Source: an uncultured Oscillospiraceae bacterium (GTDB lineage: Bacteria > Bacillota > Clostridia > Oscillospirales > Acutalibacteraceae). From it: a stretch of DNA of 47,268 bases. The stretch's first letter is position 1, and each line of letters begins with the position of its first letter. The position numbers and the translations under genes were made by a program. Below, one piece after another: positions 1 to 47,268 of this stretch. The stretch covers positions 1 to 47,268 of the forward strand of contig URYX01000001.1 in the NCBI GenBank assembly GCA_900552225.1, read 5' to 3'. The notes beneath the pieces are model-generated. The model made no database searches. It saw only the letters and a list, made by a program, of their open reading frames with translations, and had not been told where the DNA came from.

Positions 1-849
1 ACCACGACCACCGGCAGCACCACGACCACAACCGCCGGTGAAACCACCACGACCGCCGAAAGCACCACGACCACGACGGAAAACACGACCGCGACGACCG
101 GGTCGAAGCACTACGTCGAGGGCAAAAAGCAGACCTGGAAGGCCCCGACCTATTTCACGACGATGGATCAGGACGGCGTCGGCAGCCGCTGGATCTATGA
201 GTATGCGTTCAACAAGGATTTCTCGGACATCCGGCCCATGGATCCGAACGGCAAGCTGTTCAAGAGCAGCGTCTGCATCGCCAATGAGACGGCTTCGCTG
301 GCCTCTCCGTGGAATACGGACCTGTACATCATGCCCGGTATGGCCAACCGCGGCACCGCCGAGGAGCCCGTATGGGTTCCCGTGGACGCCATCCAGACCT
401 TTGTGGCGTCGGTGGACGGCCGCCTGTCCGTGGACGCGAGCACGATCGTGCGCCGCTTCGGCAGCGCGGAATCCGGCACGGAGGCCACCTACACCGCGGA
501 ATACGCGATTTATCTGAACGATCAGAAGATCTGGCCGGCGGACGATGCCTGGGCCGTGGTCAGCAGCGAATGCGGCAACAAGCTGGAGGTGCCGGCGCTG
601 AACGACATCCGCGTTAAGAAGGGCGATCGGATGCGCTTTGCGGTAAATGCCGGCGCAGGCTCCAGCTTCAATGACCTGACCCAGTGGTATGTCACGGTTC
701 ACGAGACCGAGCTGATCGAGACCGACGACCCGAACGCTCCGGATATCCCGGCCGGCGATATGCTGCCGATCGGTGTGGCGGCGCTGTGCGTGGCGATGGC
801 TGCGGCGGCCGCGATCCTGGTGTCCGGCAAAAAGGCAAAGGCGCAGTAA
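1..849 (+). CDS. Cell-surface protein, 5'-truncated by the window edge: Thr-rich linker, ~190-aa domain of unknown function, C-terminal TM anchor
   Basis: Frame 1 is open from base 1 (TTTGSTTTTTAGETTTTAESTTTTTENTTATTGSKHYVEGKKQTWKAPTYF...), so the tracked Met at 163 is internal. The domain aligns with the next gene (W.YEY, W.TD.Y..PG, YLND.KIWP..DAWA.V, V.KGD..RF, WYVTV). It ends with the hydrophobic helix IGVAALCVAMAAAAAILV plus KKAKAQ. No LPXTG motif. Confidence 0.7.
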   Translation, partial: TTTTGSTTTTTAGETTTTAESTTTTTENTTATTGSKHYVEGKKQTWKAPTYFTTMDQDGVGSRWIYEYAFNKDFSDIRPMDPNGKLFKSSVCIANETASLASPWNTDLYIMPGMANRGTAEEPVWVPVDAIQTFVASVDGRLSVDASTIVRRFGSAESGTEATYTAEYAIYLNDQKIWPADDAWAVVSSECGNKLEVPALNDIRVKKGDRMRFAVNAGAGSSFNDLTQWYVTVHETELIETDDPNAPDIPAGDMLPIGVAALCVAMAAAAAILVSGKKAKAQ

Positions 850-887
850 ACCGAACAGGTCCCGTGCCGGTGTGCGGGAGCGGGAAT

Positions 888-914
888 GCAGGGGAGCGGT
901 TGCGGTTCCCCTGC
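888..914 (+). other. GC hairpin between the two surface-protein genes (8-bp stem GCAGGGGA/TCCCCTGC), no clean U-tract
   Basis: Inverted repeat read directly from the sequence. Followed by a CT-rich stretch, not a T-run. Could be a weak terminator, attenuator or mRNA stabiliser. Confidence 0.3.
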
Positions 915-989
915 ACCTCTCCTTTCTCCCGGCCTGCGGCGCGGGCTCGGAATACGGCAGCACAGTAATCTCAAGAAGGAGGATTTTCC

Positions 990-1958
990 TTGAAACAGGT
1001 TTTCCGTAAGGTGGGGCTCCTGGCCCTGACCGTAACGCTGACGGCGTCCGCACTGCTGTCCGGAGCTGCAGCGGCCTCGGCGGCCGCGTTTGATCTCAGT
1101 CAGTACGAGGTGACGACATATAAGGCCCCGAGCTACAAGGCGAAGGACACCATGCAGGGCATCGGCACCGTCTGGCAGTATGAGTATTCCGAGGGCGAGC
1201 ACAGCCTCGACTTCAAGCCGACGACCAAGGTGCTCGGACTCTATGTTTCCCATAAGGACGAGGAGATGGAGGGTGGCAAGGGGCAGGCCGCCGGTCTGTT
1301 CAGCTACTGGGGCACCGATATCTACCTGGCACCCGGCTATCTGGCGGCGGGCAATGTACCGCTCAACGCGGTGCAGGTGTTCGTGGTGCCGGAGGACGGC
1401 TATGCCACCGTCAACTCCTGCGACATCATCCGCCACTATGGCAACGCGGACGACAACACGATGGACTGCGAGGTCGCGGTGTATCTCAACGACCGGAAGA
1501 TTTGGCCCGAGGGCGATGCCTGGGCCGCCGTCAATCCGCAGCTGACCCCGCCGAACACGCTGACCATGCCGCAGTTCGGCGACCTGGAGGTCCAAAAGGG
1601 CGATAAGATCCGCTTTGTGCTCGGGCCCGGGAACATGCAGTATGTTTCGTGGGATGACCCGGTCAAATGGTATGTGACGGTGGATCTGTACACGAAGAAG
1701 GCGGAGACCGATCCGCCGACGACCACAACCGAGGAGCCGACGACTACGACGGCCTCCGTCACCTCGACCACCGGAAAGGGCAGCACAACCGCCTCCGTCA
1801 CCAAAACGACCGGCAGCACCGCTTCTACGGCGGCGGCCGACGGCGAGGCCGAGTCCTCCCCCGTATGGCCCTGGATTGTCGGCGGTGTGGTGATCCTTGC
1901 GGCAGCGGGAGCCGCAGCAGCGGTAATCCTGATCCGTAAGAAGAAGGCAAAGACCTAA
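990..1958 (+). CDS. Secreted surface protein, paralog of the preceding gene: signal peptide, same unknown domain, Thr-rich linker, C-terminal TM anchor
   Basis: TTG start 7 nt after AGGAGG. Signal peptide MKQVFRKVGLLALTVTLTASALLSGAAAASAAA. Shares motif blocks with 1..849. Linker TDPPTTTTEEPTTTTASVTSTTGKGSTTASVTKTTGSTAS. Tail WPWIVGGVVILAAAGAAAAVILIRKKKAKT. Confidence 0.75.
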   Translation: MKQVFRKVGLLALTVTLTASALLSGAAAASAAAFDLSQYEVTTYKAPSYKAKDTMQGIGTVWQYEYSEGEHSLDFKPTTKVLGLYVSHKDEEMEGGKGQAAGLFSYWGTDIYLAPGYLAAGNVPLNAVQVFVVPEDGYATVNSCDIIRHYGNADDNTMDCEVAVYLNDRKIWPEGDAWAAVNPQLTPPNTLTMPQFGDLEVQKGDKIRFVLGPGNMQYVSWDDPVKWYVTVDLYTKKAETDPPTTTTEEPTTTTASVTSTTGKGSTTASVTKTTGSTASTAAADGEAESSPVWPWIVGGVVILAAAGAAAAVILIRKKKAKT

Positions 1959-1995
1959 ACCGCCCGGGATACCCCGGAGCGTTGGGACACAATCC

Positions 1996-2024
1996 CCTCC
2001 CCGCCGCCCGGTGCGGCGGGGAGG
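1996..2024 (+). other. Perfect 12-bp GC hairpin (CCTCCCCGCCGC / GCGGCGGGGAGG, 5-nt loop) just upstream of the SBP ribosome-binding site; no U-tract
   Basis: Inverted repeat read from the sequence. It lies 9 nt before the GGGAAGGG RBS of the 2046 gene. Confidence 0.4.
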
Positions 2025-2045
2025 AACGGCAGGGAAGGGCATGGC

Positions 2046-4895
2046 GTGATGATGAAACGGAAAATAATCGCAGGATTCCTCAGTGTGACTCTGACGCTGT
2101 GCCTGGCGGCGGGGCCGGCGGCCGCGCTGTCGGCGGAGGACCAGCCCTGCTCCGCGCCGCTGGAGAGCGGCAGCACGGCGGACTTCGCCTATACGGCCTA
2201 CCGGCAGCAATACGCACAGGCGGGATTCCCGCAGCGCGAGATTGCGGTGCCGCTGACGCAGGCGGAGGGCGGTGAGGCGACCCGCGTCCGGACGGACGGC
2301 GGGGAGGAGCGGGACGGCTGGCTGACACGGGAGGAGGAAACCGTGACCTGGCCGTTCACCGTGGCGGAGACTGGCTGGTACCGCCTGCAGATCTGCTACT
2401 TTACGGGCGGCGGCAGCGCCGTCATGGAGCGCGGGCTCCGCATTGACGGAGAGCAGCCGTTCAGTGAGGCGGAGGGCCTGTCCTTTTTCCGTATGTGGCA
2501 GGACGTGCCGGTCACCGACACCGTCGGGGACCATCGGTTCGCCGTGGACCGGCAGGGCAATGAGCGCCTGCCGGAGCAGACCGTGGCGGCGGACTGGAGC
2601 ACGGTGTGGGTGCGCGAAAGCAGCGGCATGGTGACCGAGCCGCTGTGCTTTTACCTGACGGCGGGCGAGCACACTCTGTCGCTCACCGCACTGCGGGAGG
2701 ATATGGTCATCGGAGCGATGACTTTCGGCCAGCCGGAGGAGCTTCCCTCCTATGAGGCCTACCGGCAGGCCCACGCGGCCGCGGCCGAGGTGCCGTCGTT
2801 TAGCTTCGTGCGGCAGGGCGAGGATTACCTGCGCAAATCGCATCAGGAAATCGTGCCGATCAATGACCGCACCTCGGCGGCCACGCAGCCGGCCTCCGCG
2901 TCGATTCTGTATCTGAATACGGTCGGCGGCTCGGGCTGGAGCGTAAACGGCATGTGGATCGAATGGGAGATCACGGTGCCGGAGGACGGACTGTACCGTC
3001 TGGCACTCCGCTACCGTCAGAATTTTTTGAGCGGCATGACCGCGAACCGGCGGCTGCGGCTGGACGGAGAGGTGCCGTTTGCCGAGGCGGAAACGCTGGA
3101 ATTTCCCTATCATAACGGATGGAAAAACAAGGTGCTCGGCGGAGAGGACGGCGACTGGCTGCTCTATCTGACCGCGGGCACCACCCACATACTGCGCCTG
3201 GAGTGCACGCTCGGAGCCTCGGCCCCGCTGCTGCAGACGGCGCAGGAGCTGGCCTCCTCCCTCAATACGGTGTACCGCCGGATGGTCATGTACATGGGCA
3301 GCGCGCCGGATACCAACCGCGACTACAAGGTGGAGGAGATTCTGCCGGAGGAGATGGCGGTGCTGGCGCGGAGCCGCGATCGGCTGACAGCCCTTTCGGA
3401 GGAGCTGATTGCCCTGTCCGGCGGCCGCGGCGATGCCAATGTGGCCATCGATAACCTCTGTGACGTATTGCAAAAAATGGTGAAGGATCCGCGGGACGTT
3501 CCGTCTCTGCTGACCACCTTCCGTGACTATATCGCCTCGCTGAGCACCTGGATTCAGACCCAGAGCAAGCAGGCACTCGAGATTGACTGGCTGGCGCTGC
3601 TCGGGCATGACGATGCGCCGCCGGAGGAATCGGCGGGCTTTTTCCGCAGCCTCTCCTTCGGCTTCCGGTCGTTCCTGTCCTCCTTCGTGACGGATTATTC
3701 CATGATGCTCGGGGAGGAGTCGGATGAGACCATCGAGGTGTGGATTGCCTCGGGACGCGATCAGGCGCAGATTCTGAAGGAGCTGGTGATGAACCGCTTC
3801 AGCACGGAATACGGCATCGGCGTCAACCTGAAGCTCGTCAGCGGACAGCTGCTGCTCGCCACCATGGCGGGCGAGGGCCCGGACGTGGCGCTCGGCCAGA
3901 GCTCCGCCGACGTGATGAATTTTGCCCTGCGGCATGCCCTGCAGAGCATAGAGCAGTATGATGGCTTTGAGACGCTGCGGCAGGAGTTCTCCGACGAGGC
4001 GTTTGTGCCGCTCTCGTGGGGAGAGCAGGTATACGCCCTGCCCGAGCAGCAGACCTATCCGCTGCTGTTTTACCGCTCGGATGTATTGAACGAGCTCGGG
4101 CTGCCGCTGCCCTCCTCCTGGCAGGAGCTGTACACGGTCATCGGTGAGCTGCAGAAGAATAACCTGCAGTTCGGCTATCCGACCGGGCTCTACGGCTACG
4201 CGACGATGCTCTATCAGCAGGGCGAGCAGCTGTACGAGCCGGACGGCGCACAGAGCCGTCTCAGCGGCCGCACGGCGGTGGAGACCTTCAAGGAGTGGGT
4301 ACGGCTGTATACGAACTACGGGATTCCGGTGGAATACGACGCCTCCAACCGGTTTCGCTCCGGCGAGATGCCGCTGCTGATTGCCGATTATACGCTGTAT
4401 AACACGCTGTCGGTATTCGCACCGGAAATCCGCGGTCAGTGGGGCTTTATGGTGCTTCCCGGCGTGCAGGAGGCCGAGCGCGTGAACCGCTCCTCCGCCT
4501 CGGCGGTGACGGGCTGCGTGATGATCGGCCAGAGCGGGCATAAGGAGGCCGCGTGGACGTTCATGAAGTGGTGGGCCTCGGCCGATACGCAGGCGCGCTA
4601 CGGCAGCCGCCTGGAGGCGGTGCTCGGCACGTCCGCGCGCTATGCCGCCGCCAACAACACCGCCCTGCGGCAGCTCTCCTGGACCGCCTCGGAGCTGCGG
4701 GTGCTGGAGACCCAGCGGTCGTGGGTGCACGGAATCCCGGAGGTGCCCGGCTCCTATTACACCTCCCGCCATCTGGACAACGCCTTCCGGCGTGTCGTCA
4801 ACTACGGCGAGGACGAGCGCAAAACACTGATCGAGTACGCTCAGGTGATCGACGAGGAAATTCGCTATAAACGGCGGGAGCTGAGGCTCTCATAA
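2046..4895 (+). CDS. Giant (949 aa) extracellular solute-binding protein: signal peptide, two CBM6/35-like beta-sandwich repeats, helical linker, family-1 (CUT1-type) sugar SBP domain
   Basis: N-terminus MMMKRKIIAGFLSVTLTLCLAAGPAAALSA. The start could be GTG 2046 or ATG 2049/2052. Two internal repeats: VTWPFTVAETGWYRLQICY...LRIDGEQPFSEAEGLSF...FYLTAGEHTLSL and IEWEITVPEDGLYRLALRY...LRLDGEVPFAEAETLEF...LYLTAGTTHILRL. The C-terminal ~400 aa have an SBP-like pattern (IEVWIASGRDQAQILKELV..., FMKWWASADTQARYG). Followed by two permease genes. Confidence 0.85.
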   Translation: MMMKRKIIAGFLSVTLTLCLAAGPAAALSAEDQPCSAPLESGSTADFAYTAYRQQYAQAGFPQREIAVPLTQAEGGEATRVRTDGGEERDGWLTREEETVTWPFTVAETGWYRLQICYFTGGGSAVMERGLRIDGEQPFSEAEGLSFFRMWQDVPVTDTVGDHRFAVDRQGNERLPEQTVAADWSTVWVRESSGMVTEPLCFYLTAGEHTLSLTALREDMVIGAMTFGQPEELPSYEAYRQAHAAAAEVPSFSFVRQGEDYLRKSHQEIVPINDRTSAATQPASASILYLNTVGGSGWSVNGMWIEWEITVPEDGLYRLALRYRQNFLSGMTANRRLRLDGEVPFAEAETLEFPYHNGWKNKVLGGEDGDWLLYLTAGTTHILRLECTLGASAPLLQTAQELASSLNTVYRRMVMYMGSAPDTNRDYKVEEILPEEMAVLARSRDRLTALSEELIALSGGRGDANVAIDNLCDVLQKMVKDPRDVPSLLTTFRDYIASLSTWIQTQSKQALEIDWLALLGHDDAPPEESAGFFRSLSFGFRSFLSSFVTDYSMMLGEESDETIEVWIASGRDQAQILKELVMNRFSTEYGIGVNLKLVSGQLLLATMAGEGPDVALGQSSADVMNFALRHALQSIEQYDGFETLRQEFSDEAFVPLSWGEQVYALPEQQTYPLLFYRSDVLNELGLPLPSSWQELYTVIGELQKNNLQFGYPTGLYGYATMLYQQGEQLYEPDGAQSRLSGRTAVETFKEWVRLYTNYGIPVEYDASNRFRSGEMPLLIADYTLYNTLSVFAPEIRGQWGFMVLPGVQEAERVNRSSASAVTGCVMIGQSGHKEAAWTFMKWWASADTQARYGSRLEAVLGTSARYAAANNTALRQLSWTASELRVLETQRSWVHGIPEVPGSYYTSRHLDNAFRRVVNYGEDERKTLIEYAQVIDEEIRYKRRELRLS

Positions 4896-4913
4896 GGAAA
4901 GGGGTGACCGGCC

Positions 4914-5810
4914 ATGTGGTCTTATTTGCGAGGGTATCTCAAGACCCACGGGATTTATTACCTGTTTATACTTCCCTTCCTGGTTCTGTTCTGTATTTTT
5001 ACGGTAGCTCCTGTGCTGACTTCGATTTTTTACAGCTTTACCTACTATAACATTCTGGAGGCCCCGCAGTTTCTGTGGGCGGATAACTACGTGCGCCTGT
5101 TTACGCAGGATACGGTGTTCCTGACGGCCATCAAGAATACTCTGCTGATTGCGCTGGTGACGGGGCCGGTGAGCTACCTGCTCTGCTTCTTCCTGGCGTG
5201 GATGATCAACGACCTGAAGCCGCGGATGCGGGCGGTGCTGACGCTCTGCTTCTACGCCCCCTCCATCACGAGCTCAGTGTACGTGGTGTGGACCTACGTC
5301 TTCAGCGGCGACCGCTACGGCCTGCTGAACAGCGTGCTGCTGCGGCTGAACCTCATCGACACCCCGATTCTGTATCTGAAGAATCCGGATTACATGATGA
5401 TGGTGGTCATCATCGTGTCGCTGTGGATGAGCATCGGCACCAGCTTCCTGGCGTTCGTGGCCGGCTTTCAGGGCCTCGATAAGACGCTGTACGAGGCGGG
5501 CGCCGTGGAGGGTGTCAAAAACCGGTGGCAGGAGCTGTGGTATATCACGCTGCCGATGATGCGGCCTCAGCTGATGTTCGGTGCCGTGATGCAGATCAGC
5601 GCCGCCTTCTCGGTCGGCGCGGTGGCGGATGCCCTGGTGGGCTTCCCCAGCGTGGATTACGCCACGCATACGGTGATGAATCACCTGATCGACTACGGCA
5701 ATATCCGGTTTGAGCTCGGCTATGCCTCGGCCATTGCCACGGTGCTGTTTTTCATGACGGTCGGCACCAACGAGGTCATCAACAAGCTGCTCAGCAAAGT
5801 GGGAAAGTGA
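4914..5810 (+). CDS. Sugar ABC transporter permease (MalF/CUT1-type)
   Basis: Six hydrophobic segments. EAA loop EAGAVEGVKNRWQELWYITLPMMRPQL. RBS AAGGAAAGGGG upstream. Confidence 0.9.
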   Translation: MWSYLRGYLKTHGIYYLFILPFLVLFCIFTVAPVLTSIFYSFTYYNILEAPQFLWADNYVRLFTQDTVFLTAIKNTLLIALVTGPVSYLLCFFLAWMINDLKPRMRAVLTLCFYAPSITSSVYVVWTYVFSGDRYGLLNSVLLRLNLIDTPILYLKNPDYMMMVVIIVSLWMSIGTSFLAFVAGFQGLDKTLYEAGAVEGVKNRWQELWYITLPMMRPQLMFGAVMQISAAFSVGAVADALVGFPSVDYATHTVMNHLIDYGNIRFELGYASAIATVLFFMTVGTNEVINKLLSKVGK

Positions 5811-5831
5811 ACGGAAAACGGAGGGATCCAG

Positions 5832-6737
5832 GTGAAAAAGGATAAAGCAACCGCCTCTGTGCGGCGGCCGGGACGACGGCTGCTGCATCATTTCCGGGTG
5901 GGACACGGCAACCGTTCGCTCGGCGGCAATCTGTGCATGGGCCTGTTTCTGCTGCTGATGGCGGTGTTTATGGTGTTTCCGCTGGTTTATACCGTCTGCA
6001 ACGCCTTCAAGCCGCTGAGCGAGCTGTTTCTGTTTCCGCCGCGCTTCTTCGTGCGCAACCCGACGCTGCAGAATTTCATCGATCTCGGCAATCTGGTGTC
6101 CTCCTCCTGGGTGCCGTTTTCACGCTACCTGTTCAACACGGTATTTATCGCGGCGGCCGGCACGGCGGGACACGTGTTTGTATCGGCCCACGCGGCCTAT
6201 GCGCTGGCCAACAATAAGTTTGCCGGCTCGCGCTTTATCTTCAAGGTGATCGTGCTGTCGCTGATGTTTTCGTCGGCGGTGACCGCGGTGCCGAGCTACC
6301 TGATCCTGGCGGACTTCGGCTGGATCGACAGCTACGCGGCCGTGATCGTGCCGGCCTTCAGCAGCAGCCTCGGCGTCTACCTGCTCAAGCAGTTTATGGA
6401 GGGAGTTCACCCGGCTCTGCTCGAATCGGCCCGCATGGACGGTGCCGGCGAGTTCCGGGTGCTGTGGAGGATCGTGATGCCGATCGTGCGGCCGGCCTGG
6501 CTGACGCTGATCATTCTGATGGTGCAGAACCTGTGGAACAGCAACAGCGGCTATATCTTTTCGGAGCAGCTCAAGACCCTGACCGGAGCGCTCAATCAGA
6601 TCGTGGCCGGCGGCATTGCCCGCGCCGGAACGGCCGGCGCCGCTTCTCTGTTTATGATGATTGTGCCGATTACGGTATTTGTGGTAACGCAGTCCAACGT
6701 CATCGAGACGATGGGTACCTCCGGCATGAAGGATTGA
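5832..6737 (+). CDS. Carbohydrate ABC transporter permease (MalG/CUT1-type)
   Basis: EAA loop ESARMDGAGEFRVLWRIVMPIVRPAW. GTG start after GGAGGGA. Hydrophobic profile. Confidence 0.9.
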   Translation: MKKDKATASVRRPGRRLLHHFRVGHGNRSLGGNLCMGLFLLLMAVFMVFPLVYTVCNAFKPLSELFLFPPRFFVRNPTLQNFIDLGNLVSSSWVPFSRYLFNTVFIAAAGTAGHVFVSAHAAYALANNKFAGSRFIFKVIVLSLMFSSAVTAVPSYLILADFGWIDSYAAVIVPAFSSSLGVYLLKQFMEGVHPALLESARMDGAGEFRVLWRIVMPIVRPAWLTLIILMVQNLWNSNSGYIFSEQLKTLTGALNQIVAGGIARAGTAGAASLFMMIVPITVFVVTQSNVIETMGTSGMKD

Positions 6738-6780
6738 GAACGCACCGTAGGATACGGCAGCGAGGGAAAGGACGGTCGGC

Positions 6781-8262
6781 GTGAAACGATACAGAGGAAT
6801 AGCCGCGGTGCTGTCGGCACTGGTGCTTTGTGTGACCGGCGCGGTGGGAGCCCGGGCGGTGGCCTACGACAGCTATATCTATGAAAAGGAAACGGGAAAG
6901 GCCCTGCGTGCGCCGACGGCCATGGTCCCGGAGCTCTGCCTCAACGGCAATACCTATGCCATGTCACTGTTCCGCAACCCGGAGGACGCGGCGGTGGACG
7001 GCGAGGGCCGGGTGTATATTCTGGATTCCGGCAACAGCCGGGTGGTGTGCCTGTCGCCGGAGCTGGAGCTCCTGTGGACGCTGACCCGCCCGGAGGGGAA
7101 CGGGAGCTTTACCGATGCCCGGGGCCTGTTTGTGGGCAACGGTATGCTGTATATCGCGGACACGGGGCATGCCCGGGTGCTGCAGTACCCGCTGCCGCAG
7201 TCGCAGGAGGAGGCGGACGCGGCGCTGCCGCTCATCCTGGCTCCGAAAAATCTCCTGGTGGAGAACGACACGGGCTTTAAGCCGACCAAGCTGGTGGCGG
7301 ACAGTCAGGGCCGCCTGTTCATCGTGACCGAGGGCGTGTACGAGGGACTGGTGGAGCTGGCCTCCGACGGAGAATTCCTGGCCTATGTCGGTGCCAACCG
7401 CGTCAAAATGTCGCTGCTTGATCAGATCTGGCGGCTGTTTTCCACCGAAGCCCAGTGGCGGGCCAGCGAAAAATTTGTGCCGGTGGAGTTCAGCAACGTC
7501 TGCATGGACAGTGAGGGCTTTATCTTCACCACCTCGCGCGGCACCTCGGGAGACGAGATGCCGATCCGCCGCCTGAACCTGAGCGGCAGCGACGTGCTGA
7601 AGAACGCGGAGGACGAGGTCAGGCTCGGAGATGCCGATCTGCCGTCCCAGGCGGCTGCCACCTATTTCGGAGACGTGGCGGCGGGCCCCTACGGAATGTT
7701 CGCCGGGCTCGACCGGACCCGCGGACGCGTCTTTGTGTATAACGCGGATGTGCGGCTGCTGTTTGAATTCGGCGGCTCGGGCAGCCAGAACGGCACCTTC
7801 CAGAATCCGGTGGCGCTGCTGTGGCTGCAGGACGGACGGATGGCGGTGCTCGACCGCCTGACGGGCAACCTGACCGTGTTCCGCCCGACCGCCTACGGGG
7901 AGCTGGTGCTGTCCACCGCCTACTACGAGGACATCGGAGACTATACGGCCTCGGCCGAGGCCTATACGCGCATCCTGACCATGAACGCCAACAGCGAGAT
8001 TGCCTATGTCGGCGTGGGAGAGCAGTATTACCGCCAGGGAAACTACAAGGAGGCCATGCGCTGCTATCAGCTCGGCAACGACACCAAGTCCTATTCCAAG
8101 GCCTTTGTCAAGGAGCGGCAGAAAACGCTGAGCGTGGTCATTCCGTTCGTAATCGGTGCGCTGCTGCTGGCGGCCCTCGCCGCCATCGTGTCGGCGGTGG
8201 TGAAAAAGGTGCGGGAGCTGCGCGAGAGCGTGCGGAAGATCCGGAATATGCAGAAGCGGTGA
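6781..8262 (+). CDS. Extracytoplasmic NHL-repeat (beta-propeller) plus TPR protein with signal peptide and C-terminal TM anchor
   Basis: Signal peptide MKRYRGIAAVLSALVLCVTGAVGARA. NHL-like repeats (GRVYILDSGNSRVVCL, GMLYIADTGHARVLQY, GRLFIVTEGVYEGLVEL, RVFVYNADVRLLFEFG, GRMAVLDRLTGNLTVF). TPR-like YTRILTMNANSEIAYVGVGEQYYRQGNYKEAMRCYQL. TM helix LSVVIPFVIGALLLAALAAIVSAVV followed by a basic tail. Confidence 0.75.
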   Translation: MKRYRGIAAVLSALVLCVTGAVGARAVAYDSYIYEKETGKALRAPTAMVPELCLNGNTYAMSLFRNPEDAAVDGEGRVYILDSGNSRVVCLSPELELLWTLTRPEGNGSFTDARGLFVGNGMLYIADTGHARVLQYPLPQSQEEADAALPLILAPKNLLVENDTGFKPTKLVADSQGRLFIVTEGVYEGLVELASDGEFLAYVGANRVKMSLLDQIWRLFSTEAQWRASEKFVPVEFSNVCMDSEGFIFTTSRGTSGDEMPIRRLNLSGSDVLKNAEDEVRLGDADLPSQAAATYFGDVAAGPYGMFAGLDRTRGRVFVYNADVRLLFEFGGSGSQNGTFQNPVALLWLQDGRMAVLDRLTGNLTVFRPTAYGELVLSTAYYEDIGDYTASAEAYTRILTMNANSEIAYVGVGEQYYRQGNYKEAMRCYQLGNDTKSYSKAFVKERQKTLSVVIPFVIGALLLAALAAIVSAVVKKVRELRESVRKIRNMQKR

Positions 8263-8281
8263 GGGAAGGAGACGGTGTACG

Positions 8282-8905
8282 ATGGGATACGGAAAAGAAC
8301 TGAAATATTCCCTGTATACGGTGTTCCATCCGTTCAAAGGGTTTTGGGAAATCAAATATGAGGGGCGGGGCAGCCTGCGGGCCTCTATGACCTTTTTGGC
8401 GCTGTGCGTGCTGTCGCAGATTCTGCGCGGACAGCTGACCGGGTATATGTTCAACGAATATTACCCGGAGAGCGTGAATGCACTGCTCGTAACGGCCCAG
8501 GTGCTGGCACTGTTTTTCCTGTGGTGCCTGGCCAACTGGTGCCTGACCACGCTGCTGGAGGGGGAGGGCAGCCTGCACCATATCATGGTGGCGGTGGGCT
8601 ACTGCCTGCCTCCCGTGATTCTGGCCAACGTGGTCAACTGTATTTTAAGCAACCTGATTTCGCAGGACGAGGAGGCCTTCCTGCACTACATCGACGGAAT
8701 GGCGCTGCTGTGGTTCGGCTTTCTGCTGCTGGCGGCGACCGTGGTGGTGCAGCAGTATTCGCTGATGAAAACCGTCGGCACCTCGATCCTGACCGTGTGC
8801 GTCATGCTGATTTTTGTCTTTATCGGAATTCTGTGCGTGAGCCTGGTGCAGCAGGTGGTGTCCTTTGTCAACTCCGTGTACAGCGAGATTGTGTACCGTG
8901 TTTGA
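8282..8905 (+). CDS. Yip1-family polytopic membrane protein
   Basis: N-terminus HPFKGFWEIKYEGRGSLRASMTFLALCVLSQIL is typical of bacterial YIP1-domain proteins. About 5 TM segments. RBS GGAAGGAGA. Confidence 0.7.
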   Translation: MGYGKELKYSLYTVFHPFKGFWEIKYEGRGSLRASMTFLALCVLSQILRGQLTGYMFNEYYPESVNALLVTAQVLALFFLWCLANWCLTTLLEGEGSLHHIMVAVGYCLPPVILANVVNCILSNLISQDEEAFLHYIDGMALLWFGFLLLAATVVVQQYSLMKTVGTSILTVCVMLIFVFIGILCVSLVQQVVSFVNSVYSEIVYRV

Positions 8906-8926
8906 GCGGCGGCAGGAGGAATCAAC

Positions 8927-11620
8927 GTGAACAAGCAGTACTTAAGACCGTGCCGTATCGCGGCGTTGCTGTGCGCGGCCGCTCTGACGGCCGCGATGCT
9001 GTCGTCGGCGGAGTCGTCGGAGACCGCGGAGAGGCAGCCGTCGGGGCAGACCGGCTCGGCCGGCAGCCTGTCGTCGGAGGTAACGGAGCTGACCTCCGGG
9101 GAGCGCTTCCGCCGGGATTTTTATACGTCGGACAGCCGCCTGATCCCGCCGGAGGGAATGACGGCCGGCGTCGGAACGGACATTCCCGAGGGGATGGAGC
9201 GGGGGGCCGCGAGGGGCGGCCTGGAGCTGTATTTTTCGGAGGAGACGACCGAATTTGCCGTGCGCGACACCGCGTCCGGCAAGGTGTGGCTGTCGGCTCC
9301 GTCCGATCGGTCGCTGGACCTGGTGGCGGTCGGTGATGCACAAAAGAGACTGTCGGCGCTGCTCTGGCTGGATTTTTACAATGCCAAGGGCGCACTGCAG
9401 ACCTTCGATTCCTATAACCAATCGGTTGCGTTCGGCAGCTTCACGACCGAACGGCTGCCGGACGGCGTCGGCATTCACTACCGGATCGGCAAGCCGAAGA
9501 CGGTGACCAGCGCCGATGTGCCGAACATCATTTTTGCGGATCGGTTTGAGAGCTTTTTGGCGCGGATGACCCCGTCCCAGGCGGACGACACCTCCAGCCG
9601 CTACCGGAAATACTCGCTGTCCTCGGCCCGTACCGAGGAGGCCCGGCAGAAGATTCTGAACCAGTATCCCACGGCGGCGCAGGGCGACATCTACGTGCTG
9701 CGCAACCCCGAGGATCCGCTGCTCTCCATGATCGCGGACAATCTGCGCGCGGCCGGATATACGGACGAGGACCTGGCGCAGGATCACGCGGCGCACGGCA
9801 TCGAGGCGGTGTCGGAGCCGGCGGAGATGTTCGAGGTGACCCTGCACCTGCGGCTGCAAAACGGGAGGCTGTCGGCCGAAATTCCCGGCGACTCCATCCG
9901 GAGCCCGGAGGGATCGCCGCTGTACCGCCTGCATGTGCTGCCCTGCTTCGGAGCGGCCAACCTGAGCTCGCGCGGCTATATGCTGGTGCCGGACGGCGCC
10001 GGCGGACTGGTTTATCTCAACAGCTTTTCCTCGACCAACGAGGCGCTGCAGCTTCCCGTCTACGGGGCGGACGAGGTGCTGCGCCGGACGGAGGCGGGGG
10101 CCCGGACGGAGGCGGTCTGCCTGCCGGTGTTCGGCATGAAAAACGAGGACGCCGGCTTTGCGGCCTCCATCGACGCGGGCGAGGCTGCGGCCACGGTAAA
10201 CTGCGCCATTCCGGGACTGCAGAATTCCTATAACTGCGTGTGGGCCTCATTCCTGCTGAACCCGCGCGATTCGTTCAGCTCGGTCGGCAACGGCGTCGTC
10301 ACCACGATGTACCCGTCGCAGCTCTGGGCGGGCGACCTGGCAGTATCCTTCGATTTTCTCGGCGCGGAGGAGGCCGACGTGGCCGGCATGGCCCGCTCCT
10401 GCCGCCGCTGGCTGCAGGAACGGGGACTGCTGACCTCGACGCGCCTGACGGATACGCATCAGACCTTCTTGCTGGAGACGGTCGGCATGGCGGACCGCGA
10501 TGCCTCCTTCCTCGGCCTGATCCCGTATAAAAAGAAGCTGACGCTGACCACCTTCGAGGAGACGGAGACCATCCTGCGCACCCTGCGGGAGCAGGGCGTG
10601 GAGTCGATCGCACTGCAGCTTTCGGGCTGGATGAAGGGCGGCCTCCGCCATACCTCGGATTCCCGCAAGCCCGAGAGCGGATTGGGCGGGACCAAGGGCC
10701 TGTCCTCCCTGCTGGAGACGGCGCATGCGGAGCAGATCTCCGTGTTCGGCAGCATGGGAATCCAGGAGGTCAGCAGCCCGTCGCTGTTCTATCCCAAGAA
10801 GTCGCGGCTGGTGCGGCGGCTCGGTGACGTGTACGCACACCGCGCCCGGTTCGATTACGCCAGCGGGCTGGCGCTCGGCAATGAGGATACCCCCTATCTG
10901 CTGACGCCGTCCCTGCTGCCCGACGAGGCCGCTGCGGCGGCGGAGGCGCTCATGCAGCTGGGCTTCGACGGTGCGGCGGTGCCCGATCTCGGCCAAAGCC
11001 TCTATTCGGACTATCACGAGAGTCATTTTGTGCGGCGGGACGAGAGCCAGCAGTACACGCGGCAGGCGCTGGAGGCGCTGTCCGCGGGCGGCGGGGCACT
11101 GGTGGACACGGGCTATGCCTATGCGCTGTCCTCGGCGGCCATGCTGACCAATCTGCCGCTCGGGGGAAGCGGATATTCCCGCGTCAACGAGGAAGTGCCG
11201 TTTTATCCGATGGTGATTCACGGCTACCTGCGCTACGCGGGCACGGAGCTGAACCACAGCGACGACGCACAGTCGTATGCGCTGCGCTGCGTGGCCTACG
11301 GCGCCATGGTGCATTACACCTGGTCCTACCGCGACTCGTCGCAGATCAAATTCAGCAACTACAGCGATTATTATGCGCTGTGCTGGCAGGATACGCTGGA
11401 GCAGGCCGTCACGCTGTACCGGCACATCGACGGCACGACGGCGCATCTTGCCTCACAGGAGATCACCGGATACCGCAGCCTGAACGACCAGGTGACGGTG
11501 ACGGAGTACGCGGACGGCACCGCGGTATATGTCAATGCGGGCCGTAACCCGGTGACGGTGGACGGCATTGCCGTTCCGGCGATGGACTTTGTGGTGACGG
11601 AAGGGGGAACGGCACGGTGA
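8927..11620 (+). CDS. Large secreted protein of unknown function, DUF5696-like (family name from memory)
   Basis: GTG start 7 nt after AGGAGG. Signal peptide MNKQYLRPCRIAALLCAAALTAAMLSSAES. 897 aa with blocks such as YMLVPDGAGGLVYLN, LPVFGMKNEDAGFAA and IALQLSGWMKGGLRH. The coding call is firm; the family name is moderate. Confidence 0.7.
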   Translation: MNKQYLRPCRIAALLCAAALTAAMLSSAESSETAERQPSGQTGSAGSLSSEVTELTSGERFRRDFYTSDSRLIPPEGMTAGVGTDIPEGMERGAARGGLELYFSEETTEFAVRDTASGKVWLSAPSDRSLDLVAVGDAQKRLSALLWLDFYNAKGALQTFDSYNQSVAFGSFTTERLPDGVGIHYRIGKPKTVTSADVPNIIFADRFESFLARMTPSQADDTSSRYRKYSLSSARTEEARQKILNQYPTAAQGDIYVLRNPEDPLLSMIADNLRAAGYTDEDLAQDHAAHGIEAVSEPAEMFEVTLHLRLQNGRLSAEIPGDSIRSPEGSPLYRLHVLPCFGAANLSSRGYMLVPDGAGGLVYLNSFSSTNEALQLPVYGADEVLRRTEAGARTEAVCLPVFGMKNEDAGFAASIDAGEAAATVNCAIPGLQNSYNCVWASFLLNPRDSFSSVGNGVVTTMYPSQLWAGDLAVSFDFLGAEEADVAGMARSCRRWLQERGLLTSTRLTDTHQTFLLETVGMADRDASFLGLIPYKKKLTLTTFEETETILRTLREQGVESIALQLSGWMKGGLRHTSDSRKPESGLGGTKGLSSLLETAHAEQISVFGSMGIQEVSSPSLFYPKKSRLVRRLGDVYAHRARFDYASGLALGNEDTPYLLTPSLLPDEAAAAAEALMQLGFDGAAVPDLGQSLYSDYHESHFVRRDESQQYTRQALEALSAGGGALVDTGYAYALSSAAMLTNLPLGGSGYSRVNEEVPFYPMVIHGYLRYAGTELNHSDDAQSYALRCVAYGAMVHYTWSYRDSSQIKFSNYSDYYALCWQDTLEQAVTLYRHIDGTTAHLASQEITGYRSLNDQVTVTEYADGTAVYVNAGRNPVTVDGIAVPAMDFVVTEGGTAR

Positions 11621-12582
11621 AACCGGTAAAATTACTCAAGGCACGGCGGCTGCCGATGAAGCAGAAGCGCTATCTCTACGGCCTGATCTTTACCCTTCCG
11701 GCCATCATCGGCCTCGTTTGGCTGTTTCTGATTCCGCTGTTCTCCTCCCTCCGCATGAGCTTTTCCTCCGTCACCTTCGATACGCAGGCCGGGAGAGCGG
11801 TCAACGTGTTCGTGGGCACCAAAAACTATGTGACGGCGCTGCTGGAGGATGCCAATTTCAATAAATACCTGGTGGGAGCGCTGAAGAAAACGGCGGTCGA
11901 GGTGCCGATCATCGTCCTGTTCAGCTTCTTTGCGGCCACGCTGATCCATGAGAAATTTCCCGGCCGCGGGGTGGCGCGCTTTTTCTTCTTTCTGCCGCTC
12001 GTGCTGGCCTCGGCCACGGTCATGACGATGGACTCGACCGACCTGTTCCAGAACTCCATGGCCAACGCGGATTTTAAATCGATCGACGGGGCGGGAGGCT
12101 TCCTGCAGGGCATCGAGCTCGCCCGGCTTTTGGAATTCACCGGACTGCCGGAATCCCTGTGTGACCTGATTCTGAACGGTGTCAACAGCGTGTTCAAGGT
12201 CATCAGCCTCTCGGGAGTGCAGATCATCGTGCTGCTTGCGGCTCTGCAGTCGGTGTCCCCGTCTCTGTATGAGATGGCGAGGGTGGAGGGGGCCTCCTCG
12301 TGGGAGATTTTCTGGAAAATCACCTTTGTGCTGATTTCCCCGATGCTGCTGCTGTGCGCCATCTACTCGGTGGTGGATTCCTTCACCGCCTATGACAACC
12401 GGGTCATCCTGGAGGTCTCGGAGCAGATGTACGGCAAGGGCAACTACGGCCTGGCCTCGGCCATGTCGTGGATCTACTTTGTGGTGGTGACCGTCATCCT
12501 GCTGATTGTGGCGGGTGTCGGCTCCAGGCTCGTGTTCTACTACGATAACTTACGGGCGGAGAGAAAGGAGGAAGCGGTATGA
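11617..12582 (+). CDS. Sugar ABC transporter permease (MalF/CUT1-type), second system
   Basis: EAA loop EMARVEGASSWEIFWKITFVLISPML. The GTG at 11617 overlaps the upstream stop (GTGA). An alternative ATG at 11656 (MKQKRYLYGLIF) is possible. Confidence 0.88.
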   Translation: MKPVKLLKARRLPMKQKRYLYGLIFTLPAIIGLVWLFLIPLFSSLRMSFSSVTFDTQAGRAVNVFVGTKNYVTALLEDANFNKYLVGALKKTAVEVPIIVLFSFFAATLIHEKFPGRGVARFFFFLPLVLASATVMTMDSTDLFQNSMANADFKSIDGAGGFLQGIELARLLEFTGLPESLCDLILNGVNSVFKVISLSGVQIIVLLAALQSVSPSLYEMARVEGASSWEIFWKITFVLISPMLLLCAIYSVVDSFTAYDNRVILEVSEQMYGKGNYGLASAMSWIYFVVVTVILLIVAGVGSRLVFYYDNLRAERKEEAV

Positions 12583-13553
12583 CAAGACAGCGCGTATCCC
12601 TGCTCCGTTCGGGAGCGGGACGGCAGCGGCTCGAGAACAAAAGCCGGAGGATTGCGTGGCACGTGGTGCGCTATCTGCTGGTGTTCGGCATCTCCTTCAT
12701 CATCATCTACCCGATGCTGGTCAAGCTGTCGGTTTCGCTGATGACGGAGGCCGACCTGATGGACCCCACCGTCAAATGGGTGCCGCGTCACGTAACGTGG
12801 GACAATTACGCCAAGGTAATCGAGGCGCTGCATATCCAGAGCTCGCTGCTTAATTCGCTGCTTTATACGGTGGGCATCACGGCGCTGCAGCTGCTGAGCT
12901 GCACCATGGTGGCCTACGGGCTGGCCCGCTACGCCTACCCCGGCAGCAGGCTCGTGTTCCTGCTGATGATTTTCACACTGGTGATCCCGCCGCAGACCTA
13001 TATGTCGGGCCTGTACGTGCAGTTCCGGTTTTGGGATCCGTTCGGGCTGGTGACGGCCCTGACGGGGAGCACAGGGGTGACGAATACCTTTGTCCCCTTC
13101 ATCCTGCAGGCGGTGCTGTGCCAGGGCCTGCGCAACGGACTGTATGTGTTCCTGATGCGGCAGTATTTCCGGAATCTGCCGGGTGAGCTGGAGGAGGCGG
13201 CCAACGTGGACGGGGCCGGGGTGATGAAGGTGTTTTTCCGGATCATCCTGCCGAACTCCGTCCCGATCCTGGTGACCGTCAGCGTGCTCTCGGTGGTGTG
13301 GCAGTGGAACGACAGCTATAACAACGCCATGCTGGCAAGTCAGATGGACTTTCTGGCCACCAACGTCGGCAACATCGGCACCCTGCTGCGGGAGGGACAT
13401 CAGTCCGCGGACCATCTGGCCGGCAACTCGGCCCTGCTGTCCGCCTGCAAGAACGCCGCGGCCATGCTGATGAGTCTGCCGATCGTGATTTTCTTCGCAC
13501 TGGTGCAGAAGAGCTTTTCGGAAAACCTGGCGCGAACCGGTATTGTAGGCTGA
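12579..13553 (+). CDS. Carbohydrate ABC transporter permease (MalG/CUT1-type), second system
   Basis: ATGA start/stop overlap with the upstream permease. EAA loop EAANVDGAGVMKVFFRIILPNSVPIL. Confidence 0.9.
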   Translation: MTRQRVSLLRSGAGRQRLENKSRRIAWHVVRYLLVFGISFIIIYPMLVKLSVSLMTEADLMDPTVKWVPRHVTWDNYAKVIEALHIQSSLLNSLLYTVGITALQLLSCTMVAYGLARYAYPGSRLVFLLMIFTLVIPPQTYMSGLYVQFRFWDPFGLVTALTGSTGVTNTFVPFILQAVLCQGLRNGLYVFLMRQYFRNLPGELEEAANVDGAGVMKVFFRIILPNSVPILVTVSVLSVVWQWNDSYNNAMLASQMDFLATNVGNIGTLLREGHQSADHLAGNSALLSACKNAAAMLMSLPIVIFFALVQKSFSENLARTGIVG

Positions 13554-13610
13554 CGGCGAAGATAGGAAGCCGTTGCAAATATAAGTCAAGATAAAGAGAG
13601 GTAATGAAAC

Positions 13611-15032
13611 ATGACAAAGTGGATGGCAAGGCTTTTGGCGCTGACGCTGGCGTTTGCGCTGCTGATGACGGGCTGCTCCGATACACCGGCGGCCTCGGGT
13701 ACCTCCGATGGCAGCAGGACCGGCTCCGGCAGCACACCGGACGGCAGCAGTCCGTCGGGCGAGACGATGGACCTGGGCGGCATGGAGATCGTGTTTACGT
13801 CCATGGGCCCCGGCTATTTCGATGTGGACGAGAGCTCCGATATCTACGACGAAATGCAGGATTTTATCGCGGAGGTGGAGACGCGCTTCCACTGCAAGCT
13901 GCGCTTTGACCACTACGGCCCGTGGGACGTCTATTTCCAGAAGCTGCAGGACATGACCATGAACGGTGACTTCTTCGGAGATATCGTGGCATTTGATGCC
14001 TACATCTATCCCTCCACGCTCCTCAACGGCATCTTCGTGCCGATTGACGAGTATATCAACGTGAAGGATTATGACCTGTGGGAGCAGGGCTGCGAGGACT
14101 TCTTCACCATCAAGAACCGCATCTATGCGGTCAGTGCACATTCGGAGACGCTTGTCCCGCTGTACTTCTGCCTCTATAACAAGACCCTGTTTGAGGAAAA
14201 GGGCCTCAGCGCTAAATATGACCTGAAATCGATGGCCATGAACCGCGAGTGGACGTGGGATAAATTCCGCGAGGTCATGCGTGCCTCCACGCTCGATACC
14301 AACGGCGACGGTGTGACGGATATCTGGGGCCTCAGCGCCCAGGGCTATCAGTTTGCGACGCTGCCGAATGCGCTGTCCATCGCCAACGACGCGATGGCCA
14401 CCCGCAAAAACGGGGACAGCGTCAAGGTGACCATGAACGAGGCCCCCTATCTGGAGACGCTGGAATTCGTCAATAAGCTGACCTGGGAGGATAAGGCGGT
14501 GTCCACGGACGATAAGTGGCGTGCCTATGACTCCTTCAACAAATTCGCGCTCGGAGAGAGCATGTTCTGGATCGGCACCAACTGGTGGGTCTCCACGCTG
14601 CAGACGATGGTGGACGACACGGTGTTCAGCGTGCTGCCGGTGCCGATCGGCCCGAACGCAGGCGGCGAATACATCGTGCGCGATAAGGGCAATGTGCACA
14701 CCTTCGGTATGCTGTCCACCTGTGAGCACAAGAAGGAGGCGGGCGCGGTCTTTGAGTATTTCATGAAGAACCGTCCGACCGACGGCAAGTCGGTGCGCGC
14801 CTCCTGGAGCGATATGGTGTTTGATACCGATTCGCTCGACGTGATCGAGATGCTGTCGAAGCTCCCGCACAGCTTTGCGTGGACGGATGCCAACACGACG
14901 AGCTTCAGTGAGGTCATGCTCGGAGAGCACGGCATCCCGGACCGTATCCCGCCCGCCACCTTTGTGGCTACGGTGCAGGACCGTCTGCAGGCCGACCTCG
15001 ACCAGCTGTGGAGCCTGGCGGATTTTGACTGA
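13611..15032 (+). CDS. ABC sugar-binding lipoprotein (family-1 SBP)
   Basis: Canonical lipobox MTKWMARLLALTLAFALLMTGCSD, followed by a Ser/Gly/Thr linker and an SBP-like fold pattern. Confidence 0.9.
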   Translation: MTKWMARLLALTLAFALLMTGCSDTPAASGTSDGSRTGSGSTPDGSSPSGETMDLGGMEIVFTSMGPGYFDVDESSDIYDEMQDFIAEVETRFHCKLRFDHYGPWDVYFQKLQDMTMNGDFFGDIVAFDAYIYPSTLLNGIFVPIDEYINVKDYDLWEQGCEDFFTIKNRIYAVSAHSETLVPLYFCLYNKTLFEEKGLSAKYDLKSMAMNREWTWDKFREVMRASTLDTNGDGVTDIWGLSAQGYQFATLPNALSIANDAMATRKNGDSVKVTMNEAPYLETLEFVNKLTWEDKAVSTDDKWRAYDSFNKFALGESMFWIGTNWWVSTLQTMVDDTVFSVLPVPIGPNAGGEYIVRDKGNVHTFGMLSTCEHKKEAGAVFEYFMKNRPTDGKSVRASWSDMVFDTDSLDVIEMLSKLPHSFAWTDANTTSFSEVMLGEHGIPDRIPPATFVATVQDRLQADLDQLWSLADFD

Positions 15033-15078
15033 GTCCGCATTCCGTAAAGGGCCGCGCAAGGCGGTCTCCCGAGAAAGG

Positions 15079-17190
15079 ATGAGTTACGTGAAAAGATGGT
15101 TGGCGGGCGTCTGTGCCCTGCTCCTGACACTGTCCCTGTCGGCGTGCCATACGTCGGACGGCCCTTCGGGGCCGTCCTCCTCGGCGCCGTCTGCATCCGA
15201 CGGAACAGGAGATTCCGATACGTCGGCGCCGTCGGGGAGCGGATCGGAGGTCTCCGCACCGGATGTCCCGGCGGCGGGCACCTCTTTGGAGGTGCCGAAG
15301 TTTTCCAAGGCGAACGCGCTGCTTTACAATAAGAACTATACGATTCAGGTGCGCGAGGAGGGCGGCGAGTGGCAGAGCATCAAGGCCTACCTCACCCGTA
15401 TCAATGCCAATACCTATCAGAATATCAAGGCGACCGACCCGGTGGAGAACGCCTCCACCGTCTATTTCGGTATCGGTGACAAGCCGGTGGAGGTGTCGCT
15501 GAAGAAGGCGGAGGGCCGCATCGACCGCGTCGAATTCCTCCCGGAATCGGAGGCGGCCAGTGCGTCGGTGTCCGATGGTGAGGCCACCGTCCGGATCACG
15601 GCCCCCTGCAATCTCTGCCTGCGCATCAACGGCGAGCGCTATGACCTGGTGCACATTTTCGTGAATGCCGCCAACCCGGATCGCCCGACCGAGAGCTCCG
15701 GCGACGTGATCGTGATTCCCCCGGGACGCACCAGCGCCCCGATGGCAGGAACGCAGTCGTGGAACGGGGCCCTGCGCGACCTGCGCATCTACCCGACATC
15801 GCTGACCGAGGCGCAGGTACAGCAGGCGGCCGGCGGCGCCGATCTCGGCGGCTACACCTACCGCTGGGCGCTGGAATCCGACGCCAACGAGGCGGGCGGC
15901 CGGCAGTCCACGGTGCTGGGCGAGCCGGGCTTTGACCCCTCCTTCGAGGGCGCCCCGACGGGCTGTGTGCGGATGAACGCCGACGGCGAAGCCATCCAGA
16001 CGGGCCTCGGACAGAGCTCGGATGAGCTCGACCACTATTCCATCACAGTGTGGGCCTATCTGAAGGACAGCCGCCAGACCTATACCATCATGAACGAGCT
16101 GCTGAAGGTCGAGGAGGGCGGCTATATCGCCTCAAACATCGGGGACTGGGTGCATCCCTATCAGACCTCGATCCCCATGAAGGTGGGGGTGTGGCAGCAG
16201 ATCACGCTGGTCAAGGACGGCTCCGATGTCACGATTTATATCGACGGCGAGAGCGGCGGCCGCGAGGAGCGCGAGCCGCAGGAAAATCCCTATACTTATA
16301 TCATCGGCAGTGCACTGCCCGGCCGTGAGCTGCTGCTGCATGACAACCAGACGCTGGTGATCTCCCCCGGAGCCGTGCTGTACGGCACGGTGGCGGTGCG
16401 CGGCGCGAAGAACGTCACCATCATGGGCGGCGGCATGATCGACATCACGCAGTCGGAAAATTCCGCCACCTGCTACAGCGGTCTGGTCATCAGCCACTCG
16501 GAAAATGTGCTGGTGCGGGACATCATCGTCAACAACCCGCGGATTTTCTCCGTGCGGACGATGTATTCGGACAATGTGACGTGGAAAAACGTCAAAATCT
16601 TCAGCTCATGGGGCCCGTCGGACGGCTGCAACATCCTCGGCTCCTCCCACGTAACGGTGGACGGCTGCTTTATCCGCAGCAACGATGACGGCGTGTCCGT
16701 TTCGGGCGGAAGCCACGACCTGACCATCCGCAACACCACGATTGCCAACGATGCCGCGCACAGCTTCTTCATCAGCGACGCGCAGCGCGTGACGGCGGAG
16801 AACATCTACATTCTGGACAGCAAGCAGTTCTCGGGCGGCTACCGCGGCGTGCTCGGCATCTGCGCCGACGGCGCGGCGGAAATCGCGGACATCACGTTTG
16901 CGCATATCCGCGTGGGCGACATCCGGGATAATGCCCTGTTCAACTTCAGCGTGCAGTATGACTGGTCGTATACGCTGGAGCCGGGGCGCAGCGTGCGGAA
17001 TATCACGGTGTCCGACCTGGAATATAACGGCGAGGGCTATGAGCTTTCGACTATCCAGGGCTATGAGGCCGGCCGGACCGTCAGCGGCGTTCACTTTGAG
17101 AATGTACGCATCAACGGACAGCATCTGACCGGCGAGTGGGAGGGTATGCTGGAAATCGGGAAGTTTGCCGATAACGTGACCTTCTCCTGA
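15079..17190 (+). CDS. Secreted lipoprotein glycosidase: N-terminal beta-sandwich, LamG (concanavalin-like) insert, right-handed beta-helix (clan GH-N, GH28/GH49-like)
   Basis: The tracked ORF starts at 14875 inside the SBP gene. The real start is ATG 15079 (or GTG 15088), giving MSYVKRWLAGVCALLLTLSLSACHTSDG (lipobox). LamG-type strand WNGALRDLRIYPTSLTEAQV and body HYSITVWAYLKD...ITLVKDGSDVTIYIDGE. Beta-helix motifs GPSDGCNILG, IRSNDDGVSVS, NDAAHSFF. Confidence 0.8.
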   Translation: MSYVKRWLAGVCALLLTLSLSACHTSDGPSGPSSSAPSASDGTGDSDTSAPSGSGSEVSAPDVPAAGTSLEVPKFSKANALLYNKNYTIQVREEGGEWQSIKAYLTRINANTYQNIKATDPVENASTVYFGIGDKPVEVSLKKAEGRIDRVEFLPESEAASASVSDGEATVRITAPCNLCLRINGERYDLVHIFVNAANPDRPTESSGDVIVIPPGRTSAPMAGTQSWNGALRDLRIYPTSLTEAQVQQAAGGADLGGYTYRWALESDANEAGGRQSTVLGEPGFDPSFEGAPTGCVRMNADGEAIQTGLGQSSDELDHYSITVWAYLKDSRQTYTIMNELLKVEEGGYIASNIGDWVHPYQTSIPMKVGVWQQITLVKDGSDVTIYIDGESGGREEREPQENPYTYIIGSALPGRELLLHDNQTLVISPGAVLYGTVAVRGAKNVTIMGGGMIDITQSENSATCYSGLVISHSENVLVRDIIVNNPRIFSVRTMYSDNVTWKNVKIFSSWGPSDGCNILGSSHVTVDGCFIRSNDDGVSVSGGSHDLTIRNTTIANDAAHSFFISDAQRVTAENIYILDSKQFSGGYRGVLGICADGAAEIADITFAHIRVGDIRDNALFNFSVQYDWSYTLEPGRSVRNITVSDLEYNGEGYELSTIQGYEAGRTVSGVHFENVRINGQHLTGEWEGMLEIGKFADNVTFS

Positions 17191-17238
17191 GAAAATCACC
17201 GGGCCGGAGGAGTCCGGCCGTCGGAAAGGAATTAGTCT

Positions 17239-19140
17239 ATGAATACTTTGCAGATTCCCCCCTTCTGTGCGGAGAACGACTATCTGAGAAACTATGAGTA
17301 CCGTCTGCTGATCCGGGAACAGGGGCAGAACTGGCAGCCGATCGTGCCGTACACGGTGCGTATCAACGACAACTTCGGTCAGAACATCGAGCTCTCCGAC
17401 CCCGTCAGGCTCTCCCCGATGATTTATTTCTCCATGGGCGACCGCCCGGCGGAGATTTTGGTGGAGTGGCTGGGCGGCAGCATCCGGACGGCGGAAATCC
17501 TGCCGTCCGGAGCCGGCAGCGTGACCGTGCTGGAGGGCGGCCGGGCCTGTGTGACCGTGACCCGCCCGGCGCAGCTCTGCCTGCGCATCAACGGCGAGCG
17601 GTATGAGCTCGTGTATATCTTTGCCAACCCGCCGGAGGAGGCCCCGGAGGCCTCGGAGGATGTGGTCGTGATTCCGGCCGGCCATACGGAGGCTCCGTTC
17701 CTGGGCGAAAACGTCTGGAACGGCTCCATCCGCGACGTGCGGCTGTACCGCCGCACGCTGACCGCCGACGAGGCGGCGGCGCTGACCGGGGGCCGTGAGG
17801 TGGAGGGCTATACCTACCGCTGGCCGCTGCAGGGAGATCTGGCGGAGGAGAGCGGACAGGGAACCCCGACGATGGTGGGGGACACCGTGTTCGAGGAAAC
17901 CGACGGCGTTTGGGCGCTGCGGATGGACGGCTGCGGCAACCGCCTGGATACGGGCTTGGCGCTGCCGCAGGAGTGGGCAGAGAGCTACAGCCTGACCGTC
18001 TGGGTATACCTGCGCGAGGGAGCCCCCCGCCACTGCCAGATTCTGCAGGAGCTGCTGCATATCTACGCCGACGGCACGGTATGCACCAACATCGGCAGCT
18101 GGGAGCACCCCTACCGCTCGCATAATCTGCTGACGGCCGGCGCCTGGCATCAGTTGACATTGACAAAGCAGGGCAGCGATGTTACGCTCTATATTGACGG
18201 CGAGAGCGGCGGAACGGAGACCCGCAAGCCGCAGACGCGGGGCTACGGCCTGGTGATCGGCGCGGGGGATATGCGGCAGCAGCTGGTGCTGCGCGACCAC
18301 CAGACGCTGTACCTGGCGCCGGGTGCCGTGCTGCACGGCACGGTGGTGGCCCTGGGCGTGCGGGACGTGCGCATCTGCGGCAGCGGCATCATCGACATCA
18401 CGCCGCGCTCGGAATGGCAGACCTGCTTTAACGGCATTCTGGTCATCAACTCGCAGGACGTGGAGATTTCCGGCGTCATCGTCAACAACCCGCGCTTCTT
18501 CAGCGTGCGGACGATGCACAGCGAACGGGTACACTGGTCGCACGTGAAGATTTTCAGCTCCTACGGTCCGTCGGACGGCTTCAATGTCTACGGAGCGCAC
18601 GATGTGACGGCGGAGCACTGCTTCATCCGCTGCAACGACGACGGCTTTTCGCTGAGCGACGGCTGCGCCCGCGTGACCATCCGTCACTGCGTGCTCACAA
18701 ACGACGTGGCGCATGCGTTCTTCTTCTCCTCGGTGGAGGACGTGCTGGCGGAGGATATGGACATTCTCGACAGCAAGCAGGGCGACTTCGGCTATCAGGG
18801 AGTGTTCGGTACCTGCGCCGACGGCGGCCATGCGGTGCGCAACATCACCTTCCGCGACATCCGCGTGGGAGCCTTCCTGCATAACAAGCTGTTTGAAATC
18901 TGCACCATGTTCAACCCGGTGTATACCTATGAGCCGGGGAAGATCGTGGAGAACATTCTCTTTGAAAACATCACCTACGCCGGCTTCGGCCATCTGCCGT
19001 GCGAGATTCATGGCTACGATGAGACGCGCCCGGTGCGGAACGTGCGCTTCCGCAATGTGACGGTGAACGGGCAGAGGCTGACCGGGGAGACCGGCATCGT
19101 CCGTGTCGGCCGTTGCGCGGAGCAGATCGTATTTGAGTAA
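17239..19140 (+). CDS. Cytoplasmic paralog of the preceding enzyme (beta-sandwich, LamG insert, beta-helix glycosidase), no signal peptide
   Basis: Collinear with 15079..17190: LCLRINGERYELVYIFANP vs LCLRINGERYDLVHIFVNA; WNGSIRDVRLYRRTLTADEA; YSLTVWVYLRE...LTLTKQGSDVTLYIDGE; GPSDGFNVYG; IRCNDDGFSLS; NDVAHAFF. N-terminus MNTLQIPPFCAENDY is not hydrophobic. Confidence 0.8.
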   Translation: MNTLQIPPFCAENDYLRNYEYRLLIREQGQNWQPIVPYTVRINDNFGQNIELSDPVRLSPMIYFSMGDRPAEILVEWLGGSIRTAEILPSGAGSVTVLEGGRACVTVTRPAQLCLRINGERYELVYIFANPPEEAPEASEDVVVIPAGHTEAPFLGENVWNGSIRDVRLYRRTLTADEAAALTGGREVEGYTYRWPLQGDLAEESGQGTPTMVGDTVFEETDGVWALRMDGCGNRLDTGLALPQEWAESYSLTVWVYLREGAPRHCQILQELLHIYADGTVCTNIGSWEHPYRSHNLLTAGAWHQLTLTKQGSDVTLYIDGESGGTETRKPQTRGYGLVIGAGDMRQQLVLRDHQTLYLAPGAVLHGTVVALGVRDVRICGSGIIDITPRSEWQTCFNGILVINSQDVEISGVIVNNPRFFSVRTMHSERVHWSHVKIFSSYGPSDGFNVYGAHDVTAEHCFIRCNDDGFSLSDGCARVTIRHCVLTNDVAHAFFFSSVEDVLAEDMDILDSKQGDFGYQGVFGTCADGGHAVRNITFRDIRVGAFLHNKLFEICTMFNPVYTYEPGKIVENILFENITYAGFGHLPCEIHGYDETRPVRNVRFRNVTVNGQRLTGETGIVRVGRCAEQIVFE

Positions 19141-19161
19141 AGTGAAACCGGAGGTGCGGCA

Positions 19162-21270
19162 ATGAGCGGGCTGTTGGAGAAGGCACAGTGGATTACGGCG
19201 AATCGGTTCCATCTGTATAATCGTGCAGTGTCCCACTCCGTGGTTCTGTTCACGCGCTTTTTCGGGGTGCACGGGCGCGTGCGCCGCGCCATGCTGCACA
19301 TCACGGCCTACGGCCTGTATGAGGCGCAGCTGAACGATCAGCCGGTGGCGGATACGCTGTGTAGCCCCGGCTTTACGTGCTACGGTAAGCGGCTGCAGGT
19401 GCAGAGCTATGACGTGACGCGGCTGCTGCGCCCCGATGGGGAAAACCGGCTGCTGGTGTATACGGCGCGCGGCTGGGCGCTTTGGGAGGATCCCGACGCT
19501 CTGCATCACACGGTGCTGGCCGCGCTGGAGATCGAGGAGGAGGACGGCACGGTGACGGAGCTGGTGACGGACAGCGAGTGGAAGGTCTCGAGCTGCGACA
19601 TCGTCACGAGCGACCTCTGCCGCGGAGAGACGCGGGACTATCGCTCGCATTACTCCATGCTGACCAAGCAGCCGGCCGAGGTGCGGGAGCTTCCCCGGCA
19701 GATGCTGATTGCGCAGGAGGGCCTCCCGATACGGCGGAAGGAGCATTACACGGTGCAGCGCCTGCTGATTACCCCCCGGGGAGAGCGGGTGCTGGATTTC
19801 GGCACCGCCCTGTGCGGCTATGTGCAGGTGCGCGTGCAGGGGCAGCCGGGGGATAAGCTGCGCCTGCAGTACGCGCTGTCGCTCGATAAGAACGGCAACT
19901 TTGACGCAGAGGACACCGACGCGATGCCGCAGACCACCTACTTTCTGTGGGACAACACGCGCCGGTGCGCGCCGATGTTCGCACTGACGGAATTCCGCTA
20001 CGTGAAGCTCCGGGAATACCCGTTGGCGGAGATCGATCCCGCCTGCTTTACGGCGGTGGCGGTGCGCTCGGACGCGGAGCGGACGGGCTGGTTCCGCTGC
20101 GGCCTCAAGGAGCTGAATACGCTGTACGAGGAGGCGGTCGGCCGGCAGCAGCGGAGCATGCTCGATATCCCGACGACGGACTGCGAGCAGGGCTGGCGCT
20201 TCGGCCGCCCGGAGGCGGTGCTGCGGGCGGCCCCCGGCGGGATGTATACCTATCAGTGCCTCGCCTTTTTCCGCAAATGGCTGCGGGACGTCGCCGCGGA
20301 GCAGGCGGCGGACGGGAGCCTCCCGCGGCGCATCCCCGACATTGCGCAGCTGCCGGAGCTCCCGCCCTCTCTGGAATCCGGCCTCGCCGTCGTGGAGCTT
20401 CCGTGGCTCTGCTTCCGGCTGTACGGCGATACGGCGGTGCTGCGTGAGCAGTATCCCGCCATGTGCCGGCTGGAGCAGTGGGCGGCGGCGCGGGTTCACG
20501 GGCTGCGGGAGCCCTTCCCGCAGGAGACGGCCGATGAGCTGCCGCTGTATGCGCGCCTTCTGCGTCGGCTGAACCGGATTGCCTCGCTTCTCGGCTATAC
20601 GGCGGATGCGGAGCGGTATCTCCGGCGGTATGAGCGGGCGCGCGCGGCGGTGGACCGCCGGTTGTCGGCCGCGCAGGCGCGGCATGCGCTCCCGCCCGAG
20701 CTGCTTCCCGCGGCGCTGCAGAGCGGCGCATGGGACGCCGGACGCGTCTGGGAGGCGCTCCCGCCGGAGCTTCTGTCCGGCAAGGGCCTGTCCCGTGGCC
20801 TGCGCACGGCGCTGGAGCAGCTGCTGTTTTCGTGGGAGACGGAGGAACTCTACGACCTTCCGGTCTGCGCAAAACGCATGGGGGAGGTGTATCCCTCCCT
20901 GCTGCAGGCCCTGTATTTCGCGGATCACGACCGTGCGAAGGACGGCGGAGAGGCGGATGCCTGCGCGGTGGCGGAGTGGCTGTATGCCCGCGTGGCCGGT
21001 CTGCGGCCGGCGGGGGAAAACGGCGGCTTTTCGACGGTGGACATCTGCCCGCTGCCTCACCCGCAGGTGGGCTGGGCGGAGGCCGCGCTGAAAACGGGCA
21101 CCGGCCGTATCGTATCCTCCTGGAAATACCAAAAGGATACGGTCTGTTATACCCTGGAAATCCCGCGCGGTGTCCGCGCGCGCTTCCGGGTGGGCGATGA
21201 GATCTTTGAGCTGAACGAGGGAGTCCACCGGTTCCGCAGACAGGGCTCCCTCCCGGCCGAGAAATGCTGA
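19162..21270 (+). CDS. GH78 (alpha-L-rhamnosidase)-like protein, short and with a degenerate catalytic-region motif
   Basis: Classic GH78 N-terminus AQWITA...AMLHITAYGLYEAQLNDQPVADTLCSPGFTCYGKRLQVQSYDVTRLL. The six-hairpin region has FFRKWLRDVAAEQAADGSLPRRIP. It has DIPTTDCEQGWRFGRPE where GH78 enzymes, as I recall, have PTDCPQRDERLGWTGD. Confidence 0.75.
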   Translation: MSGLLEKAQWITANRFHLYNRAVSHSVVLFTRFFGVHGRVRRAMLHITAYGLYEAQLNDQPVADTLCSPGFTCYGKRLQVQSYDVTRLLRPDGENRLLVYTARGWALWEDPDALHHTVLAALEIEEEDGTVTELVTDSEWKVSSCDIVTSDLCRGETRDYRSHYSMLTKQPAEVRELPRQMLIAQEGLPIRRKEHYTVQRLLITPRGERVLDFGTALCGYVQVRVQGQPGDKLRLQYALSLDKNGNFDAEDTDAMPQTTYFLWDNTRRCAPMFALTEFRYVKLREYPLAEIDPACFTAVAVRSDAERTGWFRCGLKELNTLYEEAVGRQQRSMLDIPTTDCEQGWRFGRPEAVLRAAPGGMYTYQCLAFFRKWLRDVAAEQAADGSLPRRIPDIAQLPELPPSLESGLAVVELPWLCFRLYGDTAVLREQYPAMCRLEQWAAARVHGLREPFPQETADELPLYARLLRRLNRIASLLGYTADAERYLRRYERARAAVDRRLSAAQARHALPPELLPAALQSGAWDAGRVWEALPPELLSGKGLSRGLRTALEQLLFSWETEELYDLPVCAKRMGEVYPSLLQALYFADHDRAKDGGEADACAVAEWLYARVAGLRPAGENGGFSTVDICPLPHPQVGWAEAALKTGTGRIVSSWKYQKDTVCYTLEIPRGVRARFRVGDEIFELNEGVHRFRRQGSLPAEKC

Positions 21271-21280
21271 GGACAATGCG

Positions 21281-22216
21281 ATGACGGAAACCTCCAAGAA
21301 AAATCTGAATATTCGCTTCCACTTCGACATCTGCTCGACCTTTGATCCGGTGGCGCTGAGAAACTACTGGCTGCTGCAGGTGGGCGACATCAGCTACACC
21401 AGCTCCTTTACGAGCGAGGTGCATCTGCAGACCTGCTATGAGATTTCCTATATCGTCTCCGGCTCCGGCAAATTCGTGCTGGATAACCGGGAATATTCCG
21501 TGCGTCAGGGCGACATCATCGTGGCGCGTCTGGGACAGGAGCACTATATCTGCTCCTCGGCCTATGACCCGATCCGCTTCTTTTACGTCGGGTTTCTGTT
21601 TGAGCCGCAGGCCGCCTCGGCGGCGGAATACGCCGAGATCATCGCACTGTTCGACGACCCCAGGTATACCCTGATTCACGATCAGTACGATATTTCCTCG
21701 GCCTTTTTTGACCTGCTCAACGAGTTTCTGTCGGAGAAGCCGCTCAAATGGATGATTACGGAGAGCTGCCTGGAGCGCCTGATCGGACTGACCTACCGGA
21801 ATTTCCTGCAGATGAAAAAGGAAACCTATGTGCAGAACGAGCACTGGAACGACGCCAGCCGCGTGCTGTATGAGATCATCAGCTATGTGGACCGGAATGT
21901 GCGCAAGATCCGCCACATGAACGAGATCAGTCAGCACCTCGGCTACAGCTATCCGTATGTGTCCAATCTGTTTTCGGAAAATATGGGGATTACCCTGAAG
22001 GAATACGTGGACGGCAAAAAGATCGAGTACGCCAAGACGCTGCTGTACAAGGGCTCGGTGATCACCGAGGTGGCGGAGGCGGCGGGATACGACTCCATCC
22101 ACGCCTTCAGCCGCGCGTTCAAGCGCAAGACGGGGCTCTCCCCGATGGCCTACTGTCAGCAGCGGGGCGAGGAAAACCCGTCCGAGGTGGGCTCGCTCCA
22201 TAACCGGATGCGCTGA
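21281..22216 (+). CDS. AraC-family transcriptional regulator (cupin sensor plus HTH)
   Basis: C-terminal HTH ISQHLGYSYPYVSNLFSENMGITLKEYVDGKKIEYAKTLLYKGSVITEVAEAAGYDSIHAFSRAFKRKTGLSPMAY. N-terminal cupin-like GDIIVARLGQEHYI. Confidence 0.9.
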   Translation: MTETSKKNLNIRFHFDICSTFDPVALRNYWLLQVGDISYTSSFTSEVHLQTCYEISYIVSGSGKFVLDNREYSVRQGDIIVARLGQEHYICSSAYDPIRFFYVGFLFEPQAASAAEYAEIIALFDDPRYTLIHDQYDISSAFFDLLNEFLSEKPLKWMITESCLERLIGLTYRNFLQMKKETYVQNEHWNDASRVLYEIISYVDRNVRKIRHMNEISQHLGYSYPYVSNLFSENMGITLKEYVDGKKIEYAKTLLYKGSVITEVAEAAGYDSIHAFSRAFKRKTGLSPMAYCQQRGEENPSEVGSLHNRMR

Positions 22217-22271
22217 TGCGGCGCTCCGGCATCAACAGCGGGAATATCCCGCAGAAAATGAGGAATCAACC

Positions 22272-23549
22272 ATGGAACAACGCTATACGGTTTCGGCCGA
22301 CGGCTGCCCGGTGCCCCTGATCCCGGCGCAGGTATGGGAGAAGAAGGGGCAGGCGGAGCCGATTCCGCATACGATGTATCTGGCGTGCATCGAGCACGAT
22401 TTTCAGACGCCGCTCACGCTGCGGGTGCGGCATACCGGCGGCGGGGAGGCCGAGGTGCGTCCCCATGCGCTCGGGCTGCAGCCGGTGCGGCAGGGGGAGG
22501 AGGATGTGCTGACGCTCACCTCTCCGGCGAAGCTGTCGCTCGAATACGGCGGGAAGCTGTATGAGAATCTGTTCGTGTTTGCCCTGCAGCCGGACGCGCA
22601 GCGCCCCGATCCCGCGGCCCCCGGCGTGCGCTATTTCGGGCCCGGGGAGCACCACCCGGGGGAAATACGGCTCTCCTCCGGCGAAACGCTGTATCTGGAT
22701 GCGGGGGCGACGGTGTACGGCCGCGTCTGTGCCAAGGGCGCGGAGCATATCACGGTGGCCGGCCACGGCATCCTGCACGGCGGCGAGGAAAACCACGATA
22801 CCGACCGGAAATACCACATGTTCTTCGAGGATTGCCGCGACGTGACGGTACGGGATGTGCTGATGTGCGATTCCCCGGCCTGGAGCTTTGTGACCATGCG
22901 CTGCCGCGGTGTCACGGCGGAGGGCCTGCGGCAGGTCTCCTATAACTGGAACAGCGACGGCTTCGACATCTGCGGCAGCGAGGATGTCACCATTGACGGG
23001 GCCTTTATCCGCAATTTCGACGATAACATCTCGCTCAAGAGCTTCGGCGGCCACTGTCGGAACATCACGATGAAGAACTCCGTGCTGTGGTGCGACTGCG
23101 CCCACAATATGCTGGTCGGCCCGGAGGCCGACCGCGAGCAGGGCACCGTGTTTGAAAACATCCTCTTTGAGAACATCGACGTCCTGGAAAGCCGGGAATA
23201 CTGCGAGACGTATATGGGCGTGATGGCCATTATGTGCGCCGACCGGGCCCGCATCCGCAATGTCTGCTGGAGGAATATCCGGGTGGAGCGCCTGTCGCAC
23301 GGCAAGCTGGTGCAGATCCGCTATGTGACGGCCTATGCCAAGGAGCTCGGCCGCTCCGTGGAGGACATCCGCTTCGAGCGAATCACGGCGGAGCTGCCCG
23401 AACGCCCGGTGATTACCATTGCCGGGGCCGATGCCGGGCGCACGGTGCAGCGGGTGACCTTTGACGGCCTGCAGGCCGATCCCGTATGGGATCTGGCGGC
23501 TTTTACGGGGCCGGTCGTCTGCAACGGGACCGCGGTCTCCTGCGGCTGA
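22272..23549 (+). CDS. Cytoplasmic right-handed beta-helix glycosidase (clan GH-N, GH28/GH49-like)
   Basis: Motifs WNSDGFDICGSEDVTIDGAFIRNFDDNISLKS and CDCAHNMLVGPE, parallel to the two LamG enzymes. No signal peptide. Confidence 0.8.
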   Translation: MEQRYTVSADGCPVPLIPAQVWEKKGQAEPIPHTMYLACIEHDFQTPLTLRVRHTGGGEAEVRPHALGLQPVRQGEEDVLTLTSPAKLSLEYGGKLYENLFVFALQPDAQRPDPAAPGVRYFGPGEHHPGEIRLSSGETLYLDAGATVYGRVCAKGAEHITVAGHGILHGGEENHDTDRKYHMFFEDCRDVTVRDVLMCDSPAWSFVTMRCRGVTAEGLRQVSYNWNSDGFDICGSEDVTIDGAFIRNFDDNISLKSFGGHCRNITMKNSVLWCDCAHNMLVGPEADREQGTVFENILFENIDVLESREYCETYMGVMAIMCADRARIRNVCWRNIRVERLSHGKLVQIRYVTAYAKELGRSVEDIRFERITAELPERPVITIAGADAGRTVQRVTFDGLQADPVWDLAAFTGPVVCNGTAVSCG

Positions 23550-23557
23550 GCCCAACC

Positions 23558-23618
23558 GAAAAGCCCCATCCGACAGGCCGCCTTGGAAGCGGAGGCCCTT
23601 GTCGGATGGGGCTTTTTT
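23558..23618. terminator. Bidirectional intrinsic terminator between convergent genes
   Basis: AAAAGCCCCATCCGACAgG...CcTTGTCGGATGGGGCTTTTTT: long stem (one C:C mismatch near the loop) flanked by an A-run and a T-run. Confidence 0.8.
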
Positions 23619-23626
23619 CTGTGCAG

Positions 23627-24208
23627 TCAGGACAGCGACTGGTCGAGCGTCTGCGAAAACGCGGGCAGAAACTCCGTCAGGAAGCATTCCGCCGCCGGAC
23701 AGTGCAGGGCGTGCAGCGCCTGCTCGGTGGTCTCCCGCGCCACGGAGAACTCCCGGTTGCCTGCCTTCAGCTCCTCCTCGCATTTGATGAGCGCGGACAG
23801 CTTGTCGGCGGCCTTGACGAGGCGGCGCTCCTCCTCCGTCATCTCCTCGTGCAGCAGCGGCGCGTAATCGGGCCGCAGATCCTCCGGCAGCAGCGAGAGC
23901 AGCGTCTCGGCGGCGGTGTTCTCCACCTGCCGGTAGGCCTCGCGAAGCCCGGAATTGTGGTATTTGACCGGAGTGGGCAGGTCACCCGTCAGAATTTCCG
24001 AGGCGTCGTGGTAGAGCGCAAACAGGACACAGCGCTCCGCGCAGACCGTTCCGCCGAAGCGGCGGTTGTGCAGCAGGGCCAGGGCGTGCGCCAGCACGGC
24101 GGTCTCCTGCGTATGCTCCGCCACACTCTCCGCCGAGGTGTTGCGCATCAGGGACCAGCGGGTAATCAGCTTCATGCGGGACAGCATGGCATAAAAGGCA
24201 TAGGGCAT
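23627..24208 (-). CDS. yfbR: 5'-deoxynucleotidase, HD-domain (YfbR family)
   Basis: MPYAFYAMLSRMKLITRWSLMRNTSAESVAEHTQETAVLAHALALLHNRRFGGTVCAERCVLFALYHDASEILTGDLPTPVKY is collinear with E. coli YfbR as I remember it. The tracked start at 24274 is probably too early. Confidence 0.85.
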   Translation of the reverse strand: MPYAFYAMLSRMKLITRWSLMRNTSAESVAEHTQETAVLAHALALLHNRRFGGTVCAERCVLFALYHDASEILTGDLPTPVKYHNSGLREAYRQVENTAAETLLSLLPEDLRPDYAPLLHEEMTEEERRLVKAADKLSALIKCEEELKAGNREFSVARETTEQALHALHCPAAECFLTEFLPAFSQTLDQSLS

Positions 24209-24286
24209 ACCGAAACACTCCTTCGTGAAAAAACGCACCTTTTCCGAAGAACAGTATACCACAAATGCGGGCATCCGTAAAGTGCT

Positions 24287-25468
24287 TTATTCCTGCCGCA
24301 GGGCATCGACCGGCCGCATGCGGGCCGCCTGCAGCGCGGGATAGACACCGAACAGCGCCCCGATGGCGATGCAGAACAGGACGAGCAGCAGCATACGCCC
24401 ACCCTCCGGCGCAAAGGGCATATGAAAGGCGCTGAGCCCGGCCCAGGAGACCCCGAGGCCGACCGCCAGCCCGGCGACGCTCCCGAGCAGGGAGAGCACC
24501 GCCGATTCCGCCAGAAACTCCGCCAGAATCCGGGAGCGCGGTGCCCCGATGGCCTTTTTGATGCCGATTTCGCGCACACGCTCGTGTACGGAGACGAGCA
24601 TGATGGTCATGATGCCGAGCCCCGATACGAGCAGGGAGATGCCGCTGATGACGGTGAGAATCAGCGTGACAATGTGCATCAGGCTGTTCAGTCTGGATTT
24701 CTGCATAGCCAGATTCTCCGTCTCAAACTGGCCGCGGGTGCCCGTTTCGCGGTCCAGCGTGCGCATGATGCGCTGTGCCAGCTGCTCCGTGTCCGTGTGC
24801 TCCGCGGCCCGGACGGCAATCTGGTCAAAGCCGCCGGAGCCGCTGATCTGCTGCTGCGTGGTGTAGGGAATGAGCACGACTCCCGGAATATACGCGGTCA
24901 GATTCTGCAGCAGGCTGCTGCCCGCCTCCGCCACGCCGACGATTTCAAAGGCCGTCTCGGTGCCGTTCAGGCGGAGCCACAGGGTCTTTCCGACGATGTT
25001 GCCGCGCGCATATGCCTTTTCGGCAAAGGTCTCCTCCACGACGCAGACCGCCGCTCCGCTGCGGATGTCTCCGCGGGTGAGAAGCCGCCCGTAGCGCAGA
25101 TTGACGGAAATGGCCTGTACGGAGCCCCCGTCGATGCCGCAGGCGACCACCTCCTGCTCGGTTTCCCGCAGCTTGGCCTCAGCCCGCAGAATGGTCAGCG
25201 GCACGGCGCTTTCCACGCCCTCGGTGCCGCGGATAAGCCGCAGGCTGTCCTCATCCAGCAGCACCTCCGCCCCCGCGGCGGCGCTGACGGAGAGCCCGCT
25301 CATGCCGAGATCGTCCAGCTCGGCCGCCACGGCCTGCGTCCCGGCGCGGCCGATGGAGGAGACCACGGTGACCAGAATCACGCCGACGGCGATGCTTCCG
25401 GCTGTCAGGCAGGTACGTACCCGTTGGCGGCACAGGCTGCGCCAGGCCGCACGCCACAGCTCACCCAT
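24287..25468 (-). CDS. FtsX/MacB-type ABC transporter permease
   Basis: Real start MGELWRAAWRSLCRQRVRTCLTAGSIAVGVILV (ATG at 25468). Large extracytoplasmic domain between TM1 and TM2. C-terminal FtsX-like TM bundle (IGIKKAIGAPRSRILAEFLAESAVLSLLG). TAATG overlap with the upstream gene. Confidence 0.85.
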   Translation of the reverse strand: MGELWRAAWRSLCRQRVRTCLTAGSIAVGVILVTVVSSIGRAGTQAVAAELDDLGMSGLSVSAAAGAEVLLDEDSLRLIRGTEGVESAVPLTILRAEAKLRETEQEVVACGIDGGSVQAISVNLRYGRLLTRGDIRSGAAVCVVEETFAEKAYARGNIVGKTLWLRLNGTETAFEIVGVAEAGSSLLQNLTAYIPGVVLIPYTTQQQISGSGGFDQIAVRAAEHTDTEQLAQRIMRTLDRETGTRGQFETENLAMQKSRLNSLMHIVTLILTVISGISLLVSGLGIMTIMLVSVHERVREIGIKKAIGAPRSRILAEFLAESAVLSLLGSVAGLAVGLGVSWAGLSAFHMPFAPEGGRMLLLVLFCIAIGALFGVYPALQAARMRPVDALRQE

Positions 25469-26397
25469 TAGCTGTTCCCTCCCTCCCGGATCGGCTGACC
25501 GTCCCGGCGAATGGCGGAGGGATTGCAGATTAGGCGGTCTCCGGCGCGCAGACCGGCCGTGACGGCATAGCCGTCCGGGAGCTCCGCCGCCGTTTCCAGC
25601 GCCCGCCGCCGGGCGCAGCCTCCCTCTGCCACATAGACATATTCCGTGCCGTCGGCGTCCTGCAGCACGCATTCGTAGGGGACGATCGGTACATCCTCCA
25701 GTCGGTTGACGACGATTTCGGCCCGCGCGGTCAGCCCGAGCCGCAGCGAGTCGTCCGCCTGGCCGTTGTCCAGCGTGACGACGGCATCCACGGCGGTCTC
25801 GGCCTTGCCGACCGCAGCGGACGGAGAGGCCGAGGCGGAGAGATGGGTGAGGGTGCCGCTGTATTCCTCCGCCGTAAACGCATCTCCGCGGATGTGCACC
25901 CGCTGCCCGACGGCCACGCGGCGGAGCAGACTCTCCCGCACACTGACGTTCAGCTGCAGCCGGCTCAGCGAGGCGATGACGACACAGGGCCGGGAGGCAT
26001 CGGTCATTTTGCCCTCGGCGGCATTGACGGCGAGCACCACGCCGCCCTCCGGGGCCGTTAGCCCCCGCCGCACCTCCGAGGCGGTGACAGACCGGCCGCT
26101 GACGGCGGCCGCGGCCACCGTCGCCGCAACGTCCACGGTGAGCAGGACATCCCCCTTCTGCACGGTGTGCCCCACCTGGGCCAGCACCTGCTCCGTCTTG
26201 CAGCTGAGGTCGGTAAAGACCTCATACCGCTCGGCGGATTCCACCACCCCCGTGCAGCGCACCGTCTCCTCCGCCGTGCGGCTGATGACGGTGTGCAGCG
26301 TAACCTCCTGCGGGCGTGTGATGCCCCAGGCCCTCCATGCCAGAAGCCCGGCCGTGACGGGAATTGCCACTGCCGCCAGAATCCGATATTTTTTCAT
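25468..26397 (-). CDS. HlyD/membrane-fusion (periplasmic adaptor) family protein
   Basis: N-terminal anchor MKKYRILAAVAIPVTAGLLAW. Lipoyl/beta-barrel-like blocks (GHTVQKGDVLLTVD, GQRVHIRGDAF). Position directly upstream of the FtsX permease. Confidence 0.8.
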   Translation of the reverse strand: MKKYRILAAVAIPVTAGLLAWRAWGITRPQEVTLHTVISRTAEETVRCTGVVESAERYEVFTDLSCKTEQVLAQVGHTVQKGDVLLTVDVAATVAAAAVSGRSVTASEVRRGLTAPEGGVVLAVNAAEGKMTDASRPCVVIASLSRLQLNVSVRESLLRRVAVGQRVHIRGDAFTAEEYSGTLTHLSASASPSAAVGKAETAVDAVVTLDNGQADDSLRLGLTARAEIVVNRLEDVPIVPYECVLQDADGTEYVYVAEGGCARRRALETAAELPDGYAVTAGLRAGDRLICNPSAIRRDGQPIREGGNS

Positions 26398-26483
26398 GCC
26401 GCCGCCCCCTGTTCTTCCTCTCTATTGTGTGAGCGCCCCCATAAAATATGTGAGGGCTTTGAGAAGAAAAATCCACCAGGGAT

Positions 26484-26512
26484 TTGACAAAAAAGCCCGG
26501 ATAGAGTACAAT
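26484..26512 (+). promoter_or_regulatory. Sigma-A-type promoter for lgt (TTGACA-17-TACAAT)
   Basis: Hexamers and 17-nt spacer read from the sequence, ~48 nt upstream of the lgt ATG. Confidence 0.6.
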
Positions 26513-26559
26513 GCTTTTATAGCTTTGCTGTTTTGACGGCAGGAAAAGAGGTTTTGGTG

Positions 26560-27639
26560 ATGGAACATACCATTGCGTTTCCCGGGCTCGGACTGGAGTT
26601 CTCCCTTCCGGACACCGTGGTGCAGTTTTCAATCGGGGATGCCACGTTTACCATAAAATGGTACGGGGTAATGATCGCGCTCGGCTTTCTGCTGGCGGCG
26701 CTGTATGCCTATAAGCGGGCGCCGCAGTTCGGAATCGACCGGGACCGCATGTTTGACGTGGTGCTGGTGTGTACGCTGCTCGCGTTTGTCGGCGCCCGCC
26801 TGTATTTTGTGCTGTTTTCGGAAAGCCGCGATGAGTATTTTGCCAATCCGGTCGCAATCCTGCAGATCTGGAAGGGCGGACTCGGCATCTACGGCGGACT
26901 GCTGGCCGCCTTCCTCAGCGGACTTTGGATGTGCCGCGTGCGGAAGGTCAATACCCTTGCCATGTTCGATCTGGCCTCGCTCGGCTTTCTGATCGGACAG
27001 GGCATCGGCCGCTGGGGCAACTTCTTCAATCAGGAGGCCTACGGCCGCAACACCACGCTGCCGTGGGGCATGACCGGCGACATGATCCGCTCGGGCATCC
27101 ATGCCACGGCGGACTACGACCGGACGCTGCCGGTGCACCCGACGTTCCTGTACGAGTCCCTGTGGTGCCTGCTCGGCTTCCTGCTGCTGCACTGGCTCTC
27201 CAGGAAATTCTATAAATTCAAGGGCGAAATTTTCGCCTCCTATCTGATTTGGTACGGCTTCGGCCGCTTCTTCATCGAGGGCCTCCGGATCGACAGCCTG
27301 TATTTCGGCTCGATGCGCGTGTCGCAGCTGGTGGCGGTGCTGGCCGTGCTCGGCGGCGTGGTGCTGCTGTTCGTGCTGCATGCCCGCCAGAACCGGCTGC
27401 CGGAGACTCTGCCCGCCGACGGTGCACCGACGGTGGAGCTGGAGCCGATGGCCGGGGAATCCGCGACGGCCGACGCCGATACCGATGCCGACGGCGATAC
27501 GGACGCGGACACCGACGCGGAGACGGACGGGGAGCCGGAGGCTGCCCCGGAGAGCAGTGAATCGGCCCCGGAAAGCGATGCTCCCGCAGAGGAGAACGGC
27601 AGCACAGCGGAGGAGACGGCCGATGGCGATGTACATTGA
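26560..27639 (+). CDS. lgt: Prolipoprotein diacylglyceryl transferase with ~80-aa acidic low-complexity C-terminal tail
   Basis: [14 protein letters not shown]..., [48 protein letters not shown] are typical Lgt blocks. ATG 26560 follows AAAAGAGG. Tail [56 protein letters not shown]. Confidence 0.9.
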
Positions 27640-28495
27640 CGGCAAAGCCATCGCCGCGGCCCTGCGCCGCGAGCTGAAGGAGGAGACGGCGGCCCTGCGC
27701 AGCGCCGGAATCGTTCCGGCGCTTGCGGTCATCCTCGTGGGGGACGACCCCGCCTCGCAGGTCTATGTCCGCAATAAAAAACGCGCGTGCGAGGAGATCG
27801 GCATCTACTCGGAGGAGTACCACCTGCCGGCCGCTACACGGGAGCGGGACCTGCTCGACCTGATCTGCACGCTGAATGAGCGGCCGGAGCTGGACGGCAT
27901 CCTGTGCCAGCTCCCGCTGCCGCAGCCGCTGTCCGACCGGGCCGTGATTGCGGCCATCGACCCCGCCAAGGACGTCGATGCCTTCCACGCCTTCAACGTG
28001 GGGCACATCGTGAGCGGAGACTACACCTTCCTGCCCTGTACCCCCGCCGGCGTGATGGAGCTGCTGCACCGCAGCGGTGTGACCGTGGAGGGAAAGCACT
28101 GCGTTGTGGTGGGGCGCAGCAACATCGTCGGCAAGCCGATGGCACTGCTGCTGCTGCACGAAAACGGAACGGTGACGGTCTGTCACTCCAAAACCCCGGA
28201 CCTGGCGGAGGTGTGCCGCACGGCGGATATCCTGGTGTGCGCCGTCGGCCGCGCCGGGCTGATTACGGCGGATATGGTGAAGCCGGGAGCCGTCGTGATC
28301 GACGTCGGGATGAACCGGGACGCCGAGGGCCGCCTGTGCGGCGACGTGGACACTGCCTCCGTGGCGGAGGTGGCCTCGATGATTACCCCGGTGCCCGGCG
28401 GCGTGGGGCCGATGACCATTGCCATGCTGATGAAAAATACCGTGACGGCGGCCGAGCGCCGCGCAGCGGCCGCACAGAGCCGCCCGAAGCCGTAA
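27623..28495 (+). CDS. folD: Bifunctional methylenetetrahydrofolate dehydrogenase/cyclohydrolase
   Basis: [21 protein letters not shown]..., [65 protein letters not shown]. The ATG follows GGAGGAG. The tracked start at 27380 is an artefact. Overlaps the lgt 3' end by 17 nt. Confidence 0.9.
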
Positions 28496-28591
28496 GAGAA
28501 CACACAGCCTCCGCAGGGGTTTTCCTGCGGAGGCAACTCCTTTCCGGATTCGGAAGCTCTCCGAAAATCCGGAAAAGCGCAGAAAAAGGTC

Positions 28592-28620
28592 TTGACAAGC
28601 CGTCCTCTGCGTGCTATAAT
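28592..28620 (+). promoter_or_regulatory. Consensus promoter for tRNA-Gly (TTGACA-17-TATAAT with TGn extension)
   Basis: cTTGACAagccgtcctctgcgTGcTATAAT, 14 nt upstream of the tRNA 5' end. Confidence 0.8.
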
Positions 28621-28633
28621 AGCACCTGTTCCT

Positions 28634-28709
28634 GCGGCTTTAGCTCATCTGGTAGAGCGCCACCTTGCCAAGGTGGAGGTAGCGAGTTCGAGCCTCGTAA
28701 GCCGCTCCA
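28634..28709 (+). tRNA. tRNA-Gly (anticodon GCC), CCA encoded
   Basis: Cloverleaf folded by hand: acceptor GCGGCTT/AAGCCGC, D stem GCTC/GAGC, anticodon stem CCACC/GGTGG with loop TTGCCAA, T stem GCGAG/CTCGT, loop TTCGAGC. 76 nt. Confidence 0.92.
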
Positions 28710-28716
28710 AAACAAA

Positions 28717-28750
28717 CGGCAGGTGTCCTTGCAACACCTGCCGTTTTTCT
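28717..28750. terminator. Intrinsic terminator after tRNA-Gly, probably also serving the convergent DUF1836 gene
   Basis: CGGCAGGTGT-ccttgca-ACACCTGCCG followed by TTTTTCTTTTTG. Confidence 0.8.
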
Positions 28751-28778
28751 TTTTGTTTTGTTGCCCGCCCTGTCTGCT

Positions 28779-29354
28779 TTAATGCGTGCCGTCCTCGGCG
28801 GGGAACAGGCCAGGCAGATTGGTCAGCTTGACGGTCAGCAGCTTGTACAGCACGGAGTTGACGGCGCTGTGCAGTACCAGATCGGTGCAGCCCTGCGCAT
28901 TGCCCTCCGCCAGCTCCTGATCCGCCACCGCGTCCACCTGCGTGATAAAGGTCTGCGTGGCGGCCGAGACCCGCGCCGTAAAGGCATTGTACATGACCCT
29001 GACAGCCTCCTCGTCCAGCTCGGACGGCAGAATCTTCGGAATCTCGGTGAGCGCCATGCTCTGCTTGAGGGTGCAGATCATGAGCACATACGCGAGATGC
29101 CGGCGGCTGTAGCGCTTTTTGACCGGGGCCGGCATCACCTTGAGCCGCACATAATTGTTGATGCTGCTGGCGGTCACCAGGGGGTTGCTCTCGTCCTGGG
29201 GAATCAGCTCCAGATAGCGGCATACCAGCGTGACCACCTGGTCGATATAGAGCTCCATATCCGGCAGATGATCCCAATCCGGGAGAGAATAGTGCTGCAT
29301 ATACGTGCGCCAGCGATCCAGCTTTTGACGGTAGAGCGTTTGAGTTTCGGTCAT
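28779..29354 (-). CDS. DUF1836-family protein (family name from memory), divergent from degV
   Basis: LPDWDHLPDMELYIDQVVTLVCRYLE...SSINNYVRLKVMPAPVKKRYSRRHLAYVLMICTLKQ resembles DUF1836 proteins, which I recall commonly neighbour DegV genes. Confidence 0.65.
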   Translation of the reverse strand: MTETQTLYRQKLDRWRTYMQHYSLPDWDHLPDMELYIDQVVTLVCRYLELIPQDESNPLVTASSINNYVRLKVMPAPVKKRYSRRHLAYVLMICTLKQSMALTEIPKILPSELDEEAVRVMYNAFTARVSAATQTFITQVDAVADQELAEGNAQGCTDLVLHSAVNSVLYKLLTVKLTNLPGLFPAEDGTH

Positions 29355-29548
29355 CGGGCATTCCTCCGGACAGCCGACGGGCGGTCGGCCGATTCATTTC
29401 CTGTATTGTAACACGGTTTTTCGGGGTGCGCAAGGCGGGCCGCGTGAAAGTTCACGGTTTATTCATATAAATTACGTTTTATTGTAACATAAATCGTGTA
29501 TGATAATATCATATATTAGATTATACCCCATGGAAGGAGACGGTCACC

Positions 29549-30418
29549 ATGTCATTTGCCGTATATACTGACAGCTGCTCCAATTTACCGGGTGCTCTGC
29601 TGCATTCGCTGGACATCCGTGTGATGCCCTGTACGTATAGGATTGACGGAGAAACGGTTTCTTATAGCGGAGACATCGACCATTTTGATGCCAGGCAGCA
29701 TTACGACTGGCTGCGCGAGGGGAAAAGCATCACCACCTCACTGACCAACGCCTACACCTTTGAGGAGGCGTTCCGCCCTGCCCTGGAGCAGGGGCTCGAC
29801 GTGTTGTATGTCGGATTGTCCGGCGGAATCAGCGGTACCTACCGTTCGTCGGTGATGGCGGCGGAGGAGCTGCGGGAGGAGTTCCCGGAGCGCAAAATCC
29901 TGACGGTGGATTCGCTGGGAGCCGGACTCGGCACCGGGCTGCTGGCCTGCCGCGCGGCGGATCTGCGTGCCGAGGGGCGCGGAATCGGGGAGACGGCACA
30001 GGCGCTCGAAAAGATGACGGAGGGCCTCTGCGAATTTTTCACGGTGGATTCGCTGCACTATCTGCACCGTTCCGGCCGCATCGGCGTGGCCACGGCGGCC
30101 CTGGGGACGGTGCTCAACATCCGCCCGCTGCTGCGCGGCGATGAGGAGGGCCATATCGTCAGCTGCGGAAAATTCCGCGGGCGCGCCAAGGCCGTGGATG
30201 CCATGGTGCAGAAATACGCCGACCTGGCCGTGGAGCCGGAGCGGCAGCGCGTCGCCATCTCGCACGGAGACTGCGCGGAGGAGGCCGAGCAGCTGGCGGA
30301 GCGCATCCGCGCCGTGGCGGCCCCGAGGGAGCTGATCGTCTGCCCGCATGAGCCGTTTACCGGCTCTCATGTCGGGCCGGGAATGCTGGCGCTGTTCTTT
30401 TTCGGCCGCCACCGTTGA
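29549..30418 (+). CDS. DegV-family fatty-acid-binding protein
   Basis: MSFAVYTDSCSNLP..., ITTSLTN, LYVGLSGGISGTY, FFTVDSLHYLHRSGRIG, ISHGDCAEEAE: typical DegV pattern. RBS GGAAGGAGA. Confidence 0.9.
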   Translation: MSFAVYTDSCSNLPGALLHSLDIRVMPCTYRIDGETVSYSGDIDHFDARQHYDWLREGKSITTSLTNAYTFEEAFRPALEQGLDVLYVGLSGGISGTYRSSVMAAEELREEFPERKILTVDSLGAGLGTGLLACRAADLRAEGRGIGETAQALEKMTEGLCEFFTVDSLHYLHRSGRIGVATAALGTVLNIRPLLRGDEEGHIVSCGKFRGRAKAVDAMVQKYADLAVEPERQRVAISHGDCAEEAEQLAERIRAVAAPRELIVCPHEPFTGSHVGPGMLALFFFGRHR

Positions 30419-30658
30419 GCACTGCCGGTACGCCTCTTACATTTGAGAAAGCCATCCGGGCTCCGTCGCTGCTTCGGCAGGACGGCGCAGGGATCGGCCT
30501 TGCGCCCCTTTGTTCGCCATGCGTTCAGGCCTGCCCCGTCGGGGCCCGCGCCGCTGAAACACGCGGCTTGCCGAAAGCCCTCGACCGGAAACGGGGAAAT
30601 TTGCCGTTTCCGAAACGCTTGTCCCCCGATTGCGCTGTCTGTCTATACCGATATATTC

Positions 30659-30714
30659 AAAAAGCCGGCCATCCGGGCGGGGAGCTTTCTCCCTGCCCGG
30701 ATGGCCGGCTTTTT
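30659..30714. terminator. Bidirectional intrinsic terminator (degV / ddl convergent pair)
   Basis: AAAAAGCCGGCCATCCGGGC...GCCCGGATGGCCGGCTTTTT: 15-bp perfect stem with an A-run and a T-run. Confidence 0.85.
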
Positions 30715-30728
30715 GACGTATCCGTGTC

Positions 30729-31919
30729 TTATTTCTTGCCCGTGGCCAGCCCTGCGGCGGCTCCCGCAAGCAGATTGGTCTCATAGCTGAAGGTGAGCTG
30801 CGCGCGCTCCCGCTGCCGCTTGAAGGCCAGCGCAAGCATGCGGTCGAGCAGCGCGGCAAAGGGGATGCCGGTGGCCTCCCACAGATAGAAGGAGAGAGAG
30901 CCCGGGATTGTGTTGATTTCGTTGACCCACAGCTCGCCGGTCTCGCGGTCGTTTAGGAAATCAATGCGGGAGACACCGAGGCAGCCGAGCGCCCGGAAGG
31001 TCCGGACGGCGAGCTCCTGTACACGCTCGGTCATGCCGTCCGGCAGCTCCGCCGGGCAGCGGCGCTTGAGGTCGCTCATGCCGCCCTGCTTGCTGCCCTT
31101 GCCGCTCTTGCCGCCGGAGAGGTATTTGTCCTGATAGCTGAGAATGTCTCCGGCTCCGATCGGCTCCTCACAGACGGAGGGAATCGCCTCCTCGCGGTCC
31201 CCGAGCACGGCGCAGTTGATTTCGCGCAGATGCTCCACGGCACGCTCCACCAGTACACGCGGCGCAAAGCCGATGGCCTGCTGCAGAGAGGCGCGCAGCG
31301 CCTCCCGGTCGGAGGCCTTGGAGATGCCGACCGAGGAGCCGAGGTTGACCGGCTTGACGATGACGGGATAGCCGAACTGCCGCTCGATGCGGTCAAGCGC
31401 CGCGTCGGGCTCCTCCGCATATTCCGGCCCGGTCAGGGTGAGCGCGTCGAGGACGGGAATGCCTGCCTCCCTCAGGACGGATTTCATATAGGCCTTATCC
31501 ATGCCGAGCGCGGAGGACATCAGATCGCAGGAGGCATAGGGGACGTCGAGCATCTCCAGAAAGCCCATCAGCGTGCCGTCCTCCACGTTGGTGCCGTGGA
31601 CCACGGGCAGCGCCACGTCAAATGCCGCCACGGTGTTGTCCCCGAACTTCTTCATCGGAAAGCGCACCAGCTGCACCCCGCCGGCGCTGCGCACCGGCAG
31701 CACACGGGTGGCGGCGGCGAGACAGGCCTCCAGATCGCGGTAGGAGGCGATGTCGCCCATGTGCTCGCCCGTATACCAGTCGTTCTGCTTGGAGATATAC
31801 AGCGGAATCACGTCGTATTTTTCGCGGTCGAGCGCGGCGAAGGCCTGCAGCCCCGAGATAATGGAAACCTCGTGCTCCACGCTTTTTCCGCCGAAGATGA
31901 CGGCTACTCTGGTTTTCAT
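30729..31919 (-). CDS. ddl: D-alanine--D-alanine ligase (long form)
   Basis: MKTRVAVIFGGKSVEHEVSIISG..., PVVHGTNVEDGTLMGFLE, YPVIVKPVNLGSSVGISKA, SRIDFL...WVNEINTIPG. The omega-loop ILSYQDKY retains Tyr. Confidence 0.9.
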   Translation of the reverse strand: MKTRVAVIFGGKSVEHEVSIISGLQAFAALDREKYDVIPLYISKQNDWYTGEHMGDIASYRDLEACLAAATRVLPVRSAGGVQLVRFPMKKFGDNTVAAFDVALPVVHGTNVEDGTLMGFLEMLDVPYASCDLMSSALGMDKAYMKSVLREAGIPVLDALTLTGPEYAEEPDAALDRIERQFGYPVIVKPVNLGSSVGISKASDREALRASLQQAIGFAPRVLVERAVEHLREINCAVLGDREEAIPSVCEEPIGAGDILSYQDKYLSGGKSGKGSKQGGMSDLKRRCPAELPDGMTERVQELAVRTFRALGCLGVSRIDFLNDRETGELWVNEINTIPGSLSFYLWEATGIPFAALLDRMLALAFKRQRERAQLTFSYETNLLAGAAAGLATGKK

Positions 31920-31969
31920 AAGCTAAGACCCCTTTGTGTCAGAATAGGCCTCCGGTGTCCGGAAGGACT

Positions 31970-33532
31970 TCAGTTGTAATTGTCGGGCAGGTCGTTTTCG
32001 AGCAGCACCGTGCGCGGCCCCTCGTTCGGGAGGGCGGCGACGTGCCGGAGTGCCTCCTGCAACGAGGATGCCACAAAAATCCGCTCGGCGGGGAAGCCCG
32101 CCCCCCGCAGCCCCTTTTCAAGCGGCGGGGCCTGCCGCTCCCCGACCAGCACCGCATAGTCGCAGCGCTGCGCCGCATAGGCTCCGAGCTCCTCGTTCAG
32201 CGCCTCCTGGCGCTCTCCGAGCTCCACCATGCCGGGAGTGACCAGCACCCGCTGCCCCGGGAAGCCGGACAGCGCATCCAGCGCGGAGCGGAAGCCGGCC
32301 GGATTGGAGTTGAAGGCATCGTCGATGAAGCCGTTCGGCAGCAGCTGCAGCCGATGGGGCACCGCCTGCAACAGACTCGTCGGATAGACCAGCTTTTTCA
32401 GCGGAATACCGAGCGTATGGCACAGGGCAATGCAGCCGAGCAGGTTCTGAATGTTGTGCGCACCGAGCAGGCGCGTGGTAAAGGTGCAGTGCTCGCCGTC
32501 GGGTGCAATCACGGTAAACCGGCTGCCGTCGCGCCCGACGGTGATGTCCGCGGCGCGGTAGTCGGCCGTGCTGTCCGCGGCCACACCGTAGGAGACGGTG
32601 CGCGTGTTCGTGACGGGATGCGCGGCAATGTACGGGTTGTCGGTGTTGAGGCAGAGAAAGCCGTCCGCGGGGAGAGCCTCCGCCAGCTCGAACTTTGTGC
32701 GGATGATATTCTCCACCGAGCCGAAGCTCTCGAGGTGCTGCTCTCCGATGGAGGTGAGAATACCGTACTGCGGATGCACAATGTCGCAGATTTCGCGGAT
32801 CTCTCCGACGTTTTTGGCCCCCATCTCCGCGATAAAAATCTCGTGGGTGGGGAGCAGCCGCTCGCGCACGGTGCGGACAACGCCCATGGTGGTGTTGTAG
32901 CTCTCCGGCGTCATCAGCACGTTGTACCGGGTGGACAGCAGCGCCTGCAGAAACACCTTCGTGCTGGTCTTGCCGTAGCTTCCGGTGATGCCGATGACGC
33001 GCAGGTTCTTCTGCTCCCGCAGGCGCCGCCGCGCATCGTCCACAAAATGCTGCGCAATGGCGCGCTCAATCGGTGCGTTGAATGCATTCGCGGCCGGCAC
33101 CAGCAGAAACACGGCACACAGCCATACGGCACACAGCAGGAGCTGCGCCCCGACGGGAGAGAGCAGCACGGCGGCGGCCAGCAGCACCGCGAAGCCGCCG
33201 AGCGTCATCAGCATCCGGCGGACACGCCAGGTCAGGACGAGCGGCTTTTTGGCCTTTTGCGGCAGCGCCCCGATCAGGCCGACCGCAATGCCGCAGAAGG
33301 CCACCGTCCAGGAGGCCGGCAGCCGTCCGAAATGGGACAGCACGGCGGCGACGATCAGCGCGGCGGCATTCAGCAGCCGCGAAATCGGGAACACCCGCCG
33401 GGGATGCTCCCGGCACCACCGGGCATAGTGTGCGTTTTGATAGGATTCCAACTGCAGCATGTGCAAAAAGGACAGGCTCTGCAGCAGGGACTGCAGCAGC
33501 ACCGTGATCAGCAGGCAGCAGGAAAGCAGCAT
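31970..33532 (-). CDS. murF: MurF-like Mur ligase (UDP-MurNAc-tripeptide--D-Ala-D-Ala ligase) with an N-terminal polytopic membrane region in place of the usual N-domain
   Basis: From residue ~170: VIGITGSYGKTSTK, NTTMGVV, EMGAKNVGEI, HLESFGS, GAHNIQN, DDAFNSNP are collinear with MurF. The first ~165 aa are 4-5 hydrophobic helices (LLSCCLLITVLLQSLL, LLNAAALIVAAVL, VAFCGIAVGLIGAL, LMTLGGFAVLLAAAVLL, LLLCAVWLCAVFLLV). Confidence 0.8.
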   Translation of the reverse strand: MLLSCCLLITVLLQSLLQSLSFLHMLQLESYQNAHYARWCREHPRRVFPISRLLNAAALIVAAVLSHFGRLPASWTVAFCGIAVGLIGALPQKAKKPLVLTWRVRRMLMTLGGFAVLLAAAVLLSPVGAQLLLCAVWLCAVFLLVPAANAFNAPIERAIAQHFVDDARRRLREQKNLRVIGITGSYGKTSTKVFLQALLSTRYNVLMTPESYNTTMGVVRTVRERLLPTHEIFIAEMGAKNVGEIREICDIVHPQYGILTSIGEQHLESFGSVENIIRTKFELAEALPADGFLCLNTDNPYIAAHPVTNTRTVSYGVAADSTADYRAADITVGRDGSRFTVIAPDGEHCTFTTRLLGAHNIQNLLGCIALCHTLGIPLKKLVYPTSLLQAVPHRLQLLPNGFIDDAFNSNPAGFRSALDALSGFPGQRVLVTPGMVELGERQEALNEELGAYAAQRCDYAVLVGERQAPPLEKGLRGAGFPAERIFVASSLQEALRHVAALPNEGPRTVLLENDLPDNYN

Positions 33533-33560
33533 AGTAACACCTCAATCCACAGAAAATGGG

Positions 33561-34325
33561 TCAGCCGGGGAGGAACGAATCGAGCACGGCGCGGCACTGC
33601 GGCCATTGCTCGGCAAATGCGAAGTGACCGCCCTTCAGCACGACCAGCCCTGCATCGGGAATTCGCTGCTCCATGAGCTTGGCATCCGCCAGGGGGGTGT
33701 CCTCGTCATCCTCCCCCCAGATCAGCAGGGTGGAGGCGGCAATGCGCGGCAGACGGTCGCTCAGGTCGGAGTTGACGAGCCGCACCAGCGTCTGCCGCAT
33801 CCGCTCGTCGGCCCGCTGGTAATCCGCCGAGCCGAAATGCGCCTTGGCGCGGGCCTCAAGCTCTGGCCAGAGCCTGCGCACGGGTGCCAGCGTGACAAAC
33901 CGCTTGGCGGCCTTGTAGCTGTAGACCCGTACATACCAGCCGAAGCCGTGCTTCGGCCGGATGCCGGCCGAGTCGATCAGCACCGCCTGCCCGGCGGGCA
34001 GCGCCGGCGGCGTCTCCGAGAGAAGATACAGCAGAATGCGGCCGCCGTTGGAATGCCCCATGACGACCTCCGGCCGCACTCCGACGGCCTCCAGAAAGTG
34101 CCGCACAAAGGCGGCATACTCCTCGACCCCCCACGGCGCGGGCGGCTGTTCGCTGCCGCCGAAGCCGGGCAGATCGGGTGCTATGATGCGGAACCGCGCG
34201 GAAAGATGGTCGAGAATCAGGTGATAGGTGGCGGCTTCGGTTCCCCAGCCGTGCAGAAACAGAAGCGGGCGCCCTTCGCCGCGGTCCTGATACCGGATGC
34301 TCAGGCCGTCCACGGTGATCTGCAT
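33561..34325 (-). CDS. Alpha/beta-fold hydrolase
   Basis: LLFLHGWG, nucleophile elbow VMGHSNGG, LLIWGEDDEDTP, GGHFAF. Confidence 0.8.
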   Translation of the reverse strand: MQITVDGLSIRYQDRGEGRPLLFLHGWGTEAATYHLILDHLSARFRIIAPDLPGFGGSEQPPAPWGVEEYAAFVRHFLEAVGVRPEVVMGHSNGGRILLYLLSETPPALPAGQAVLIDSAGIRPKHGFGWYVRVYSYKAAKRFVTLAPVRRLWPELEARAKAHFGSADYQRADERMRQTLVRLVNSDLSDRLPRIAASTLLIWGEDDEDTPLADAKLMEQRIPDAGLVVLKGGHFAFAEQWPQCRAVLDSFLPG

Positions 34326-34349
34326 GGAAATTCCTCCTCGGTGCGGCGG

Positions 34350-35234
34350 TCAGCCGGTATAGGTGGTGACGGTAATGCTCTGGATGGTGACGGCCTCGGT
34401 GGGCTTGCTGTTCTTGTCCACGGCAACGGCCGCAATGGCATCGACCACGTCCATGCCGTCAAACACCTGCCCGAACACGGTGTGTCCGCCGCCCCAGCGC
34501 CAGGCCCCGTCCAGATGGATGTTGCCGCCGGTCTTGGCGTAGAGATCCCATACCTCCTCCGGCACCCACTTGGCAATGGGCGTGAGGCTTGCCTTGGCGT
34601 AGCTGACCAGGTTCGGATACTCGGAGGTGAACTGGCTGCCGTACTTTTTGACGTAAGCGTCATAGTACAGCTTGATATTCCGCATCATCGCGGTGTAGTC
34701 GAAGGCCTCCTTGCCCTTGAACTGCGAAGCGGGAGACTGGTTGATGAAAAACTGGGAGCCGTTGGTGTTCGTGCCGCTGTTGGCCATGGCGAGCGAGCCG
34801 CGCAGATTCATCAGCTTCTGATCGAACTCGTCCTCAAACGCCTTGCCCCAGATGCTCTCGCCTTCGCTGCCGGTGCCCTTCGGGTCACCGCCCTGGATCA
34901 TGAAATTCTGGATGACGCGGTGGAAGGTCAGTCCGTCGTAATAGCCGTTCTGCGCATGGGTCACAAAGTTTTTCACAGCCTTCGGCGCCGCCTCGGGGAA
35001 GAAACGGATGGAGATATCTCCGAGCGAGGTGTGCATCACGGCAATGGTCTCACCGACAGCCGGCGGCTCCAGCTGGAAGCCGTAGGCGCGGTCGGGATAG
35101 GCCGTGCCCACTCCGTTTTGCGGCTCGTCGGGAATGTCGGTAAACGAGGAGTTGGAGGGGTCGGCGTCCTTGCTGCAGGCGCAGAGAGAGACCGCCATGC
35201 ACAGCCCGAGAAGCAGGCAGAGTATGCGTTTCAT
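34350..35234 (-). CDS. Cyclophilin-type peptidyl-prolyl isomerase, lipoprotein, with internal insertion
   Basis: Lipobox LLLGLCMAVSLCACSKD. Cyclophilin blocks [45 protein letters not shown]. About 65 aa are inserted between the last two blocks. Confidence 0.9.
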   Translation of the reverse strand: MKRILCLLLGLCMAVSLCACSKDADPSNSSFTDIPDEPQNGVGTAYPDRAYGFQLEPPAVGETIAVMHTSLGDISIRFFPEAAPKAVKNFVTHAQNGYYDGLTFHRVIQNFMIQGGDPKGTGSEGESIWGKAFEDEFDQKLMNLRGSLAMANSGTNTNGSQFFINQSPASQFKGKEAFDYTAMMRNIKLYYDAYVKKYGSQFTSEYPNLVSYAKASLTPIAKWVPEEVWDLYAKTGGNIHLDGAWRWGGGHTVFGQVFDGMDVVDAIAAVAVDKNSKPTEAVTIQSITVTTYTG

Positions 35235-35314
35235 TGAAATACTTCCTTTCCGGATACGGTACCTGCGCCCGGCGGGCGGCAGGAGGGTGGCTGCGGCACG
35301 AGGGGCCGCTCCGC

Positions 35315-35914
35315 TTATTCGACGGTACGGATATCGATGCTGTTGACGGTGACGGGGGTGAGCGGCTTGTCGCTGCGGTCTACCTCCACCGCGGCGATGG
35401 CATCGACCACATCCATGCCGTCGAATACCTGCCCGAACACGGTGTGACGGAAATCGAGGTGCGGCGTTCCGCCGACCTCGGCATAGGCATCGGTCACCTC
35501 GTCCGGATAACCGCGGTCGCTCAGCGCACGCATCTGACCGATCAGGCGCTCATCCACGGCGGGAGCCTGTACGATAAAGAACTGGGAGCCGTTGGTGTTC
35601 GGACCGGCATTGGCCATGGACAATGCCCCGCGGAAATTGCGCAGCTCCACCGTGCATTCGTCCTCAAACGAGTGCCCCCAGATGCTTTCGCCGCCGCAGC
35701 CCGTTCCGGTCGGGTCGCCGCCCTGGATCATAAAGCCGTCGATGACGCGGTGAAAGGTCAGCCCGTCATAATAGCCGTTTTTCGCGTGGGTGACGAAATT
35801 CTCCACCGTTTTCGGGGCATACTGCGGAAACAGCCGCAGGGAAATATCTCCGAGCGAGGTGTGCATTACGGCAACGGTCTCGCCGGACCTCGGGGTCTCT
35901 AACTGATGATACAT
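35315..35914 (-). CDS. Cyclophilin-type peptidyl-prolyl isomerase, cytoplasmic
   Basis: [60 protein letters not shown]. No signal peptide. Confidence 0.9.
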
Positions 35915-35985
35915 AGGAAAATCCTCCTGTTGCGGCGGAGCGGCTCCGCCGTTTTTTCGTAAAACGCGGGTGAGGGAAAGCCGGC

Positions 35986-37431
35986 TTAATACGCCTTGCC
36001 CCAGTAGACCAGATGATGCGCGGGCTTGCCGCAGCAGACGCAGACCTCCTCCTCGGCGTGCTCCTGCTGATCGAGCGGCATGCAGCGGGAGCCGACGCCG
36101 GTCTGCTCCTTCACGGCCTCCTCACAGGCCGGGTCACCGCACCAGGCGGCCCGTACAAAGCCGTCGCCGTTTTCCGCAAGCGCGGTACGGATCTCGTCGA
36201 GCGTGCGGCAGGTGTAGGTGTGACGCTCGCGGTTTTCGAGCGCCTTTTGATACAGCCCGTCGCGCACCGCCTGCAGCCGGTCGGACAAGGCCGTTTCCAG
36301 CTCGTCGAGCGATACCACCGTCTTTTCGCGGTTGTGGCGCGTGACCAGCACGCACTGGTTCTGCTCAATGTCGCGCGGCCCGATTTCGAGACGCACCGGC
36401 ACACCCTTCATCTCGTATTCGCTGAACTTCCATCCGGCGGAATTCTCGCTGTCGTCGAGCTTGACGCGGAAGGAGCCGGCCAGCCGGTCACGCAGCTCGC
36501 GCGCCTTGTCGAGAACGCCCTCCTTGTGCTGCGCAATCGGCAGAATGACCACCTGGATGGGGGCGACGGCGGGCGGCAGCACCAGGCCGTTGTTGTCGCC
36601 GTGCGTCATGATGATGGCCCCGATCATGCGGGTGGTCATGCCCCACGAGGTCTGATACGGCGTGCATTTGCGGTTGCTTTTGTCCGAGAACTGGATGCCG
36701 AAGGCCTTTGCAAAGCCGTCCCCGAAGTAGTGGGAGGTGCCGGCCTGCAGCGCCTTGCCGTCGTGCATCAGCGCCTCAATGGCGTAGGTGGAGACGGCTC
36801 CCGCAAACTTGTCGCTCTCGGTCTTCTTGCCCTTGATGACCGGAATGGCCAGGTCGCGCTCACAGAAATCGGCATAGACATTCAGCATGCGCTCGGTTTC
36901 CTCAATGGCCTCCTCCGGCGTGGCGTGAATGGTGTGTCCCTCCTGCCACAGGAATTCGCGGGAGCGCAGGAACGGACGGGTGGTCTTTTCCCAGCGCACC
37001 ACGCTGACCCACTGGTTATACAGCTTCGGCAGGTCGCGGTAGGACTGGATGATGTTGGCATAGTGCTCGCAGAACAGCGTTTCGCTGGTCGGACGGACGC
37101 ACAGCCGCTCCTCCAGCTCCTCACTGCCGCCGTGGGTGACCCAGGCCACCTCGGGGGCAAAGCCCTCGACATGCTCCTTCTCCTTGTTCAGGAGACTTTC
37201 CGGAATGAACATCGGCATACACACGTTTTCGTGTCCCGTCGCCTTGAAGCGGCGGTCGAGGTTCTGCTGAATGTTTTCCCAGATGGCATAGCCGTAGGGG
37301 CGAATGACCATACAGCCCTTGACACTGGTATATTCAATCAGCTCCGCTTTCTTGACAATATCGGTATACCATTTGGCAAAATCTTCCTCCATCGATGTAA
37401 TGGAGTCCACCATTTTTTGATTGTCTGCCAT
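35986..37431 (-). CDS. proS: Proline--tRNA ligase, archaeal/eukaryote-like type with C-terminal Zn domain
   Basis: [59 protein letters not shown]-terminal CGDPACE...CVCCGKPA...VYWGKAY. Confidence 0.95.
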
Positions 37432-37485
37432 AGCCTTCAGCCTTTCTGTTTAGTATACTTCCCTTTATCGGAATATAATCAATTT

Positions 37486-37514
37486 ATTATAGCGCCTTTC
37501 CCGGACTTTTTCAA
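37486..37514 (-). promoter_or_regulatory. Promoter for proS (TTGAAA-17-TATAAT on the minus strand), ~55-nt leader
   Basis: The minus strand reads gTTGAAAaagtccgggaaaggcgcTATAATaaattg... Confidence 0.6.
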
Positions 37515-37643
37515 CCCTAAAAAACACAAAAGCACCGCCCCCTGCGGAAAATCGCCGAAAAAGCACCGGAAAGCAGGGCCTTTGCGGCCGCGGCGGAAGC
37601 GGAGAGGAAAGTGGTGGGAGGAAAAGTCCGTCCCCGCCCCCTC

Positions 37644-37672
37644 TTGTATCCCGGACGGGTTTGTGCTACAAT
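37644..37672 (+). promoter_or_regulatory. Promoter for the SDR gene (TTGTAT-17-TACAAT with TGn)
   Basis: cTTGTATcccggacgggtttgTGcTACAAT, 45 nt upstream of ATG 37718. Confidence 0.55.
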
Positions 37673-37717
37673 GCGGACAGATGTGCGGTCGGACGGCCGG
37701 GGAGAGGAGAAGGGAAC

Positions 37718-38527
37718 ATGCGATGGATTTTGGTGACCGGAGCCTACGGCGGCATGGGACATGCGGCGGCCCGGGCCCTGGCGGCGGAGGGCTTCGGCGT
37801 GCTGGCGCTGGATCGGACGGTCGGTGAGCCCGAGCCGGGAATCGTCCCCGTGGAGGCGGACGTAACCGATGCCGACAGCCTGCACCGTGCCGCGGAAACG
37901 GCGAAGCAATATACGGAGGAGCTGTTTGCCGTTGTCCATTACGCGGGAATTTACCGGCTGGATTCCCTGGTGGAAATGGCGGAGGAGAGCTTTGAGCAGA
38001 TCTGGCGTGTGAACGTGTTCGGCGCTTTCCACGTCAACCGGATTTTCCTGCCCTTTTTGCGGGAGGGCAGCCGGATCGTGATGATTACGAGCGAGCTGGC
38101 GCCGCTTGACCCCCTGCCCTTTACGGGCATCTATGCGGTGACCAAGGGAGCGCTGGACCGGTATGCCTATGCGCTGTGTATGGAGCTGCAGCTGCTCGGC
38201 ATCTCGGTCTCCGTGCTGCGGGCCGGCGCGGTAAAGACCGGTATGCTCGGGGCCTCCACCGCCGCCCTGGAGCAATTCTGCAGCACCACGCGGCTGTACC
38301 GCTGCAACGCGGCGCGCTTCCGGGCCGTTGTGGACCGCGTAGAGGCCCGCTGCGTGCCGCCGGAGGCGGTCGCGCGGAAAACGGCGGCCATTCTCCGCAA
38401 AAAGCACCCGGCCTTTGCCTACAGCCTCAACCGCAACCCGCTGCTGCTTTTGCTGCATTGCCTGCCGCAGCGGCTGCAGCTGCGGATCATCCGCCGCGTA
38501 CTGCGATTGCGGCCCCGACTTCCGTAA
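37718..38527 (+). CDS. Short-chain dehydrogenase/reductase (SDR) family oxidoreductase
   Basis: MRWILVTGAYGGMGHAAARAL (TGxxxGxG), catalytic YAVTKGAL (YxxxK). ATG follows GGAGAGGAGAAGGG. The tracked start at 37661 is too early. Confidence 0.85.
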   Translation: MRWILVTGAYGGMGHAAARALAAEGFGVLALDRTVGEPEPGIVPVEADVTDADSLHRAAETAKQYTEELFAVVHYAGIYRLDSLVEMAEESFEQIWRVNVFGAFHVNRIFLPFLREGSRIVMITSELAPLDPLPFTGIYAVTKGALDRYAYALCMELQLLGISVSVLRAGAVKTGMLGASTAALEQFCSTTRLYRCNAARFRAVVDRVEARCVPPEAVARKTAAILRKKHPAFAYSLNRNPLLLLLHCLPQRLQLRIIRRVLRLRPRLP

Positions 38528-38606
38528 CAGGGAACCAAACCCCGTGTTCGGAGCTTTCCCCGAGTCACAGTTTGTCGAAAAAGTTAGATAAAATACAAAC
38601 AGCGTC

Positions 38607-38635
38607 TTGCACTTTTTTGAGATATGGTTTACAAT
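38607..38635 (+). promoter_or_regulatory. Promoter for the ene-reductase/AcnX operon (TTGCAC-17-TACAAT)
   Basis: cTTGCACttttttgagatatggttTACAATc, 61 nt upstream of ATG 38697. The leader contains a 7-bp GC hairpin GCCGCCG/CGGCGGC. Confidence 0.6.
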
Positions 38636-38696
38636 CAGTGTATAGCCTGCCGCCGGAGCGCGGCGGCCAATCCAAAGCTCACGGAGGTTTTGTCAC

Positions 38697-40751
38697 ATGA
38701 ATCAGAGGCTGAACCCGCTGTTTACCCCCTGGAAGATCGGAAGCTGTGAGATCAAAAACCGCATCGTACTGACCAGTATGGGCGGAACGGATCTGTTCGG
38801 ATGGATGGAGAAGAACCATTTTGACCGGGACGGCGCGCGCTTTATTCTGGAGGTGGCGCAGAACAATGTCGGTCTGGTGCTGCCGGGCTGCCAGCCGGTG
38901 TACAACCCCATGTTCGGACAGTGGCTGTACAAAAACAAGAAGATGTACCGCGACCTGAAGGAATGGATGCCCGAATTCCATAAGACGGGTGCCAAGCTGT
39001 TTGTGCAGCTGACGGCGGGCTTCGGACGCTCCTTTACCGTCAGCTCCATGATGGAGACCCTGTATACCAATAAGCTCCTGCGCGCGGTCAGTAAGCCGTT
39101 TATGGATCTGGATAAGATCACGGCGACGGCCAGCCCGTCCCCCAACCGCTGGTCGGATAAGGTGCCCTCCCGCGCCATGACGGTGGAGGAAATTCACGAA
39201 TTCGTGGAGGCCTTCGCCAAGACCGCCCGGCTGCTGCAGGAGGCAGGCGTGGACGGCGTGGAGGTGCACGCGGTGCACGAGGGCTACCTGCTCGATCAGT
39301 TTACGCTCGGCTATGTCAATAAACGCACCGATGAGTACGGCGGCTCCTTTGAAAACCGCTATCGCTTCCCCGTGGAGATCGTACAGGCCATCAAGAAGGC
39401 CTGCGGCAAGGAGTTCCCCGTGTCGCTGCGCTACAGCGTCATCTCCAAGACCAAGGGCTTCCGTCAGGGCGCGCTGCCCGGCGAGGAATACACCGAGGTC
39501 GGCCGTGCAATGGAGGAATCCGAAAGGGCGGCCAAATACCTGCAGGACGCGGGCTACGACTGCCTGAACTGCGACAACGGCACCTACGATGCCTGGTACT
39601 GGGCACACCCGCCGATCTATATGCCGGAAAACTGCAACCTGGCCGACGTGGAGCATATCCGGCAGTTTGTGGACATCCCCGTGGTCTGCGCCGGCCGGCT
39701 GGATCCGGAGGTCGCGGCCGATGCGGTGGCGGCCGGAAAGCTGGACGGCGCGGGCTTCGCGCGCCGGTTCCTGGCGGATACCGCCTGGGTGACCAAGCTC
39801 ATGGAGGACCGCCCGGAGGACATCCGTCCCTGCATCCTGTGCCATAACGGCTGCTTCAACATGTGTCATTATAAGGGTGTGCCGAACGATCAGGACCTGT
39901 CGGACAGCCTGCATCTGTCGCGCTGCGCCGTCAACGCAGAGACCATGCAGTGGAGCAAGCACTATATCCGTAAGACCTCCTCACCGCAGACCGTACATAT
40001 CGTCGGCGGCGGTATCGGCGGCATGGAGGCGGCCCGCGTGCTGGCGCTGCGCGGGCATCACCCCGTGATTCACGAAAAGAGCGGTGAGCTCGGCGGAGCC
40101 TTTATCCCCGCGAGCGCGGAATCCTATAAGGGCAAGCTGCGCGACCTGCTGTGCTGGTATCGCCGTCAGATGGAGCAGCTCGGGGTCGAGGTGCATCTGA
40201 ACGAGGAAATTCAGGATACCGCCGCGTTCGGTGGCGCCCCGGTCATTGTGGCCACCGGCGCTGTCCCGCGCCTGCTGCGGCGCGTGCCGGGCTATGAGCG
40301 GATGATCGAGGCGTGCGACTTCCTGCGCGGTCATGAGGTCGGGGAGACGGTGGCTGTCATCGGCGGTGGACTGACCGGCTCGGAAATCGCCTATGAGCTG
40401 GCGCTGCAGGGCAAAAAGCCCCTCATCGTGGAGATGAAGGACGATCTGATCAGCCAGAAGGGCGTATGCCTTGCCAACTCCTCCTATCTCCGGGAGTGGT
40501 TCGCCCTGCATCAGGTGCCGGTCTATCTGGAGACCGCCCTGAAGGAGGTGCGCCCCGGCGAGATTGTCTGCACCGATAAGTCCGGAGCCGAGCTGACGAT
40601 TCCCTGCGACTCGGTCATCAGCTGTGCCGGCTATATCCCGGCGCCGCTGACCGCCAAGGGCAGGCGCGTGCATTTCGTCGGAGACTGCCGCGCGGTCGGC
40701 AACCTCCGCTCCGTAATCTGGAACGCCTATGAAACGGCGATGAAAATCTGA
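38697..40751 (+). CDS. NADH:flavin oxidoreductase of the OYE / 2,4-dienoyl-CoA reductase / 2-enoate reductase class (FMN TIM barrel, 4Fe-4S, FAD/NAD(P) domain)
   Basis: LFTPWKIGSCEIKNRIVLTSMGG, GVDGVEVHAVHEGYLLDQF, RTDEYGGSFENRYRF (OYE). Cys cluster CILCHNGCFNMC...C. Rossmann motifs IVGGGIGGMEAARVLALRGH and VIGGGLTGSEIAYELA. Confidence 0.9.
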   Translation: MNQRLNPLFTPWKIGSCEIKNRIVLTSMGGTDLFGWMEKNHFDRDGARFILEVAQNNVGLVLPGCQPVYNPMFGQWLYKNKKMYRDLKEWMPEFHKTGAKLFVQLTAGFGRSFTVSSMMETLYTNKLLRAVSKPFMDLDKITATASPSPNRWSDKVPSRAMTVEEIHEFVEAFAKTARLLQEAGVDGVEVHAVHEGYLLDQFTLGYVNKRTDEYGGSFENRYRFPVEIVQAIKKACGKEFPVSLRYSVISKTKGFRQGALPGEEYTEVGRAMEESERAAKYLQDAGYDCLNCDNGTYDAWYWAHPPIYMPENCNLADVEHIRQFVDIPVVCAGRLDPEVAADAVAAGKLDGAGFARRFLADTAWVTKLMEDRPEDIRPCILCHNGCFNMCHYKGVPNDQDLSDSLHLSRCAVNAETMQWSKHYIRKTSSPQTVHIVGGGIGGMEAARVLALRGHHPVIHEKSGELGGAFIPASAESYKGKLRDLLCWYRRQMEQLGVEVHLNEEIQDTAAFGGAPVIVATGAVPRLLRRVPGYERMIEACDFLRGHEVGETVAVIGGGLTGSEIAYELALQGKKPLIVEMKDDLISQKGVCLANSSYLREWFALHQVPVYLETALKEVRPGEIVCTDKSGAELTIPCDSVISCAGYIPAPLTAKGRRVHFVGDCRAVGNLRSVIWNAYETAMKI

Positions 40752-40767
40752 GAAAGGCGGGAAAACC

Positions 40768-42054
40768 ATGACATATACGATGAAGCTGACCGAGGAGCAG
40801 GAGGCCATCCTGAACGGCAGCCGCGGCGAGACCATGGCCAAGGTAATGGAGACGCTGGTGCGCTACGGCGAGCTGTTCGGCGCCGATGAGATGGTGCGTG
40901 TGACGAGCCGGTATAACCACCTGGTCACCTCCTTCGGACTGAAGGCGCTGGCCCCCGTGTACGCACTGATGGATCAGCTGATTGAGGCCGGCGCCGTATC
41001 GGAGCAGAAATTCTCCGCCGATCCGCGGCCGCTCGACAGCCGCGTCCCGAGCAGTCTCCTGCAAAACCTGGTGTTTAAGAAATTCATGTACACCAAGCAG
41101 GACTTTTATGAGGAGCAGCTTGCGAAGCTCGGCCTCATGGATAAGGATGCCTTCACCTGCACCTGCTACATGAAGGAGGTCGGCAACACACCGGAAAAGG
41201 GGGACATCCTCTCATGGTCGGAGTCGTCCGCCGTGGTGTATGCCAACTCGGTGCTCGGCGCGCGCTGCAACCGCAACTCCGGCATCATTGACCTCATGGG
41301 CTCGATCGTCGGCTATGTGCCGTCGTTCGGTCTGCTGAAGGACGAGGGGCGCAGGGCCGACTGGATCGTGGAAATCCGCACCGAGAAGAAGCCGGAGGCG
41401 CAGCTGCTCGGCTCGGCCATCGGCATGAAGGTGATGGAGGACGTACCCTATATCCGCGGCCTGGACCGCTTCCTCGGCAGCGGACTCAGCGAGGAGACCA
41501 AAACCTATCTCAAGGATTTCGGAGCGGCGACTGCCTCCAACGGCGCCGTCGGACTGTACCATGTGGAGAACATCACACCGGAGGCGGTGGAGCAGGGCGA
41601 GAGCCTGATCCGCGAAAACGCCAGGGTCTACGTGATCGACGACGCGGAGCTGCAGCGCGTGTACGACAGCTATCCCGTGATCTGGAAGAATAAGAACGCC
41701 AGGCCGAGGCTGTGCTTTATGGGATGTCCGCATATGAGCCTGCAGCAGCTGACAGAATGGACGGAGAAAATCGAGGCCGGCCTGAAGGAATCCGGCTGCA
41801 GCCGCGTGACCGTGCCGACCGTCTTTACGGCCGCCCCCGCTGTGCTCAAGGCCTTTGAGCAAACGCCCTATGCGGAGCGCCTGAAAAAGACCGGCGTGAT
41901 CACGAGCTATATCTGCCCGCTGATGTATATGAACAACCCGCTGAGCACCAGTATGCCGGTAATCACATCGAGCAACAAGCTGCGTACCTATACCAGCGCC
42001 CGCTACTACACGGACGATGAAATCCTCGCGCAGATTACGAAGGAGGAGCGGTAA
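40768..42054 (+). CDS. Aconitase-X (AcnX, DUF521) catalytic large subunit
   Basis: MKLTEEQEAILNGSRGETMAKVMETLVRYGELFGADEMVRV... is the typical AcnX/DUF521 N-terminus. Conserved Cys contexts FTCTCYM, GARCNRNSG, FMGCPHMSL. Followed by a DUF126 gene. Confidence 0.8.
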   Translation: MTYTMKLTEEQEAILNGSRGETMAKVMETLVRYGELFGADEMVRVTSRYNHLVTSFGLKALAPVYALMDQLIEAGAVSEQKFSADPRPLDSRVPSSLLQNLVFKKFMYTKQDFYEEQLAKLGLMDKDAFTCTCYMKEVGNTPEKGDILSWSESSAVVYANSVLGARCNRNSGIIDLMGSIVGYVPSFGLLKDEGRRADWIVEIRTEKKPEAQLLGSAIGMKVMEDVPYIRGLDRFLGSGLSEETKTYLKDFGAATASNGAVGLYHVENITPEAVEQGESLIRENARVYVIDDAELQRVYDSYPVIWKNKNARPRLCFMGCPHMSLQQLTEWTEKIEAGLKESGCSRVTVPTVFTAAPAVLKAFEQTPYAERLKKTGVITSYICPLMYMNNPLSTSMPVITSSNKLRTYTSARYYTDDEILAQITKEER

Positions 42055-42055
42055 C

Positions 42056-42499
42056 ATGAAAATTTTCAAGGGACGGGTCGTAGCCGCCGGAAACGTGACG
42101 GCGGAGGCCCTGGTATCGCACGGCGGACTCAATACGCTGGCTTCGTTTCAGAAGGCCCTGCAGTTCGGAGATAAAAAGGCCACCTGCGGGGATCAGAATA
42201 ACCCCGATCTGTACGGAAAGCAGATGCTCGGCCGGGCGCTGTGCCTGCCGCGCACCATCGGCTCCACGACGGGCGGCCTGGTGCTCTACTGCGCCTGCGC
42301 CATGAAGCGCCAGCCGGCCTGTCTGCTGTTCTCCGAGCCGATCGATTCCCTGGCGGCCGCCGGCGCCATTCTGTCGGATGTGTGGCTGGAGGGAACACCG
42401 CTTCCGGTCATCGACAGCCTCGGAGAGGAGTTCCTTGATTACGTCCGGGACGGCATGACCGTCACCGTGCACGAGGACGGTACGGTGGAGATTCGCTGA
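42056..42499 (+). CDS. Aconitase-X swivel-domain small subunit (DUF126)
   Basis: ATG 42056 lies 1 nt after the upstream TAA, with AGGAGGAG RBS. MKIFKGRVVAAGNVTAEALVS..., LCLPRTIGSTTGGLVL, PACLLFSEPIDSLAAAGAIL, PLPVID match the DUF126 pattern. Confidence 0.75.
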   Translation: MKIFKGRVVAAGNVTAEALVSHGGLNTLASFQKALQFGDKKATCGDQNNPDLYGKQMLGRALCLPRTIGSTTGGLVLYCACAMKRQPACLLFSEPIDSLAAAGAILSDVWLEGTPLPVIDSLGEEFLDYVRDGMTVTVHEDGTVEIR

Positions 42500-42559
42500 C
42501 CGCGCTGCCGCATCCGCAAAGTCCCCGCCCAGGCCGGGTTTCTCCCGCGCCCATATGCC

Positions 42560-42596
42560 AAAAAACGCATCGGCCGCCGTCGGTCGATGCGTTTTT
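42560..42596. terminator. Bidirectional intrinsic terminator (AcnX operon / kinase gene convergent)
   Basis: AAAAAACGCATCGgccgccgtcggtCGATGCGTTTTT. Confidence 0.8.
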
Positions 42597-42640
42597 GGTG
42601 TATCTGTATTTTTCCTGTTCCCCATAGCTCCACAGCCCTT

Positions 42641-43537
42641 TCACGGCGCCTCCGCCCGCAGAATCTCCTTGGCCAGTGTCCCGGCATGGCGCGCATACCA
42701 CCCGTCCTCGTCCTCGTCGGCCTCGATAAACTCCACATATTCGTTCAGAACCGCCAGCCGGATATCGCGGATGTACTGCGGATAGTCGGGCTTTTCCTTC
42801 AGCCGCTCATATACCCCGTCCAAAAACAGCCGCTTCTGCGGTCGGGTCATGAAAAACGGGAAGGTGGCTCGGTTCTCCGTGGCGTGCGCGATGAACCGCG
42901 CAATATCCAGACTGTAGGGCATAATGCCGCCGAAGCCCCAGTCGATCAGATATACCCTGCCGCCCCGTCCGATAGCATTCCACTGCAGAAAATCGCCGTG
43001 GGACAGGGTACGCGGACAGACCTCCTGCCGCTCCAGAAAGAGCCGATAGGCGCGCCCAATCACCGGCTCGTCCTGGATATATTTTCCGCGCCGGCGGATT
43101 CTTTCCCAGTATACGTCAAATCGCTCCGTGTCGGGATGCCCCCAGAAGCCGTTCTGAATCTGCGCGAGACTCTCGGCTGCCGCCCGGGCTGCCTCCTTTG
43201 TCATCTCCCTGAGATCGTGCCCCGCGATGTATTCGGTCAGAATCCAGACGTCCGAACCGTCCGCGCGGGAGCCGTAAAACGCGGGAGCCGCAAAATCCTG
43301 CCGGCGGAGATACCGCTCATAGTTGTCGGCCTCCCGCCGCGAGGTCTTTTTCAGAATGCGGTCGCCGCCCGCGGAACTCAGCCGGTATACGTCGTACTTC
43401 CTGCAGTCCCCGGCCTCCTCGCCGTACTGCTCACAGATTCTGCGTACATTCCCAAAGACGGTGCCGGGCAGAATCTCCTCAGCTCTGCGCAGTATTTCGC
43501 CGCCCTCGATCGCCTGTTCAAACGTTCCGATTTCCAT
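42641..43537 (-). CDS. APH/choline-kinase-like phosphotransferase family protein
   Basis: Start MEIGTFEQ after GGAGG (the tracked start at 43624 is too early). Catalytic loop LSHGDFLQWNAI and YLIDWGFGG. Confidence 0.8.
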   Translation of the reverse strand: MEIGTFEQAIEGGEILRRAEEILPGTVFGNVRRICEQYGEEAGDCRKYDVYRLSSAGGDRILKKTSRREADNYERYLRRQDFAAPAFYGSRADGSDVWILTEYIAGHDLREMTKEAARAAAESLAQIQNGFWGHPDTERFDVYWERIRRRGKYIQDEPVIGRAYRLFLERQEVCPRTLSHGDFLQWNAIGRGGRVYLIDWGFGGIMPYSLDIARFIAHATENRATFPFFMTRPQKRLFLDGVYERLKEKPDYPQYIRDIRLAVLNEYVEFIEADEDEDGWYARHAGTLAKEILRAEAP

Positions 43538-43642
43538 AGGTGCCTCCGTTCGGATTGAGTGGTCCTGTCTGCTGCCGCATAAGAGGCCAAAGCGGGGGGA
43601 GAAGCGAAAGCCGGCAGGTATCACAGGGTACCTGCCGGCTTA

Positions 43643-43729
43643 TGGTGCCGCTGACGAGACTTGAACTCGTACAGCATTGCTGCCGAGGGATTTTAAGTCC
43701 CTTGTGTCTGCCGATTCCACCACAGCGGC
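43643..43729 (-). tRNA. tRNA-Leu (anticodon UAA), long variable arm, CCA encoded
   Basis: Minus strand GCCGCTGTGGTGGAATCGGCAGACACAAGGGACTTAAAATCCCTCGGCAGCAATGCTGTACGAGTTCAAGTCTCGTCAGCGGCACCA. Acceptor GCCGCTG/CAGCGGC, anticodon stem AGGGA/TCCCT with loop CTTAAAA. 87 nt. Confidence 0.92.
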
Positions 43730-43747
43730 AAGAAACGGTGTGCCTCT

Positions 43748-43776
43748 ATCATAGGCTATTTCCGCCGCCGTGTCAA
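43748..43776 (-). promoter_or_regulatory. Promoter for tRNA-Leu (TTGACA-17-TATGAT on the minus strand)
   Basis: The minus strand reads cTTGACAcggcggcggaaatagccTATGATagagg, ~19 nt before the tRNA 5' end. Confidence 0.7.
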
Positions 43777-43939
43777 GATGACAAACGGGTTATTTTCAAA
43801 AAAATGAAAAAAGCCCCGCATTGCGGCGGAAAACCGCAGCCGGGCCGTATAAACCGCCGGCGGCGGCGCACACTAAGAGTGAAGGTGCGCGGCGGATGCA
43901 GAATCCTGCGGCGACTGCAGGATTTACTTAAAAAAAGAA

Positions 43940-43968
43940 TTGCATTTTTGCACGCGGTGTGGTATCAT
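43940..43968 (+). promoter_or_regulatory. Promoter for murA (TTGCAT-17-TATCAT)
   Basis: aaTTGCATttttgcacgcggtgtggTATCATag, 40 nt upstream of ATG 44009. Confidence 0.55.
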
Positions 43969-44008
43969 AGAGTACACGTATTCTATGATAAAAAGGAGGA
44001 GTAGGCAT

Positions 44009-45295
44009 ATGGGAAAATACCGGATCCAGGGCGGCCGCCGCCTGTGCGGTACGGTGTCTGTCGGCGGAGCCAAAAATGCCGGTGTGGCCATTCTGCCCGC
44101 CGTGGTGCTGGCGGACGACATCTGCCGGATTGAGAATATTCCGAATATTTCCGATGTGCTGACCTCGCTGGATATATTGGAAGCACTGGGTGCACGCATT
44201 CGCCGCATCAATGCCACGACCGTGGAAATCGATCCCCGGACGATTTCTACCCATATCGTGCCGCATGAACTGGCGCGGCATATGCGTGCTTCCTATTATT
44301 TTCTCGGTTCCCTGCTCGGCCGCTTCGGCGTGGCGCGTGTTTCGATGCCCGGCGGCTGCAATTTCGGGGTGCGTCCGATCGACCAGCATCTGAAGGGGTT
44401 TACAGCATTGGGGGCCGTGGTGCCTCCCGTGATCGAAAACGGCATGATTGAGGCGAGCGCCCGCCAGCTTCTCGGCAATTCGATTTATCTGGACATGGTG
44501 TCCGTCGGCGCCACGATCAATATCATGCTGGCGGCGGTCAAGGCGCGCGGCATCACGATTATCGAGAACGCCGCCAAGGAGCCGCATATCGTGGATCTTG
44601 CGAACTTCCTCAACTCCATGGGGGCGGACATCCGCGGAGCCGGTACGGACGTCATCAAAATCTGCGGCGTACAGCACCTGCACGGGACGGAATACGCCAT
44701 CATCCCGGATCAGATCGAGGCCGGGACCTATATGGCGTGCGCGGTGGCGACCGGCGGCGACGTGCTGCTGAAGAACGTGATTCCGAAGCACCTGGAGTCC
44801 ATCTCCGCCAAGCTGCAGGAGATGGGCGCGGAGATCACGGAGGTGGAGGACACGCTGCGCGTCCGCATGAACGGCCGCATCCGCCACTGCAACGTCAAGA
44901 CGATGCCGCACCCCGGCTTCCCGACGGACATGCAGCCGCAGATTTCGGTGCTGCTCGCCCTCAGCGACGGGACAAGCATTGTGACGGAAAACATCTGGGA
45001 TAACCGGTTCCGCTATGTGGACGAGCTGCGCCGCATGGGCGCTCAGGCGCAGGTGGACGGCAAGATCGCGGTGTTCCAGGGCGTGGATCATTTCACGGGT
45101 GCTCCGGTGCGTGCGTTGGATCTGCGTGCCGGTGCCGCGGTGACGATTGCCGGCCTGGCCGCCGTCGGCCAGACGGAGATCGAGGATATTTACCATATCG
45201 AGCGCGGCTATGAGAACTTCGTGGAAAAGCTGCAGGGGATCGGAGCGGATATCCGCCGTATCGAGGAGGCCGACCCCTTTGCCCTGCGGGCCTGA
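44009..45295 (+). CDS. murA: UDP-N-acetylglucosamine 1-carboxyvinyltransferase
   Basis: MGKYRIQGGRRLCGTVSVGGAKNAGVAILPA..., GGCNFGVRPIDQHL, FPTDMQPQ, RGYENFVEKLQGIGADI. ATG follows AAAGGAGGA. Confidence 0.95.
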   Translation: MGKYRIQGGRRLCGTVSVGGAKNAGVAILPAVVLADDICRIENIPNISDVLTSLDILEALGARIRRINATTVEIDPRTISTHIVPHELARHMRASYYFLGSLLGRFGVARVSMPGGCNFGVRPIDQHLKGFTALGAVVPPVIENGMIEASARQLLGNSIYLDMVSVGATINIMLAAVKARGITIIENAAKEPHIVDLANFLNSMGADIRGAGTDVIKICGVQHLHGTEYAIIPDQIEAGTYMACAVATGGDVLLKNVIPKHLESISAKLQEMGAEITEVEDTLRVRMNGRIRHCNVKTMPHPGFPTDMQPQISVLLALSDGTSIVTENIWDNRFRYVDELRRMGAQAQVDGKIAVFQGVDHFTGAPVRALDLRAGAAVTIAGLAAVGQTEIEDIYHIERGYENFVEKLQGIGADIRRIEEADPFALRA

Positions 45296-45392
45296 TCGGA
45301 AACCGATGCAGAGACTGCCGCAAACGGCGCAGTGCCTTGCTGCTTTTGCCTTGGCCCTGCGCCGGTTTTTGCAGCCTTTCTTGACAGTCTCA

Positions 45393-45426
45393 GGCGGGCG
45401 AAAGCCCGCCATTTGCTTTATTTTTG
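45393..45426 (+). terminator. Intrinsic terminator after murA
   Basis: GGCGGGC-gaaa-GCCCGCC followed by ATTTGCTTTATTTTTG. Confidence 0.7.
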
Positions 45427-45461
45427 TATTATTTACGGTATAACGGAAAGGAACACGGGCC

Positions 45462-46247
45462 ATGGCGGGATTTTGCCCCTTGTTTTCGGGCAGCAGCGGT
45501 AACTGTACCTACATAGCGGCCGAGGGAACCGGGCTGCTGATCGACGCGGGAGTCAGTGCCCGGCGTATCGAGCAGGCCCTGACGGCGCACGAGATCGATC
45601 CGCGCTCGGTGGCGGCGATTGCCGTGACGCATGAGCACAGCGATCATATTGCGGGCCTGCGGGTGCTGTGCAAGCGGTACGGCTACCGCCTGATTGCCTC
45701 GGAGGGAACTCTGCGCGGAGTGGCCAAGGCCGGAATCCCGGTGTCCTCGGAGGATGTGATCGGCCCGGAGGGGGTCACGGTCGGCTCGCTGCAGCTCCGT
45801 GCGTTCCCGACACCGCACGATACCCCGGAGAGCACCGGATACGCGGTGACGCTGCCGGACGGCCGCCGGGTGGCCGTGGCGACGGATATGGGGCATATGA
45901 CGGAGCGCATCCTGCAGGAGCTGTGCGGCTGCGACGCAGTGCTGATCGAATCCAACCACGATGTGTGTATGCTGAAAAACGGGCCGTACCCGTATGTCCT
46001 CAAGCAGAGGATCCTGAGCGAGCGGGGCCACCTGTCGAACGAGGCCTGCGATGCGGCGCTGCCCGCATTGGTGCAGAGCGGAGTCAAGTATCTCTACCTC
46101 GGCCACCTGAGCCGGGAAAACAATCGGCCGGAGCTGGCCTATCGGGCCGCCAAGGAGGCGCTGCAGCGCGCGGGAATCCGTGTCGGAACGGACTGCCGCC
46201 TCGGGGTGGCGCCGCCGGAGGCCGCCCTGCCGACCCTGTGGCTGTAG
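45462..46247 (+). CDS. MBL-fold metallo-hydrolase (YycJ/WalJ-like)
   Basis: FCPLFSGSSGNCTYI, LLIDAG, HxHxDH motif VTHEHSDHIAGL, ESNHD, GHLSN, LGHLSRENN. Confidence 0.85.
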   Translation: MAGFCPLFSGSSGNCTYIAAEGTGLLIDAGVSARRIEQALTAHEIDPRSVAAIAVTHEHSDHIAGLRVLCKRYGYRLIASEGTLRGVAKAGIPVSSEDVIGPEGVTVGSLQLRAFPTPHDTPESTGYAVTLPDGRRVAVATDMGHMTERILQELCGCDAVLIESNHDVCMLKNGPYPYVLKQRILSERGHLSNEACDAALPALVQSGVKYLYLGHLSRENNRPELAYRAAKEALQRAGIRVGTDCRLGVAPPEAALPTLWL

Positions 46248-46413
46248 CCCCTTCGCCCCCGCCATGCTGCCGCCCCGCCATGCTGCCGCCCCCGGCGCCG
46301 CGCCCTTTTTGCTCCCTCTGACGAGGGAGCTGTCGGCGCAGCCGACTGAGGGAGAGAAAAGCCAAAACGCCACTCACGACAAGCCCGCCGTCTCCGTCCG
46401 TCGGCCGGCAGCC

Positions 46414-47268
46414 TCACCCTGCGGACTCGGCCGTTACCGCCCGCACCGTCACCTCCGGCCCCTCCAGGCACAGCACGGCCTGTCCCTCGGGCCAGGCCTG
46501 CTCGGCCAAAAACGCCGGGCGGCAATCGATCAGCCCTCCGTAGGCCTCCGTATTTTCCGTCGGGCGCACCGTCACCCGGCAATGGCTCAGCGTGAGGCCG
46601 CGCACCCCTGCGCCGTACACCAGGAAGCCCGCCTCCGAGACGGCCTCCACCTCCTCCACCGTCACCGGCCCGATGTGCCCTGAGCCGTAGGCACAGATCA
46701 CGGCCGCCTCGCCCTTGCCCCACCAGGCTCCGGCAATAATGCGCGTCTGCATCCGTATCCGCCGGCAGGTTACCTGCTCCACCCATCCGCCGTCGCCCGC
46801 GAACAGCGCAAGACCCCGGTTGGAATCCACCATCACCAGATCCTCGACCGTCACTCCCCGGATCCGGGCATTCAGGTGACCGATCCGCACTCCCGCCGAC
46901 CGCGACCGCATCCGGCACTGACGGATGACGATGTTTTCGCTCTCCTCCTGCGGATCCGTAATGCCGGTCACCGCCACACAGTCATCCCCGCAGGAGAAGG
47001 CGCATCCGACCACCTCCGCCTCCCGGCAGGACGACAAATGCACCCCGTCGCAGTTCGGGATCACCAGCGAGTTGTCCACCTCGATGCCGCAGACCCGCAC
47101 CCGGCGGCAGCAGGAGCACGTCAGCGTCCAGCACGGGGAATCCGTAAGCTTCAGGTCCTCCACCGTCACCTGCGTACAGCGGTGGAAAAAGAGCGGCTGT
47201 GTCGGACGCGGGCGCTTTTGCTGCACCGCCTCGGCACGCTGAGCCTCCGACGGGGCCCTCCCGGCCCC
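46414..47268 (-). CDS. GH28 (polygalacturonase-like) glycoside hydrolase, N-terminus lies beyond the window edge
   Basis: Motifs SPCWTL, IPNCDGVHL, SCGDDCVAV, RSAGVRIGH. The reading frame stays open from the tracked GTG (47226) to base 47268, so the gene continues outside the window. Confidence 0.8.
   Translation of the reverse strand, partial: GAGRAPSEAQRAEAVQQKRPRPTQPLFFHRCTQVTVEDLKLTDSPCWTLTCSCCRRVRVCGIEVDNSLVIPNCDGVHLSSCREAEVVGCAFSCGDDCVAVTGITDPQEESENIVIRQCRMRSRSAGVRIGHLNARIRGVTVEDLVMVDSNRGLALFAGDGGWVEQVTCRRIRMQTRIIAGAWWGKGEAAVICAYGSGHIGPVTVEEVEAVSEAGFLVYGAGVRGLTLSHCRVTVRPTENTEAYGGLIDCRPAFLAEQAWPEGQAVLCLEGPEVTVRAVTAESAG

Follow-up and report, generated by a model that had tools for sequence, protein, structure and literature searches.

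A conserved cassette of two CUT1-type sugar ABC importers enclosing NHL/TPR, Yip1 and DUF5696 genes in an uncultured Oscillospiraceae bacterium

The window, that is, the whole analyzed stretch of 47,268 nucleotides, contained a block of nine + strand ORFs in the order S1-a1-b1-N-Y-D-a2-b2-S2, and all nine lay at the positions and with the spacing reported in an earlier note on this DNA (all genes described below are likewise on the + strand). The intergenic gaps were successively 18, 21, 43, 19 and 21 nt, followed by two 4-nt overlaps (D/a2 and a2/b2) and a gap of 57 nt between b2 and S2, and a GGAGG/AGGGAAGG-type ribosome-binding site was found upstream of each start codon. The block had been described as a nine-gene operon; the tight run is real, but it does not end at 15032, since four more co-directional genes follow (15088–17190, 17239–19140, 19162–21270 and 21281–22216), with gaps of 55, 48, 21 and 10 nt downstream of S2. 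A sequence scan revealed no strong terminator-like hairpin inside the block and identified no promoter upstream of S1; because of the latter, the transcription unit, which probably extends to about 22.2 kb, was delimited by gene spacing only.

The S1 gene (2046–4895) encodes a giant exported solute-binding protein of 949 aa, in which an N-terminal signal or anchor precedes a tandem pair of CBM35-like beta-sandwich modules; a helical bundle comes next, and then a CUT1-type binding domain (Pfam SBP_bac_1, aa 574–850, E-value = 8e-19). The protein contains an internal repeat (35% identity, E-value = 2e-10), and the ortholog profile of its N-terminal region matched the CBM35 of CITase (5x7g, E-value = 5.6e-5), with further CBM35/CBM6 matches being weaker. 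The median length of the S1 orthologs was 986 aa, and the N-terminal hydrophobic segment was present in all of them (73 of 73). The second solute-binding protein, S2 (13611–15032; SBP_bac_1, E-value = 8e-15), is a lipoprotein with the lipobox LMTGC, which was kept in 64 of 67 orthologs. All four permeases of the block carried an EAA motif: EAGAVEGV at aa 194 in the UgpA/MalF-like a1 (4914–5810; BPD_transp_1, E-value = 8e-10), ESARMDGA at aa 198 in the UgpE/MalG-like b1 (5832–6737; BPD_transp_1, E-value = 1e-6; UgpE-like, E-value = 4e-23), EMARVEGA at aa 219 in the divergent a2 (11617–12582) and EAANVDGA at aa 206 in the UgpE/MalG-like b2 (12579–13553; BPD_transp_1, E-value = 2e-10). The match of a2 to UgpA was weak, and its BPD_transp_1 score was below the Pfam threshold (16.1 vs. 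26.4 bits). The two importers had been called complete, which does not hold, since the domain search detected no gene for an ABC ATPase, either in the block or among the window ORFs scanned; their energization is therefore assumed from general knowledge of CUT1 systems.

The CUT1 family (TC 3.A.1.1) of oligosaccharide importers includes MalEFG, UgpAEB-type systems and MsmEFG with the shared ATPase MsmK/MsmX. The block resembles these importers in its binding proteins of the SBP_bac_1 type, which include a lipoprotein, in its paired BPD_transp_1 permeases with EAA motifs, in the lack of an ATPase gene in the operon and in the adjoining glycoside hydrolases and AraC/LacI regulator. It differs from them in its doubled set of permease pairs and binding proteins, which keep a fixed order, in a binding protein of about 950–1000 aa with two CBM35-like modules, in a sub-threshold a2, and in the N, Y and D genes embedded between the pairs.

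The N gene (6781–8262) encodes a protein with a signal peptide, a six-bladed NHL beta-propeller, a short TPR region and a C-terminal transmembrane helix followed by a basic cytoplasmic tail; this helix was present in 56 of 59 unfused N orthologs. Y (8282–8905) is a Yip1-family polytopic membrane protein of 207 aa (PF04893, E-value = 4.6e-14, 53.1 bits vs. cutoff 28.6), and D (8927–11620) is an exported DUF5696 protein of 897 aa (PF18952, E-value = 6e-155, 517.6 bits). Thus, of the earlier domain calls, NHL (42.2 bits vs. cutoff 20), Yip1 and DUF5696 exceeded their Pfam cutoffs, whereas TPR remained sub-threshold. The placement of the trio outside or in the membrane was borne out by export or membrane signals of N, Y and D both in the window and across orthologs.

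Downstream of S2, the first gene (15088–17190; Pfam Beta_helix, Laminin_G_3 and Glyco_hydro_28), conserved in loci L081 and L002, encodes a surface lipoprotein with a GH28-like beta-helix and, as read from its N-terminus, the lipobox LSLSAC; its product is probably an extracellular pectin/RG depolymerase. It is followed by genes for a cytoplasmic GH28-like/Laminin_G_3 protein without a signal peptide (17239–19140; domain search), a GH78 alpha-L-rhamnosidase with four Bac_rhamnosid domains (19162–21270), an AraC-family regulator (21281–22216; HTH_18, HTH_AraC and AraC_binding) and a GH28 (22272–23549; Glyco_hydro_28, E-value = 2e-16), both glycosidases also lacking signal peptides. The GH28-like, GH78 and GH28 genes fit the earlier guess of pectin/RG-I, and the substrate in the window is likely to be a rhamnose- and galacturonate-containing pectic glycan of the RG-I type, as suggested by these neighboring genes alone.

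Comparison with other genomes revealed that the order S1-a1-b1-N-Y-D-a2-b2(-S2) was nearly unchanged in about 78 of 80 independent related loci from Paenibacillaceae, Clostridia, Lachnospiraceae, Oscillospiraceae and one spirochaete MAG. In the remaining loci, S2 was recovered by profile; the S2 gene closes the Clostridia-type cassettes (3′ end) and opens those of Paenibacillaceae (5′ end). The recurrence of Yip1 and DUF5696 genes beside sugar ABC permeases, which had been noted earlier for annotated Firmicutes genomes, proved far stronger than suggested and takes the form of a fixed nine-gene cassette, of which the block is one copy. The cassette is widespread in Gram-positive bacteria, combining two sugar ABC importers with N, Y and D, and is undescribed; no mention of it or of DUF5696 was found among the searched papers. 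All components co-evolved, the pairwise-distance correlations among eight of them being r = 0.91–0.98 (66 loci). The fastest divergence was observed for D and S2 (identity 0.43 and 0.39, respectively) and the slowest for a1/b1 (0.69); fast divergence of D is as expected if it contacts the substrate. Divergent D proteins (23–25% identity) remain inside the cassette. The flanking enzymes varied with the genome, pointing to mannan (GH26/GH113), pectin/rhamnose (GH28/GH78, as in the window), arabinan or cellulose; GH26 was found in 31 ORFs, and GH113, GH5, GH38, GH9, GH10, GH2, GH78, GH43/51, PL22 and GH106 also occurred.

These data are interpreted, with slightly more confidence than doubt, as a modular glycan-import cassette in which two CUT1-type importers are combined with an N-Y membrane scaffold and with a GH129-fold ectoprotein, D, made together with a2b2. 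S1 would serve a1b1 and S2 would serve a2b2, with a division of labor between the two importers, and the trio is probably part of the uptake machine. In the window, polysaccharide would be nicked by surface enzymes such as the GH28-like lipoprotein, after which long or branched fragments would be captured by S1 through its two CBM35-like modules and binding domain, and another product class would be bound by S2. N-Y would stand beside the permeases as a non-catalytic subunit for assembly or positioning, as YknW does for YknXYZ, and D, held at a2b2, would bind the incoming chain and perhaps trim it in some lineages. The energy for import through both permease pairs would come from an ATPase of the MsmX/MsmK type whose gene lies elsewhere, and degradation would be finished by the cytoplasmic GH28-like, GH78 and GH28 enzymes under AraC control.

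The AF2 model of D (pLDDT 86.9, pTM 0.83) has a GH129-like fold of three domains, a TIM barrel between two beta-sandwiches, with an N-terminal extension; the fold is similar over the full length to GH129, GH101, GH31 and GH36 (Foldseek; ZgGH129, E-value = 2.5e-28; NagBb, E-value = 9e-27), and hhalign against the GH129 family gave a probability of 99.2% (E-value = 1.4e-18). By profile comparison and predicted structure, DUF5696 is thus a distant homolog of GH129 glycosidases, and the match to a characterized enzyme family considered in the earlier note amounts to remote homology and not to membership. D shares its three-domain architecture and TIM-barrel fold with the alpha-N-acetylgalactosaminidase NagBb, the 3,6-anhydro-D-galactosidase ZgGH129/DagB and the related GH101, and differs from GH129 in carrying an additional region, which includes a helical insert, at its N-terminus and in being exported and locked into an ABC-importer cassette. 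One alternative, rather unlikely although the strongest of those considered, takes D for a normal glycoside hydrolase, secreted or surface-bound, that would belong to a new family related to GH129, trim side chains or termini of glycans extracellularly and be kept in the operon as an enzyme and not as a transporter subunit, with N-Y being a separate accessory. Besides fold and homology, this is favored by D687 of the window protein, which aligns with the nucleophile D435 of NagBb and is an Asp or Glu in 87 of 120 DUF5696 members, by the SBP-like divergence rate of D, consistent with changing specificity, and by the fact that the Pfam DUF5696 model also matches NagBb-like fragments. ZgGH129 likewise lacks the NagBb acid/base and is nevertheless an enzyme, using other acids (PMC5698469). 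Given D687 and this precedent, D may have a catalytic role in many cassettes.

However, the GH129 catalytic dyad is incomplete in D. The window protein retains D687 and D695, but G729/Y730 replace E478/E479 (the acid/base Glu478 being Gly or Asn in D), other residues occupy the positions of H320 and D322, which are among those mutated in the NagBb quadruple mutant, and six family-invariant residues have been lost. No acid was found at the nucleophile position in 33 of 120 members (27%), including close relatives of the window D from the same cassette, and in a short-form subfamily five polar residues of the active-site region have disappeared jointly, although the cassette is retained. Chemically unrelated substrates accompany the cassette, and the stop codon of D and the start codon of a2 overlap in the window (gap ≤0 in 65 of 77 loci; median −4), which is unusual for a free enzyme and suggests that a2 is probably translationally coupled to D. 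The processing function proposed earlier is at most possible: remote GH129 homology is compatible with it, but it is weakened by the absent acid/base, by a nucleophile dispensable across the family and by the six residues lost in the window copy; D is probably non-catalytic. A similar arrangement, offered here as a hypothetical analogy, is that of 4F2hc/SLC3A2 and rBAT, the heavy chains of heteromeric amino-acid transporters, which are glycosidase-fold ectodomain partners of transporters in which catalysis is lost or unneeded, although these belong to a different transporter class and domain of life, and no homology of D to them was established (PDB sequence matches with E-values of about 0.2–0.4, not significant).

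As to N-Y, the two proteins formed a single fused protein in 14 of 78 loci, with a full Yip1 domain (E-values of 1e-59 to 1e-94), in four further contigs (L082, L083, L085 and L087, the last retaining N-Y, D, a2 and b2 only) and, among 55 homologs from databases, in about 20. The joined N + Y chain was modeled by AF2 with pLDDT 88.6 and pTM 0.77, although the pTM of a covalent chain is no proof of a native interface. In N-Y, the NHL propeller/TPR ectodomain, which has a single membrane pass, may dock on the Yip1 helical bundle. Five-helix Yip1-family proteins encoded with ABC transporters are known as accessory subunits: YknW of Bacillus subtilis YknWXYZ, which modulates transporter assembly (PMC4887032), and BawG of a bacteriocin exporter (PMC10707071). 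Those systems are exporters of the MacB type and include a membrane-fusion protein, whereas the cassette has type I importer permeases, and its Yip1 protein either pairs with an NHL/TPR ectodomain or is fused to one. The N propeller resembled domains with binding or sensing roles (TRIM71, Brat, PknD) and not enzymes in both sequence and fold (PDB matches to the PknD sensor propeller, the TRIM71 NHL and a consensus TPR; Foldseek matches to NHL domains, E-value = 4.5e-16), and N is accordingly taken to be non-catalytic. The likeness to M. tuberculosis PknD, a kinase with an extracellular six-bladed NHL propeller on a single-pass anchor, together with the AraC, LacI or GntR regulators that usually flank the cassette and the description of YknW as an assembly modulator that does not itself transport, could indicate that N-Y, perhaps together with D, acts as a sensory or regulatory device that perceives extracellular glycan and gates or stabilizes the transporters or signals to a regulator, and not a structural part of the importer. 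This is improbable, since N and Y lack any output domain, such as a kinase or an HTH, their cytoplasmic parts are very short, and N-Y stays constant, always between the two permease pairs and not beside the regulator, whose type changes. N also differs from PknD in the TPR that follows its propeller and in its pairing with or fusion to Yip1.

Gram-positive polysaccharide utilization loci commonly mix transporters with surface proteins, and the two importers could be independent of each other and the three surface proteins unrelated, sharing only regulation and a glycan, but this is very improbable given the invariant internal order across Bacillota classes and a spirochaete and a co-evolution, N-Y fusion and D/a2 overlap much tighter than in ordinary loci, which shuffle enzymes as the cassette's own flanks do. 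Genes that act in one pathway and nothing more would also be expected to show tight order and to co-evolve. With respect to the surface glycan complex coupled to the importers that was proposed earlier, a physical link within the trio is backed by the recurrent natural fusions and the conserved D/a2 overlap, while N-Y–permease and D–a2b2 complexes are suggested by gene arrangement. The modular import cassette may represent a substrate-generic platform for glycan uptake.

The nine plus-strand ORFs lying between 2046 and 15032 had exactly the coordinates proposed in the earlier note and encoded, in order, a solute-binding protein (S1), a permease pair (a1 and b1), an NHL/TPR protein (N, 6781–8262), a Yip1 protein (Y, 8282–8905), a DUF5696 protein (D, 8927–11620), a second permease pair (a2 and b2), and a second solute-binding protein (S2). 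The successive genes were separated by 18, 21, 43, 19, and 21 nt, followed by two 4-nt overlaps and a gap of 57 nt, and a strong Shine–Dalgarno sequence was present in front of all nine ORFs. The domain assignments of that note were borne out by Pfam for SBP_bac_1, NHL, Yip1, DUF5696, and, in genes 2, 3, and 8, BPD_transp_1; the BPD_transp_1 match of gene 7 and the TPR match of gene 4 were below the threshold.

Conservation of this arrangement was assessed using a DUF5696 profile scan of bacterial collections with one genome per species, which yielded 398 stretches with relatives; in the best 80 of these 398, the gene neighbourhoods were examined by comparing the nine window proteins with all six-frame ORFs. 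As had been anticipated for Yip1 and DUF5696, genes of these two families were located beside sugar permeases; together with NHL/TPR genes they stood in a conserved order, and S1-a1-b1-N-Y-D-a2-b2 was found in essentially every one of these best 80 loci not ended by a contig edge. The position of the S2 gene depended on the host: the 3′ end in Clostridia-type loci, the window among them, and the 5′ end in Paenibacillaceae. In the few loci apparently without S2, a profile recovered divergent S2 sequences; the proposal that D acts there as a surrogate binding protein for a2b2 was rejected, since this recovery succeeded in nearly all such loci. The hosts of the cassette included Paenibacillus, Cohnella, Gorillibacterium, Lederbergia, Caldicoprobacter, Mahella, Oscillospiraceae, Lachnospiraceae, and a Spirochaetaceae MAG, the closest genomes being an uncultured Eubacteriales MAG (64%) and Ca. 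Avimonas merdigallinarum (45%). Across 66 complete loci, eight components had pairwise-distance matrices that correlated with one another at r = 0.91–0.98; therefore, the cassette has been inherited and duplicated as a unit. D proteins of only 23–25% identity were still found inside it, and the profile delimited a DUF5696 family of 7102 clusters at 50% identity (E ≤ 1e-3), or 4110 at E ≤ 1e-30.

Paralogous cassettes, two or more in a single species, were observed in Paenibacillus urinalis (L030 and L072) and P. thermotolerans (L022 and L084), and one of the species with paralogous cassettes had N and Y fused in one copy and unfused in another; this is consistent with duplication of the whole cassette and specialisation for different glycans. 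Two atypical loci were also noted. In locus L086 (Logan ERR2144967 contig, 1334–9635), an 864-aa S1 and a single permease preceded a Yip1 protein of 152 aa that lacked an NHL partner; D (606 aa), a solute-binding protein, and another single permease followed. This locus is either a decaying cassette or a frameshifted assembly. Locus L087 (GCA_025563055.1 contig, 1090–14134) contained GH78, a fused N–Y (709 aa), D (1016 aa), a2, b2, and GH106, with no adjacent S1, a1, or b1. Since only N–Y, D, a2, and b2 are kept in L087, this locus suggests that the N, Y, and D trio together with a2b2 forms the core, or minimal unit, of the cassette, and its GH78 and GH106 rhamnosidases, one on either side, suggest a renewed connection with rhamnose-containing glycans. 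Of 77 loci, 65 had the stop codon of D overlapping or abutting the a2 start, the median D–a2 gap being −4 nt; this conserved overlap and the half-cassette of L087 moderately suggest that D associates with a2b2.

The importer components were recognisable by sequence. SBP_bac_1 was matched by genes 1 and 9 at 69.2 and 56.1 bits (cutoff 26), as expected of CUT1 binding proteins, the domain of gene 1 being its C-terminal 40%, and a lipobox was present in S2. The permeases a1, b1, and b2 exceeded the Pfam cutoff for BPD_transp_1 and a2 fell under it (16.1 vs. 26.4 bits); the EAA coupling motif of CUT1 permeases was found in all four, a2 included. S1 carried two homologous modules 5′ of the binding domain (35% identity, E 2e-10); with a profile of its orthologs, CBM35 of CITase was matched at E 5.6e-5, together with weaker CBM35/CBM6 matches, followed by a helical bundle, and this N-terminal extension was kept in the orthologs, whose median length was 986 aa. 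Export signals were found in all extracytoplasmic components, across orthologs. NCBIfam added nothing for genes 5, 6, and 9. The earlier description of two complete importers did not hold, as no ABC_tran match, and hence no ATPase of the MalK/MsmX type, was found in the block or among the remaining window ORFs that were scanned. CUT1 importers usually draw on a shared ATPase whose gene lies elsewhere, so that the lack of a local one is compatible with membership in this family.

The presence of an NHL propeller in N was confirmed both by Pfam (42.2 bits, cutoff 20) and by the AF2 model, which consisted of six four-stranded blades. The propeller had a Foldseek TM of ~0.75 to the NHL domains of TRIM71, Thin, Brat, and PknD, and the best sequence and fold matches were the ligand- or partner-binding NHL domains of TRIM71, Thin, and Brat and the extracellular sensor domain of PknD. 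The invariant residues of N occurred once per blade, in the manner of structural repeat positions. Some records label N as a gluconolactonase (SGL), but an enzymatic role was not supported, given that in structure it most resembles binding-type NHL domains and that its conserved Asp and Arg residues recur once per blade. Every Pfam TPR model remained under the cutoff (best 21.6 vs. 27 bits); amino acids 377–432 matched consensus TPR proteins in phmmer and helical hairpins were modelled at 371–431, so N would have at most about two TPR-like repeats, followed by a TM helix.

Y matched Yip1 (PF04893) at 53.1 bits against a cutoff of 28.6 and over model positions 3–171 of 173, that is, as a member of the family. 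In 14 of 78 loci, where the Yip1 gene seemed to be missing because it was fused to N, a full Yip1 domain (E 1e-59 to 1e-94) was present at the C-terminus of an N protein of 655–774 aa; this fusion was also annotated in L082, L083, L085, and L087, as well as among database homologs (about 20 of 55). The N and Y genes overlapped in 56 of 64 loci. At the C-terminus of N, the TM helix is followed by a basic tail; Y begins with a soluble segment (aa 1–30) leading directly into its first TM helix, so that the predicted topologies of the two proteins would fit each other. When the window N and Y were concatenated into one chain, which was aligned to the natural fusion proteins, AF2 gave a confident model of it (pLDDT 88.6, pTM 0.77). 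The fusions strongly suggest that N and Y associate.

Yip1-family proteins are known in Bacillota as accessory subunits of ABC transporters: YknW modulates the assembly of the YknXYZ transporter (PMC4887032), and in bacteriocin clusters Yip1 genes accompany ABC exporters (PMC10707071). However, systems of the YknWXYZ type combine a MacB-type permease, an ABC ATPase, and a membrane-fusion protein, whereas the cassette has BPD_transp_1 importer permeases and solute-binding proteins. A MacB-type permease (MacB_PCD and FtsX) and an HlyD-like membrane-fusion protein were encoded elsewhere in the window (24287–26397, minus strand), not adjacent to the cassette; no ABC ATPase gene was found beside this pair, the neighbouring ORF (23627–24274) encoding a YfbR-like HD phosphohydrolase.

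D was matched by the DUF5696 model (PF18952) over positions 2–612 of 612 (E 6e-155; 517.6 bits vs. 25.6). Its AF2 model (pLDDT 86.9, pTM 0.83) had an N-terminal beta-sandwich, a (beta/alpha)8 barrel, and a C-terminal beta-sandwich, as in GH129, and was similar to both characterised GH129 enzymes, ZgGH129 and NagBb, over the whole length of these enzymes (Foldseek E 2.5e-28 and 9e-27, respectively; target-normalised TM 0.68–0.72), with GH101, GH31, and GH36 ranking after them. A sequence-profile connection with GH129 was obtained at E 2e-6 to 6e-6, and hhalign of the D family (120 sequences) against the GH129 family gave 99.2% probability (E 1.4e-18, 549 columns). For the latter comparison, full-length NagBb-like genes from metagenome contigs were used, as the homolog search seeded with the NagBb fragment returned short fragments only, which served to show the sequence context of D435. 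NagBb-like GH129 fragments (P0044–P0051) had precomputed Pfam matches to both Glyco_hydro_101 (PF12905) and DUF5696; therefore, the Pfam DUF5696 model already overlaps a characterised CAZy family.

The register of the nucleophile was unreliable for the NagBb fragment with HMMER local alignment, hmmalign, and MAFFT --addfragments and was settled by hhalign with full-length GH129. The catalytic nucleophile, NagBb D435 (ZgGH129 D486), aligned with window D687. Of the 120 D-family sequences, 81 have Asp there, 6 have Glu, and 33 have a non-acidic residue, with the local alignment ungapped; the non-acidic set included P0004–P0007 and P0011 from the window's own clade. NagBb E478, which we take to be the acid/base, and E479 aligned with G729 and Y730 of D (family consensus G and N). 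NagBb H320 and D322 of the LHLDGW motif, presumably metal ligands and different in the 5wzq quadruple mutant of NagBb, aligned with Q564 and S566; in the D family, R is the consensus at the first of these positions, and the second is variable. In short D forms of ~700 aa, D687, D695, N730, D754, and E755 were lost together and the cassette was kept. Judging from these alignments, D is a remote homolog of GH129 and not a member of it. The earlier note had held that a match of D to an already characterised enzyme family, together with dispensability of Yip1 and NHL/TPR, would count against a surface complex coupled to the importers; such a match was found as remote homology and does not extend to membership. 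GH129-type catalysis, as far as the sequences indicate, cannot be a universal requirement of the cassette. Of the two catalytic residues of NagBb, Asp435 alone is conserved in ZgGH129 homologs (PMC5698469), and the majority of D proteins, which bear D687, may be catalytically active, since ZgGH129 itself uses acids different from those of NagBb (PMC5698469).

The residues invariant across the D family were Y351, D/E356, Y379, E416, N436, W568, R704, Y770, N776, E790, H849, N870, and Y871; many of them lie within the N-terminal beta-sandwich, and they are candidates for a conserved partner interface. D also has a conserved YMLVP[DE]GSG face. It should be noted that the window D is an outlier, with Y485V, Y492C, N730Y, E790A, H849Y, and Y871A, at positions where 80–98% of the 120 members, including the 60%-identical P0002 and P0003, have the consensus residue, and additionally with D609S, common to the window D, P0002, P0003, and P0008. 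These substitutions are not sequencing errors, because the independent assembly P0001 has the same residues, and they suggest that constraint on D may have been relaxed or shifted in the window lineage.

In two Pfam censuses of 163 flanking ORFs, GH26 was found in 31, along with GH113, GH5, GH2 beta-mannosidase, GH38, GH9, GH10, GH78, and CBM35 and with LacI, AraC, and GntR regulators. Single loci were flanked by GH26/GH113, GH43/GH51, GH2/GH43/BNR, PL22, or, in L087, GH78/GH106, and GH28-like, GH78, and AraC genes were common to the window and its relatives L081 and L002. The enzymes beside the cassette thus differ between genomes, which makes it a substrate-generic platform. The mean identities of D and S2 were 0.43 and 0.39, respectively, versus 0.69 for a1/b1; as the fastest-evolving parts, these two would fit a role in contacting the substrate.

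In the window, contrary to what had been supposed, the nine genes probably do not make up the whole transcription unit, which is predicted to run from about 2.0 to 22.2 kb: the co-directional, closely packed run continues 3′ of 15032 on the plus strand with a lipoprotein containing Laminin_G_3 and a GH28-like beta-helix (15088–17190), a GH28-like protein without a signal (17239–19140), GH78 (19162–21270), AraC (21281–22216), and GH28 (22272–23549). No strong terminator-like hairpin was found within 2046–15032, the best of the region being located upstream at 887–915. A GC-rich hairpin, CCCCGCCGC-CCGGT-GCGGCGGGG, was noted at 1991–2019 (plus strand) between the upstream gene and S1, immediately 5′ of the S1 ribosome-binding site; it has no U-tract and may serve as a weak terminator, as a site of processing, or in regulation. 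The promoter scan upstream of S1 revealed no convincing sigma-70-like promoter (6 matches vs. 4.7 expected by chance), and the Rfam scan of the block revealed no regulatory RNA. Two starts were ambiguous: ATG 2049 or 2052 is possible for S1 instead of GTG 2046, and N starts at 6808 in public gene calls (484 aa), whereas the GTG at 6781 has a ribosome-binding site and yields a proper signal peptide, with KRYR in the n-region.

Upstream of the cassette, the ORFs 163–849 and 990–1958 (plus strand) encoded paralogous proteins (E 1e-34) without a Pfam match, which had in common a W-x-YEY region, a C-terminal TM helix, and a KKKAK tail; a signal peptide was found in the 990–1958 product and none, from the first ATG, in that of 163–849. 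In L002 (Ca. Avimonas), a homolog of this pair preceded the cassette, and none was found in the other loci compared; L081 has two genes without a Pfam match at the corresponding place. These products may be clade-specific surface glycan-binding proteins. A further GH28 of 270 aa, covering the central part of the model only, was located far from the main locus at the 3′ end (46414–47226, minus strand), and the rest of the window was housekeeping (Lgt, FolD, DegV, Ddl, a Mur ligase, cyclophilin, ProRS, AcnX, tRNA-Gly, and tRNA-Leu).

Taken together, there is good support for a function in import, for an exported location of the parts, and for co-function at the cassette level; we infer a scaffold role of N–Y, a binding role of D, and the substrate. 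Oligosaccharide import in a Gram-positive utilisation locus is already known, and the fixed dual-importer architecture with the Yip1/NHL/GH129-like trio is a new form of it: no paper on DUF5696, none on this cassette, and none linking Yip1 or NHL proteins with sugar ABC importers was found in the literature searched, GH129 papers included. A bolder reading, which we regard as rather unlikely, is an ABC importer supercomplex of an unrecognised kind, in which D and N–Y, a Yip1-anchored NHL propeller, would be stoichiometric subunits of the a2b2 translocator, and D, in many cases devoid of catalysis, would pass long glycan chains to the importer or thread them into it. If this were true, D would correspond, in bacteria, to the glycosidase-like heavy chains that heteromeric transporters have in eukaryotes, and a first nutrient-import role would be assigned to Yip1 proteins.

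A large orphan family, DUF5696, is here tied to a fixed set of partners and to the GH129 fold, and bacterial Yip1 proteins gain a second transporter context. The conserved core of N–Y, D, a2, and b2 is now defined and is genetically testable in cultivable Paenibacillus on mannan. Automated CAZyme callers of the dbCAN style may label D as GH129, a mucin-degradation marker, and thereby inflate mucin-degradation gene counts. If the trio consists of transporter subunits, the annotation of N, Y, and D, currently labelled "gluconolactonase", "YIP1 family protein", and "DUF5696", would be affected, and models of glycan uptake in Gram-positive gut and soil bacteria would change.

Follow-up and report, generated by a model that had tools for sequence, protein, structure and literature searches.

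A conserved operon pairing a type-II aconitase X with a predicted flavin-dependent ene-reductase suggests a CoA-free dehydroxylation module in anaerobic bacteria

A gene pairing conserved across hundreds of anaerobic species points to an undescribed two-step route of hydroxyl removal, in which a dehydratase of the aconitase X (AcnX) family would act together with a flavin-dependent reductase. The pairing is found in a 47,268-nucleotide stretch of DNA (hereafter, the window) from an uncultured Oscillospiraceae bacterium (GCA_900552225.1 URYX01000001.1:1-47268), where three consecutive genes code for a predicted ene-reductase and for the two subunits of an AcnX enzyme. These three genes probably constitute one module that reductively strips a small carboxylic acid of its beta-hydroxyl group in a CoA-free manner. 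If true, the operon would represent a function of aconitase X beyond the two described ones. No description of an AcnX/reductase pairing was found in the literature searched, and a published survey of gene clusters containing Fe-S flavoenzymes (PMC7371122) reports no dedicated AcnX partner.

The three open reading frames are co-directional on the + strand. Gene 1 (38697-40751; 684 aa) encodes the predicted ene-reductase, gene 2 (40768-42054; 428 aa) the AcnX large subunit (AcnXL) and gene 3 (42056-42499; 147 aa) the AcnX swivel subunit (AcnXS), with intergenic gaps of 16 nt between genes 1 and 2 and of just 1 nt between genes 2 and 3. The GC content at third positions, ranging from 0.79 to 0.84 across the three ORFs, supports all of them as coding. 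A Shine-Dalgarno-like motif can be read ahead of each of the three starts, including a GGAGG ribosome-binding site at 38683-38687 (+ strand), 9 nt ahead of the gene 1 start, and AAGGAGG within 42040-42058. An alternative in-frame start at 42017 would make gene 3 longer; with orthologues, the alignments set in at 42056. Upstream of the operon, a candidate sigma-70-type promoter (TTGCAC-17 nt-TACAAT; 38607-38635, + strand) is located 61 nt from the ATG of gene 1. It matches the consensus at 8/12 positions only and is absent from the listing of the promoter scan, which had a threshold of at least 9/12; as shuffled sequence yields about 2 matches per 7 kb at the 8/12 level, this promoter is plausible but unproven. 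At the other end, a bidirectional intrinsic terminator (42560-42596), composed of an A-run, an 11-bp G+C-rich stem, a 4-nt loop and a T-run, is common to the operon and to the convergent gene at 42641-43624. Folding of the 111-nt RNA corresponding to 42500-42610 gave a minimum free energy of -47.1 kcal/mol (z = -3.93), with 0/200 shuffles as stable, and this hairpin is a strong, real terminator.

These data confirm most of what the initial annotation had described for the locus, namely the ORFs with their 16-nt and 1-nt gaps, the terminator at 42560 and an SDR gene directly upstream (37715-38527). The promoter sequence that it had placed at 38607 is exactly there, as a weak match. The same annotation had suspected that the proximity of proS and of two prolyl isomerase (cyclophilin) genes is coincidental, and in fact these neighbors are not conserved beside the module elsewhere, ProS recurring in only 1/160 loci. 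Likewise, the window's SDR is found beside the module in 0/160 other loci.

The product of gene 1 had been assigned to an FMN / 4Fe-4S / FAD class, and both Pfam domains and motifs agree. In particular, the barrel, the Cys motif and both dinucleotide folds that mark the Fe-S flavoenzymes of the DCR / 2-enoate reductase superfamily are all there. The N-terminal part is an FMN barrel of the OYE type (Oxidored_FMN, residues 8-374, E 1.6e-50), carrying the OYE-type motif H191-x2-H194-x2-Y197; it is followed by a Cys cluster motif (C379-x2-C382-x3-C386...C410) and by Rossmann domains for FAD and NAD(P)H (Pyr_redox_2, residues 433-653, 3e-23), with dinucleotide-fold motifs GGGIGG at 437 and GGGLTG at 556. 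The nearest solved relatives are NCR (6qkg; E 2e-51, full-length alignment) and FadH (1ps9; 9e-44). In other words, gene 1 is built like 2,4-dienoyl-CoA reductase, 2-enoate reductase, BaiCD, BilR and NCR, from an FMN barrel, a Cys motif and the parts that bind FAD and NAD(P)H, and has an OYE-like His/His/Tyr site in common with them, but is only distantly similar to any characterized member of this family and has no CoA-ligase or CoA-transferase gene nearby. Identification as BaiCD was rejected (313.7 bits against an NCBIfam cut-off of 825 bits), as was identification as BilR (long form, 316.3 bits against 750 bits). Gene 1 is presented here as a predicted ene-reductase; at this distance from every characterized enzyme, the bond that it reduces may be C=C or C=N, and its substrate may be a free acid or a thioester.

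Genes 2 and 3 had been proposed to encode the large (DUF521) and swivel (DUF126) subunits of AcnX, and profile searches bear this out, identifying them as a type-II, two-subunit AcnX dehydratase. Specifically, gene 2 matches Pfam AcnX (PF04412) with an E-value of 1.4e-91 and 307.6 bits, against a cut-off of 31.5 bits, and gene 3 matches AcnX_swivel_put (PF01989) with 1.2e-10 and 41.5 bits, against a cut-off of 27 bits. The best solved relative of gene 2 is the large subunit of TkAcnX from Thermococcus (7cnr_A; E 2e-41, 34% identity), and gene 3 aligns to 7cnr_B (E 1.6e-07), its GSTTG falling on the Tk Ser62-Thr63-Val64 segment. The cluster cysteines Cys131, Cys320 and Cys383 of gene 2 align to Tk C110, C283 and C342, its Glu152-Ser153-Ser154, Lys404 and Tyr408 to Tk E129-S131, K361 and Y365, and Ser70 of gene 3, a putative catalytic serine within GSTTG, to Tk S62. 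This GSTTG motif is invariant in 57 orthologues, and among 57-75 orthologues the catalytic and cluster positions show little or no variation. In AcnX enzymes, exactly these residues handle the substrate carboxylate, the C3-OH and the C2-H (PMC8184944).

The equivalence with the archaeal type IIb phosphomevalonate dehydratases (TkAcnX, 7CNR/7CNS; ApAcnX) thus covers the two-subunit architecture, the cluster cysteines, the Glu-Ser-Ser, Lys and Tyr residues for carboxylate and C3-OH and the swivel serine. In contrast, gene 2 does not keep the residues with which the Tk enzyme binds phosphate: Asn53, Asn79 and the G48-V49-S50 loop have all been substituted, with Asp85 in place of Asn79 and YNHLVTSFG in place of the loop; moreover, the partner is a reductase instead of a UbiD-type decarboxylase. 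Membership of type IIb was rejected on the basis of the replaced phosphate-binding residues, the lack of mevalonate-pathway genes in the neighborhoods examined and the separate clade. With the cis-3-hydroxy-L-proline dehydratases (LhpI/AtAcnX) the window's enzyme has the superfamily and the beta-elimination chemistry in common, but its similarity to the Agrobacterium enzyme is lower (E 2e-18, against 2e-41 for the Thermococcus enzyme), and membership was rejected here as well: the LhpI equivalog NF051439 gives 140.4 bits against a 700-bit cut-off, and the landmarks Trp35 (here Leu), Asp203 (no Asp at this position), Ile206 and the Cys-x-Cys pair (Cys510 being Leu) are absent, the third cysteine occupying the Tk and not the At Cys510 position. 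The partners differ too, an OYE/Fe-S flavoenzyme here as opposed to an ornithine-cyclodeaminase-type or malate/lactate-dehydrogenase-type reductase there. In aerobes, the product of the hydroxyproline dehydratase is reportedly reduced by a separate Pyr2C reductase, an existing case of dehydrate-then-reduce logic. By sequence comparison, the window's AcnX falls in a separate, uncharacterized bacterial type-II clade, and no protein of the three passes a curated threshold for function (BilR, BaiCD, LhpI).

The reductase lies directly upstream of AcnXL in 64 of the 75 informative GTDB species loci, and AcnXS directly downstream of AcnXL in 79/80, with median gaps of about 13 nt and of -4 to +2 nt, respectively; overlapping or closely packed genes are seen in most loci. 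On either side of the module, gene content is unconserved and varies between loci. The genes also stay together where the order is AcnXL-AcnXS-reductase, where the orientation is divergent and where a 500-nt spacer intervenes, and the distance matrices of reductase and AcnX are correlated (Mantel r 0.62, 0/999 permutations). The module occurs in at least about 600 anaerobic species, gut and environmental ones alike, and the pairing is not special to anaerobes of the gut.

The AcnX clade also has more distant members (54-59% identity) in other phyla, and these retain the same motifs. Eleven such loci were sampled, from Capillibacterium, Anaerolineaceae and Tissierellia, from two metagenome contigs and from a genome recorded under Bacteroides sp. 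Six of them encode a very divergent reductase of the same Oxidored_FMN+Pyr_redox_2 architecture, with no more than 27-29% identity to that of the window, and in one a ferredoxin-nitroreductase protein is encoded instead, overlapping the AcnXS stop codon. A reductase thus continues to be required, although not always the same one. Since gene order is kept in 64/75 loci despite differing flanks, and linkage withstands rearrangements and divergent partners, the reductase-AcnX pairing is not due to chance. An unconserved gene pair, a tight clustering of AcnX with the cis-3-hydroxyproline dehydratases and a place for the reductase in an unrelated characterized pathway had been named beforehand as arguments against a dehydrate-then-reduce route; what was found is a conserved pair, an AcnX set apart from those dehydratases by LhpI score, PDB E-values and landmarks, and a reductase that misses both the BaiCD and BilR cut-offs. 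Of the route put forward in the initial annotation, the pairing is therefore well founded, and the chemistry is still inferred.

Following family chemistry, a [4Fe-4S]-type cluster on Cys131, Cys320 and Cys383 would be the site where the AcnX heterodimer binds the substrate through its carboxylate and its C3-hydroxyl, with Glu152, Ser153, Ser154, Lys404 and Tyr408 also involved. Swivel Ser70 would take the C2 proton and water would be eliminated, giving a 2-enoate or, in the case of a nitrogen on C2, an enamine/imine. In the flavoenzyme, electrons would pass from NAD(P)H to FAD, 4Fe-4S and FMN, and the His191/His194/Tyr197 site would reduce the new double bond to yield the saturated acid. The net reaction would be an exergonic NADH sink for a fermenting anaerobe. 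Fumarase with fumarate reductase, and CaiD with CaiA in the conversion of carnitine to gamma-butyrobetaine, similarly lead from a beta-hydroxy acid through an enoate to a saturated acid as an electron sink. The overall logic is alike, whereas the enzyme families are unrelated; moreover, the carnitine route is CoA-dependent, while the window's module encodes no CoA-handling enzyme.

Across the neighborhoods examined, the module has no constant transporter or regulator beside it, and genomic context accordingly indicates no substrate. A chemoreceptor adjoins the module in one lineage, which suggests that the substrate is an external nutrient. With slightly less than even confidence, we propose a third AcnX function, in which a widespread bacterial type-II AcnX and a dedicated flavin reductase, exchanged at least twice, would reductively remove, without CoA, the hydroxyl of a common beta-hydroxy acid taken from outside, a reaction serving as NADH sink in at least about 600 species.

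A possibility, on the whole an unlikely one, is that the substrate is a beta-hydroxy-alpha-amino/imino acid, converted to an enamine/imine as by LhpI and then reduced by the flavoenzyme to a deoxy amino acid, for example from a hydroxyproline-like to a proline-like compound, with no hydrolysis to the 2-oxo acid. Thr72 of gene 3 corresponds to Thr72 of AtAcnX, a residue in contact with the substrate's ring nitrogen (PMC8184944), and lineages with AcnX only would make sense as encoding deaminating dehydratases. ProS is also encoded near the module in the window and in L037. Sporadic amino-acid or peptide-related neighbors (loci L004, L008, L081-84 and L172; C69/M28 peptidases and an OPT transporter) point in the same direction, but each is confined to one lineage. 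Furthermore, the nitrogen/ring-binding Asp203, Trp35, Ile206 and Cys510 of AtAcnX are not conserved, the LhpI score of 140 bits is far from 700, and lineages with the reductase only are harder to account for, as they would lack any origin for the unstable imine.

The link between reductase and AcnX is strong but not obligatory. Close reductase orthologues (78-83% identity) stand alone in about 34/76 metagenome contigs, concentrated in two compact subclades, and AcnX stands alone in 11/75 species loci, the unlinked cases belonging to two or three sublineages, and in 4/11 distant loci; hence each can act, or be encoded, separately. Fe-S flavoenzymes are, in addition, strongly expanded in Clostridia, with more than 800 gene-cluster families containing them (PMC7371122). 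One could imagine two enzymes with independent or only distantly connected functions, AcnX working on its own as a dehydratase or an isomerase and its neighbor reducing some other, external unsaturated compound, their adjacency reflecting co-regulation or shared history. Such independence is improbable, however, as adjacency outlasts gene-order changes, a wide taxonomic spread and the swap of the reductase for a 27-29%-identical homologue or a nitroreductase-type protein, most loci have their genes overlapping or at short distances, and the unlinked cases are confined to a few compact clades.

An oxidative direction, with the flavoenzyme desaturating a saturated acid, AcnX hydrating the enoate and an SDR such as the upstream one oxidizing the beta-hydroxy acid in a CoA-free beta-oxidation, appears very improbable. 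Aconitase-family reactions are reversible, and BaiCD-type relatives are able to run oxidatively (PMC11574389). Besides the SDR upstream in the window, SDR genes adjoin the module in L021 and L083, but these encode different proteins, and the window's own SDR recurs in none of the 160 other loci. NAD+ oxidation of an unactivated alkanoate to an enoate is strongly unfavorable thermodynamically, and no electron-accepting partner (ETF, quinone-linked) is encoded in the neighborhoods examined. Finally, an already-known activity, on mevalonate 5-phosphate or cis-3-hydroxy-L-proline, is scarcely credible: TkAcnX is the closest solved structure and has the same two-subunit architecture and three cluster cysteines, but identity is 34% across separate clades, its phosphate ligands are replaced, the LhpI model is far under cut-off, mevalonate-pathway and hydroxyproline genes are absent from every neighborhood examined, and bacterial subclasses IIc-IIf are described by the structure authors as lacking the landmark residues of both activities (PMC8184944).

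Among the sporadic neighbors of the module, an Fe-S L-serine-dehydratase-like gene overlaps the AcnXS stop codon and is accompanied by a polar amino-acid ABC transporter in L004, L008 and L081-84; C69 and M28 peptidases and an OPT transporter are also encountered, and an amine-oxidase-like flavoprotein is encoded near the module in L172.

The three genes of the module lie in the same orientation on the forward strand, and their ORF coordinates confirm the gaps of 16 nt and 1 nt reported in the initial annotation. In particular, an ORF for a 684-aa reductase (38697-40751) is followed by those for the large (DUF521) subunit of aconitase X, AcnXL (428 aa, 40768-42054), and for its small swivel (DUF126) subunit, AcnXS (147 aa, 42056-42499). 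The domains assigned to the three products are borne out by Pfam profile matches, namely Oxidored_FMN plus Pyr_redox_2, AcnX (E 1.4e-91) and the AcnX swivel domain, respectively. A Shine-Dalgarno-like motif precedes each start, and the three ORFs are considered coding because their third-position GC is 0.79-0.84; the long antisense ORFs across the region are an artefact of a G+C content of 62.6%. Upstream of the reductase gene, the hexamers TTGCAC-17-TACAAT are found where a promoter had been proposed, but only 8 of their 12 positions agree with the consensus and the promoter scan does not list them; as a promoter they are plausible rather than demonstrated. The shared terminator holds: a G+C-rich stem of 11 bp, with an A-run and a T-run (42560-42596; fold z = -3.9 for the 111-nt stretch containing the stem) is common to the operon and to a convergent kinase-like gene for an APH-like phosphotransferase (42641-43624, reverse strand), immediately upstream of which lies a tRNA gene (43646-43729, reverse strand); another tRNA gene is located at 28634-28706 on the forward strand. 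No Rfam family reaches the gathering score in the window, the operon leader is without a credible match, and the stability of its hairpin is not above that of shuffled sequences.

The pairing of reductase and AcnX is conserved far beyond chance. A scan on the AcnX side, with one genome per GTDB species, returned at least 594 relatives among the 600 pattern matches listed, the best 80 of which are 75-86% identical to the window AcnXL and derive from sources labelled Oscillospiraceae, Lachnospiraceae, Mogibacterium, Anaerovoracaceae and others. Within these best 80, upstream sequence is long enough in 75 loci, and in 64 of these the reductase gene immediately precedes AcnXL; AcnXS follows in 79/80, with median spacings of about 13 nt and of -4 to +2 nt, respectively; the gene pair is therefore conserved elsewhere. 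Moreover, the distances between reductases correlate with those between the AcnXL proteins (Mantel r 0.62, 0/999 permutations), and the 11 AcnX-only loci sit in two or three clades. The window probably derives from a gut bacterium of the Oscillospiraceae/Eubacteriales type: among the matches listed, its best protein relatives come from uncultured Eubacterium and Eubacteriales MAGs, and DNA near-identical to the window is present in manure and gut metagenomes. A search of RNA runs gave no genuine match to the locus. Cultured carriers of the module include Bariatricus massiliensis AT12 (L015) and, among the more distant loci, Capillibacterium thermochitinicola (L167). Modules 77-81% identical to that of the window are also carried by a Collinsella massiliensis contig (L024) and a Bacteroidaceae MAG (L052), and their occurrence in genomes labelled as Actinobacteria and Bacteroidetes may reflect horizontal transfer or contamination/mis-binning. 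The reciprocal scan, seeded with the window reductase on metagenome contigs, gave 76 contigs with room downstream: AcnXL is directly downstream of the reductase in 36 of them and in another arrangement in 6 more, and about 34 have no AcnXL in the downstream stretch covered (up to 4 kb). As the reductase-only contigs form two compact subclades nested among the linked ones, they seem to reflect a small number of secondary separations that were sampled repeatedly. The order AcnXL-AcnXS-reductase is found on three contigs, whose AcnXL is 55-68% identical to that of the window, divergent orientation of the module genes on one contig, and a 500-nt spacer on two.

The initial annotation had proposed that AcnX dehydrates a hydroxy-acid and that the ene-reductase then reduces the product. 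This is the best-supported reading of the module, on the basis of the chemistry of the family, in which AcnX removes H-2 and releases OH-3, of conserved residues and of comparative genomics. Specifically, AcnX would dehydrate a small beta-hydroxy-carboxylate by beta-elimination, and the reductase would carry out an NAD(P)H-dependent reduction of the double bond newly made by AcnX. As to individual routes, nothing in the data favours citrate/aconitate to tricarballylate, and none of 3-hydroxybutyrate to butyrate, carnitine to gamma-butyrobetaine and the 3-hydroxy-3-arylpropionates is favoured either. To our knowledge, only two AcnX activities are known, and for most Fe-S flavoenzymes of gut Clostridia no substrate is known. 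Both protein families are already known, and it is their combination that would be new: no description of an AcnX-ene-reductase module was found in the literature searched (AcnX, DUF521/DUF126, enoate-reductase/dehydratase and tricarballylate/aconitate reduction), and a dedicated inventory of the gene clusters that hold Fe-S flavoenzymes in gut Clostridia (PMC7371122) does not report one either. The module, widespread and abundant in human and animal gut metagenomes, joins one large orphan clade of AcnX to one of Fe-S flavoenzymes, and the pairing gives a concrete, testable reaction scheme. The substrate, once identified, would lead to a new reductive pathway in anaerobic metabolism, probably with a new microbial metabolite pair, and to the annotation of thousands of 'DUF521/DUF126' genes.

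The main alternative, that the substrate is a beta-hydroxy amino acid, has a modest case: amino-acid-type neighbours, namely an SdaA-like Fe-S dehydratase, an amino-acid ABC transporter, peptidases and an amine-oxidase-like protein, accompany the module in a few lineages, but they are a lineage-specific minority. In general, the genes flanking the module are unrelated from locus to locus and vary with the lineage (GerA/NfeD/Band7, a WYL regulator, sigma/anti-sigma genes, glycosidases, FeoB). Some extras recur (the SdaA-like gene with the amino-acid ABC transporter, DUF5058 with another membrane protein, a TRAP-TAXI system, an MCP), but each is limited to one or a few lineages, and none was taken as a defining feature. 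In one prevalent lineage (loci L081-L084, L004 and L008), a gene for a 400-aa L-serine-dehydratase-like Fe-S protein with SDH_beta and SDH_alpha domains (9729-10931 in L081-L084; 9883-11085 in L004) overlaps the AcnXS stop as a fourth operon gene, with a polar amino-acid ABC transporter encoded a few kb upstream. A DUF5058 protein of about 250 aa with 5 predicted membrane spans is encoded 3' of the module in nine loci (L011, L014, L016, L017, L027, L117, L120, L121 and L124), followed, where checked, by a second, unannotated membrane protein of 254 aa in L117, L120 (7781-9347), L121 and L124; the two may constitute a transporter. DUF5058 finds no mention in the literature searched. The proline theme near the window module looks coincidental, as previously suspected: two cyclophilin-type prolyl isomerase genes (34350-35234, the product with a lipoprotein-like N-terminus, and 35315-35914) and proS (35986-37431) lie on the reverse strand, and ProS is near AcnX in just one other locus (L037). 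The window-type SDR has no match in any other locus examined.

The two AcnX subunits were compared with the residues defined by crystallography (PMC8184944). The closest solved structure to AcnXL is the Thermococcus type-IIb enzyme (Tk; E 2e-41, 34% identity), a mevalonate-5-phosphate dehydratase, the Agrobacterium cis-3-hydroxyproline dehydratase being more remote (E 2e-18). In common with Tk AcnX, the window enzyme has the three cluster cysteines (Cys131, Cys320, Cys383), Glu152-Ser153-Ser154 and Lys404/Tyr408 as holders of the carboxylate and the C3-hydroxyl, and, in the swivel subunit, Ser70 (within GSTTG) as the catalytic serine. Unlike the mevalonate-5-phosphate enzyme, however, it lacks the phosphate ligands, has Asp85 in place of Asn79, and carries an invariant YNHLVTSFG instead of the G-V-S loop; compared with the hydroxyproline dehydratase, it has Leu for both Trp35 and Cys510, and the Asp203 position is not occupied by Asp. 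[quoted passage not shown] That the window AcnX has either known activity is thus the less likely reading. The protein fits the description given of the bacterial type-II subclasses IIc-IIf, which have not been characterised and carry the landmarks of neither known activity (PMC8184944). Where the solved Tk and Agrobacterium enzymes bind the distal end of the substrate, the window AcnX has an invariant set of polar and charged residues, comprising His51, Thr54, Ser55, Asp85, Arg87, Asp90 and Thr72 of the swivel subunit. A protein matched with the window AcnXL (P0004, on 5 contigs from three sources) is a 578-aa in-frame fusion of large subunit (1-425), linker GGQKI and small subunit (431-576), the reverse of the small-then-large domain order of the known fused type-I AcnX.

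The window reductase has the full Fe-S flavoenzyme layout, with an OYE-type H191-x2-H194-x2-Y197 motif, the cysteines C379-x2-C382-x3-C386...C410, an FAD fold (GGGIGG, residue 437) and a second dinucleotide fold (GGGLTG, residue 556) followed by an acidic residue. As an acidic residue in this position generally indicates NADH, the motif suggests NADH as the cofactor. Operation of the module in the oxidative direction is less likely than dehydration followed by reduction. Among solved structures, even the best matches of the reductase, naphthoyl-CoA reductase 6qkg (E 2e-51) and FadH 1ps9, are distant. BilR (316 versus a curated cut-off of 750 bits), BaiCD (314 versus 825 bits) and the mycofactocin OYEs, whose curated models score far under cut-off, were rejected as identities.

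Eleven distant AcnX loci were sampled from the relatives of a 44%-identical representative. In six of them (Capillibacterium, Anaerolineaceae, Tissierellia, digester or sediment contigs), an Oxidored_FMN plus Pyr_redox_2 protein of 722-757 aa adjoins AcnX. In one, L173, whose genome is filed under Bacteroides sp., the place of the OYE-type reductase is taken by a 303-aa protein with 4Fe-4S ferredoxin and nitroreductase domains (6717-7628), which comes after the AcnX pair and overlaps the AcnXS stop; four are without a reductase. In the four of the seven reductase-linked loci that were compared, the AcnX subunits are 54-59% identical to those of the window and share the signatures HLVTSFG, DPRPxD, NSNKLRTY and TIGSTTG. 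The three long reductases compared (L167, 6870-9038; L169, 6810-9083; L172, 222-2495) are 27-29% identical to that of the window and have C-x2-D-x3-C where the latter has C-x2-C-x3-C. If the AcnX product has to be reduced, this is what one would expect to see: a conserved dehydratase that repeatedly gains, or retains, one flavin reductase or another. Functional independence of AcnX and reductase is less likely. Despite their low identity, these three reductases and that of the window share an unusual YD(N/A)W(W/Y)xxHPP motif. On several related environmental contigs (L167/L168, L175, L176, L177 and L178), the AcnX module is directly adjoined by a methyl-accepting chemotaxis protein, which is about 490-500 aa long and whose N-terminal region weakly resembles DUF4077; on L175, the chemotaxis protein stands beside AcnX and the reductase is missing.
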